A DNA stretch of 64,000 nucleotides from Leucoraja ocellata (Eukaryota): NCBI GenBank assembly GCA_036785375.1, contig JAWMAR010000344.1, forward strand, positions 124,001-188,000. Direction: 5' to 3'. The notes below the pieces were generated by a model that was given only the letters and a program-made list of their open reading frames with translations, searched no databases and had not been told where the DNA came from. The position numbers and the translations under genes were made by a program. Positions 1 through 64,000 of this stretch are shown here, piece after piece; position 1 is the first letter of the stretch; each line of letters opens with the position of its first letter.

Positions 1-281
1 ATTATTAACTGAATTTGGATTTTGTAGGCAATAAGACATTGGAGCAGAATTTGACCATTTAGCCCATCGAGCCTACCCCGCCATTCAATCATGGCTGATC
101 TATTTTTACTCCTCAACACCATTCTGCCTTCCCCAGGAATGTGCTATCAGGAGTGATGGTTGAGGTAGATATGGTGACATCTAATAGACTTAGATATGCA
201 TATGGATATGTAGGGATATAGATAATGTGCAGGCAGATAAGAGATGGACTTGGCATTATGTTCGGCACCAATATTGTGGCT

Positions 282-657
282 GATACAATACAATACAATT
301 TATTTGTTGTCATTTGAACCCAGAGGTTCAAACGAAATTTGGTTTCTGCAGTCATACAAACAAGAAGAAGAACCAAGACGCAACATAATTTACACAAACA
401 TCCATCACAGTGAATCTCCTCCTCACTGTGATGGAAGGCAAAGTCTTATCTCTCCCCTGCACTCCTCGTTCTCCTCCCGATGTCAGAGTCAAAGCCCCCC
501 CGGCGGGCAATGGTAAATAAGTCCCGCGGCAATTATAAAGCCGCGCCGGGTGATGCAAGGCCCTGCTTCGGGTCTTGGTGTTGGAGCCCCCGACGTGCGC
601 TAACAAGTCCCGCGGCCATTTAAAGCCGCACCGGGCCATGATGTAAGGCCCCGCCCG
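282..657 (-). mobile_element. Non-autonomous retroposon, two-hairpin family (copy A), 5'-truncated
   Basis: Near-identical to 40810-41165; (TATTG)n tail; hairpins at 313-332 and 401-435. Confidence 0.75.
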
Positions 658-1004
658 ATGATGGGCCTGTTCTTATGCTTTACTGTTCTTTGGTTTAAAT
701 ATGTGTAATCTGAGACACTGAACAAAGAAAGTGGAGTAGATTAAAAATGTATGTGTCTGGTTTTACATTCACGTTTAATCATTGAAAAATACAGGTGACC
801 CTCCATGTTACGGGGGATTGCATTCCTAGACTCTGTATCATGATCTTTCCCAAATGGGGAGCCACGTTACCTGCATGTGTTAAATTTGTTTTTGATTATG
901 AATTTTATTCCATATCAAATGTTTGGGTGGTAATTTGTGAATTCTGGAAGGCCAAAATTCCATAATCTGAATGATCATAACACAGAAATTTCCCAAATAA
1001 AGTA

Positions 1005-2659
1005 CAGGTGCACAACCTTTTATCCGAAGATCCAAATAACGAAAACCTCCGAATAGCGACATTTTTTCAGTCCTTGAAAAAAGGTCCTTGAAAACGTTCA
1101 CGGAGGGCGGCCCGCAGAGGTGACAGCGGAACCTCCGGTCGGTCCTCGAAGAAAGGGGAACTAAATCCCCATCCATAAAAGAGAAGGTGAGGGTATATTG
1201 CGCGGGAGGGTTAATAATTGACAATATGCTGCTGTCTGCCCGCTGAGTTAAAAAAGTTCCCACGGTAGACTCACGATACACAGTGTATCGTGAGTCTTGC
1301 GTGGGAACTTTTTTAACTCAGCGGGCAGGGAGCAGCAGATTGTCGCTCCCTTCAGTTTCACCCCACCTACACCCCTCTGCTTCCCGGCCATGTGTGTGAC
1401 CCCTTCCCTCCCCTCTCCAGCTCCCCGCCCATTGCACCGGCGTGGGGGCTTTGCACTGTCACGTCGGCAATGCCAGTCACCGGAGACGTCAGGACCAACG
1501 GGACACCGATCCCCAGGCCCACTGCAAGCACGGAGATCCCAGAGACCCACAGCCAGCAGCAGCCCAGCCCCGTTCCAACTCCAGAGGAAAACTGCAAACT
1601 AGCGGGAGACATCGGGACCACCAGGAGCCGCTCCCCGATGGGCCGCTACAGCAACAAGTGGCAGTTCGCCCACAGCCCGAGCTGTGCCCCCTCATCGGGA
1701 CACCGACCCCCAGGCCCACTGCAAGCACGGAGATCCCAGATCAGCAACTCCAGTCCAGCCCCGCTCCAACTCCAGAGGGGCAGCTGCTGCTGGTGCGCAA
1801 GGTGCGTCTTGTTCTCGGGCTGTGGGCGAACTGCCACTTGTCGCCGCAGCGGCCCATCGGGGAGCGGATTCCTCTGGAGTTGGGGGTGGGGGGCGGGGGA
1901 GGGGGGTATTGTGCTGTTTGATCGCCCCCTGCTATCCCAGGGACAGGGAGACAGGACTTCACTGAGGGCGGCCCGCAGAGGTGACAGCGGAACCTCCGGT
2001 CAGTCCTCGACGAAAGGGGAACTAAATCCCCATTCATAAAAGAGAAGGCGAGGGTACATTGACCAGGAGAGTAGGAATCCCAAGACAAAGTTGAGTGAGC
2101 GTTCACCGAGGGTGGCCCGCAGAGGTGACAGCGGAACCTCGGGTCGGTCCTGGAAGAAAGGGGAACTAAAAAGTGAAGTGGAGGGTATATTGCGCGGGAG
2201 GGTATATCGCCTACCTGGAAGAAACCAGACATTTTTTCCAGGATGTCGTCTGCACACCAAAGCTCACGTTTGGCGCCTCTGCTGCACACGGATATAAAAG
2301 TGTGAAAATGTCGCCTTAGGCCGCCTTAGGGCATGTAGCCCCGCTAGGGTGACATGAGTGCGGGAGGTGATTCAATGCTGCGGTCACATTTACAAATTCA
2401 GGAACTCATTCAACACACTGCATTTCATACAGACATTTATTCTGCAAGAAAAAAACTACACTGAAGACTCAAACTCGCGACCGAGGAACTGCCGGGATCA
2501 AGGCGCAAACTCGCGACCTTGCGGATATGAGCCGGGCACTCTACCACTGAGCCAGCCATTAAAATCTACGCAAAAAAATTTCCATTCCGAAGACCGACAA
2601 ATTCCAAATTACGAAAAGTGTCTGGTCCCAAGGCTGTCGGATAAAAGGTTGTGCACCTG
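1005..2659. mobile_element. Non-autonomous Tc1/mariner-superfamily (pogo/Tigger-like) DNA element
   Basis: Perfect 23-bp TIRs CAGGTGCACAACCTTTTATCCGA (1005-1027 / 2637-2659) flanked by TA on both sides. GC-rich repetitive interior, no transposase. Confidence 0.88.
2490..2557 (-). pseudogene. tRNA-Met-like relic inside the DNA element
   Basis: Minus strand GGCTCAGTGGTAGAGTGCCCGG-CTCATAT-CCGCAAGGTCGCGAGTTTG: A-box, CAT anticodon loop, degenerate B-box; no good acceptor stem. Confidence 0.5.
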
Positions 2660-2791
2660 TACCTTGTTCTGAAACCTGGTCATATGTATTTTTAAATAGG
2701 AAAATAAATCTGCCGGGTTAAATTTTGTTGTTTATTTTTGGTTACTTTGCTTGGATCATTGCTGAATTTTTTTTTTTTAAATTCAGGATGT

Positions 2792-5700
2792 TTATGCAGC
2801 TTTTAATGAGGTATGAGGTTTCAATATAACCGACCCTAACAAGTTATACAAAACAGAGATGCATTTCTTCCGGTTGGGATCTAGAGCTAAGATGGTATCG
2901 GTCAGGGTTTCAGGGGGGCGATTTGGGAAATGGGGGAATGTCTTCTTCACAAAATCCCTAATCTGGAAAAAACGAATAAGGTGGGAGTTTGGGAGGCTAT
3001 AGTTGGACGAGAGCTCCGCAAAAGACGAAAAGATGCCATCCTTGTATAGGTTTTTGATACTACTGATACCGTTGCTATGCCAGGTTTTGAATGCGTGGTC
3101 TGTACTTGAAGGTTTAAAGATGTGGTTTTTAAGCAGTGGGGTCAAGATGGAAGGGCCTTGTAAACCAAAGTTTTTCCTGAGTTGACTCCATATCTTGAGC
3201 GAGAGGGACACAATTGGGCCTGCACCCACAGATGTTATAGGAAGGGGGAGTTGGGAGCATAGGACAGACCGCAACGGGAGATGTGAACTCGCCTTTTCCA
3301 TGTGTACCCAGGTTGGTAGGTGGTCGCAATCATCATTCATCCAATGCAGGAGTTTTTGCAAGTTAGCTGCCAAATAGTATCGCCTAAAGTCAGGAAGTGC
3401 CAAACCGCCGTCACTCTTAGGAGACTGCAGTATCGCCTTTCGGATTCTAGCCGATATTGTCCTTTCTAATTTATCAAAAAAAGATTTAGTGATAAGTATA
3501 GGAACGTGCTGGAAAAGATACAGGAATTTGGGTAGGACGACCATCTTGACCAGATTTATCCGGCCCACGAGGGATAGCGGTAAAACTGACCAGCGGTCAA
3601 AATCTCTTTCAGCTTTCTCAACCAGAGGCAGAAAGTTTGTGCGGAACATATCAGATAAGGGTGTTGTGATAAAGACGCCGAGGTAGCGAAACCCGTCCTC
3701 TGCCCATTTGAATGAGGTTAAAGAGCGAGGGAGCTGCTTAGCCAATGAGTTAATCCGTAATAGCTCACTCTTTTGGTAGTTAAGTTTATAACCAGAATAC
3801 GCGCCAAACCGTTCTAAAATATTCGTAATCACAGGGAGAGAGCTGACTGGGTTCGAGATGTACAGGAGCAGGTTATCCGCATACAATGAGACTTTATGAG
3901 TTGTGTCGAACCGTGTAATACCTTTAAAGCCCTTCTCTGAGCGTAACCAGAACGCCAAGGGTTCTATCGCGACAGCAAACAGAAGTGGTGATAACGGGCA
4001 ACCCTGTCTGGCACCTCCCTGAAGGGGGAAGTGGGGCGACAGTGTGCTGTTTGTTTGTACTGAGGCCACCGGGGACGAGTATAATAGACTGACCCAAAGA
4101 ATAAAACTGTTACCGAGGCCAAACCTGTCCATCGCCTCATATAGGTACCTCCACTCGACCCTGTCGAAAGCTTTTTCGGCGTCGAGGGAGACCACTATCT
4201 CCGGGGTCTCACTACCCGGTGAATGGATGATGTTAAGGAGACGCCTAGTATTGTGGGAAGACTGACGGCCTGGTTATAAACCCTGTTTGGTCTAACGAGA
4301 TAATAGAGGGCATCACTCGTTGAAGACGGAGCGCAAGGGCTTTAGAGAGGATTTTGAGGTCCACATTCAGGAGTGAAATTGGTCTACAAAGCAGGGGATC
4401 TTTCTCCTTTTTAAGAATTAGGGAGATAGTAGCCCACGACAAGGTGGGCGGTAGGTGACGATGTAAAAAGGCCTCATTGTACATATCTCTCAGGACTGGT
4501 GAGAGGAGAGCAGAGAAAGCTTTGTAATATTCTACAGTGAAGCCGTCAGGGCCGGGTGACTTTCCGCTTTGCAGCGATGTGATGGCTGCTTGGACGTCAG
4601 CAACAGTTATGCTACCACTAGCAATGTTACAAAATGCTGAGATTTAAAAAATCAAGTCTGCAATTTATCCCATCAGATAAAGCATAACAATAAGTTTAAT
4701 TTGACACCTAATTCACTTTCATATCTCAAGTAATAAAAAAGTTATGGCCATTTTCATACTCGGAAATTAGCATCTTGTTCCCTATTGATTTTCTATGGAC
4801 ATAACAAAAAAGCTGTGATCGAGGACAGTCAAAAGCCCATAACCTTCTTAAAAATTAAGAGAACTGAATGAAATTTTCAGTTATCATAGATTGAACCATT
4901 CTGAAACAAATATAAAATAATCTTACTTGGAGGACCTGAAATTAAAGCATATAATTAGTTAGTTACCCCAATTGTAGCTAATTTCAAACTTCAATTACTA
5001 GATCTAAACATCTATCCATTTCTTAATAAATGATTAACGTTTTTAAATAGCCCAAGTGTCCAAATAATATTCACAAATAATTCACAATAAAACATGATTT
5101 TAAAATCTCATTTACATTAATTTATAGGCCAAATGGAAGGAATTTAGTGTTCAATTGCAGTAAATTAAAGTCAATTTAAATCAGCTTTCTAGTGGGTTCC
5201 TGTGAACGCGCTGGTTTAGAACTTCACATTGCGCTGGATTTGTGCCCTCAAATGCCCAGAAAAATACTGCGGGATATAAAGAGCCCAAAATGAACTATTC
5301 ACTATAGAAAACTTTATATACAGGGTTCTTAAGAAGCCCCTTTTAATGTAAAAATAAGGTACATACCTTTAATTGTTTGCTTTATAAAACCCTGGGGCTG
5401 CGAGAGGTTGCGGGTTGAGAGAGTGGTTTTTAAACTACTATAACTATTATACAAAGCCATAAAATCTAATAATACCTTTTGCGACAGGGTCTTTCAGCGA
5501 TTTTCCGTTAATGATTTACTAGGCTGAACATTTTCGATTGCAACAGCCTAGTAAAAATCGCGTTTTAAACCCGCCCCCTCTAAACAGCGCCAAAATCACA
5601 CACGGCCTGGGGCAGATTCTCATCGACGATTCAGGTAGGTTTTGTAACATACCTACTACCACCCAAGTCTCTCGTGGCTTCATTGTCAATTCGGGGAAAC

Positions 5701-6168
5701 GTCACACTACTGAGCATGTCACCTGCAGTGGGAGGACAATCGGAAACGTATAGTTTGGCGTAGAATTTAGCAAATGCTTCATTAATTCTAAGAGGATCAG
5801 TATGAATCTCCCTAAGCTGGATCTAATGGCTGGAATTAGCCGTGAAGTCGCCTCGGTTCTGGCCTGATGGGCCAAAAGCTTCCCAGCTTTATAACCAGAT
5901 TCAAAAAAGTGTTGCCTAGATTTAAGCAGTCGTAGCTTAGCTTTATTAGTAGACATGAGGTCAAAGTCTGTTTGTAACCTAAGGCCTTCTCTATACAGGT
6001 TAGGGTCTGGGTCAGATGCATATTTGTCATCAATGTCCTTTATTTTTTGTAACAGGTCTGCCGTTTGGGATGTCTCGGTTCTTTTCAGGTTGGAGACAAA
6101 AGAGATAAGTTGGCCCCTAATATAGGCTTTTGAAGCTTCCCAGAGTATCCCTCTTTCTATGTCCGGCA
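2792..6168 (-). mobile_element. L1-clade LINE ORF2 fragment, truncated at both ends, interrupted at 4619-5655
   Basis: RT motifs SLDAEKAFDRVEW, RQGCPLSPLLF, SLYADNLLLY, FRYLGV, GGLALPDF. Upstream GKSPGPDGF and LWEASKAYIRG; frameshifts present. Confidence 0.93.
4619..5655 (-). mobile_element. Non-autonomous DNA transposon, TAG termini, 7-bp TSD (copy 1)
   Basis: TIR TAG(C/G)(A/T)ATGTTACAAAA; TSD CTACCAC at 4612-18 and 5656-62; reverse complement of 62753-63792. Confidence 0.92.
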
Positions 6169-7233
6169 AGTCATGTTTAGTATTTTCTTGCATATCCTTT
6201 GCAAGCAATGACTGCTTGAAGTCTGCGATTCATGGTCATCACCAGTTGCTGGGTGTCTTCTCCGGTGATGCTCTGCCAGGCCTGTATTGCAGCCATCTAT
6301 AGCTTATGCTTGTTTTGGGGGCTAATCCCCTTCAGTTTTCTCTTCAGCATATAAAAGGCATGCTCAATTATGTTCAGATCGGGTGATTGACATTTGCCAC
6401 TCAAGAATTGACCATTTTTTAGCATTGAAAAACTCCTTTGTTGCTTTAGCATTATGTTTGGGATCATTGTCTTGTTGTAGAATGAGCTGCTGGCCAATGG
6501 GTTATGAGGCATTTGTTTGAACTTGAGCAGATAGGATATGTCTATACGCTTCAGAATTTATTGTTATACTACCATCAGCAGTTGTGTCATCAATGAAGAT
6601 AAGTGAGCTAGTACCTTCTGCAGCCATACATGCCCAAGCCATAACACCCCCACCACCGTGTTTCACAGATGAGGTGGTATGCTTTGGATCTTGGGCAGTT
6701 CCTTCTCACTTCTGTGATGGCTGATGCTCTTGCCATCACTGATATAAGTTAATCTTCATCTCATCTGTCCACAACACCTTTTTCCAACCTGTGGTTGCTC
6801 TTTTAAGTACCTTGGCAAAATGTTACCTGGCCATCCTATTTTTGCGGCTAACCAGTGGCTTGCATCCTGTAGTGTAGCCTCTGTATTTCTGTCCATGAAG
6901 TCTTCTGCGGACAGTGGTCATTGACAAATCCACTCCTGAAGAGTGTTTCTGATCTGTCGGACATGTGTTTGGGGATGTCTTTATTATAGAGTAAATTCTT
7001 CTGTCATCACATTATGGTGCCCTGAAATTGGAGGGGAGGGGGGGAGGCTGTATAAACACAGCTGTAATTTCTACATGATGAAATCAAAATTTATAAAAAA
7101 TACCCTTTAATAAAATCTGACAATGTACACTTTAACAACATGTGATTTTTTTTAAATTACAAATCTCAAATTGTGGAGTCGAGGTAATTAAGTAAATGAT
7201 GTGGCTTTGTCCCAAACATTATGGAGGACACTG
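6169..7233 (-). mobile_element. Deleted Tc1-like transposon (same family as 56818-58899)
   Basis: Transposase remnant QSPDLNIIEHAFYMLKRKLK; one long TIR ending ...ATGGAGGACACTG|TA at 7233; other end lost at the L1 junction. Confidence 0.88.
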
Positions 7234-8819
7234 TAACTATTCATCTCCGCACAGATTCCATCTGACTTGCTGAATGTTTCCAGAGGTTTTTGATACTTAA
7301 TTAACTGTAAAATCTAACTTGTTGCTCACCCTGGTTTTTTTTAAACTTACTTAAAATAATTTCTTCAAATAAGCTTGTCGGTACCTTAGAACTCCTTCGC
7401 TTGATTTTCTTTTATTCTAATTTGAAGTATGTAGGTTGGTCTTTATTAAAATTGCTATACAATGTCAATTTTTTTTTTGCTGGAAGTGTATAAAGAATTT
7501 ACATTTCACATTTTTTAAGGTGACAGGCTAATTTCATAATACTCTTTTTTAAGTATGCTATCTTCTTGTCTTTATACATAGCAACCTGGGTTAAATAGAA
7601 GTGTAGTCTCTATGGTTTACAGATGAAAAATTAGTTTCCGTTTTTCAAGTGTGATTTGCCGTTCACGTTTAAATTTTCTGGATAATATTGGTGTCATGCT
7701 TTGCAGTTTAGGGTATTGAAAGGATATGCATTTTTTAAATTGTTTTTCTCATGGCAGTTGTTAAAGATTAAATTTTATTGAGTCAAGTACTGTGATTCAT
7801 CTTTAGTGTTCACGAATGACATCACAGATACTGTTGGTTAATGGTGCAGATATCCTGGAGTGCAATGATAGGTTTATCTAATAGTAAATCAACCTGTGAA
7901 TCGCACAGCAAGGTTTAGTGTCCAATTGTTGCCATGATCAAAGCTTTTTTACCTATTAATTGGAGATGGTATGTTCATTTGTATATCAGCAACTGCACAA
8001 AATAGTGAGAGGTGATGAGAAAATTTGATGTTTGATGTGTTTTTAATATGCTTTCAAAGGTCTATCAAAATAGTATTTCCAGTTGCCAGCAAATGTTTTT
8101 CCATTTGGAAGCAATTTCTAGCAAAAAAAGTAATGGTAATTGTCATCATTATTAGGATATTGTGTAACATTGAGAATGATTACAGTGTCATTTGAACCAG
8201 CTGCTATAGTGAGACTAAAATCTGATCAGATGTATTCCATCATGAACTCCACATAAATTGCAATGTGATGGGGATGGGGATTTTTAACAAACAAAATGGC
8301 ATATCCTGAAAGGAATGCCTCTATGGAATGTTCCCTCTGAGGAAGGAGAGGGAAGATATGTTTAGTATTTGGTGTTGGTCATTTGCTATTGAATGTGGAA
8401 CCTGGTGGGTTAGAAGAGGAGGACATGGAGATCCCTGTCCTGATTAAGAAAGGGTGTGTGGAACCATTAGAAGTATATCAACAGTGGGAAGAAAGTGTAC
8501 TTTAGTTGTGAGAGTCATAGACCATGGTTAGTAGCATGACTCCTGAAATGGATGTGAGAAGTTGAGGAAGGAAAAGGAATATTTTGAAAAGTGCCATGTG
8601 GAAAGTGAGAGAGGGGGAAATTACCTTTCCAGTGAATTAAAGGTAGAGAAAAATGCTGGAGAAACTCAGCGGGTGAGGCAGCATCTATGGAGCAAAGGAA
8701 ATAGGTGATGTTTCTGGTCGACATCCTTCTTCATATCTATAATAAGAAATACAGCAGACAGTTTGTGCAGCACATCAACAAAATGCTTGACAAAAGACAG
8801 GAAATCATGCTCTCCCCTA

Positions 8820-9235
8820 AGGGCACAGTGGTAGAACTGCTGCCTTATATCACGAGAGATGAGGGTTGAGCCTGACCTTAAGTGCTGTCTGCATGGAGAT
8901 TGCATGTTCTCCCGGTGATTACATGCGCTTCCTCTGGATGCTCCAGTTTCCTCCCACATCCCATGTGAGTGAATCAAAAGTTGGATGGCGTAGAACTAGT
9001 GTGAACAGGATAGACACAAAATGCTGGAGTAACTCAGCGGGACAGGCAGCATCTCTGGAGAGAAGGAATGCAGAGTCCCGCTGCCTGTCCCGCTGAGTTA
9101 CCCCAGCATTTTATGTCTAACTCCGATTAATACCAGCATCTGCATTTCATTCCCACACATAGTGTGAACAGGAGATCGATAGTCAGCGTCGACTTGGTGG
9201 ACTGTTTCAATGCTGTATCTTTCAATCAATCAAAC
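8820..9235 (+). mobile_element. HE1-like tRNA-derived SINE, interrupted at 9011-9159
   Basis: GGCACAGTGGTAGAACTGCTGCCT head; GGGTTGAGCC B-box-like motif; CR1-type tail ending (CAAT)n. Confidence 0.75.
9011..9159. mobile_element. Inverted-pair Penelope-derived short element with 14-bp TSD
   Basis: TAGTGTGAACAGGA duplicated at 8997-9010 and 9160-9173; interior is a head-to-head pair of the GCTGGAGTAACTCAGCGGG repeat. Confidence 0.75.
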
Positions 9236-9593
9236 TAATCCGCTGCCACTTCATTGGCACAACTTCCAAAAACAAAGGACCTTAATTATCTCAATTACTT
9301 AATTGGATTTCCACTATAAAAAAAGGAATTTGGCTTAGCTTTGTGCAATCAACAGTGCTAAGCTTTATGTTCTCTGGAATGGCACAGGATATTAAAGAGT
9401 TTCAATCACATTTTGAAATATGGAAAGTTCTGTGAAGCAGCTCAAAAATTGTGATTTAAAAAAAAATGCAGGGCTATTAAGTCCTCGTACCGAAATGGTC
9501 TAGCTTTAAGCAATTATTAATTGGAATCAATAGAGTAATACATTCATTCATACCTTTTATTTTTATTTATATATATGTTTATATATACCAGAT

Positions 9594-9827
9594 NNNNNNN
9601 NNNNNNNNNNNNNNNNNNNNNNNNNNNNNNNNNNNNNNNNNNNNNNNNNNNNNNNNNNNNNNNNNNNNNNNNNNNNNNNNNNNNNNNNNNNNNNNNNNNN
9701 NNNNNNNNNNNNNNNNNNNNNNNNNNNNNNNNNNNNNNNNNNNNNNNNNNNNNNNNNNNNNNNNNNNNNNNNNNNNNNNNNNNNNNNNNNNNNNNNNNNN
9801 NNNNNNNNNNNNNNNNNNNNNNNNNNN
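9594..9827. other. Assembly gap (234 N)
   Basis: Run of N. Confidence 1.
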
Positions 9828-11882
9828 ATCTGGTATTTTGCAGTTCCATGGAAGAATGCTTTTTGATTTTATCAGCTCATTGGTTTCACTTTATCAATGT
9901 GTTGCTGAAGATTAAGTTTGCAAAAGACAAAAAGATGTTACTTATTTCACACTATGCCATTTCAAATATTGAGATGTGTACATTTCTTAAACTACATGCT
10001 TATCACAGGTTGTTTGCATGTGATATTCAGGTGATGGAACACGATTAATCCTGCTATTCAAACTCTACCTCTAAACTCTACTGCCTATGTCTTTGAAACT
10101 ATTCAGACCTGGAGAGATTCCAAGACGGAAATGCACTCCGCTGCTTGTCTTTGTGAAAATTGCACAGGTTTTTTTCCAAATGGTGGCAGCTGCCATTTTA
10201 TGCAAGCAATTAATTTTGTTGTTGGGCTTTTAATATCATTGTTTAATTTTTCATATTTTCAAAATGATAAGTAGATGGTAATCTTTCTCTAGCTACATGT
10301 GCTAAGGGCCATGTGAAGGGATTGATTTATTTTATTTGACTTTCATTTGATTCGTGGGTAATATCTCCTAATAATGCTGTATAATTTCAGATAGACAGTT
10401 ATATTTCTGTTTTTCTTTCCAGATTTCTTTCCAGACCTGGTAAAAACAGCAATATTTTGTATTCCTTCCAACCTCTTTTAAAATCATGCACGCACGCACA
10501 AATGCCTATAATTCTGGTAGCTGGTCACTTATTTTGCTGTCATTTAGCATTCTTGATTCGCCTGTATCTGTATAGGTATAGATTTTTTTTTTGTTAAAAA
10601 GTCTGCTCTATCTGAATCTGCATCTGACATTATTCCCAAAATGAGAATGACAGATATTTTGCTTATTATCACACTTCAAAATGCCCATATCCTTGTTGTA
10701 CAGACCAAAGAAATAAAAGATGGGGAGGATGCATATTGTGTATCCTGCTGCTATGTGCCTGAATGCTATGATTGTTATGTGATTGAATTTTATTTTACAT
10801 GATAATCCTGTTTTTATACCCGCATTTGGAAGTTTTAATCTGCAATTCCATCCATTATGTTCTGAGGAATGAGACAAAAGTGAGAACCATGCAAGATATC
10901 ATCCAGCATTGTGATTAAAGGGAGTTGAACAAATGGTTTCAAGCTAGTCATTGAGGATTTTGGACTTGTTTATTCATAATGGTAGAGGAGGTTAGTTGGT
11001 AATTGAGAAAAGGACTTTGCTTTTCTGAATGTAGACAAAAATGCTGGAGAAACTCAGCGAGTGAGGCAGCGAAGGAAATAGGCGACATCATGCTTTTCTG
11101 AATGATGCCAGTATAGTGGCCAGTGCTAGATGTGGCTAAAATATCCACAAAAATATGGAGTTACACAGGCAGCATCTCTGGAGAAACAGGATGGCCGATG
11201 TTTTGGGTTAGGACACTTCTAAAGACGGATGTGGCTAAGTGCTGTGCACTAGAAATGCCAAAAGCTATGTCATTGGGTTGAAGAAAACAATGACTATGCA
11301 AATTTGTAAACTTTATTATGTGCACACTTGGGTAAACACATCATCTCTGGGAGATGCGACTATGGCTCCCAGTAATAATAGTTAAGAGAACAATTTATGA
11401 GAATTGAAGTAAATATGTCGCATTTGCATTGATGAGCAACACCAAGCTGGTAGGTATGCGTAGGCCTGGACTGCTAATGCTGGTTTACACAGAAGATAGA
11501 TACTCAGCAGGACAGGCAACATCTCTGGATGGAAGGAATAGGTGACGTTTCAGTTCGAGACCCTTCAGAGAATAGATGGGAGAAGTAATTTTTAACTGAG
11601 CTGACATTGCAGAGCGATGCGGGAGGACTGTGCCTAACAACATTAGGATATTTTCTACTGTTAAAATTGTGATGGGAACCTCGTTCAATTTCTTATTCCA
11701 CATGATTGTTACATGGCAAGATCTTGGTATGTTCCTTTGAAAAAAAGTTTACAGAACACCCATCCTGATGTGGCCTGCTCATACCTTTATAATTCTTCTC
11801 CAATAAGTACTCCTGCTTGAATGAATTTTATCTCGACCAAAGCAGAATACATTAATTATCAATTCAAAGTCAAATTGAGTGA

Positions 11883-12163
11883 TGGCACAGTAGCATAGTG
11901 GTAGAATTGCTGCCTTACAACGTCAGAGACCAATTTGATCCTGACTACGGATACTGTCTTAATGGAGTTTGCATTTTCTCCCGTGACTGTGTGGGTTTTT
12001 TCCAAGTGTACTGGTTTTCTCCCAAACTCCAAAAATTGGCTTCGGTAAAATTGTAAATTATCCCTGGTGTGTAGGATAGTGCTAGTGTACAGGGTGATCG
12101 CTGGTCGGTGTGGACTCAGTGGGCTGAAGGGCCTGTTTCCACACTGTGTCACTAAAGTCTAAA
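11883..12163 (+). mobile_element. HE1-like SINE
   Basis: tRNA-like head; GGGCTGAAGGGCCTGTTTCC tail shared with the CR1 3' ends. Confidence 0.8.
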
Positions 12164-12164
12164 C

Positions 12165-14085
12165 AAGTCAAATTTGTTGTTGTCTGCACAAGTCCAGTGA
12201 TGTACTGGTACAATGAAAATCTTGCTTACAGAGGAGCAGTACAGACCGATTCTAACTTGGTAGCATGTTTCCATATGTATACTCTAATGCCTCGTCATCA
12301 CTACAATGCCAGTTCAGTTAAAAGCTACTACGTCATCTTACCTACTAGTCAAGCATTGCTCTTCATACTCACAAGGCCCTCATAAACGTAAAATATATTT
12401 AGCTTGGACCTACATACAGTGTACAAATTTTGCAAGACAGTAAAAGGAAAATACATTGGGGGAAAAAATACAAGACATTATTGCAAAACACATCAAAATA
12501 AAATCAATTCCATGGCAGTGCAAGAAATAATGTGAGGTGTTCCATTTACTAGGTAGAATTAGGGTTGTGTAAATTGGTTTAAGAACCTGATAGTTGTAGG
12601 GTTGTAGTTGTTCCTGAACTTAGTGGTGTGCGACAAGGCTTCTGTATCTTCTATTCAGTGGTAGAGTGAGAAGTGGGCATGGTCTGGATGGTCAGGATCC
12701 TTATGATATTGATGTCACCTTCTTAAGGCAATGCCTCATGTAGATGCTTTGATGGTGGGTGTACTGTGCCTGTGATGGACTGGGTTGAGTCCACCACTCT
12801 CCGCAGCCTCTTGTGTTCCCGTACATTAGAATCGCCATACAAGGACATGATGTAACCAGCCAGGTTACTTTCTGCTGTCCAACTGTAGAATTGTGTTGGA
12901 GTATTTGGGGACATGCCAAATCTCTTTAAACTTCAAATATAACCAAAGCGATGGTGCGTCTTTTTCGTGATTACATCTGGGTGCCGGGTCCTAGCACCCA
13001 GGAATTTAAAGGTGCTAACTCTCCGCTGCCGATCCATCAATGAAAACTGGTGCGTGGTCTCCCAACTTCCCCTCTCTGAAGTCATTGATTTAGTTCCTTG
13101 GTCTTGTTGGCCGTGAGCTAGAGATGGTTCTTTCAGCACTAGAATAGAATGCCTAGAATAGAATGCCTTTTATTGTCATTCAAACAGCTTGGTTTGAACA
13201 AAATTGCATTTCTACAGTCTTAACATTACAACAAAAAAACAAGACCCACACTTAACACAATTTACACAAACATCCATCACAGTGAATCACCAACACCTCC
13301 TCACTACTCAACTGGTGTTCAATCTCTCTCCTGTACACTAATCGATCACCACCCATGATTTGGCTGATCACAGTGGTGTCATTGGCAAATTTATAGATGG
13401 CAGTGGAGCTATGCTTGGCCATATAGTCATGGGTGTCCAGAGAGTAGTGCAGGGGACTAAGCATGCAGCTGTGTTCATAGTGTGGAGGAGATATTAATGG
13501 TCTACACTGATTGAAGTCTGATCATGAGGAAGTCAAGATGCCATTTGCAAATGGAGGTACAGAGCTTTGGAGTTTGGTGATGAGTTTAGAGGAACAGTAG
13601 TGTTGAACACCAAGCTGTAATCAATGAACAGCAGCCTAACATGTGTTCCTGATATCCAGGTGGTCCAAGGCAGAGAGGAGAGCCAGTGAGAGCATCTATT
13701 GTTGACCTGTTATGGGAATAGGCGAATTGAAACACATCCAGCTCATTACTCTGGTAATAATCTACCTCTCAAAGCACTTTATTATGGTGTATGTAAGTGC
13801 TACCAGACAATATTTGTTGAGACAGGTCACCATGCTCTACTTGGGATCGATGCCCTTTTAAAGCAGGTGGAAACCATAGACCGCAGAAACGAGATGTTGA
13901 AAATGTCCTTGAATATTTCAGTGGTTGGTCCACACAAGTCCGTAGTATACTGGATGCTTGGCATTGATTCACCTCCTCGAAGGATGCTCTGACATCATCC
14001 TCAGAGACTGAGAGCATTGTGTCGTCAGGGGCAGTGGGGGCTCTTTGTAGATGTGTCATTCTTTTCCCTTTCAAAGCATCAACAT
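12165..14085 (-). mobile_element. Degenerate Rex1/Babar-like LINE, interrupted at 13140-13307
   Basis: Remnants LSPLHYSLDTHD..IYKFANDTTV and FKFLG, homologous to the element at 52287-53538. Confidence 0.75.
13140..13307 (-). mobile_element. Two-hairpin retroposon family, short 3' fragment (copy C)
   Basis: (TTCTA)n-type tail; hairpin 13179-98; TCCATCACAGTGAATC motif. Confidence 0.65.
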
Positions 14086-14983
14086 TGAGTCAGTGATTGA
14101 AAATTTTGGAATTCTGCCATTCTTATGGAGGAAACACCCTTCGATTTTCCCAGACATGAATAAATTGCTGGCTATGAATGAAAATTCAGTTGCAAGATGT
14201 TAAGGGTGCCAATAAACAATATTTCACTTAACTGGCATAACATTCATGTCAAGAGGAAATGCTTTCTTCTGGGTGCACTGCCTTTTCCCAAATATTTTTC
14301 CAGTTTCCATGGCATTAAATAAAAGCAAGAGTCTCCATAACTACGTTGTTTGAATTTTTGAGAAGGTAACAAAGTGCAGTAGAGGGCAGTGCTGTAGACG
14401 TGGTTTACATGAGAGTTCAATAAAGCCTTTGACAAGATCCCACATGGTCCGAAGAAGGGTCTCGACACAAAATGTCACCCATTCCCTCTCTCTAGAGATG
14501 CTGCCTATCACGCTGAGTTACTCCAGCTTTTTGTGTCTATCTTCAGCTTCTGCACATCTCACATGAGAAACTGGTTCAAAAAGTTCGGGCCCAAAGGATC
14601 CAGAGCAAATTGGATCCAAAATTGGCTTTAGAGACAAAGGCTAATGGTAGAGGATTATTCTTGTGATTCAACGCTTGTGATTAGTGGTGTTCCTCGATTA
14701 TCAGAACTGGGAATCTTAGTTTGTAATACAAACATTCCCTTACTTTAGGGTTATGTTTAGCAAACACTTGTGTCATTTTGATCTTATGCAAGTTGGAACC
14801 ACCTTAAAACAAAGTAGAAACAAAGAACAAAGATGCTGGTTAATATGCAATACAGCACAAAGTCAGCAGGTCAAGCAGCATCTCTGGAGAACATGGAGAG
14901 ATGTTGTTTTAGAGTGGGAACTTCCTTCAGACTGATTAAGTCTGTTGAGTTACTCCAGGATTTGTGTCGTTTCACCTTAAAAC

Positions 14984-15385
14984 CAACAAGCTCTTCTTCA
15001 TCAGCTGCTGCACGATCCGGTTGACCTGGCTGGTGTTGCAGCTCGCATTGTAGCTCGTGGCTGACAGCACTTGCTTCAGGTCGCCGCAGCAGCACGTACT
15101 CTGTCACCATGGGACTCCTTCCCTTTTCGCCAGCTACTGCTTCTTCCTGTTGATCGTCGCTTTATCCACTTCCCCCCCTCCACTGCCACTCCCTCCTCCT
15201 TCCCAACAATCAAGGTATTGGCAACTGGTGAAGAAGGGCTCGCTGATGCACCTTGTGGAAGATGTCAGCAACTCAGCCGGGTCTTGCTCTCCACCAACTA
15301 CCTCGTCCTTGCCCCCCTTCCCAATGTTGCACCGAGCCTGGGCGACGGTTTTATAGCCCTCGCCATCCTCCTGTTGCAATAACAC
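14984..15385 (-). pseudogene. Histone H1-like pseudogene fragment
   Basis: GC-rich island. Across frameshifts reads basic KATINRKKQ*LAKR, then PMVTEYVLL, then DLKQVLSATSYNASCNTSQVNRIVQQLMKKSL, resembling H1 globular-domain helices. Confidence 0.45.
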
Positions 15386-15479
15386 ATGTCATTCAGGAAA
15401 TGAGACCACCTATTGTGAATTGGTAACATAAGTTTGAGTTTACGTAATTCATCTATTTAGGGAGCAAGTTAGGGAGTGC

Positions 15480-15930
15480 CCGTTTATGTGAATGATTTGG
15501 ATGTGGATATAGGCGGCATGAGCAGTGAGTTCACAGATGACACAAAGGTTGGTGGAGATGTTGATATTGTGGAGGGTAGTCCTAGGTTAGGGGTGATGTG
15601 AATGTGTTGGTGAAATGGGGCTGAGGATTGGCAGGTGAAGTTTATTCCCAATAAATATAAAATTATGCATTTTGGGAGTGCTATTGAGCCCACGGCATAC
15701 ACCGTGAATGGCAAGGTCCTTTGGAGTTTTAAAGAACAGACAGGCCTTGGTATACAAGTCCACAAATACTAGAACGTGGTAGTGTAAGAAGATAACATGG
15801 TTAAGAAAACATGTGATAGTAGCCTTCATTTTCATTTGTTGGAGCATTGAATACAAGAGCAGGAAAGTAATGTTCCAATTTAAAAAAAAATTTTCAGACC
15901 TCAGCTGGAGTACTGCATGCATTTCTGATC
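15480..15930 (+). mobile_element. Degenerate CR1-like LINE fragment
   Basis: Remnant FTDDTKVGG and MHFG RT motifs. Confidence 0.7.
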
Positions 15931-16398
15931 ACAGTAGGTTTTGGTGCATTGTTGCCATGTGCACTGAGGTACAGTGAAAAGCTTGTGTTTGTGTGCTATC
16001 CAATCAAATCAGATAATAGACACAAAATGCTGGAGTAACTCAGTGGATTTAAAAGCAAGACATTAACATATTGAAAGCGGGAACATTATACAGTGGCACA
16101 CTATAGATAAGTCTTAGGACTCGCTGTATTTAAGGCATACAATTAGAACTTAAGTTTGTGAAGTATCATCGTGATGCTGCCTTCAATTTACCAGTATTGT
16201 TTGATTAGCCTAGGAGAAGACTTTGTTAAATATTACAGTTTGGACCCCTGCTTCCAGAGAATGAAATGATATAATTACCAAAGAAATGCTTTGCCAGGCA
16301 ATATAAATCTCACCATTGACTGTTTAAATGTAAATACCCATGGGATATTTGTGTGTCAGATATGATATTTTATGTGATCTATACATTTTTTCCTCTAG

Positions 16399-16565
16399 CT
16401 CTGCCCTCAAATCTGATGGATACTCAACAACCATCTCCACCTCCAATGCCTCCTCAGGGCCACCTGCCAAAGTTTGTCTAGTTTGCTCGGATGAAGCGTC
16501 TGGATGTCATTACGGTGTTCTTACTTGTGGAAGTTGCAAGGTTTTTTTCAAGAGAGCTGTAGAAG
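16399..16565 (+). CDS. NR3C1: Glucocorticoid receptor exon 3 (first zinc finger, P-box)
   Basis: tttttcctctAG acceptor (16397-98), GTAAG donor (16566). Encodes ..[35 protein letters not shown](G). 167 bp, same as human NR3C1 exon 3 as I recall it. Confidence 0.97.
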
Positions 16566-17015
16566 GTAAGGATTTTAAAGTATTAATGTGTTTTAACCTA
16601 ATCATTATATTATAGGTAAGATGGGCAAAAGCAAAATTTTATTTTCATAAATTTATCAGTGCTTCCTGTGCCAAAGTGTAAAAAAGGAACTGCAGCAAGA
16701 AATGAAACCATATTGCAGAAAGAAATTAAAACGAAAAAGTGAAATTTGCCTCTGCTTATTTACGATTATGTAGAATATATATTGTGGAAATGCACTGTTT
16801 GACTCATCAGTACTTATGGGTTCCCTTGAACATTCTCCCAACTATCCTCATTTACTTTAATAATGTAACCTTCTATCCCCTTATCCCACCTCCCCATAAA
16901 TAAATCAATACAATTTGTTCCGTCACACTCTGTTGATGAGTTCCATATTCAAGGCACTCCTCTCAATTCGTTAGATAGACACAGGATGGGAGCATCCCTG
17001 GAGAAAAATAATAGG

Positions 17016-17618
17016 TGGGCTAATCTAGCGGCAACTAGAATGAGGAGAGTAGCGAGAATTCTCGAGCCGTAGGTGGGTCGCCAGGAGGTCGAAGGTTCTT
17101 GGAGGTTCTCGTAGGTTGTAGCCGGTGCTGACCGGTGAATTTCATTGGCTCATTGGGAGGAAAAAAAGGTAAGCAGTAGTTTTCAGAACCAAGGATAACC
17201 GACCGGTAATGTTAAATGTCCGCCGAGCTTCACAGCCATGTATCTCTGACTTCTTAACAGTTGTCTCCATTCCTTCTCCCTCTTTCCCCCCCCACCCCCC
17301 CCCCCCCCGCACCCTTTATAAGGATTTACCGTACACTGTGCTTTAGCCGTCTTTTTACAGCGCCAACCCTGTTCATCGCGGTGTGTGTCTGTTTCACCTT
17401 GGCTTTGCACATATGAATTTATTAGACAGCGCTCCCCCCACTTGCCCTGTCCCCCACCTGCATAACGGGCTGGTGAAGGAAGCGATGTGTGTGTGTGTGT
17501 GTGTGTGTGTGTTCCACTCTGACAGTCGCCGTTCCAGTTGCCGGTTTTTCAAGTGACTCCCGGCAACTTGACAGTCGCCGGCAGTCCGCTGAAAGATCGC
17601 CTAAGTGGGACAGGCCCA
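17016..17618. mobile_element. PIF/Harbinger-like MITE (left TIR damaged), contains (GT)n
   Basis: Right end AAGTGGGACAGGCCCA|TTA shared with the other Harbinger-like copies. Confidence 0.65.
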
Positions 17619-17769
17619 TTATATTCCCATATGCTTTGATAATTTGGATGAATTCACCAATGCCAAGTTATGTCACTATTGCCATGTGGAAACTAAATGC
17701 AAAGCTAAGTCTGCAAATTTACACAAAGCGCAAAGTGCTGGAGGAACTCAACAAGTCGGGCAGCATCAG

Positions 17770-18045
17770 ACCACCAGGGGCGCCGGGGTGATGGCAGCCC
17801 TGCCAGCAGTCTGTCCGTCCCGTCATCGGAGCGCTCAAGGCCCCCGACCGAGGAAGAACACAAGGACTTGAACTTTATTCTGCCTTCCATCACAGTGAGG
17901 AATGTGTAGGAGTCACTGTGGTGGATGTTCATGTCAAATGTGTTTTTGAGTCTGTTGCTTTTAATTGTATGACTGACCTGGCCAGTGAAATTCCTCGTAT
18001 GTTGCAAAACATACTTGGCGAATAAATTCTGATTCTGATTTTGAT
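17770..18045 (+). mobile_element. Two-hairpin retroposon family (copy F), nested in a Penelope-derived repeat
   Basis: TCCATCACAGTGA..TCACTGTGGTGGA stem; terminal hairpin 17997-18014; AATAAA plus (TTCTGA)n tail. Confidence 0.65.
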
Positions 18046-19137
18046 CTGTGGAGGGAACGGACAGACAACATTTTGTGTCAGGACCCTTCTTCAGACCTGA
18101 AACGTGTGTTTGTCAATTCCTTCCATAGATGCTGCTTGATCCATTGAGTTCTTCCAACACTGCGCATTTATTATTACTGTGCAACCTGTTTAGGATTTAA
18201 CAACTCAGTTAAGTATTTGAAAAGCGTGGATTCTCACTGGTATCTTATTACTTAACTGTGGCTAAGGAACACTCTTCCATCAACTCATCATTCCATAATG
18301 TAATTGCAAAACTGGCTCAACATCCCATATATTTATAGCATGTTCACCGCATTGAAGTATGCATCAAGTCTAACTCATTTGATCCACCCACTTAGCGTTG
18401 ATATAAGCCTCCTTTCACTGAAACAAAAAAAACCTGCAGAAAATCTGAAATGAAACTAGAAAAAATGGATACGCATCAGATCAGATGGGGAAATGGCGTT
18501 AATCAGAGATTATTGACCTGAAACATTAGCTCACATTTTCTATCCATAGATGTTGCCTGACTTGGCTGAGTGTCTGCTGCATTTTTTGTTTATTTCAAGC
18601 TTCTCTTACTTGTCGTCTTCGCTTGAATTTATTTCTGAGTCATAGCCATGGATACTTCAGCCCTTCGGCCCAACTTTTCCATGCTCTTAGCTCCAATTGA
18701 CTGCCACTATGCATATAATTAACACTTTGGGGAAATATTTGAATGGACTCAGTCCTTGCCTTGGTTATAAACAGTCAATTTGCAATTCTACCTACTTGTT
18801 TTGATGCATGACTGCATCCGAAATGTTAACTATCCTTTTGGCTTTATGGATGCTGCCTGAACCGTTGAATTTCTCCAGCATTTTTCGTTTTGCGTGTTCA
18901 TATTTTTGTTGCCTATAAAAAAATAAGCTATTCATATTGTCCCAGTCCTATATTGACTGGATTACTCTGCAATGGTCTTGTATCTTTGGTAGACACAAAA
19001 TACTGGAGTAACTCAGCGGGACACGCAGCATCTCTGTGCACATGTCTTTTGCAGGGTGTTGCCTCTGAACCATTGGGAAGTTCTAATGTTGGTTGTGCCA
19101 ATGGTATTTTCACTTAAATTTACTCTTTTCCATGTAG

Positions 19138-19254
19138 GGCAGCATAACTACCTCTGTGCTGGAAGGAATGACTGCATCATTGACAAGATTCGCCGAAAGA
19201 ACTGCCCAGCTTGTCGTTTCAGAAAGTGCCTCCAAGCTGGGATGAACCTTGATG
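19138..19254 (+). CDS. NR3C1: Glucocorticoid receptor exon 4 (second zinc finger)
   Basis: AG 19136-37, GTAAAT donor. [39 protein letters not shown]; 117 bp; phase matches exon 3. Confidence 0.97.
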
Positions 19255-21317
19255 GTAAATTTGATTCAACTATCTCCATTCAGACTATTGTGATCAAATG
19301 GGTAAATGGTGAAGTTATGGGAAAAGTTGGTAATGGGAGATATCTGGTTGTCCTTGCATTAAAATCAGAGAAATATAGTGCATCGCTTTAGTAACCTATT
19401 AAGAAAACAAATGATGTGTGATCCTTATAATGAAGGGACTGGAGTAAAGGAACAAAGCTTTATTAATAAAATTATATAGGAACATAATAGAGACACAAAA
19501 TACTTCAGATGCTAGAATCTAAAGCAAAAACAAACCAGGCAGCATCTGTGGGGGGAAATAGACTGTTAATGTTGGGGGTTGAGGGCTTTTCTCTGAATCA
19601 GACTTTCAATTTCCATCCACAAATGCTGTCTAATCCGCTGAGTTCCTCTGGCAGTTTGCTTTTTGATCTGACAAGAATACCCAATATTTACTTCTCTTGC
19701 AGCTTGTCCTTTGAGCCTATGTGGGGCTTTTTTAGGACAGTGTGGGAGACCAAAGGTGAGATGGAGAATTAACTTGGAGGCTCATGGTTGTCATTGCAGA
19801 TTGAACAAATATGTTTTGCACAAAATCAGTTCACAAAGTTGATAGAGGCACAAGAGAGTTACTGTTTCACTCGGATAGAAAATTTGGATCGCTGATTAGT
19901 TGGAGGAAGTAAAGGATAGGTGTTATATCTCATGTAGTTGCATGTGAAGCTGCTGTGAGAAGGGAATTGAGTGTTGGTAGGAGTGGAAGAGGGAAATAGG
20001 GGAGGTCACAGAAGAAATGGTCTAAATGTGGGGAAGATCAGATATGTCGGAGGATACTGAGTGAAAATTGCAGATACCCTGGTTGAGGTTTGTGAGTCGT
20101 CATTAAATAAGGCTGAGGTGCCAGAAGACTGGTGGGTCGTAAATGTTGTGCCTCTAAGATGGGCTGCAGGGAAAAGCCTGGGAACTACAAGCCAGTGAGT
20201 CTAACATCTGTGGTTGGAAAGTTACTGGACAGTATTCTGAGCGTTATTTATAAGATATAAGCATTTAGATGGACACTTGCTAATTGGGGATAGACAGCAT
20301 GGTTTTGTACGTGAGAGATCATGTCTCACAAATCATCTTGGGATTTTTGAAGATATGACCAAAACAATTGTTGGGTCAGCTGTAAACATATATTGATTTC
20401 AGCAAGGCATTTGACAAGGTTCCAAATGGTAGACTGCTCTGGAAGGTTAGATTGCATGGGATCGAAGGACTGATAGATGACTGGAGAGAAAATTGGCATC
20501 ATGGAAGAAAGCAAAGGGTAATGGTGGAAGGTTTTTTATCGGACTGTAGACCTTTGACCAGTGGTGTGCCTCAGGGTTCATTGCTGGGCCAATTGCTTTT
20601 GTCATCTATATCAATGATTTGGATTTGAACATACAAGGCATGATTAGCAAATTTGAAGATGATACTAAAGTGGGTGGTAGTGTAGATAGTGAAGATGGCT
20701 GTCAAAAATTGCAGAAGGATCGTGATCAATTGGTGGGCTGAGGAATGGTTGATGAAATTAAATATAGAGAAGTGCAAGGAGTTGCATTTTGGGAAGTCTA
20801 ACCAGGGCAAGGACGTACACAATAATTGTCAGGGCTCTGGGGAGTGTAGCATAGCAGAGGGATCTAAGAGTGCAGGTACAGAGCACCATGAAAGTGGCAT
20901 TGCAGGTAGATAGGGTGGTCAAGAAGGCTTTCGGCACATTGACCATTGTCAGTCAGAGTATTGAGTATAGAAGTTGGGAGGTCACATTATAGTTGTGTAA
21001 GGCATTGGTGAGACTGCATTTAGAGTATTACTAGACTAAGTGGGACCCGTTGGGTCCCATGATGACACGGGAGGGCTGGTCCACCAACACAATATTCCAC
21101 CTCTCCACCAATTCCAATATTGGTGGGCAGTGGAGGGCTTTCTGGAGCGTTAGTATGGGTGTTGTGGGCTAAAGGGACTGGTTTCATGAAGGCTAGTATG
21201 GACATTGTGGGCCAAATGAATTCTTGGGGTGGCAGCTCAGTCACTCAAGCCTGATGTGCTGGCAGCTCACTCACGGCTGGTGGGCTGGCAGTTGACTCAT
21301 GGCTATTCATTGAAATT

Positions 21318-21707
21318 CCATTTCAAGCAGGGTGCAAGGCCACCAAATTCAAATGCAGTTTCCTACCATTTCTAGCAGGGTGCAAGGCCACCAAATTCAA
21401 GTGCAGTTTCATACCACTTCAAGCAGGGTGCAAGGCCACCCAATTCAAGTACAGTTCCATACCACTTCAAGCAGGGTCCATTTCAAGCAGGATGCAAGGC
21501 CACCAAATTCAAGTGCAGTTTCGTACCACTTCAAGCAGGGTGCAAGGCCACCAAATTCAAGTGCAGTTTCATACTACTTCATGCAGGGTGCAAGGCCACC
21601 AAATGCAAGTGCAGTTTCATGCCATTTCAAGCAGGGTGCAAGGCCACCAAATTCAAGTGCAGTTTCATGCCGCATCAAGCAGGGTGCAGGGCCACCAAAT
21701 TCAAGTA
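21318..21707. repeat. 48-bp minisatellite, about 8 units, inside the Helitron
   Basis: Unit AAGCAGGGTGCAAGGCCACCAAATTCAAGTGCAGTTTCATACCACTTC. Confidence 0.92.
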
Positions 21708-22053
21708 AACACATAAAGTAAATTCACATAAACACACTCACAGTTCAGTAGACATTCAGTGTGTTCAGTTGATTCACAGCTCAGAGTCGTGACCGCTCCC
21801 TCCCCCATCTTGCATAGTGAGCCACACCCACACTTCCGTGGCTTTCATGCGTGATTGATAGGAGAGAGATTCTCAGCATTTTTTAAACACTAATAACACT
21901 TTTATTTTTCATTGATGGGAAGAATCTTCTGCACCTGATGAGCAGAGAGAGACTGAGTAAGATGGGGAAAAATCACAGCCATAAGTGGTAGCGTTTTATC
22001 TAAAATCAATATACAGTGCAAACAGGAAGTTGTCAAGTTTAGACTTTTAATCC

Positions 22054-22240
22054 AGTGCTTTATTTCAAACCAACCACCACCAACAATCATTTGCAGTGCT
22101 TTATTTTAAACCAACCACCATTTGCAGTGCTTTATTTCAAACCAACTACCATTTGCAGTGCTTTATTTCAAACCATCCACCATTTGCTTTGCTTTATTTC
22201 AAACCAACCACATTTTCATTTTCATTTTCAAACCACATTA
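22054..22240. repeat. About 31-bp minisatellite, about 5 units, inside the Helitron
   Basis: Unit TGCAGTGCTTTATTTCAAACCAACCACCATT. Confidence 0.88.
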
Positions 22241-23208
22241 AGGGCACTCAAGGTCAGTAAAACCACGCTCACAGTTTAGTAGACATGTGTTCAGGGTTAT
22301 TCACAGCTCAGATTGAGAGACGTGACCCTCTCGCTCCCCCATCTTGCAGAGACTGACTGAGGCACTCAACACTTCTGGGTTTTATAGTCCCTCCAGAAGG
22401 GGCGTGGCCTTCAGGAGAGAGAATCTCAACATTTTTTAAACACTAATAACTCTTTTATTTTTCATCAAAGGGGAAAATCCTCTTGTCCTGCACAGCAGAT
22501 GGCCAAAAATCACAGCCATAAGTGGCAACGTTTTTTCTAAAATCAATATACAGAACAATAGGAAGTGGTCAATATCAGACTTTCAGTAATATAGATGTTC
22601 TGTCCTGTTACCTTGTTATAGGAAAGATGGTGCTAAGCAGGAAAGGGAGCAGTGAAGATTTAGGAGGGTGTCGGAACGCAAGGCCCTGAACTTATAGGGA
22701 AAGGTTGAGCAGGAGGATGAGGGGTGATCTTACAGAGGTGTATAAGAACATGACGGGAATAGACAGGGTAAATGCACAGAGTATTTTACCCAATGTAGGG
22801 GAATCAAGAATTAGAGGACATAGGTTAAGGTGTGGGTTGCAAAGCTTCAATAGGAACCTGAGGGGCAACCTTTTTACACAAAGAGTGGTAGGTATTTGGA
22901 ATGAGCTGCTGGAAGAGTTAGTTGAGACATGTACTATCCCAACATTTAAAAATCATTTGGATATGTACATGGATAGGATTGGTTTGAAGCGATTATGGGC
23001 CAAACGCGGGCAGGTGGGACTAGTGTAGATTGGGCATGTTGGTCGTGAAGGGTTCCACGCTCTATGACTATGACTCAATCTCATAATTAAGCCATAATCA
23101 ATTAATGCCGTGTTATCAGTCACAGCAATGGCCTTTCCAATAAGATTTCGCTCTCAGATGGGACACCTCTTTCGAAACACTGCAGTAAATCTAAAATTTT
23201 ATTTGTAG

Positions 23209-23481
23209 CTCGGAAGACAAAGAAGAAGATGAAGGCGCCACACAGCAGCACCTCAGAAACCACAACAAAGGCAGTATCACAGGACCTTACTCTCGTGCGC
23301 CCTGCATTGCCTGTCTTAAGCCCATCTGTAACCTCGATCCTTGAGATGATTGAGCCAGATCTGTTGTATGCAGGATATGACAGCTCTTTGCCCGATACGC
23401 CTAACCGGCTTCTGTCAGGATTGAATAACTTGGGTGGGCTACAGATGGTCTCGGTTGTGAAATGGGCAAAAACTCTGCCAG
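23209..23481 (+). CDS. NR3C1: Glucocorticoid receptor exon 5 (hinge/NLS, LBD helices 1-3)
   Basis: AG 23207-08, GTAAGT donor. ARKTKKKMK...[44 protein letters not shown](G). ARKTKK and LGG are GR-like rather than MR-like; 273 bp. Confidence 0.96.
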
Positions 23482-23493
23482 GTAAGTGATAAT

Positions 23494-24370
23494 TATAGCC
23501 AGGATTTGCTTTTTCATGCTTTTTTTGATGATTTCACCAAGATAATGCCTTTTTCACAATCGAGTGCCTAAATCAGCATTTTTTTTGCCGTTTTGCTAAA
23601 ATGTTGTGCTATTTTCTCTAGTTACACCATGTTTTCTATGTCAACATGTTAATATTAATGTTATTATTAACGTGCTATCATAGTATAAATTGCAAGAAAA
23701 TTTCCACCACCGGGGGCGCCACCGTCGGCCGTTCATTCATTCGTGCCGCTGCCCGCTGGTTCAGTCTTCTCCAAAATCTATTTATTGCTTCCAATTTTGC
23801 AAACATCCCACAAGCAATCACTTCCCTTGAGAAACGTGGTGAAACATTAGTGAATAACTTGAAGGTTTTCAACAAAGTAACTGATGATATTCGTAAAGTT
23901 CCTGGCGATGTAGGTAGCAAAGACATACAAGGAAAATGTGAGAGAGTGATTTTAGCTAACAAAGATCATGAAGAAATACAAACATAGCTAAAGTTCGCAA
24001 AGGTAGTTGTAATGCACAAGATATCGACATGAATATAGTCTGTAGCTTGTTTCAGGTATGCACCAGTGACCTCAGCTGAGGTAGAAAGAAGTTTTTCACA
24101 ACTGAAGCATATTCTGTATGACAGACGGCATAGTTTAACATCAGATAATTTGAAAAAAAGGCTAGTAATTATGTGCGACCAAGCAACTTTGGTCATTTAA
24201 TGTAGTATATATATATTATTATTTTTAACCATATTTTGGTGGTGGAAACACATGCCTTTTTATGCCTTTTTATGGCAATAAATGTATTTTTCGTGCCTTT
24301 TTGTAATTTTTATTATGCCTTTTTGCCTGCCTATTTCAGAGTTTTTTAATGCCTAAACACCCTGGCTCTG
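23494..24370 (+). mobile_element. Internally deleted hAT transposon
   Basis: 8-bp TSD GTGATAAT (23486-93, 24371-78). TIR (T/C)A(T/G)AGCCAGG. Dimerization-domain remnant FRYAPVTSAEVERSFSQLKHILYDRRHSLTSDNL at ~24050-24155. Confidence 0.9.
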
Positions 24371-25467
24371 GTGATAATGCATTGTGCTTTGAAAATAGGC
24401 ATAGTCATTCTTAAATAGGTCCTTTTACCAGCATACATTTACCTCTTACCAGCATACATTTTCATGGATACCATTTGTCATACTTCATCTGAATGACTAA
24501 TATATGCTTGTGATTCACATGAGCCAGGTGCTTATAAACTATTTAATCACAAAGATTGTCACAATAAGCGAGTTCGGTATTCCGACTGCGCAAGCCCGGG
24601 TCATAGGTCACTACAGATAAACATTGGAGGGTGCAGATCTGCTGTGTGTTATTTTTGGTTATCAGACCTTCGTTTCAGTGAATGCTTTATGCACCCCCCC
24701 CCCCCCCCGCTCGGGTGTCCTGGCCTGAGGTGTCGGACCGGGTTCGCCGGGGGGGGTGGGGTTCGGTGCCAGCTCCATTCCGGCTCCCGGGTACTGCAGG
24801 CCGTGCCTCTCTCCCTGTCCAGTGGTCGTTGGTTTGCCCGCTCGGTGGAGGGTGTTGTGACTCAGACGGAGAGGTTTGGTGGCATCGGGGGCCGAGCGCC
24901 GGCCACCGGAGGGGACACACACGGGACGCTGCGGCAGGCCAGGCAACAATTCCGGAACCGAAACGTCACCCATTCAGTTTCTCTAGCCGAACCGCCCCGG
25001 CGGGGGCCAAGCGCCGGCCGTCAACGGGGCTGCGCACGCGGTGCTACGGCGGCTCAGCTGGACGGGCAGCATCTGCGCTGTGCCTCTTAATGTCTAAAAA
25101 AGACCATGACAAAGAGTATTATAGAAAATTGTGGGAGCACTGTTCCTGAAATGGACCAGCTTCATTATACACCTCAAAGGGTTCATGCCAAGATCCTCTT
25201 TAGATTTATCTTTGGTGGTGGAAGTTGTGTGTCAGAGTAGCCTAGCTGAGTATTTGCAATCCATTTTGACGATGGTGTTTACTGCAACAATGGTGCACCA
25301 GTGGCAAAGGGAATTAATGTTGCGGCTGCTAAATGTGTTGCCGAACAAGTTGTTTTTGTTAAGGATTGTGTTGATCTGTTGATTGTTGGAGCTGTACTCG
25401 GGCAACAAGACTTGGATATTGTTGGAGTGGTTCTCGGGCCACTATTGCTCTAGTTTATTGTGTTTTT

Positions 25468-25655
25468 CTGCCTATTTCAGAGTTTTTTAATGCCTAAACA
25501 CCCTGGCTCTGGTGATAATGCATTGTGCTTTGAAAATAGGCATAGTCATTCTTAAATAGGTCCTTTTACCAGCATACATTTACCTCTTACCAGCATACAT
25601 TTTCATGGATACCATTTGTCATACTTCATCTGAATGACTAATATATGCTTGTGAT
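25468..25655 (+). repeat. 188-bp direct duplicate of 24327-24514
   Basis: Identical by eye from CTGCCTATTTCAGAG to ATGCTTGTGAT. Confidence 0.93.
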
Positions 25656-25948
25656 GCAGCGGGTGCAGCAGCATCTATGGAGCGAAGGAAATAGGCAACG
25701 TTTCAGGCCGAAACCCTTCTTCAGTCTGCTCCATAGATGCTGCTGCACCCGCTGAGTTTCTCCAGCTTTTTTGTGTACCTTCGATTCTCCAGCATCTGCA
25801 GTTCCTTCTTAAGCAATATTTTAATGTTTGTTTGAGAAATTAAACTTTTTGTTAGAAGATCATTCCTAAGATATCCAGTGCTACAGTGTCCGATGATGTT
25901 TACTGATATTCAAGAGGAATCATGCAGAATATTTGTTTCTTTCTGCAG

Positions 25949-26093
25949 GATTCAGATCCTTACACCTGGATGACCAAATGATGTTACTGCAATATTCTTG
26001 GATGTCCCTTATGGTTTTCAGTCTTGCTTGGAGATCTTATAAACACTCCAATAGTAGCATGCTCTTCTTTGCACCGGATCTCATCTTCAATGA
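25949..26093 (+). CDS. NR3C1: Glucocorticoid receptor exon 6 (LBD)
   Basis: tttctttctgcAG acceptor, GTAAGT donor. [48 protein letters not shown](E); 145 bp; translated by hand (not in ORF track). Confidence 0.96.
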
Positions 26094-29084
26094 GTAAGTA
26101 CTGCATCACAAGTTGGCATGGGTGATTCTTAAAAAATATTCATAATCCCAAAAACTTGCCTTCGAAAGAAGAACAAAATGATGATATGGTAATAGTTATT
26201 TTAATTAAAACATAATATTGCTGTGAACCTGAGCTGGGCAATCGGTTTCACCCTTTGAAGTGACAGCAATGGATAGCTGACGGTACATCCCAGTGTTGTG
26301 GTAGTACTCTAACTTTTACTAGTAGAGTGGCATTTTGTTTAAAAGGAAAAGGAGAAATGGGATCCAAGTAACGTGAATCTGCAAAAGAAACAGGAAAAGG
26401 ACATGCAATCATCTGAATCAGTCTGAAGAAGGGTTCTGACCCAAAACGTCACATTCTATTTCTCCAGAAATGCTGCCTGACCCGCTGAGTTACTCCAGTA
26501 CTGTGTGTCATCATCTCATAAGCCAATTCCGCTATTCAATGTTATCATGGCTAACCCAATCACACCCTTGTCTCTAAAACACTTCCCTTGTGCTCTCCCC
26601 ATATCTTTGATTACCTTGTAGTGCAATTGCCTGTTACTTGAGTATACAGATTGTGTATACCTCAGGCTCAAGCACAGATACTTATGGTTCGCCATGTGTC
26701 ACTGTCTGCCAAACCTGGAAATGAAGCATTTAATCCCTCAATCCATGTCAGTAATTTAATCTTTTTCCGCCAACTCCATGGTCCATGTACAAAGATGAAG
26801 GATCAGAACAAGATTGATATGATCGATAACGTGCAGGATAAGGGAAATACAATTGGGATGTAACACAAGAACACACAGATATTTATCCTTTGTTAGGCTT
26901 GTCAAAATGCTTATTTTGGAGGAGGCGATCTGTGCAGACGGGAGAAAAGAAACAAAGCTTGTGTGGTATTTCAGAAGAATTTCATGATTGGGGAAACCAT
27001 GTGCTTTACTGAAATCTGAAACAAAAACAGAAAGCGTTTTATTCAATACCCAGCAGGTCAGGCGGAAAGAAAAACAGTTTACGTTTCAGGTCAAAAGCCC
27101 TTATCAAAACATACAGTTGTGTTACCTGCTAGGAAGGATATTGGAAAAGAAGGTGGCTCCATTCATTGTGGGTCATGTTCCAGTTTGGAGGTTACTTGGT
27201 AGTAACTTGCTGTGCTCCAAACTGTACAGCTCTGTGATAAAGATAAGGGAATTTTTGCAAGGGAGTGGAAAACCACAAGATCACTTTAATAAACAATGAG
27301 ATAAACCAGCTCAGTAAGCTCTAGAGATAGAATTTTAAAAACATTTGGTTGAGATTAACAGGGAAGTTATGCATGTGCACCCTGGTATAACAGAACTGCT
27401 GGAATGCATAATTACAAAAAATATAAACCATAGAGTAGTTTTAATATGGATTTTTACTTACACCCAGATCAATCTAAACTGGCTAACTTCATCTGAAAGG
27501 TGGTAAATATACGGAACAGGGGATCTAATGTTTTCCTATTAATTTCTAACATCTGATGAATAATCAATTTTGGACGGGATCCACCTTGCCCCATTGTAAA
27601 GCAAAAGAGATGCAAGCTTGCAGTCTATCATATGATGCCATCATCAGAACGCCACAGATTGGTAGCAAATATTTAGGGCACAAAAGAGATATTATTATTG
27701 AATGGTGACACATAATTTCACCACATCCTCTTGTGGAAGTTCCAGAATGTTGCAGTGTTAATAAGCACTTGCATAATTCTCACAATACTATTTTTCCCTT
27801 TTAAGTAATTGCACCAAAATCCTGTGTCCTCATCAATTTTTGTGCCAATCAGCAGAGAGACTGATGAAGACACAGATATCTCAGAGTTGTTCTTGCTTTA
27901 TCATTGCTTCTCGATGGGCTGATAAAGGTGCTGATGGCCTCTAATGATAGCCCTGGTTAGTTCTGGCCATGGGAAAGTTTGTTTTCACCCCTTCTTCTCT
28001 TTCCTTACCTGAAACAATTTTGTCTCCTTTGCACCTTTGTCACTATCTCTACTGTTAACCAATTACTTGTCAGGCTTTGCCTCGTTCCTACTTCTCTTCA
28101 GCTTTCTTACCCTAGTCTTTGTCTGAAGAAAGGGTCCCAGTCTCAACCTTGGTCTGTCCATTCCCTCCATAGATTCTAAGTAAACCACAGTGCTGGAGTA
28201 TTTCAGTGGGTTAGGCAGCATCTAACGGAGAACATGGATGGCTGACATTTTGTGTTGGGGCCCTTCTTTAGACTGAAGAGGCCTGACCCAAAATATCATC
28301 TATCTATGTTATCCAGAGATGCTGCCCGACTCGCTGAATTACTCCAGCACTTTTTGTCTTTTTTGTAAATCGGCATCTGCAGTTCCTTGTTTATTCCACC
28401 ATAGGTGCTGTGTAATCTGCTGTTCATCTAGCACTTTGTTATTTTGCTTGATGTTTCTGTTCACTGTTAATGAATTGAATGGTATGATTAAGGACAGTGC
28501 TTCATGCAATTACAATGAATCATCAGTAGATTAATTTTTGATGATCTTGACTAAGCTTGCACAATGCTGAGAATATTTAGTCATTCACAAGGCACAGTAT
28601 CTCTGATAAACAACAGTATTTGAAGAGACATTGTAATTTCTCCTTGGGCATAAAAATGATTAAGATCTTTATAGTTAAGTGACATCTTAATTACAAGAAG
28701 ATAGGCATAAAATGCTGGAGTAACTCAGCGGGACAAGCAGCATCTCTGGAGAGAAGGATTTGGTGGTGTTTCGGGTTGAGACCCTTAATTGCAAGACTAG
28801 TATGATATTTAAGATTTTTTAATCTCAATGTGCATGTTTCAGTGTTCATTTCACACTCAGTAAAATATTTAAACTGCAAGTTGGAAGTTGTGTTGTACTT
28901 CCTGGATAGCTGCCTGAGATAATTCCTAAATAACCTCAAGCCCAACTTGACAGTATCTGAAATCCATTGTTCTTAAATTGATGCCTTAATGCCAGACAAA
29001 TGACAATAGAAAACAGCATGTTTTTGGCACGAGGGGTTTAGCAGCAAACATACTATTATCATTGCTTAAAAGAACATGAACTCA

Positions 29085-29312
29085 GAGTTGCGAGTCTGTG
29101 GAATTCTCTGCCTCAGAGGGCGGTGGAGGCAGGTTCTCTGGATGCTTTCAAGAGAGAGCTAGATAGGGCTCTTAAAAATAGCGGAGTCAAGGGATATGGG
29201 GAGAAAGCAGGGACGGGGCACTGATTGGGGATGATCAGCCATGATCACATTGAATGGCGGTGCTGGCTCGAAGGGCCGAATGGCCTACCCCAACACCTAT
29301 TGTCTATTGTCT
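29085..29312 (+). mobile_element. CR1-like LINE 3' tail
   Basis: SLWNSLPQRAVEA remnant; (CTATTGT)n tail. Confidence 0.85.
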
Positions 29313-29433
29313 AAATATTGAATATAAAAAAGTGTTCAGGGTAAAAAACTTAATTTGCAATTCTTTCAATAGCAAATGTAAAGGAATATAACAAGAATGA
29401 TGTACATGTTGACATTTTCTTTTTTAATTAAAG

Positions 29434-29564
29434 GGAGCGGATGCAGCAGTCAACTATGTACAGTTTGTGCAAAGGAATGGGCAACATTGCAGTAGATTTC
29501 AGAAACCTTAAGGTTGCCTATGAAGAATATCTATGCATGAAGGCATTACTGCTGCTTGGCACAA
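29434..29564 (+). CDS. NR3C1: Glucocorticoid receptor exon 7 (LBD)
   Basis: AG 29432-33, GTAGGT donor. ERMQQSTMYSLCKGMGNIAVDFRNLKVAYEEYLCMKALLLLGT; 131 bp; translated by hand. Confidence 0.95.
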
Positions 29565-29573
29565 GTAGGTATT

Positions 29574-30749
29574 ACCATATAACCATATAACAATTACAGC
29601 ACGGAAACAGGCCATCTCGACCCTTCTAGTCCGTGCCGAACACGTATTCTCCCCTAGTCCCATATACCTGCGCTCAGACCATAACCCTCCATTCCTTTCT
29701 TGTCCATATAACTATCCAATTTATTTTTAAATGGTAAAAACGAACCTGCCTCCACCACCTTCACTGGAAGCTCATTCCACACAGCCACCACTCTCTGAGT
29801 AAAGAAGTTCCCCCTCATGTTACCCCTAAACTTCTGTCCCTTAATTCTCAAGTCATGTCCCCTTGTTTGCATCTTCCCTCCTCTCAGTGGGAAAAGCTTA
29901 TCCACGTCAACTCTGTCTATCCCTCTCATCATTTTAAAGACCTCCATCAAGTCCCCCCTTAACCTTCTGCGCTCCAAAGAATAAAGCCCTAACTTGTTCA
30001 ACCTTTCTCTGTAACTTAGTTGCTGAAACCCAGGCAACATTCTAGTAAATCTTCTCTGTACTCTCTTTATTTTGTTGACATCCTTCCTATAATTAGGCGA
30101 CCAAAATTGTACCCCATACTCCAGAATTGGCCTCACCAATGCCTTGTACAATTTTAACATTACATCCCAACTTCTATACTCAATGCTCTGATTTATAAAG
30201 GCCAGCACACCAAAAGCTTTCTTTACCACCCTATCTACATGAGATTCCACTTTCAGGAAACTGTGCACACTTATTCCCAGAGCCCTCTGTTCACCTGCAT
30301 TCTTCAATTCCCTACCATTTACCATGTACGTCCTATTTTGATTTGTCCTGCCAAGATGTAGCGCCTCACACTTATCAGCATTAAACTCCATCTGCCATCT
30401 TTCAGTCCACTCTTCCAACTGACATAAATCTCTCTGTAGACTTTGAAAATCCTCTTCATTATCCACAACCCCTCCTATCTTAGTATCATCTGCATACTTA
30501 CTAATCCAATTTACCACACCATCATCCAGATCATTGATGTACATGACAAACAACAGTGGACCCAACACAGATCCCTGTGGCACCCCACTAGTCACTGGCC
30601 TCCAACCTGACAAACAACCATCCACCATTACTCTCTGGCATCTCCCATTCAGCCACTGTTGAATCCATCTTGCTACTCCACCATTAATACCCAACCATTG
30701 AACCTTCTTAACCAACCTTCCATGAGGACTTCTTAACCAACCTTCCATG
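29574..30749 (-). mobile_element. Young 5'-truncated CR1/HER1-like LINE with open RT C-terminal frame
   Basis: 364-aa ORF with GVPQGSVLGPLLF, KYADDTK, ERRRLRGDL; (TTATATGG)n tail; TSD AGGTATT (29567-73 / 30750-56). Confidence 0.95.
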
Positions 30750-31931
30750 AGGTATTCATCTTGGTAATATTATTAGATTGGGCACATCATGTGAATCCTT
30801 CAGTTAATTTGTAGATGTTAGTCTCAGTGCAGTTATAAATATATATAAACTATTAAGGGTTAATGCAATGTGGCCAGTTTCTTATATCAGTACATTGTGT
30901 CATGATTATCTGAATATTATTTGACGATTTCTACCTCTTTGATTGATGTCCCTTGGACTAGCCTTGACCGGACTTTACTGGCTTTACCTTACACTAAACG
31001 TTTTCCCGTATCATGTATCTGTACACAGTAAATGGATTGACTGTAATCATGTATTGTTTTTCTGCTGTCTGGTTAGCACACAACAAAAAGCTTTTCACTG
31101 TACCTCAGTACACGTGACAATGAACTGAACTGATTTCTAATTTTGTAATGCCATTATAGAAAAATTATAAAGTGAATACAAGAACATAGCAGGAGTATGC
31201 CATTTGGCCCCTTGAGCCTATCCTGCCATCATCCTGATCATACTCATCTGCTCCTGAACACTGCCTCTTCTGTGCCAATTCTTCACATCTCTCAAATTCC
31301 TGATCTTGCATAAATTGCCTGATCTACTTCCTCTTTAAAATTCCAACGGTGATCTTGCCATTAGATTTACCCACAAACCAAACAAAAATCCTCATGTCGT
31401 TTCTGTCATGCTTGATTGAGCATCAAACTACTTAATGAGTGCCCTGGGCAATTTATCCTAATAACTAGCTTTCTCAAGTTGGATCCATTAAATGCCTTTG
31501 ACGGCAGCAATTATTGAAGGTGACTCACCACCTTGAGGGCACCTGTGATGGGCAATATTTGATAATGTTGCTAGCAATGTGCCCATATCCTTAAAATAAA
31601 TAATCAGTTGGTGTACAATCAAGACCTTAAAGCAATTGTACTTAAAAGTTTGTGCACATCAATGTACTAAATTAAATTTGTCTGTTTAGTCAATTCATAA
31701 TTAGGCTCAATAACAGTAATTTTTGGGTCTACGATAGGACATAGATTGGAGCCACACTCCAGCACTTGGACTCGGCTAATACTGATTGATGGTGGATGGA
31801 TGCACCATGGAAGCAGGTCCTTTGGCCCACCGTTTATTTCCCATTTATATCCCATATCATCTATTGCTATGTTATGGCTTTTGCTTACTCTCACTGCATA
31901 AATCACAAAAGGTGTTTTTCTTCCTCTGCAG

Positions 31932-32089
31932 TACCAACAGATGGCTTGAAGAGCCAGGCTACATTTGATGAGATTCGAACCTCGTACATAAAAGAGCTGG
32001 GGAAAGCCATAGTGAAGAAAGAGGGAAACTCGAGCCAAAACTGGCATCGTTTTTATCAGCTGACTAAACTTTTGGATTCAATGCATGAT
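31932..32089 (+). CDS. NR3C1: Glucocorticoid receptor exon 8 (LBD)
   Basis: ttcctctgcAG acceptor, GTAAGT donor. [53 protein letters not shown]; 158 bp. Confidence 0.97.
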
Positions 32090-32344
32090 GTAAGTAAAAT
32101 TCTGGGGAAAAGTAAATGTTTCAAGTATTCCAGCAGACATGCTAACATCAATTAAATTATTGGTTGGTAAACATTTCCTGCAGAGGCAAATTGGAAATGT
32201 AATAGTGTAATATTTTTCAGGACCTGAACAACTACAGTGTTCATTGTCCATACTTGAGAAGGCCTGGTAATCTGCCACCACCACAGTAAATGTCCGGGTC
32301 CAGATGATGAGCAACTTGGAGGGGAACTTGGAAGTGGTGGTGAC

Positions 32345-32487
32345 CTTTATTAACTGGCCTTTATTAATATCTGACAATGTGCACTTTAACCACATGTGGT
32401 TTTTACTATTACAAATTTCAAATTATGGAGTACAGAGGCAAATAAAAAATGATGGGTCTTTGGCCCAAACATTATGGAGGGCACTGT
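32345..32487. mobile_element. Solo Tc1 TIR fragment
   Basis: Matches the TIR at 58770-58899, ending ATGGAGGGCACTG|TA. Confidence 0.8.
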
Positions 32488-32844
32488 AGAATGGTATGTG
32501 CATGGGTGGTGGAAACAGAGACAATAGCAGCATTTATGAAGTACCAGGTGTATTCTGATGAAATTACTTTAAATTGGCATCACAGTTGGAACAGACATCT
32601 TGGGCAAATGGCCTGTTTCTCTGCTGCATTGTTCCCTGTTTCATAAAATAAAGTTTTACTATTTTGGCCTCAGAGCTACACAGAAAATAAGTATTCACTT
32701 CGTTCCTTATCCTGTCATCAAAACGTTGAATAAAGTTTACTACTTTATATCACTGTGTAGAGACTAAAATCTTAAAAGCACCAATGCTGGCATTGACTGG
32801 TTAATGTGCCTGCTAAACACTGCCATTTTCCTTCATAAAATACT

Positions 32845-33880
32845 ATTAGACCATTCCCTCCATAACTCCCTGGCCAATTTGCACCTTCCCACCCAAACCA
32901 TCCCCTCCCGGGTACTTCCCCTTGCAACCTTTCCCCATGTTCCCGATGTTGGGGGAGTCCAGAACCAGGGGCCACAGTTTAAGAATAAGGAGTAAGCCAT
33001 TTAGAACGGAGACGAGGAAACACTTTTTCTCACAGAGAATGGTGAGTCTGTGGAATTCTCTGCCTCAGAGGACGGTGGAGGCAGGTTCTCTGGATGCTTT
33101 CAAGGGAGAGCTAGATAGGGCTCTTAAAAATAGCGGAGTTAAGGGATATGGGGAGAAGGCAGGAACGGGGTACTGATTGGGGATGACCAACCATGATCAC
33201 ATTGAATGGCAGTGCTGGCTCGAAGGGCCAAATGGCCTACTCCTGCACCTATTGTCTATTGTCAACCGCAGGAAATGCTACACTTGTCGCTTTACCTCTG
33301 TCCTCGACTCCATCCAAGGATCCAAGCAGTGTTTCCAAGGATCCTGCACCTCGTCCAACCTTATCTACTGCATCAGCTGTTCCAGGTGTCAACTTCTCTA
33401 CATCGGCGAGACCAAGCGTAGGCTTGGCGATCGTTTTGCCCAACACCTCTGCTCAGTTCGCACTAACCAACCTGATCTCCCGGTGGCTCAGCACTTCAAC
33501 TCTCCCTCCCATTCCGAATCTGACCTTTCAGTCCTGGGCCTCCTCCATTGCCAGAGTGAGGCCAGCGCAAATTGGAGGAACAGCACCTCATATTCCCATA
33601 CACCCCAGCGGTATGACCATTGACTTCTCTAATTTCAGGTTGTCCTTGCTTTCTCCCTCCTTCCCCTCCCCTTCCCAGTTCTCCCACAAACATACTGTCT
33701 CCGCCTCTTCCTTTCTTTTTCCCGTCCCTCCCCCCCCCCCCCCCCAACATCAGTCAGAAGAAGGGTCTCGACCCGAAAGTTCGCCTATTCCTTCTCACCA
33801 TAGATGCTGCCTTACCCGCTGAGTTCCTCCAACATTTTTGTCTGCCTTCGATTTTTCCAGTATCTGCAGTTCTTTCTTAA
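32845..33880 (+). mobile_element. Penelope-like element 3' part (GIY-YIG endonuclease remnant plus terminal repeat)
   Basis: SSNLIYCISCSRCQLLYIGETKRRLGDRFAQH..PVAQHFN; frameshifted; ends in the abundant GAAGAAGGGTCTCGACCCGAAA repeat. Confidence 0.88.
32930..33262 (+). mobile_element. CR1-like 3' fragment nested in the Penelope element
   Basis: ESRTRGHSLRIR..GYGEKAGTGY; TSD CAACC (32925-29 / 33263-67). Confidence 0.9.
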
Positions 33881-34442
33881 ATATTAAAATGTTAACGTTC
33901 ACTCAGTTTAACAGATGAGGGTTGAAAATACAAATTATTATAATCTATAGATGTGAACATTAAATGAGTTGACAATAGTGCAATTAATGAGTTTTATCAA
34001 CAAACCTTGGAAACAGATTAAACAAAGGAATAGTGAATTTTAGGTTGTGTTGTGAAACTTTCCTTTTTCCAGCAAAATGGCAAATTTGACTAAGATCAGG
34101 GTGGCGAATATAAATAAGATTTTGTTCATGTAATAATTTACTGTCAGAGCCAGCACTTCATATACATTTTTTACAGTTGTTTTTATAAGGGTGTGATAGA
34201 TGGTCGGCATGGACCAGGTGGGCCAAAGGGCCTGCTTCCATGTAATTTTCAATCTAATAAGATTGCTCACCAGGAGTTCTCTATCTCAAGATATTTTTCC
34301 AAACTATAACACCTCAGAAATCCGGCATGTCCACTGTGTAATACTTTTTACATTTTCACAATTTTAAATCCCCCTTCAGAAATGTTGACTTTACGCGTGC
34401 TTTGTTTCGGTTTGCTAATATTCTTGTTATTTTCTCTTTTAG

Positions 34443-34598
34443 TTGGTGGAAGGGCTCTTGCAGTTTTGTTTTTATACCTTTATGCAATCAAAGACACTCA
34501 GCGTGGAGTTCCCCGAAATGTTGGTGGAGATTATTAGCAACCAGTTACCAAAAGTCATGGCTGGAATGGCCAAACACCTCCGGTTTCACCACAAGTGA
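34443..34598 (+). CDS. NR3C1: Glucocorticoid receptor exon 9 coding part (AF-2, stop)
   Basis: ttctcttttAG acceptor. [51 protein letters not shown]; TGA at 34596-98. Confidence 0.97.
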
Positions 34599-37500
34599 CT
34601 GCCTTAAAACAGGAAAACAAATTGCCTTAAAATTACCCACCATAGCTTTTCGCAATGTGATGGAATTTTGGAAATGTTTGTCCTGCAAACGCTTGCCATT
34701 ATATCATATGCACTACATATGGTTTACAGAGGGTTAGGATTGGGCTGGAGTGAAAAGGAAGCAGTTTTATAGCCTAACAACTGTATATTGGAAAATTCTG
34801 CATGTATTTTGTGGTGAACTTTTATTTTTGTGTACTGTGACACCAGTTTTGATTTTATGCATGTATTCTAATGAGAAGTTTACAGTGTATATCAGAAAAG
34901 GGAAAATTGTGCCTTTTTTAAGCTTTTTAAGTAATGTAGCCAATTTGGACAGTTTACTCTATTGTTAATGCAGGAGAACTGGTAACATGCTTAGTATTTT
35001 CTTTAACTGTATGTTTTTTTATATATAAGTGGAATTTGAGCCTGATGAAGTTTTACTTTATAACCATCATTGAATTCTGTGTTGTACAAGTAAACTTGGC
35101 CATTGCTCTAATGTAAATGTGTAAAAATTGATCATTTTGTAAAATACTGATCAACGGTCTGGTATTTGAACTACCTAAAAAAAAATCTGCTGTTTGATTT
35201 GAGAGGGCAAACATATTTCTGGAAATGATTTGACTCGTCGAGTGTGGATAATGTGTGCCACGCTCTATGGAAAAAGAGTTTGTGATACATTACTTATAGG
35301 AATTTACCGTGGCCATATTTGACAATGTGTCAATTAATTGCCTTTGGCAATGTGATATTTTAGAACTTTATTTTGTTCAGTTCCAGTGCTTGTTGGTTCA
35401 TCAATGCTGATAGATTTATGTTTATGCTCCATAATGGGGCCAACATGGCTTCTGTGATTAGCTCCAGGATATTAATTAGGAAAATCCCCTTTTAGTTTCT
35501 GTGGGGATGACGCATTCCTTAATGTAAGCATCTTATTGCATTTAAAGAGGCATTAGAGTAGAACTGATTCTGGCGATTAAACAAAGTTTAGATTTTTTAA
35601 CAGTTGGGTAGATTGCAGTTACATTATGTAGTCAGTAAATTTCCAGTTGATCTGTCAGTCGTGTTTTTGATTCTGTTTGGTGTACAGTTGGAATATTTGG
35701 AGACTATACCACCATAATGCAGGGAAATTTAGTTTTCTACTCATGATCGTTGTTCCTCAGATAGGATGATAATTCAAGATATTGTAATTATTATAGCAGT
35801 TAAGTTTGCAGACTTGGTGAAATTGTGAGGAACTGCCTTTGGGGAAAGCAACCAGAGAGTGGAAAATGCTGAAATAAATGCCCCCTCTTATTTGTAAACT
35901 ACTGTTCTCTGCTCTGTCCTAGAATTTACTACAACAATCAGCTGTGGTGCTTTAACATCAAACGTGGTTCAGCCAAAATAATTTAAATCTGTTTCTTGCT
36001 GTTTTCATCAATATCTTGTATACCAATTCTATTGGTTGATTTGACCAAGAGCTCAAACTGCAGCCAACCAAAACAGAATGTTGAAATTGTGTGTTAAATT
36101 GATTTGGACCTGTTTAGGTCATCATTTGCAATTGCAGCAAAACTGGCCATAAAACCCTTAAAGCTGTTTGATTCCTGTGATACAGTGGTGATCGGCCTGG
36201 AAAATTGGCATGAGAGGTTGAAAGTAGGAGATAGGGTGGTGATGTGTGTTGTTGGACATCATTTCCACAATTACAACAGAATTCTACATTGCTGTTTGCC
36301 AGCAATAATGTAGCCACAATTCATTTTGGTGAGTATGCCCAACTAGCAGATGTATGAATTTTACATTTGTGGTGTAACAAAGTGGTATCTTTGGGTGAGG
36401 AGGAATTAAAAAAATATCAATCCTGCATATTAGCACAATATATTTAGCAAAAGATAATTAAAAGTAAAAGTTTCACTGCATTCTAATGCCACAAATTTAA
36501 GCTTTTAAATTATTTTTTTCCCTGAACCATTGCTCTTTAACAATTGGGCATGGTGGTGCAGCGGTAGAATTGCTGCTTTATAACACCAGAGACGCAGGTT
36601 CAATCCTGACTACGAGTGTTGTCTATATGCACGTTTGTACGTTCTCCCCGTGACCTGCGTGGGTTTTCTCCGAGATCTTCAGTTTCCTCCCACACTCCAA
36701 AGACGTACGGGTTTGTAGGTTGATTGGATTGGTATAAATGTAAATTGCCCCTAATGTGTAGGATAATGTTAATGTGCGGGGATCGGTGGGCCGAACAGCC
36801 TGTTTCCACGCTGTATCTCTAAAAACTAAAACTAAAAATGTCTGATCACCAGTCACCCATATTTGCAGAAACCTGCTGCATTAATAGCCTCTGTGTAATC
36901 ATGAATTGGGCCTGGTGCTGTGGAAGTCCCATTCTGTAAGTAGCCCTTGCTATTAAACAAGAGGAAAGAGATGTTTGTTTATTTGGGTTTTCTGCTATTG
37001 AGCGACTCAGTGGTGCTGACCTGGTTTTCTGTGACTTGAAGAGTCCAGTAAAAATGAATAGAGTATTTATAGTTCATAGCTGGGATGAAAGTGTTATTTA
37101 AGATGGATGTATGGGCTACTGTTTGGCTAGTCCTTTTCGAGGATTTTATATATTATGGACAATTAGAAAAATTGGATCCCATGATTATAGTACCAAAAAC
37201 ATTTTTTTCTTTTAATATCTGATTGTACTTTTATTAGGAGAGAAATATGGCTACAGTTTTTCCGTGTAGTTTGTGACTCGTGATTTTAACCATTTTACCT
37301 ATACTGCAGGCAAAGACCTGATTTAAATTGTTTTGCATGCTGGTGCAAAGTTGCTGACAATTCGTAGTTTTCTTCTCATAAGATTTGACACCAACTCTGC
37401 GTCGTACCTGCCAAGATGCAGAATAAACCGGGTAATTACATACTTAAAGCCCAGCTGTTTTTAATCAAGGTTTTTCTCTGCAAAAAGGTGCTTTATCAAC

Positions 37501-38420
37501 AAAAAAAATTCTATTACTTGGGCTGGACCCGTTGAGAGGAGAACAACATGTATATTTTTATTTCTGCCCTCCGCACCTTAGGAAAAACAAGAGAATTATG
37601 TCTACAGCACCAAACAGGTGTGTTTCTATGTTAGCCATCACTCAGCAAAAGCAAAAATATATTCTAACACCAGCCAATTCCAGACAACGCCACTACATCC
37701 CTCTATTGAAATAAGATGAGTAAATATCACAAACATAGTTCTTTTTGTATTCTGTCTTGTGAATACAACCATAACCCTGTCTTTGTATTTAGCTACGCAA
37801 TATATATAGATAACCAAGTAACAAATGCATAGATATATTTTTCAAATTTGAAGCAGATCCTCTAATTATGCAGTTTCTGATGATGTATTATAGGCTGATT
37901 TTAGTTCCATTATCAGTTTAGAAACAATATCTTCGCACATCATACTTTCTTTAACAAGGATAATTGTGGAGGATTTATACGTTGTTATTATGAAGCAAAG
38001 TTGAATGTACCCAGCTTCTCACAGAAACTAAAGCTTTTTGATATTATTTCAGTACATACAGTGCCCTAAAAAAAGATCAAACCATGTGTAACTTAGGTTG
38101 TTGCAGTTCTACATGTAAATGACTAATCTTAAATGATTTGGATTTAATTCAAAGTGAGTGATAAATCAAATGTTTCTGGCCGAGTAGCAAGAAACAACAT
38201 TTGAAAGGAAGTGCATCTGGTGTTAATGAAATGGAAAAAAATATATACAGTATTTTATAACATACTACAATAAAAACATCTTGTGCTTGGATTGACTTGT
38301 GATTGAATTTGAATGAGACCATGGGAAATAATATGAAGACATTTGAAAGGGTTTGAGATTGGTACATGGAGGGAGGAGATAAGAGCTTATAACATTACCT
38401 GGCTTCACAAAATAAAATTA
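34599..38420 (+). other. NR3C1: Probable NR3C1 3'UTR (3' end uncertain)
   Basis: AT-rich, TE-poor sequence after the stop. Begins TGACTGCCTTAA like mammalian GR as recalled. Several AATAAA candidates (~35872, ~37422, ~38269, ~38411); cleavage site cannot be determined from sequence. Confidence 0.5.
36546..36838 (+). mobile_element. HE1-like SINE
   Basis: GGTGCAGCGGTAGAA A-box; GGTTCAATCC B-box; CR1-type tail with (CTAAAA)n. Confidence 0.88.
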
Positions 38421-40497
38421 GTTTTACAAATTGCTAGTTAAGTCTGCTCATTGTCTAATTCTGATATCAACTGGACAGTAATTGTCACAATACAAAAAAA
38501 ACCCAACAAATTATTGATAAAAACAGCACAAGACACAACACTCAAAGGTGTCCTATAGAATGTGCTCTGAGGACGCAGTTACACCTTTCCAATAGTAAAT
38601 AAGTGGAAATGGAGGATGTAAAATGACATTTAAAAAAATGTGCACATCCATGCATGTTTATGGATCAATCTTCTCACAATAGCATTATTAGAAACATAGA
38701 ACGCATATATCACGAAGAATTAAATAAATTAGTCAAATTTTAAAACGCTTAATTCAATTCAGTGAATAAATTTAATACAGCTTATCAATTCAGATCTTGT
38801 TTTTTAAGAAAATGAATAATATAAGTTGTTAAGATGATCTTAGTTTCTATAATCTGCCTAATTGCAATTTTTTGACATAATCAGGTTTACAAGGATATAA
38901 AGTCCTTCAAAAATGGTGCCATTTTGGTAAGATTAATTAAAAATGATTTACCATCATTTAATATTTTCCTAAATTTTAATTCTATAAACATAAAATACGA
39001 ACGCTGTCAGTTCAAATGCTAACAGTGTGCCTTTTACAGGAAAGAAGAACATGAGTCCGTCCACCTTGTAGAGTTTTCAATTCAATATTTTTCAGAATGG
39101 TCTAATTTTGATTGTATAATTTTAATGTCCATGCACTGAGATAATGTAAAGAACAGACAATCAAATGTGGCTCTATTACCTCAAATACATTTATTTGTGT
39201 AGATTATATACAGGATTGTGTTAATAGTTCATTAATGGTGCGCCAGTTTTGAAATATGGAAGTAAAGAATGAACAAATATTACCAATTTCATCATTTGAC
39301 TGGAAAACAATATACTGAATATTATGGAGAGGTTGCTTATCCTCCCATGATCTCTCATCTTCTCAATGTCACACAACCCATTGATAGGATTAAAACCTGT
39401 ATGTGGCTTTCTTTAAAAACTTCTGGATTTATTTGACTTGTGTAAATCCGATGGGCAAGTGTTTTTGTAGAATGTTTTTCCAAGGTCCTGCTTCCCTTTA
39501 TTATGCTTTGAACTGATCTTTGTGGTACGTCTGGAGTCATGTCTCATTTACTAATAGTGTTGCAGATGAAATTTGCATAATTGTGCAGGTGTTATAAAGT
39601 CCAATAATTGTGAATAGCTTTCAACAATGCAGATAATGGACAGAAATTGGATAATAATAAATTTGCTTTTCCACTAACTGCCTACTGTTGTTACTTGGTA
39701 TGGATGCTTTCCTTCCTACAAAATCCTTGATGTTAATTTACAGAAGTTTCAGATGGATTATTAGAATAATAAAACAAAGTACCAATTTGATGATGGAGGA
39801 TTATCAGCAAATGTCTTTAACTTTTCGTTCCTTTTAGTTACCCCCTTCCCTCTTCATCCACTTCTCATCTTACTGTGTCCCAATATCCCTGCTCAAATGT
39901 TTAGCAAAAGCTTAACACTGCAAATATCAAGAAGACAATTTCCATGCAGGGAGAACATGACTCCCGCCCATGTTATAATGCCCACCCACTAATCTACACT
40001 TATCTACAACACTCTTGTTGTATCATGGTTTGTTCAGAATGTTTTAGTGGGCCAAAATACAGAGCTGCCATATAAAGCTGTGATATGATCATCTGGCATG
40101 TTGCCACTATGAGTTATAAATCTGTGAATGATTAGAACGGTAATTCCGTGCCATGAACAAGCTGCCCCTGTAATCGGTAGGACAGCGCTAACTAAGAGTG
40201 AACTTTCAGCAGTGCAGGTGAACTATGTGCATCTTCAGGACAGCAGGAAATTATACTCTACACTCAATGACATTTCATCATAAGAAATGGCGAGATTCAG
40301 AGAGGATTGCACATGTTCTGTTAGCCTATTGCCCAGTCTGGCAGGATATAGTGACCAATACACCACAGGATGACCAAATGAAAGACACAAAAAGCACAAT
40401 CAAGATACAATAATAGAAGGATTGAGGTCCAAGGTAACAAATAATACAGATGTTGGGCCATGGCCCGTGTTAGAAATAACAATCACGGCAATTTAAA

Positions 40498-40690
40498 AGG
40501 ACACATAATGCTGGAGTAACTCAACAGGCCTGGTAACATCTCTAGAGAACATGCATGGATGATATTTCAGGTTGAGACTGATCATAAGTCTGAAGAAGGG
40601 TCCAGACCTGAAACATCACCTATCCCATGTTCTCCAGAGATGCTGCATGACCTGCTGAGTTACTCCAGCTCTTTGTGTCCTTTTGTGTAA
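40498..40690. mobile_element. Inverted-pair Penelope-derived short element
   Basis: GGACACATAATGCTGGAGTAACTCA ... TGAGTTACTCCAGCTCTTTGTGTCC arms around CTGAAGAAGGGTCCAGACCTGAAAC. Confidence 0.75.
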
Positions 40691-40809
40691 ATAAGCATTC
40701 CTTGTTTCATCAATAATTGCAACTATATTGGTTGTCAATGTACATGCAATCTTTTTCTGTGCTTATTAACGATCTTTTCATTGTACGGTCAGACATTGAA
40801 TTGATTTTT

Positions 40810-41530
40810 GATACAATACAATACAATTTATTTGTTGTCATTTGAACCCAGAGGTTCAACAAAATTTGGTTTCTGCAGTCATACACACAAGAAGAAGATC
40901 CAAGACACAACATAATTTACACGAACATCCATCACAGTGAATCTCCTCACCGTGATGGAAGGCAAAGTCTTATCTCTCCCCTGCTCTCCTCATTCTCCTC
41001 CCGATGTCAGAGTCAAAGCCCCCGGCGGGCGATGGAAAGTAAGTCCCGCAGCCATTAAAGCCGTGCCAGGTGATGCAAGACCGTGCTCCGGGTCTTGATG
41101 TTGGAGCCCCCGACGTGCGCTAATAAGTCCCGCGGCCATTTAAAGCCGCGCGATGTAAGGCCCCGCTCCAGGTCATCCTCAACCCCGCAACTTGGACGGG
41201 AGAAGTCGCCGTTGCGGAAGCCCCGAAAAGCGGTCTCCCAGCAGGGACCCGCGGGCTCCCGGTGTCACCGTCCACCGGGCCGGCGGCTGGAGCCCCCGAA
41301 TCTCCTGAGTCGGGCTGCAGCAGCGCACCACCACCGCTCCTCCCGCTCAGAACTCGGCCAGCTCCGCGATGGTGGGTAAGTCCGCAGCTCCGCGACTGGA
41401 GCCCCAGGTCGTTCCGGTTGGAGGCCGCTCCACGGTGCTCGGCCCCAACGACAACGGAGACCCGACAGAAAAGGTTGGGTTCTCCATGCAGGGGAAATAT
41501 TTTAAAAAGTTTCCCCACCCCCACACACAT
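40810..41530 (-). mobile_element. Two-hairpin retroposon family (copy B), GC-rich body
   Basis: Extends copy A; (TATTG)n tail. Confidence 0.75.
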
Positions 41531-42275
41531 ACCCAGTTTAAAAATTGTGGTTGTGAATGTACCCTCCCCCCCTGATTGTGGTTGTCAGGTAAGTTAGTAG
41601 CATTTTGTTCCATTTGGGAATTCCTCCTGGATATATCCCTGCCTAGAATGCATTGTTCATGAAATAAAGGTTTAAAAAACCATTAAACTTTTTATAATTA
41701 TCAATAAAAAAGTGTATCAATAAAGTATGCACAAGGAACTGCAATATAAAGTACAAAGGTTACAAGGGCAAGCATTAGCACTCCTCTGCAAAAACATTAA
41801 TGCTTGAAATTGCAGCAAATTCCAAGTTGTGCTCCATTGCTGGTATCCAGCAGGAGAGGAGCAGCTGGATGAGATTTTCCCCCAACATTTACACTGGGGA
41901 CACTGCTCTGAGATCCTGTGCAAAGTTGATACTGGTGAATGACCCATAAGCCGACAATGACATATAGATGGATAAAGTGATTGGGGATTATGGGAGGTGG
42001 TGGGATCTGGTATGTGAGGTTTAATTTGGAGAAGGGAGAGGCCATTCACTGACAAGAACCAAACGATGGATTATTATCTAAATGGAGAGTAACTGCAAAT
42101 GAATCTGCTGCATGATCACAATAAATGACAGGCAGGTGCAATAAGCAATGAAATGGCAAACAGTATGTTGGCCTTTTGTCTGCATGGAGCTGGAATTTAA
42201 GAATAGGGAGGCTGTGTTAAAGTTATGCAAGATATTAGCAAAGCCGCACCTGGGATATTGTGCAGAAATTTGGTC

Positions 42276-43420
42276 CATATAACCATATAATTACAGCTCG
42301 GAAACAGGCCATCTCGGCCCTACAAGTCCGTGCTGAACAATTATTTTCCATTAGTCCCACCTGCCTGCACTCATACCATAACCCTCCATTCCCTTCTCAT
42401 CCATATGCCTATCCAATTTATTTTTAAATGATACCAACGAACCTGCCTCCACCACTTCCACTGGAAGCTCATTCCACACCGCTACCACTCTCTGAGTAAA
42501 GAAGTTCCCCCTCATGTTACCCCTAAACTTCTGTCCCATTATTCTGAAGTCATGTCCTCTTGTTTGAATCTTCCCTATTCTCAAAGGGCAAAGCTTGTCC
42601 ACATTCACTCTGTCTATCCGTCTCATCATTTTAAAGACCTCTATCAAGTCCTCCCTTAACCTTCTGCGCTCCAGAGAATAAAGACCTAACTTATTCAACC
42701 TTTCTCTGTAACTTAGTTGTTGAAACCCAGGCAACATTCTAGTAAATTGCCTCTGTAGTCTCTCTATTTTGTTGACATCCTTCCTATAATTGGGCGACCA
42801 AAATTGTACACCATACTCCAGATTTGGTCTCACCAATGCCCTGTACAATTTTAACATTACATCCCAGCTTCTATACTCAATGCTCTGATTTATAAAGGCT
42901 AGCATACCAAAAGCTTTCTTTACCACCCTATCTATATGAGATCCCACCTTCAAGGAACTATGCACGGTTATTCCCAGATCCCTCTGTTCAACTGTATTCT
43001 TCAATTCCCTACCATTTACCATGTACGTCCTATTTTGATTTGTCCTGCCAAGGTGTAGCACCTCACATTTATCAGCATTAAACTCCATCTGCCATCTTTC
43101 AGCCCATTCTCCCAAATGGCCTAAATCACTCTGTAGACTTTGGAAATCCTCTTCATTATCCACAACACCCTCTATCTTGGTATTATCTGCATACTTACTA
43201 ATCCAATTTACCACACCATCATCCAGATCATTGATGTACATGACAAACAACAAAGGACCCAACACAGATCCCTGAGGCACCCCACTAGTCACCTGCCTCC
43301 AACCCGACAAACACTAGTCACCTGCCTCCAACCCGACAAATCCACCATTACCCTCTGGCGTCTCCCATTCAGCCACTGTTGAATCCATCTTGCTACTCCT
43401 GCATTTATACCCAACAGTTT
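42276..43420 (-). mobile_element. Young 5'-truncated CR1/HER1-like LINE (same subfamily as 29574-30749)
   Basis: 319-aa ORF nearly identical to the 364-aa ORF; internal ~29-bp tandem duplication at 43283-43340. Confidence 0.94.
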
Positions 43421-43862
43421 TGAATTGAATTGAATTTAATTGAATTCCATTATTGTCATTCAGACCTTACGGTCTGAACAACATTTTGTGCCTGCAGTCA
43501 TACATACAATCATACAATAATAAACAACACTAAACACAAATTAACATCCACCACAGTGTATCCTCCAAGCACCTCCTCACTGTGGTGGAGGCAAAAATCT
43601 TAGGGCTGCAGTCTCTTCCCTCCTCTTCTCCCTCTGCGCTGAGGCGATTCCCCACAGGGCGATGACACAAACAGTCCCGCGGCTCACCGAACCCCGCAAA
43701 CGGGCCGGCTCAAACACCGCGGCCCGGGGTGGTCGAAGCTGCCGCCCCCCATTCCAGCGGACTCAGGTCATAGCCGCCAGAACGCCGTCCCAGCCATTGG
43801 AGCACCGTTCCAGCTCCGATCCGGATCGCCCTCACGGGAGTGCCGTTCCTCCCTCGAGCTGG
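43420..43862 (-). mobile_element. Two-hairpin retroposon family (copy D)
   Basis: (AATTC)n tail; hairpin 43459-78; TCCACCACAGTG..CACTGTGGTGGA stem; GC-rich body. Confidence 0.7.
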
Positions 43863-44452
43863 GCCAGGGGAGCACATGGTCTTGGTGAGACCACACCTGG
43901 AGTATTGCGTACAGTTTTGGTCTCCTAATCTGAGGAAGGACAATCTTGCCATAGAGGGAGTACAGAGAAGGTTCACCAGACTGATTCCTGGGATGTCAGG
44001 ACTTTCATATGAAGAAAGACTGGATAGGCTCGGCTTGTACTCGCTAGAATTTAGAAGATTGAGGGAGGATCTTATAGAAACTTACAAAATTCTTAAGGGG
44101 TTGGACAGGCTAGATGCAGGAAGATTGTTCCCGATGTTGGGGAAGTCCAGAACAAGGGGTCACAGTTTAAGGATAAGGGGGAAATCTTTTAGGACCGAGA
44201 TGAGAAAAACATTTTTTACACAGAGAGTGGTGAATCTCAGGAATTCTCTGTCACAGAACGTAGTTGAGGCCGGTTCATTGGCTATATTTAAGAGGGAGTT
44301 AGATGTGGCCCTTGTGGCTAAAGGGATCAGGGAGTATGGAGAGAAGGCAGGTACAGGATACTGAGTTGGATGATCAGCCATGATCATATTGAATGACGGT
44401 GCAGGCTCGAAGGGCCGAATGGCCTACTCCTGCACCTATTGTCTATGTTTTT
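43863..44452 (+). mobile_element. CR1-like LINE 3' fragment
   Basis: LVRPHLEYCVQFWSP..YGEKAGTGY; very similar to 55368-56015. Confidence 0.92.
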
Positions 44453-44454
44453 GT

Positions 44455-45258
44455 GACAGACTTTGCCTCTAAGATCCTTTGTATGTTCGGGACAACATAT
44501 CTGTGAGCAAGCATTCTCCATAATGAACATTAACAAATCCAAACTGCACTCGCAGCCGACACACAGACATCTAAATGACATTATAAAAATCACAACTGCC
44601 CAGAAACTGGTCTCTGATGTTGACAGGCAGGTTAAAGCCAAGAGATGTCAGGTGTCTGGAAGCAGCAAGTGAAATATGAGTTTCACTGTTCGATGCACTG
44701 CGACATGTAAGCAAAATGCATTATGAAATATTTAGTGTCATAATATTGTGATTCATTCATTTTCTGACGTCTATTATTGTAAATGTGATCACTCCAATAA
44801 AAATCAGATGCTAACTGTGTCCATTGTCTGACTTTGTTGCTGGAAGCAGGCTAATAAAAATTAAGTGCAGTTGCGTAGCCCACATTTACAATTTGTTTTG
44901 GTAGGTCTACATTTGTGTCTGCTAATGTTCGATTTGAAATGGTTTATTAATGGAAAGGATGTGGCTCCTGAAACAATCTTAGCCAAAATAGCTTTGTTTT
45001 TTCTCTCCCTCATCACAACTTTCTTGTAGCCTACGACTGTAGGTTAATACCAATCATAAAAGTAATGCTCGCTAGACAATCTTCTTCATAGGAAACAAAA
45101 TTATTTAAGTGAAACACTTTGTTGTTCTAGCAGAGACTGAGACACATGAGAGCAGGTTGAAAAAACAAAGGCAACGCGCGCACACAACTGATCCAGCCCG
45201 CATGAAGGCGCATTTTGCCCATTCCGGCCCGTGACCTAAAATGAGTCTGACACCCCTG
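44455..45258 (+). mobile_element. hAT (Buster/Charlie/SPIN-like) 3' fragment
   Basis: CEQAFSIMNINKS..HL..KRCQVSG C-terminus. Right TIR ...AAAATGAGTCTGACACCCCTG followed by GGCTAGAC (central TA, Buster-type target). Confidence 0.85.
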
Positions 45259-46286
45259 GGCTAGACAGTTTGGGCCCCTGTATTCCTTAAAGTGTAGCAG
45301 AATTACAGGTGATTTATTCAAACATGTAATATGTCTCAACAGGTGGATGCAGTGATGTTCCCACAAATGGGAGAGTCACAACCAAGGCTACAGAATAAGG
45401 GGTCAGTTATTGAAAACGTGTGCATTGAAATCTCAGGGCAGTGAATCTCTGGAATTCACTTCTGAGGGTGATGGAGGCTCAATCATTAGTTATAATTAAG
45501 ATGCAGATAGATAAATATTTTGAAGGATGAAGGAATAGAGGGTCATGGAGGAGTCTTAGTTATTGGTGGGCAGATTTGAGTGGTTTAGGTTATTTCTCTT
45601 GCTCCTGTTTGGTTTTATAAGCTCATCTATTTAAATGATACTTTGGGGGTTTTTTTCTTAATAATAATTATTTTATTTAATGGATTTGTTTTAAATAATT
45701 ATAAACTTTTTAAACTGTTTTGATAAATGCCAAAGTTAGGGGTAGGATTTTGCCTGTTGTTAAAGGCTTCTGCAATGTTTTGTTGGCACAAGATTATTTA
45801 GCATTGAAAGCCCTCCTGGTGTTAATAGCCACGGGAATTGGCTATAGGCCATCAAAGACATGAAACCGGACTCCTGGATGTGGAAAAGTTATTGTGGTAA
45901 ATGTGAGCAGGGGTAACCTCAGTAACTTCCTCCAGAAAAACATGGTCCATTATATCAGATTCAGAGATATCAATTATGATTATTTACAAGTTTGTAATGC
46001 ATAATATGCAAACATTATTTATTCTCCTTAAACATTTTCGATTGGAAATTGAAAACAGCTGGTAGAGAATCGAACAATATTGATTCACATCCACAGCTTT
46101 CTCAAGACAAAGGAAATTGACAAAACTGTTCGGTGGGGTCTAGACCCTTGTTTTTTTTTAATGGAAATTAGGAGCGAGTTTCCAAATCCCATGGACCCAT
46201 TTAGATTTGTCTCACAAGGTGTACCATATCCTTTGATTCATAGGGTTGCAAGTTCATTGTTCTGCCTTTGGTCTTGAGCACTCTTA

Positions 46287-46502
46287 TGCCCCTGTCCCAC
46301 TTAGGAAACCTGAACTGAAACCTCTGGAGACTTTGTGTCCCACCCAAGGTTTCCTTGCAGTTCCCAGAGGTTTTTCTCAGTCTCCCTACCTGCTTCCACT
46401 ACCTGCAACCACCTCCAACCTCCGGGAACCGCACGGAAACCTTGGGTGGGGCGCAAAGTCTCCAGAGGTTTCCGTTCAGGTTTCCTAAGTGGGACAGGGG
46501 CA
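46287..46502. mobile_element. PIF/Harbinger-like MITE, intact
   Basis: About 68-bp near-perfect TIRs beginning TGCCCCTGTCCCACTTAGG; TSD TTA on both sides. Confidence 0.92.
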
Positions 46503-46584
46503 TTAGATAGCATTGAGGGAGAATCAATGCATATGTTCAAATAATCTCAAAGTTAAATTAATTGGATTTACATGACTAATTTAC

Positions 46585-46812
46585 CATTTCCTGCCACCCC
46601 AGCAACGGACTGTTCCAGCTGCTACCGTCAGGCAAGGGCCTCCGCTGTAACGCTGCGAAAACAGAGAGGATAAGACAGTTACTGTTGTGTCTTTTTTTTT
46701 AAATGCAAATACTGGTTCTGATCTGTTGTTTTGCACAATCCCACAGGCATTGCCACTTTCATTTCACTGCAGATCTTGTATGTGTATGTGACAAATAAAG
46801 TTGACTTAACTT
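46585..46812 (+). mobile_element. Rex1-like LINE 3' fragment
   Basis: Matches 53185-53538 with deletions; AATAAA plus (GACTT)n tail. Confidence 0.8.
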
Positions 46813-46989
46813 GCTGCACAACGGGTTGCCAATTGTCCTAAATGAAAGGGGTTTCATTTATACTCGAACAAAGGGATTTGGTCCCATATGATCACGGCCA
46901 TCATTTTCCCAAATCAGTCCTGACCCAGGAAAGTACAACAGCTGAGATCTCACAGCTGACTGCAAAATAAAAGGAAACTTATAAACTTT

Positions 46990-49135
46990 TACGAGAATGA
47001 TCCCAGGGATGATTGGGTTAACATATAATCAGCGTTTGACTGGGCCACTGGGCCTGTACTTGTTGGAGTTTAGTAGGACAATGGGAGACCTCTTTGAAAC
47101 TTACCGAGTGGTGAAAGGCCTGGATAGAGTGGATGTGGAGAGGATGGTTCCACTAGTGGGAGAGTCTAGGACCAGAGGACATTGATGCAGAATAAAAGGA
47201 TGTGCCTTTAGAAAGGTGTGGAGGAATAATTTCTTCCATCAGAGGCTGGCGATTCTGTGGAAATCATTGCCACGGAAGGGTGGGGAGGCTGTCAATGGAT
47301 ATTTTTACGGTGGAGGTTGATAGAATCTTGATTAGTACTGGTGTCAGGGGCTATGGGGAGAAGGCAGGAGAATGGGGTTGATAGGGAGAGATAGATCAGC
47401 CATGATAGAATGGTGTTGACTTGATGGGCTGAATGGCCTAATTCTGCTCCTAGAACTTAGGAACTTGCATCGTGTTTCCCAGCAGGGACTCTAGAACACA
47501 CCAGCTTGGGATGTTAAGCCTTGCCTCTGATAATAAGTTGTGACCAAGCAAATGATAGGCGGAAGGGGGAAAGTGAATATGTATTTTGTTTAGGATACTA
47601 CTCAGCTCGTCCAGTGAGGCTATATTGGTGGAGCAGGGATGATCACCTTGTTGGGGGTGCACTACAGACCCCCAAATAGTTAACTGGAATTGGAATTGAA
47701 ATGTGCCGTGAGATTGCAGACAGCTGCAGGTCAAATAAGGTTGTTGTGGAAGGGGATTTCAACTTTCCCAATATAGACTGGGAAAATCATAGCATGAAGG
47801 GTTTAGATGTGTTCAGGAGAGTTTTCTTAAACAGTACGTGGAGGCCCCCACACGTGAGAGGGCAACGCTGGATCTAGTATTGGGAAATTGGGAAGGGCAA
47901 GTTAATGACGTGTGTGTGGAGGAGCCTTTTGGGACAAGTGACCACAGTTTGATTAGGTTTAAGATAGTCATGGATCGGGACGGAGAGGGTCCACGTGTTA
48001 AAATGTTCAACTGGGGTAAGGTCAACTTTGAGGGTATGAGAGAAGGTCTCGCTCAAGTTGACTGGAACCGGTTATTTGAGGGGAAAGGAACATTGGCCAC
48101 GAGGGATGTTTTTAAAAGTGTACTGAAGAGAGCTCAGGATGTGTAAGTCCCTGTTAGAGTGAAAGCAAACCAGGCAAACGTAAGAAAGCTTGGCTGATGA
48201 GGGAAATTGAGACATTAGTCAAAAACAAGAAGGATGCATGGGACAGGTTTAGGCAGCTGGGATCAAGTGCATCCCTGGAAGAGTTTTGGGAGCAAACTAA
48301 AAAAGATCAGAAGGGCAAAAAGGGGCAGGAGATAGCTCTGGCAGGGTAGCGTAAAAGACAATCCCAAAAGACTTTAAAAATACATAAGGGGGGAAGAGGT
48401 AACTGGAGTGAGAGTGGGACTACTCAGGAATTAAAGCAGTCACCTCTGTGTAGCCACAGGAGATGGGCAAGGTCCTCAATGAGTATTTCTCCTCCAAGAA
48501 GACAGTAGGATGGAGGAACTTGGAGCAGTCACTGGAAGTGTCATGAGAGCAGTCCGTGTTACTGTCGAGGAAGTACTGAAGGTACTGTCGTGTTTAAAGG
48601 TAGACAAAGCTCTGTGGCCTGATCAGATATATCCAAACACTTTGCGGGGAACTAGAGAGGAAATGGCGGGAGCTGTGGTTGAAATTTATGAGTCGTGAGC
48701 TATAGGATGAGGTCGAGTCGGCTCTATTCCATGGAGCATAGGAGGATGAGAGGAGATCTTATAGAGGTGTACAAAATTATGAGAGGAATAGGTTGGATGG
48801 ATGCACAGTCTTTTACCCAGAGTGGGGGAATCGAGGATCAGAGGACATAGGTTCAAGGTAAAGGGGAAAAGATTTAGTAGGAATCCGAGGGGTAACCTTT
48901 TCACACAGAGGGTGGTGGGTGTATAGACAAGCTGCCAGAGGAGGTAGTTGAGGCTCCGACTATCCCATCGTTTAAGAAACAGTTGGACAGATACATGGAT
49001 AGGACAGGTTTGGGGGGGGGGGTTATGGATCAAGCGCAGTCAAGTGGGACTAGGGTAGCTGGGACATTATTGGCCGGTGTGGGCGAGTTGGGCCAAAGGG
49101 CCTGTTTCCACACTGTATCACTCTATGACTCTAAG
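46990..49135 (+). mobile_element. Two adjacent degenerate CR1-like LINE fragments (3' tail 46990-47465; endonuclease/linker plus tail 47520-49135)
   Basis: GDFNFPNIDW, PTRERATLDLVLGN, GTSDHSLI endonuclease motifs; CR1 3' ends. Confidence 0.85.
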
Positions 49136-49617
49136 TGTGTCTCCCTAGCTAAGTACAACGAAAGGGAGAACAACTAGGAGGTAAGTGTTAGCGGTAGAGA
49201 ATAATCATCTTGATCCCTTCTTGCTCTCCCAAAATATCTCGAGTCAAATTTGAGACCATAGTTTCCTTACTGGAAATATGCTCATTCACTGCGTCATTTT
49301 CCAAACCTTTCACCCCTTGATCCCATTAGCAATGAAGTCATTGTGTCCCTTGATGATGCAAAGTATAGTTTCTCTACCCAATTTCTCAACTTAGGGTTTC
49401 CAAGTTCCTGAGTAAAATACTCTCCGATGGGACTATCCTTGGTCTGCTCAAGCACCTTGACTTAATTTTGATTCAGGCAGGTCAGTACAATCATTGCACA
49501 CCCATTCCCTGCTGATTTTAGAGGTAAACGTTAAAGTAAGCTCTGCTATTTCTTTTTAAAAAAAACGGAAGTTTAGCATTGTTTTTGTCATTCACAAAAT
49601 GGTTGAATGATAAAAAA

Positions 49618-49710
49618 GTAGACAAAAGTGCTGGAGAAACTCAGCGGATGAGGCAGCATCTATGGAGCGAAGGAAATAGGCAACGTTTCGGGCCGAAACC
49701 CTTCTTCAGA
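49618..49710 (-). mobile_element. Penelope-derived short repeat, best-preserved hammerhead-like core
   Basis: Minus strand CTGAAGA-A-GGGT-TTCG-GCCC-GAAAC-GTTG, followed by the family body. Confidence 0.7.
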
Positions 49711-51711
49711 TAAGAAATGTGCTTTATCATTCCTTGTTACCTTATTCTGCATTTTCTCTCTCTACCATCTGTGCTTGCAGTGTCTTGCTCCTATTGTGTA
49801 TTATTCTTTTATTAAATTAATTCTGGCCTCAATATCATGAGTACCTCATGTAGAATTAATCATCTATTAGGGAAAGCAGACTTTTTTTAATAAACCTTTC
49901 TCCATTATTGCTGGTTGCTCCAGGCAGGTGTTGAAAGAGCAGTTGTTTTTAGTGATATAAGTCCAACGGTAAGAATGCCTGAAGTGATACTGGTAATGCC
50001 ATATGATATTGTTTAATGTTCCTTTTGTGGTGGAGCATATGGGCAGCAACAATAATCTGGAGGCCAAGGTCATGAATATCGAGCCAGTGAACCAACAGCA
50101 TCCAGCTTTAATTTCCTTGCCTATATCTATCAATCTCTCTTTCTGATACCTGCTATCAGGCATTGAAATCGAACAATACAGCACAGAAACAGGCCCTTAG
50201 ACTCATAGTTCCTGTGCCAAATATGATGCCAAGGTAAGCTAATCTCGGCGGCCTACACATGATCCGTATCCCTGCATTCCCCACAGATCCATTTCCCATC
50301 TAACAGCCTCTTAAACGCCACTATCGTATCTGCCTCAACCACCAGTCCTGACATTGCATTCCAGGCACCCATCACTTTTTATGTGAAACACATGTCCTGC
50401 ACATTCCCTTTCAATGTTCCTCGAAGCTATGCCCCCTGATCCTTGACAATTCCACCCTGGGAGAAAAGTTCTGACTAGTCCAGTGAGATCTCGAGCATCC
50501 ATCAATTAAGCCCATCACATGGACCCAACCCATACGTGGCCTTGGATGACAGTAATTCATCTGTTAGCACGTGTAGCATAAGACTGGAATTGTGCCATCA
50601 GGTGATATACAGGCCTATCTGCCCCTTGATAGGATTCTCATAACTGATGTACCAGGAAGCAAAGCAGAATTTTCAATTACATTTTTAAACATTATGTAAA
50701 CTTTTAGGTAAATATTGAATATGCCTATTTGCTTAGACAATATACAGTAGGTGCAGGAGTAGGCCATTCGGCCCCTGGAGCAAGCACCACCATTCAATGT
50801 GATCATGGCTGAGCATCCACAATCAGTACCCCGTTCCTGCCTTCTCCCCATATCCCCTGACCCCGCTAGCTTTAAGAGATCTGTCTAGCACTCTTGAAAG
50901 CATCCAGAGAACCAGCCTCAACCACTGAGTAAGATCTGAAATATCTGTAAGCATTTTTTTAAATGTAAGTAAGCTCATTTTGAAGAATTTATTAAAAGCT
51001 AGAGTAGGCTATGTGTACATTCAAACCTGCTCTGTCACTCAGTATGGTTATAGCTCATCCTGTACATCAACACTTCAAGGAATTACATTACAGATACAAT
51101 TTTTTTTCCTAAGTTGGAAATCAAAACATAGTTTAGATCTCGCAACAACGCACAAGATTTTTTTTAGCTGTACCCTTTAATACAAACCTGAAATTCACAT
51201 TTTGCAACATCTAAAATGTGGCATATCCGTTCCTTCCAGAAATGCTACCTGATGCTCTGTTCCTCCAGCATCTTTGTCTTTCCAGCATCATGGTAAAGTT
51301 GCACTAAGTCACCCACAGAGACTGAATGTTGTTGTGTGTTAGCTTGCTCATGCCCTTTCCCAATTAAACAAACACTGATTTTTATTTATTTCATACTTAT
51401 TTTCAAATTCCTCAACTTTTCTAAGAGCTACAAGAGCTTTCCAAATCTCCACCGTAGAGCTTCTGAGCTCATGTTCATAGGTTATAGGAGTAGAATTAGG
51501 CCATTCAGCTCATCAAGTCTACTCTGCCATTCAAACACGGCTGTTCTACAGTATCTTTCCCTCTCAACCCCATTCTCCTGCTTTCTTCCTAGAACCCCTG
51601 ACATATGTACAAATCAAAAATCTATCAATCATATAGGATTCATACTTCTGGATCTCCTTTTTAAAAAGCACTAAAACACAGCTCTATTTTACTGTCTCCT
51701 TGCATCTTCAT

Positions 51712-53575
51712 AACAAGAGGAGTTGAGTATGGGAGCAAAGAGGTCCACCTGAAGTTGTACAGGGCCCTAGTGGGACCACATCTGGAGTATTGTGTGCAGT
51801 TTTGCCCTCCAAATTTGAGGAAGGACATTCTTGCTATTGAGCGATTGCAGAGTAGGTTAATTCCCGGGATGGCAGGACTGTCTTATGCTGAGAGAATGGA
51901 GCGGCTGGGCTTGTATACTCTGGAATTTAGAAGGACAAGAGGGGATCATGTTGAAACATATAAGATTATTAAGGGTTTGGAAATGCTAGAGGCATGAAAC
52001 ATGTTCCCGATGTTGGGGAAGTCCAGAACCAGGGGTCACAGTTTAAGAATAAGGGGTAAGCCATTTAGAATGGAGATGAGGAAACACTTTTTCACACAGA
52101 GATTTGAGTCTGTGGAATTCTCTGCCTCAGAGGGCGGTGATGGCCGGTTCCCAGGATACTTTCAAGAGAGAGCTAGATAGACCTCTTAAAGATAGCGGAC
52201 TCAGGGGATATGGGGAGAAGGCAGGAACAGGGTTCTGATTGTGAATGATCAGCCATGTTCACATTGAATGGTGGTGCTGGCTCGAAAAAGCTACAACTCG
52301 CATACCGTCCGAACAGATCCACGAACGATGCGATCTCCCAGGTTCTGCACACCGCTCTCTCTCATCTTGACAGCCAGAAGGGGGGCTATGTGAGGATGCT
52401 GTTCATAGACTACAGTTCCACACGACAGTCCCCAACACCCCCCCCCCCCTCCCCCCCGTGGGTCCTGGATTTTCTCTCCACCAGGCCCCAGGTAGTCAAG
52501 ATGGGAGGAAATACATCAAAGACCCTCACCCTGAGCACAGGATCCCCCCAGGGTTGTGCCCCCTACTGTACTCCCTGTACACACATGACTGTGTGGCTAG
52601 GTTCAGCTCCAACTGGATAATTAAGTTTGCTGATGACACTGTGGTGGTGGGCCTGATCTCAGACAACGATGAGAAGGCCTACCGGGAGGAGGTGGCTGAT
52701 CTGGCACTCTGGTGCCAGGACAACAGCCTCCTCTTGAATATCAAAACAACTAAGGAGCTGATTGTGGACTTTAGGAGGGCACATCATCCGAGGATGTACA
52801 CACCATTGAAGATAAATGGGGATACTGTGGATAGGGTGAGCTGTTTTAAATACCTGTGAGTCCACATCTCAGAGGATCTCATGGACATCACACACTGCAG
52901 CACTCGTGAGTAAGGTAAGGCAGCGCCTTTACCACCTCAGGCAATTGAGGAAATTCAGAGTGTCTCTGAGGATCCTCCAGTGCTTCTACTCAGTGGCTGT
53001 AGAAAGCATCTTGTCCGGAAATATCACGATTTGGTTTGGGAACTGCTCTGCCCAGGACAAGAAGGCTCTGCAGAGAGTAGTGCGTTCAACCGAATGCACT
53101 ATGGGAACTACACTCGCTCCCCCTGCAGGAACTATACATCAGAAGGTGCAACTCCAGAGCCAACAAGATCATGGGAGACCCCTTCCACCCCAGCAACGGA
53201 CTGTTCCAGCTGCTACGGTCAGGCAAACGCCTCCGTTGCCATGCTGTGCGAACGGAGAGGATGAGAAGGAGTTTCTTCCCAGAGGCCATTAGGACTGTAA
53301 ACTCCTATCTCACCAGGGACTAACTTTACTGAACCATTTTACTGTTGTGTGGTGTCTTTTTAAAATTGCTGTTTTTTCCTTTTTCTTCCCTCCCTCCCAC
53401 AAATATGTAATATGTGATTATGCGATTCTGTTCCATTCTGTTTGTAGTTTGTTTTTTTACACAATTCGCGAGCATTGCCACTTTTCATTTCACTGCACAT
53501 CTCGTATGTGTATGTGACGAATAAACACGACTTGACTTGAAGGGCCGAATGGCCTACTTCTGCACCTATTGTCTT
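51712..53575 (+). mobile_element. CR1-like 3' fragment split by a Rex1 insertion
   Basis: YRALVGPHLEYCVQF; tail GGCTCGAA|...|GGGCCGAATGG resumes near 53540. Confidence 0.88.
52287..53538 (+). mobile_element. 5'-truncated Rex1/Babar-like LINE
   Basis: AYRPNRSTNDAI, VRMLFIDYSS, PLLYSLYTHDC, IIKFADDTVVVGLI, QRLYHLRQLRKF; (GACTT)n tail. Confidence 0.92.
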
Positions 53576-53779
53576 TCTTAATTTTTTTCCAAACTTGATG
53601 TTTTCATCTGTTACTGGTGCTATATATATCAAACATTTTTTTTTTAAAGTGCAAGGATTTCAATGTTTTAAAAAATGTAATGAGTAATGCTACTTAAATG
53701 ACTGAGTAAACATGGACTCTGTACTGCTCCCGTGATCAGGAACATTGAATCCTCTTCCGCTGTATAAATCAAACTCTAA

Positions 53780-55211
53780 TTATCACGTACCAAAAAACAT
53801 TTTTATTGGCATCTGATAATAATATATTTTAAAACAAATTGTTAAGAGATGAACTACCAGGCTGCAATTTGTTACAGTCAATAATATAGATGGATATCAA
53901 CCATTGCCCCCAAAGTATTTCATTATCACAATCCACTAGCTTCAACAGCCTTAGTAGTTTAACTTAGAAGCAATGAATGACGTTTAAAAAATTAAAATAT
54001 AAAGGCAAAGCCACTTCTTAAAACACAATAACCATTCTAGATTTAAATTTTAAAAAGTCAAACTTTGTTTTACTGGATACAAGTATTTTGTTTGTTTCAA
54101 AGCAAATAACTTCCAACCAGCAGCTGATAATCTGTTGTCCCCTGAAAACATTAAATATGCAAGATGAATAGATAAGCAGAAGCTTGTTTCAACACACACA
54201 GTCAAACCAAGGCAGCAGGTTTTGCCTTTCAACAATTGTTCGTAGAAACCTTTGGTACAACTTGCATTTGAACTTTGGAATACATTAAATGTTCTATAAT
54301 ACATATTTTTGTTAGGTTTGAAATTCTAAGTTTCAAGGTGATCGAAATCAAAAGGTGAATTGTTGAAAGTACATTTGTGTTCAACGATCAGGTCTGAGGA
54401 GTTTTCACCTTTTCAAATCAAAATATTAGCTGCTGAAGGAAATGTAGTGGTTATTGCAGGTGTGACCTGCTACCTTCGCAAAGCATTTTATTCAACAGGG
54501 AAATGGCAAGGTCGTTAGAAATGTCTTCCACCTGCTTTCTCATTGTCAATTTTAAGAAACACTTCTATTCAAACCTGCACGCTTATGCCTAAAATCCATT
54601 TCTTCCTTTACATCGTGGAAAGCATTCAATTTTATGTCACGTTTTTTAAATACCAAATTACTGTTTATTTTGATAAATATAGAGATAATTATTAAGATTT
54701 TGTTTTTAAATGGACAATAACATCTTCATTATAAAATGTGGCCATTAATGTCACCATTGTCAAGTCATTGTTGCAACATTTCAATTGTATAATCTAATAC
54801 TTTAGGTGGAAGAAATGGCAAAATTAGGGATAATACACTTCCCCTAATTTAAAAAAAAACCCATATCATATAATACATACATCATACAGATATTTGCAAC
54901 AGTTAAGTAGAATGAATATCAACACTTTATACATTCTACTACCTACCACAGATAAAATAAAACATAATTTCAGAAACGTAAGAGTTTGAATTAAAAACAA
55001 AATCCTTAAGAAGTAATTACAGGCTCTGGTTTGATAAATTAATGGTACATCATATCCATACAGGACATTAAAATCTTGAGTTGAAATTCATCTCCGGTTC
55101 TTATAATGTCCTCCAATAGAATAAAATGCTAAAAAACAAAATAATGTTCATATCTTCATTGTTTGTCATGGATACCATGTAATTCTCAGCAACAAAGTTG
55201 CATGCTTTTGG
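53780..55211 (-). other. ARHGAP26: Probable ARHGAP26 3'UTR
   Basis: TE-free AT-rich stretch after the stop. Minus-strand AATAAA at 53802-53807; other candidates near 54486 and 54664. Confidence 0.45.
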
Positions 55212-55300
55212 CTATAGAAACTCAATGTAATTTTCTGGAATTAGTCCGATCTTCCCATCCAAAGTCCCTTCAAGCCAACCAGGTTCCCTAGATGAGTAAA
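55212..55300 (-). CDS. ARHGAP26: ARHGAP26 last coding exon, SH3 C-half and stop
   Basis: Minus strand tttttcAG acceptor (55301-02). (V)YSSREPGWLEGTLDGKIGLIPENYIEFL*; TAG at 55212-14; phase joins the previous exon. Confidence 0.93.
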
Positions 55301-55367
55301 CTGAAAAATGCACATCAGTTATTAAAGAAGCAGAAATGCTTTGTTAGGTCAACAGCATAACCAAACA

Positions 55368-56015
55368 AACATAGAAACATAGAAAATAGGTGCAGGAGTA
55401 GGCCATTCGGCCCCTCGAGCCTGTACCGCCATTCAATATGATCATGCCTGATCATCCAACTCAGTATCCTGTACCTGCCTTCTCTCCATACCCCCTGATC
55501 CCTTTAGCCACAAGGGCCACATCTAACTCTCTTAAATATAGCCAATGAACTGGCCTCAACTACATTCTGTGGCAGAGAATTCCAGAGATTCACCACTCTC
55601 TGTGTAAAAAATGTTTTTCTCATCACGGTCCTAAAAGATTTCCCCCTTATCCTTAAACTGTGACCCCTTGTTCTGGACTTCCCCAACATCTGGAACAATC
55701 TTCCTGCATCTAGCCTGTCCAACCCCTTAAGAATTTTGTAAGTTTCTATAAGATCCCCCCTCAATCTTCTAAATTCTAGCGAGTACAAGCCGAGTCTATC
55801 CAGTCTTTTTTCATATGAAAGTCCTGACATCCCAGGAATCAGTCTGGTGAACCTTTTCTGTACTCCCTCTATGGCAAGAATGTCCTTTTTCAGATTAGGA
55901 GACCAAAACTGTACGCAATACTCCAGGTGTGGTCTCACCAAGAACCTGTACAACTGCAGTAGAATCTCCCTGCTCCTATACTGAAATCCTTTTGCTATGA
56001 ATGCTAACATACCAT
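55368..56015 (-). mobile_element. CR1-like LINE 3' fragment in the ARHGAP26 last intron
   Basis: 168-aa CR1 ORF; (CTATGTTT)n tail about 65 bp from the exon acceptor. Confidence 0.92.
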
Positions 56016-57778
56016 TCGCTTTCTAACCTTTTTATAATGATTATCGGCTTCAATAAAATAAGATATACCACGTTTGCAATAGCAGTGAACCATATAGTTT
56101 CTCCTCATTTGGACCCACAAATTTGGACACAATTTGGACTGGATCGACTAGAAATTCAATTGCATATCTCTGTTTTTCAGCATTGTACAACTGAAAAGTG
56201 TTACCCACTAGCCTTGTCCCCAGAGTAGAGCATTGCTGCGTCTTTGAGTCCAGAGAGCATGAAGTGATTTCCTTTAAAGCATTTCAGAACTTGACCACAT
56301 TGACCAAGGGCCCAAATATGACACTGCACTCTTGGGAATAATATGGTTTCATTAGCAGCCTAAGCTGGATATGGTGAGGTTACTAAATAACGTGCCCAAA
56401 TCCTTGGCAATCATCTGATGCACCAACACGGAATCCCCCAAATCTGTAATCATACACGCAATCACACACACACACACACACCTCCTTTCCCGAAGGGCAC
56501 AACAGAACTTCTAAGCATTTCTGCATGCTGCAAGGTGAATCATTTGATTATTCATTCACATTACTATCTCATTAAATCATCTTTAATACCTCCCATTACA
56601 ATTACAATACCTTTCCTATATTCCGGTAACTGTCTTACCTTCTTACGGAAGCAGCTATAGCTACACATTGAGGCCCAACAAATTGCCTTCCAGCTGTAAA
56701 TGCTACAATGGGCCGGGTCAGCAAGTTCTTCCCATTATAAAAAAGTACTGGAAACATTTTGGCTGCCAGCTAAACTGCTTTATTGGATTAACTGGCTTGT
56801 CTATTGGTAATAATATACAGTGCCCTCATAATGTTTGGGACAAAGACTCATCATTTATTTTTTTGCCTCCGTACTCCACAATTTGAGGTTTGTAATAGAA
56901 AAAAAAATCACATGTGGTTAAAGTGGACATTGTCAGATTTAATAAAGGCCATTTTTATACATTTTGGTTTCACCATGTAGAAATTGCAGCTATGTTTATA
57001 CATAGTCCCCCCATTTCAGGGCACCATAATGTTTGGGACACATGGCTTGTAATTGCTCAGGTATGTTTAAATGCCTCATTGATGCAGGTATAAGAGAGCT
57101 CTCAGCACCCGGCCTTTCCTTCAGTCTTTCCATCACCTTTGGAAACTGTTATTGCTGTTTATCAACATGAGGACCAAAGTGGTGCCAATGAGAGTCAAAG
57201 AAGCCATTATGAGACTGAGAAACAAGAATAAAACTGTTAGAGGCATCAACCAAACCTTAGGCTTACCAACATCAACTGTTTGGAACATCATTAAGAAGAA
57301 AGAGAGCACTGGTGAGATTACTAATCACAAAGGGTCTGGCAGGCCAAGAAAAACCTCCACAGCTGATGACAGAAGAATTCTCTCTATAATAAAGAAAAAT
57401 CCCCAAACACTTGTCCAACAGATCAGAAACACATTTCAGGAGTCAGGTGTGGATTTGTCAATGACCACTGCCGGAAAGAAGACTTCGTGAACAGAAATTC
57501 AGAGGCTACGCTGCAAGATGCAAACCACTGGTTAGCTGCAAAAATAGGATGGCCAGGTTACAGTTTGCCAAGAAGTACTTAAAAGAGCAACCACAGCTCT
57601 GGAAAAAGGTCTTGAGGACAGATGAGATGAAGACCAACATATCACAGTGAATGGCAAGAGCAAAGTATGGAGGAGAGAAGGAACTACCCAAGATCCAAAG
57701 CATAGCACTTCATCTGTGAAACACAGTGGTGGGGGTGTTATGGTCTGGGCATGTATGGCTGCTGAAGGTACTGGCTCA

Positions 57779-58063
57779 AGGGCCTTTTTCCAGAGCAGCA
57801 ATAAGCTGCAGAGCTTTTTCCAGAGCAGTCATCCAATAAAATCCAAGGGATTTTTACGGTGACTGCCAGTCATATTAGTGTCGCCAAAAGATTTTGAACA
57901 TTTCAAAATCCAGTGGCGACAAAAAACAATGTTGCGACAGGTGAAAAAACATCGCGCATCAATACGTCATCACGCCGTGCCACCGCCGCATCGTGCCGCA
58001 ATTTTTTCGGTGACCTGATACGTCAGTCAATGATGCCGGCAGTCGCCAAGTGGGACAGGCCCT
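57779..58063. mobile_element. PIF/Harbinger-like MITE nested in the Tc1 transposase
   Basis: AGGGCC...GTGGGACAGGCCCT termini; 3-bp TSD TCA (57776-78 / 58064-66). Confidence 0.85.
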
Positions 58064-58560
58064 TCACTTATCTTTATTGATGATACAACTGCTGATGGCT
58101 GTAGCATAATTAATTCTGAAGTGTATAGACTCATCCTATCTGCTCAAGTTCAAACAAATGCCTCAAAACTCATTGGCCGGCGGTTCATTCTACAACAAGA
58201 CAATGATCCCAAACATACTGCTAAAGCAACAAAGGAATTTTTCAAAGCTAAAAAATGGTCAATTCTTGAGTGGCCAAGTCAATCACCCGATCGGAACCCA
58301 ATTGAGCATGCCTTGTATATGCTGAAGAGAAAACTGAAGGAGACTAGCCCCCAAAACAAGCATAAGCTAAAGATGGCTGCAATACAGACCTGGCAGAGCA
58401 TCACCAGAGAAGACACCCAGCAACTGGTGATGTCCATGAATCACAGATATCAAGCAGTCCTTGCATGCAAGGATATGCAACAAAATACTAAACATGACTA
58501 CTTTCATTAATATGACTCTGTTGTGTCCCAAACATTATGGTGCCCTGAAATGGAGGGACT

Positions 58561-58715
58561 AAACATAGAAACATAGAAATTAGGTGCAGGAGTAGGCCAT
58601 TCGGCCCTTCGACCCTGCACCGCCATTCAATATGATCATGACTGATCATCCAACTCAGTATCCCGTACCTGCCTTCTCTCCATACCCTCTGATCCCCTTG
58701 GCCACAAGGGCCACA
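58561..58715 (-). mobile_element. CR1-like tail nested in the Tc1 right TIR
   Basis: GIRGYGEKAGTGY; (CTATGTTT)n tail. Confidence 0.88.
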
Positions 58716-58996
58716 TGTATAAACACTGCTGTCATTTCTACATGGTGAAACCAAAATGTATAAAAATGGCCTTTATCAAAATCTGACAATGTGCACTTTA
58801 ACCACATGTGATTTTTTCTATTACAAATCTCAAATTGTGGAGTACAGAGGCAAATAAATAAAGGATGGGTCTTTGTCCCAAACATTATGGAGGGCAATGT
58901 AAACAGATTTGTCATTTAAAATTTAAAATAACATTTAAAAATGTAAAAACTCAGCAAACTCAATTAATTCAAAAACAGTATCGGTCATATCATATT

Positions 58997-59475
58997 TTTA
59001 GTTTAGTTTAAAGATACAGGATGGAAACTCGCCCTTCAGCCCACTGAGTCCTTGCCGACCAGCGATCCCCGTTACACTAGCACACATTGCACATCGTGGA
59101 CAATTTATGATTTTTACCAAAGCCAATTAACGTACAAACCTGTACGTCTTTGGAATGTGGGAGGAAACCAGAGCACCCAGGGAAAACCCACGTGGTCGCA
59201 GGGAGAATATACAAACTCCGTACTGGCATGGGGGCACAGCATGTAGAGTTGCTGCCTTACAGCGCCAGAGACCCGGGTTCGATCCTGACCACGGGTAATG
59301 TCTGAATGGAGTTTGGACATTCTCCGTGACCGCGAGGGTTTTCTCTGGGCGTACAAGGATCGGTGTGGACCCGGTGGGATGAAGGGCCTGTTTCAGCGCT
59401 GAATCTTTAAACTAAACTAGGCACCCATAGTCAGCATCAAATCCGGGCCCTGCAAGGCGGCAACCCTACCACTGC
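58997..59475. mobile_element. Nested HE1-like SINEs (minus copy interrupted by a plus copy at ~59230-59418)
   Basis: Two (CTAAA)n tails in opposite orientations; GGGTTCGATCC B-box in the inner copy. Confidence 0.8.
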
Positions 59476-59810
59476 GTTGCCTTCTATATTGAATTTGAAG
59501 AAGGGTCCCAACCCAAAACGTTGTCTGTCCATTCCCTCCCCTGATGCTGCCAGATCCGCTGAGATTTTACAGCACTTTGTGCTTTGATTAGGATTCCAGA
59601 ACCTGCAATCTATTGTGTCCCTCGATCACATCATACTCACTCTGCATCCAGTCTGCTCATTAAAATAAACAGGATAACTGTAACTGCACCCATCTAACCT
59701 AGTGCATGTTTTGTGAGCAGAATTAAAAATTCCACAAAGAATCTAATGGCAATGTGTAATCAAAAAAACGCAGTGGTAGAAGTTCATAATTCCCTGTCTG
59801 TGCACAATGA

Positions 59811-60278
59811 CAGTCGGGGCGGCCCGGTCCGGGGGAGAAGCGACGCCCATGTCGGGGCGGCCCGGTCCGGGGGTGGTTCGGTGCCCATGTCCGGGGCGGC
59901 CCAGCCCGAGGCTGAAGACGGCGCAGTACTCACGTGAGGGTGGCTGGGCCGGTGTTCTGGCGGTGGTGGCCTGAGTCCGGGGTTCGACCGCGGGCCAGCG
60001 GCTGCGTCTGCAGGACTGGTGGGCGGCAGCTTCAACCACCCCGGGACTGTTCTTAACATCGCCCGGGGGGGGGGGGGGGGGTATCGCCCCAGCGCAGAGG
60101 GAGAAGAGGAGGGAAGAGACTGCAGACCTAAGACTTTTGCCTCCATCACAGTGAGGAGATGCTGGGTGGACTCACTGTGGTGGATGTTAATATGTGTTTA
60201 TTGTTGTTTTATTGTATTGTATTATATGTATGACTGCTGCAATTTCGTTCAGACTTTGGTCTGAATGACAATAAAAGG

Positions 60279-60328
<50 letters not shown>
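59811..60328 (+). mobile_element. Two-hairpin retroposon family (copy E) ending in (CTAT)n microsatellite
   Basis: GC-rich body; stem at ~60142-60184; hairpin 60248-65; AATAAA; (CTAT)n 60279-60328. Confidence 0.75.
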
Positions 60329-60329
<1 letters not shown>

Positions 60330-60921
60330 ATGCAGAAATCCTGAAACCACTCACACTTAGCAGGGAAGTAGTGGCACTTCTCAGAAATATTGAGGTGAAA
60401 GTGTTTAAAGCCCTGTTTATGTTTTCATTTCCTAAATCAAACTTAATTATCTTCCACATCAACATCTTGGTGACACCAGCTGTAAAACTGCATTGTTTTC
60501 CCACTCGCTATGAAACAGTCTACAACATCTGTTAATGATGTTATATCCTACAGCAATTTTCATGGTAAATTAGGAGATGGCCGGGACAAAATATTTCTTC
60601 TATTTCATCATACTCATGTAGCCTATCCCAGCCGTTAGGGAGTGCAAGGCCTAAGGTTGGAAATCAATTAGAAGCTTTTCCATTGTTGAAAAACAATATA
60701 ATCTAGAACAAAATACATGCGTGCAAAATTCCTGTTCAATGACATTCAATTTCTTTGTACATTTAAAATGTTACTTTTGCATCTTCATATTTCCTCTATT
60801 TTATGCCAGTTTGTCCGATTCTACTTGATTTAGAGTGCTCTACTAGAAATATGCAGAAACTCAACTACAAAGAAATATTCAGCTAAAATGTAGTATACAT
60901 TCTTTTTCTGGTAAAGACTAA

Positions 60922-61388
60922 ATGGCCTGTCCCACGAGCATGCGACCTGCATGCGGCAAGCGCGACCAAACCGGAAGCGGGGGTCGCACGGAGGTTGAGT
61001 GATCCCCGTACAGGGCCAGTCCCACCAGCATGCGACTGCATGTGGCGAGTGCGACCAAACCGGAAGCGGGAACCGCGCGGAGGTCGAGTGAGTGACGTGA
61101 AGTTTGAGCGAAGTCCGCGGGAAGTTCACGTGTGACTTATGGCGTCGAGACGCTGCGCACGCCCGTCGAGGCGGTGCGACGGTGCCGAGGCGGCTGCGGG
61201 CCAGCAGGCCATTGCCACGCAGAATTTTTGAACACGGTCAGTTTTTCGGAGCCCCGCGCGATGTCGGGACACAACTCCATACGGCTCCGGCGATCGAAGT
61301 AGGACCGGCCCCGTGAGGCTGTACGGCTCAAGCGACCACGTTAGGTCGCGCTTGCTGCATGGAGTCGCATGCTCGTGGGACAGACCCT
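60922..61388. mobile_element. PIF/Harbinger-like MITE
   Basis: TIRs CTGTCCCACGAGCATGCGAC / GTCGCATGCTCGTGGGACAG; flanks TAA / TTA. Confidence 0.85.
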
Positions 61389-61469
61389 TTACTGCTCTTA
61401 AAACAGCTGTGTTCAAGAAATTTGAATAAATAACCGGAGCTTAATTTCAGTAAAGTTGACTTCACTCAC

Positions 61470-61561
61470 CGTTCTCAAAGATGGTTCCAGCACTAAAGGA
61501 TAGTTCCGAATCATGTTCCGCCTTACATGCGTACAGGGCTCTCGCTTTGCGATTTTGTGTA
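61470..61561 (-). CDS. ARHGAP26: Rho GTPase-activating protein 26 (GRAF1), penultimate exon, SH3 N-half
   Basis: Minus strand ttttacAG ... GTGAGT. TQNRKARALYACKAEHDSELSFSAGTIFEN(V); ACKAEHDSELSF is ARHGAP26-type rather than ARHGAP10-type. Confidence 0.92.
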
Positions 61562-61779
61562 CTGTAAAATAATAATGGTAGCAGTATTATTATAAAATAT
61601 CATTCTAATTGTAACCTGCTGAATTACCAGCCAACCATGTTCACTCTGATCCATTCCAATATCAGCAAAGCCAGTAGTGACTGGAAATCAACATTTCCCC
61701 CAGAAGATGTTAGGTCTCCTTTAATCGTGATGAATGTACTTCCATTCTGTTATTGGGCTGGATCGTGCTGAAGTGCTCA

Positions 61780-62435
61780 TTGCCCATGATCAAACTTGGA
61801 GCATGCACTTCCTGCTTATACACTCAATGCCCTAACTAGCCAAGGCCAGTATCCCTTATGCCTTCCGAAGCACTTATCTACTTGTGCTGCAATATTTGTG
61901 GAACTCTGGGCTTCTACTCCAAGGGCCTCTGTTCATTAAGGCTCCTTTTGACCCTATTATTCATGTTATGTGTCTTAGCTTCATTAGTAATTCCAAAATG
62001 TATCATCTCACATTTATCAGGATTTAACCTTTTTGCCATTTCTCAGTTCAGTTCACCAACACGTTGTTATCACTTTGTGGCCTAAGACTACTCTCCATAC
62101 TATCCATGACTCTTCCAATGTTTGTGCCATCTGCAAATTTGCCAATCGTGCCTCCTACATCCATTTTGTCACATACAATGTATATGGCCCCAGCACCAAC
62201 CCTTTACGGACAATACTAATAACAGGCATCCAAACACTAAAACCACCTCAGTCTCTCATTGCCAAGCCAATTTTGGATCTCGTTTGCCAAATTGTCCTGG
62301 AGTCAATGACCGCTAAATTATTTGGATCAAACTCTCATGCAGGACCTTGTCAAAGGCCCTACTGAAATCCGGTAAACTACATCTACTGCTTTGTCTGCAT
62401 TGATACACTTGGTTCCTTCAAAAAGTTCAATCAGA
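61780..62435 (-). mobile_element. Old degenerate CR1-like fragment
   Basis: Remnants of AVDVVY.DFS.AFDKV and KFAD motifs on the minus strand. Confidence 0.6.
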
Positions 62436-62437
62436 TT

Positions 62438-63810
62438 GGGCGGCACAGTAGCACAGTAGAGTTGCTGCCTTACAGACCCAGGTTTGATCCTGACCGTGGG
62501 TGGTGTCTGTATGAGTATGTACATTCTCCCTGTGACCGCGTGGGTTTTCTGCGGCATCTCCAGGTTCCTCCCACACTCCAAAAACGTACAGGTATGTCAT
62601 TAAAATAAACAGGATAACTGTAAACCAAGGCTTGGTATAAACTTAAATTGTCCCAAATGTGTACAGAATAGTGCTAAAAGTGCGGGGATCGCTGGTCGGT
62701 GCGGACTTGGTGGGCCGAAGGGCCTGTTTCCACGCAGTTTAGTATCTCTAAGTAGGTATGTTACAAAACCTACCTGAATCGTCGTTGAGAATCTGTCCCA
62801 GCCCCGTGTGTGTGATTTTGGCGCTGTTTAGAGGGGGCGGGTGTAAAACGCGATTTTTACTAGGCTGTTGCAATCGAAAATGTTCAGCCTAGTAAATCAT
62901 TAATGGAAAATCGCTGAAAGACCCCGTCGCAAAAGGTATTATTAGTTTTTATGGCCTTGTATAATAGTTATAGTAGTTTAAAAATCACTCTCTAAACCCG
63001 CAACCTCTCGCAGCCCCAGGGTTTTATAAAGCAAACAATTAAAGGTATGTACCTTATTTTTACATGTAAAGGGGCTTCTTAAGAACTCTGTATATAAAGG
63101 TTTCTATAGCGAGTAGCTCATTTTGGGCTCTTTATATCCCGCAGTATTTTTCTGGGCATTTGAGGGCACAAATCCAGCGCAATGTGAACGTTCTAAACCA
63201 GCGCGTTCACAGGATCCCACTAGAAAGCCGATTTAAAATGACTTTAATTTACAGCAATTGGACACTAAATTCCTTCCATTTGGCCTATAAATTGATGTAA
63301 ATGAGATTTAAAAATCATGTTTTATTGTGAATTATTTGTGAATATTATTTGGACACTTAAGCTATTTAAAAATGTTAATCATTTATTAAGAAATGGATAG
63401 ATGTTTAGATCTAGTAATTGAAGTTTGAAATTAGCTACAATTGGGTAACTAACTAATTATATGCTTTAATTTCAGGTCATCCAAGTAAGATTATTTCATA
63501 TTTGTTTCAGAATGGTTCAATCTATGATAACTGAAAATTTCATTCAGTTCTCTTAATTTTTAAGAAGGTTATGGGCTTTTGACTGTCCATGATCACAGCT
63601 TTTTTGTTATGTCCATAGAAAATCAATAGGGAACAAGATGCTAATTTCCGAGTATGAAAATGGCCATAACTTTTTTATTACTTGAGATATGAAAGTGAAT
63701 TAGGTGTCAAATTAAACTTATTGTTATGCTTTATCTGATGGGATAAATTGCAGACTTGATTTTTTAAATCTCAAAATTTTGTAACATTGCTACTCTAAGC
63801 TAAACTAAAC
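62438..63810 (+). mobile_element. HE1-like SINE whose tail is split by the 7-bp-TSD element
   Basis: Head at 62438; tail ..GTATCTCTAAG|insert|CTCTAAGCTAAACTAAAC. Confidence 0.85.
62753..63792 (+). mobile_element. Non-autonomous DNA transposon, TAG termini, 7-bp TSD (copy 2)
   Basis: Same TIRs; TSD CTCTAAG at 62746-52 and 63793-99; inserted in a SINE tail. Confidence 0.92.
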
Positions 63811-63927
63811 ATATTGATCAGAGAAGGTCATGTGGGTCATGTAATGCCTTGTGTACTCTCTCTGATTATCCCCTTTTGTTCCAAGTGATCATTAATCCTT
63901 CCCCTCAGAATTTTCTCAATAACTTGG

Positions 63928-64000
63928 GAGGCAAAGTAGCACAGCGGTAGAGTTGCTGCCTTACAGCACCAGAGACCCGAGTTCGATCCTGTCTAAGGGT
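63928..64000 (+). mobile_element. HE1-like SINE 5' end (runs off the window)
   Basis: GCACAGCGGTAGAG A-box; GAGTTCGATCC B-box. Confidence 0.8.

Follow-up and report, generated by a model that had tools for sequence, protein, structure and literature searches.

A minimal-hammerhead repeat of Leucoraja ocellata and its probable origin as the 3' end of a Penelope-like element

An abundant short repeat in a 64,000-nucleotide stretch of Leucoraja ocellata DNA (contig JAWMAR010000344.1 of assembly GCA_036785375.1, positions 124,001 to 188,000; this whole stretch is called the window below) very probably represents, by its sequence, the last 93-130 bases, a minimal hammerhead plus tail, at the 3' end of a Neptune-type Penelope-like element (PLE). 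The short copies, referred to here as stumps, are probably dead-on-arrival 3' ends. They were probably left when the element's own reverse transcriptase set out from a point about 95 or 130 bases into the RNA and soon reached an RNA 5' end, where it ran off; this run-off mechanism itself stands at about an even chance. The hammerhead has already been described, and the family belongs to a known type, the PLE end with a minimal hammerhead. An account of the family in cartilaginous fish was not found in mostly open papers, Repbase excluded; the main text of PMC4209133, in its available part, names no cartilaginous fish, and its supplement may list a shark or ray example.

Copies of the repeat and their parent element

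A profile built from 160 seed copies gave 32 family matches in the window (15 plus, 17 minus) and 642 in a genome sample of 1.2 Mb, taken as 120 spaced 10-kb stretches of which 110 were positive, while the reversed 1.2-Mb control gave no profile match for the repeat family. The exact core pattern occurs 90,619 times across the 3.44-Gb genome (control 0). Extrapolation from the 1.2-Mb sample leads to a family of about 1.8 million matches, or about 4% of the DNA, a figure that counts paired arms twice and includes duplicated haplotypes. Positions in the element are numbered with C3 of the hammerhead as 0, which is window position 49709. The main copies in the window, and the host gene beside them, are as follows.

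49618..49710, minus: focal stump, element positions -1 to +91
49682..49709, minus: minimal hammerhead core of the focal stump (sequence, descriptor scan and PMC4209133)
49618..49681, minus: linker together with the conserved GATGCTG...GCTGAG block, reaching to the main 3' end (+91 to +96), likely the reverse-transcription start region by analogy with PMC11167929
~32856..33883, plus: 5'-truncated long copy with a broken hammerhead at 33755-33782 and a tail to about +128
32910..33262, plus: unrelated LINE 3' fragment inside the long copy (self-BLAST)
8649..8733, minus: stump, core mutated (profile)
9009..9122, no single strand: head-to-head pair, both arms without the core (profile)
11031-11088, 11141-11220 and 11498-11566, minus: three stumps, cores missing or mutated, the first without its CUGAAGA half (profile)
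14451-14542, plus, and 14848-14930, minus: stumps, cores mutated (profile)
18044..18165, no single strand: head-to-head pair, cores mutated (profile)
25645..25779, no single strand: head-to-head pair in a receptor intron, its antisense minus arm (C3 at 25724) passing the relaxed descriptor
26423..26511, plus: stump in a receptor intron, sense, G12 changed to A (profile)
28123-28177 plus, 28180-28270 minus, 28275-28362 plus and 28699-28786 minus: four arms, cores mutated (profile)
40498..40682, no single strand: head-to-head pair, past the point where the receptor mRNA probably ends (profile and RNA reads)
59496..59584, plus: stump, core mutated (profile)
16430..34598, plus: coding exons of the glucocorticoid receptor, stop codon at 34596-34598

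All 12 places at which an earlier note on this DNA had located the repeat hold a family member, and the same sequence does end the GIY-YIG fragment that the note had recognised (about 32856-33883, Pfam GIY-YIG 22.7 bits). This long copy comprises a coding part at about 33263-33630, with a Cys linker and the GIY-YIG domain, followed by a pyrimidine-rich pLTR ahead of the hammerhead, whose core is broken (CAGAAGA and GAAAGTT). The bounds of the LINE insert are given by a joint of 32909 to 33263 in RNA reads and DNA contigs; Pfam returned no family for this fragment, which we take to be CR1-like from its motif. Other mobile DNA lies at 2792-6229 (minus), 24039-24197, 29654-30769, 42351-44364, 46302-46487 and 55504-56022. 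It includes a hAT dimerisation fragment and a 186-base near-perfect inverted repeat, together with what are presumably, by their motifs, an L1/Tx1-like reverse transcriptase (RT) frame and several CR1-like RT fragments.

Of its 93 bases the focal copy shares 86 with the 3' end of the full-length element L182, and against the sample's nearest long copy the identity is 89 of 92. In L182, a full-length partial tandem, two direct repeats lie 4.2 kb apart and are 99.4% alike; each carries a hammerhead, and a frame for RT and endonuclease (RT-EN) stands between them. A second element, L181, has an open frame of 1215 amino acids and aligns to 12 of the 13 other long-frame loci at 90-99%; among the 14 long-frame loci, 11 end in the focal copy's UUCG/GUU motif or a near variant. 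The RVT_1 domain was found in L036, L181 and L182, with the GIY-YIG domain C-terminal, and the L181 protein has a C-x4-C-x2-C linker ahead of the endonuclease and a CCHH motif composed of a CxxC inside GIY-YIG plus two His. Such a Cys linker and the CCHH motif define Neptune/Nematis, not Poseidon (PMC8557442). Because of the identity with L182 and the long copies, together with the linker and CCHH, the repeat is read as the end of a Neptune-type element, an assignment made on the linker motif; an initial assignment to Poseidon was dropped because the Cys linker is present between RT and endonuclease. The derivation from a PLE end, as the earlier note had it, is thus upheld by identity with full-length RT-EN copies. 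In L181 (residues ~150-490; L182:3301-4004) a long proline-rich insert with a tandem repeat in multiples of 36 bases lies between the N-terminus and the RT.

A genome search with the window endonuclease gave 122,333 first-look candidates and one with the RT gave 15,129. An endonuclease-only unit of 730 bases, suggested by loci L042 and L047, was rejected since other copies extend into the RT, 30 endonuclease loci doing so with scattered 5' ends. At L042 and at L047:924-2094 a truncated copy follows immediately on the 3' end of an older one that belongs to another subfamily (82% alike), an arrangement that suggests insertion at the element's own tail. The 3' ends of copies fall into two classes, +91..+96 (main) and +112..+131.

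The 5' edge and the origin of the stumps

The 5' ends of the copies cluster at -3..+10, at about 35-fold the upstream rate; the cleavage site has no such cluster. A junction could be assigned in 550 of the 642 matches, 507 of them with enough aligned body, and the stop rate per base was 0.006-0.03 from +45 to +2 and 0.125 at -4..+1. Among 197 copies at least 92% like a reference, with tandem-array stretches removed, 27 junctions were at -3, 4 at -4, 11 at -2 and 10 at -1; the -3 peak is partly an artefact, simulated cuts at -30 and -10 being called at -3 in 6/56 and 11/56 cases. The youngest subfamily is free of this artefact. Thirty of its copies, chosen on +41..+83 only (28,828 exact occurrences genome-wide), comprise 12 long ones (-68 or further), 18 short ones (-3..+28) and none that ends between -4 and -67, and the junction mode is -2. 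After merging of 2 same-flank duplicates, 14 of 26 copies at risk stop in -3..+10, which is the 35-fold rate given above. Along a long reference, coverage in 600 kb rises from 12-20 upstream to 128-265 over 0..+90, which puts stumps to long copies at about 10:1. The search of mostly open literature, without Repbase, found no published description of a sharp 5' edge in PLE stumps.

At the predicted cut site the 197 copies gave no peak (+27..+29 held 4 junctions, the 12 positions around it 15). A junction bump at +19 turned out to be a tandem-array effect. One young head-to-head pair, L227/L228 (G000 C1 near 335,890), has both arms beginning exactly at +28, the predicted cut site, and is the only hint of a cleaved template (2 of 30 young arms).

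Directly at the junction, target duplications of some 12-17 bases were present in 11/49 copies with junctions at -5..-1 (controls 1/147) and in 9/33 at 0..+10 (controls 2/99), hence in 20/82 short copies (controls 3/246) against 0/25 deeper truncations (p 0.003); about three quarters of the short copies have no abutting duplication. The 5' pile-up together with the abutting duplications suggests run-off from an RNA that starts at TCAGT. Transcripts would begin at this initiator-like TCAGT just before the hammerhead, and TCAGTCT fits the initiator consensus. The RT would prime internally at the first tail and run off after about 100 bases, long copies would come from the downstream tail of read-through RNA, and priming on both cut strands would produce head-to-head arms. 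Only in the active lineage would the hammerhead be under selection, working there as a dimer or helped by the element's protein. For a Poseidon element of a lizard, RT was found in vitro to start internally at two tail ends and to extend both cut strands, with uncut RNA as the main template (PMC11167929), internal priming thus being published for Poseidon and not for Neptune; Penelope has an internal pLTR promoter (PMC2377424).

A more specific version is put forward as a doubtful proposal. The RNA would start at TCAGT, 3 bases before the hammerhead; internal priming would turn each transcript tip into a 100-base insertion; the first 30 bases of the hammerhead would be the internal promoter; and stumps that keep them would be the smallest polymerase II retroposons, about 4% of the genome, made without ribozyme cleavage. 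No clear sign of a cap-derived G precedes AGT: among the 27 non-C cases 11 have G, where the background is about 0.28. RNA reads cover the motif deeply, but at no position do many molecules begin or end, and the reads are uninformative on start site and cleavage because they are drawn from many passenger copies. In single-cell runs antisense reads over the motif exceed sense reads by about 3.6 to 1 (bulk run 1.1 to 1), perhaps through internal priming.

The edge could instead be a stop signal, at which RT on a long read-through RNA stalls or is freed at the 5' strand of the ribozyme by an RNA fold, a bound protein or an endonuclease nick near TCAGT. A predicted long hairpin that pairs -8..+10 with +33..+51 in place of the hammerhead has its 5' arm in the pile-up zone, as this reading would have it. 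In most clusters, however, shuffled linkers give folds just as good as the hairpin (23-249 of 300), and a conserved 'off' hairpin was rejected for the same reason. The sum of the two junctions in the 52 head-to-head pairs is not constant, which also led to rejection of fold-back self-priming at a fixed hairpin, and the empty interval between -4 and -67 resembles a hard end and not a slow zone. We regard a stop signal as possible but improbable.

A self-sufficient non-autonomous mini-element is less likely again. In this case TCAGT and the first 30 bases would be an internal promoter, the RT start would be kept, and the stumps would be copied in trans by the full-length element's protein, as the tenfold excess of stumps, the initiator-like look of TCAGTCT and the internal promoter known from Penelope would allow. 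Against it, when 217 copies, all reaching the core, are sorted into nine sequence clusters, long and short copies occur together in 8/9 of them. Young stumps also match the full-length RT-EN elements at their 3' end with 95-100% identity, most copies have a ragged 5' end that lacks TCA, and 133 short copies have no common upstream flank; the two clusters poor in long members (2/21 and 1/15) would also fit short masters. The same mixing of long and short copies and the varying 5' ends, with the lack of tandem ribozyme units, tell against the separate non-autonomous, retrozyme-like family that the earlier note had proposed.

Stumps copied from a spliced RNA, with the edge as a 3' splice site joined to an upstream exon, are decidedly unlikely. 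In every long copy, including the one in the window (33640-33754), a pyrimidine-rich tract closes with CAG and is followed by T at -1, which resembles a 3' splice site, and the intron of D. virilis Penelope ends at helix I (PMC4209133). Against this, the target duplications in the 20/82 short copies abut the junction with no exon between, the 133 short copies share no upstream exon, junctions at -2 and -3 outnumber those at -1, and no GT..AG joint ends there among the 15 joints listed of 94. Run-off from an RNA starting at TCAGT is the preferred reading of the edge.

The hammerhead motif and the glucocorticoid receptor gene

The focal copy reads CUGAAGA-A-GGGU-UUCG-GCCC-GAAAC-GUU on the minus strand, as first reported: CUGAAGA at 49709-49703, an extra A at 49702, stem II (GGGU/GCCC with a UUCG loop) at 49701-49690, then GAAA, a palindromic ACGU helix III and the GUU triplet, with the predicted cut between 49682 and 49681. 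A single stem I pair (U-G) is kept, since the junction lies at -1. The core boxes, the extra base and the palindromic helix III fit the minimal type I hammerhead of PLEs, so that this identification holds. The extra A at +7, which had been listed as a caveat, corresponds to the extra nucleotide after A9 given as a conserved trait of minimal PLE hammerheads (PMC4209133, Cervera and de la Pena 2014). The core described for the repeat as a whole is exact in only 1 of the 32 window matches (49709), and two (49709 and 25724, both minus) pass a relaxed minimal-hammerhead descriptor. In 1.2 Mb the descriptor has 56 matches, 38 with a possible 2-bp stem I and 55 with the ACGU helix III.

The CUGANGA/GAAA core with an NUH triplet is present in young full-length copies and in the cluster consensuses. 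G8-C19 (G10.1-C11.1) is found in 8/9 consensuses and a G-U in 1, and helix I has two pairs (U-A or U-G, G-C) followed by mismatches. Positions 0-10 are invariant in 9/9 consensuses and the linker in 7/21 columns, the former partly by construction since the clusters were made from copies reaching the core. The pairing GGGT/ACCC at 33763-33774 was correctly reported, but the variable stem positions change on one side and remain pairable (U-A/U-G, C-G/U-G), so they are not the compensatory changes implied by a stem kept paired between variants; the covariation score of 0.268 was reached by 437/500 shuffles (16 sequences, from a young and uniform family).

The hammerhead core decays neutrally after insertion, like its flanks. 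For this comparison 52 copies were picked on endonuclease and downstream block, blind to the hammerhead (67 were anchored and 15 without the downstream anchor dropped). Non-CpG bases of the core match in 496/515 cases against 802/830 downstream (p 0.76), and core CpGs in 118/155 against 89/104 (p 0.08), the anchor favouring the downstream figure; G12 and the helix III CpG decay like CpGs. An intact core was kept in 18/52 of these copies, and most copies are broken and likely inert. As far as conservation goes, inserted copies thus show the outcome that the earlier note had named as refuting its idea. The Rfam search that this note had suggested, run on the window and on short regions, yielded no hammerhead family with E<=10, and loop-less minimal hammerheads probably fit the Rfam models badly. 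In the folded consensus the stem II probability was 0.0 and a forced hammerhead fold was 6-8 kcal/mol worse, a 4-bp intermolecular helix III adding only about 3 kcal/mol in the model.

In the host gene, zinc fingers were located near 16475 and 19155 (113 of 170 frames scanned) and ligand-binding exons near 23400, 25950-26093, 29432-29565 and 31950-32095; the exon for the GCR N-terminus is found 26 kb before the window begins. On unique sequence the few RNA reads stop near 39.8 kb, beside two polyadenylation-like hexamers. With the stop codon ending at 34598 and the reads near 39.8 kb, the focal copy is placed downstream of the gene, 15 kb past the stop and antisense. The view that the repeat sits in receptor introns applies to copies such as 25645..25779 and 26423..26511 and fails for those at 40588, 49618 and 59497, which lie beyond the gene (last coding exon ending at 34598). 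Nor is a seeding of ribozymes in these introns supported, as no plus-strand (sense) copy inside the gene passes the descriptor. The receptor region stands twice and inverted on the contig, at 124001-188000 and, on the opposite strand, near 800-864 kb; the two copies are 99.97% identical over 3.3 kb, probably through assembly duplication of haplotypes. That stumps are working ribozymes, or retrozyme-like circular RNAs, cutting host transcripts such as the receptor pre-mRNA is very unlikely: the roughly 90,000 exact cores genome-wide, the 56 descriptor matches (38 with a possible stem I) and the abundant motif reads in RNA runs are set against neutral decay of the core, the absence of tandem ribozyme units and of an intact sense copy in the gene, the unfavourable fold, and published minimal-hammerhead monomers that do not cut (PMC4209133) or, in the lizard element, cut only with protein (PMC11167929).

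Comparison with known systems

With the minimal hammerheads of PMC4209133 the motif has in common the CUGANGA/GAAA core, a single additional base separating 9 from 10.1, the G10.1-C11.1 pair, a palindromic helix III without a loop and the location in the pLTR, and in both cases the motifs are mostly dispersed, single and tied to truncated elements. The stems differ: stem II has 4-5 bp and stem I 2 bp here, against 7-8 and 4-5 in S. mansoni and 6 and 2 in D. virilis. So does copy number, about 90,000 exact and about 1.8 million extrapolated here against 4,000-9,000 motifs in coelacanth and Xenopus (PMC4209133). With endonuclease-bearing (EN+) Neptune PLEs (PMC8557442, Craig et al. 2021; PMC3846280, Arkhipova et al. 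2013) the family shares a single RT plus C-terminal GIY-YIG frame, the CX2-5CxxC linker, CCHH, partial tandem pLTRs, an inverted 5'-truncated copy, an optional tail of 30-40 bases and target duplications; the extreme excess of stumps of about 100 bases with a sharp 5' limit sets it apart from them. PAc, the Poseidon of Anolis carolinensis (Frangieh et al. 2024, PMC11167929), likewise carries its hammerhead where pLTR and ORF meet, has 3' ends of two classes some 35 bases apart and gives no sign of cut RNA as template. Poseidon is, however, without the Cys linker, and the PAc ORF starts in stem II whereas the first ATG in the ORF frame of L182 is about 164 bases beyond C3.

Metazoan non-LTR retrozymes (PMC7229834; bioRxiv 10.64898/2026.07.22.740005, Li et al.) are also non-coding, hammerhead-bearing and derived from PLE pLTRs, but retrozymes come as tandem units, every unit with its own, mostly canonical, hammerhead, and are expressed as circles; the copies here are scattered singly or in head-to-head pairs, and their 5' ends are ragged. 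A retrozyme identity was rejected on the same-strand gaps between intact motifs (1221-5793 bases, at least 1.2 kb) and on the 2-bp helix I as against the canonical 6-bp one. No unit-length back-joint stood out among the 15 joints listed of 94, in RNA libraries ill-suited to circles.

A truly non-autonomous derivative does exist, and it is young and, by its sequence, ribozyme-less: a 66-base unit that spans +20..+85 of the element end is arrayed in tandem and keeps GAAAC-GUC and the downstream block without CUGAAGA and stem II. Arrays were found at L081:363-655 and 1382-1706, L091:705-1868, L117, L166 and L195-L224 (G000 C1 18.05-20.6 Mb), and none in the window. Their units are 90-99% alike, with 2-12 per array and 23,712 exact junctions genome-wide; they have often grown from an older stump and sometimes form a higher-order unit of 225 bases. 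The arrays are regionally clustered, several in each of 4/120 stretches, with a 54-base variant in 2 more. An apparent one-strand bias was a listing effect, and both strands occur.

The ribozyme aspect of the family is known ground, and its value lies in the record it keeps of how Penelope-like elements copy themselves, a poorly understood process. Over more than 1 million insertions the 3' end is fixed at two places, and the 5' limit is hard and falls just before the cut site instead of on it, which speaks for uncut RNA as the template. The position of the edge yields a precise prediction for the RNA start, and with young near-intact full-length copies at hand the protein, the RNA start and the role of the ribozyme become directly testable.
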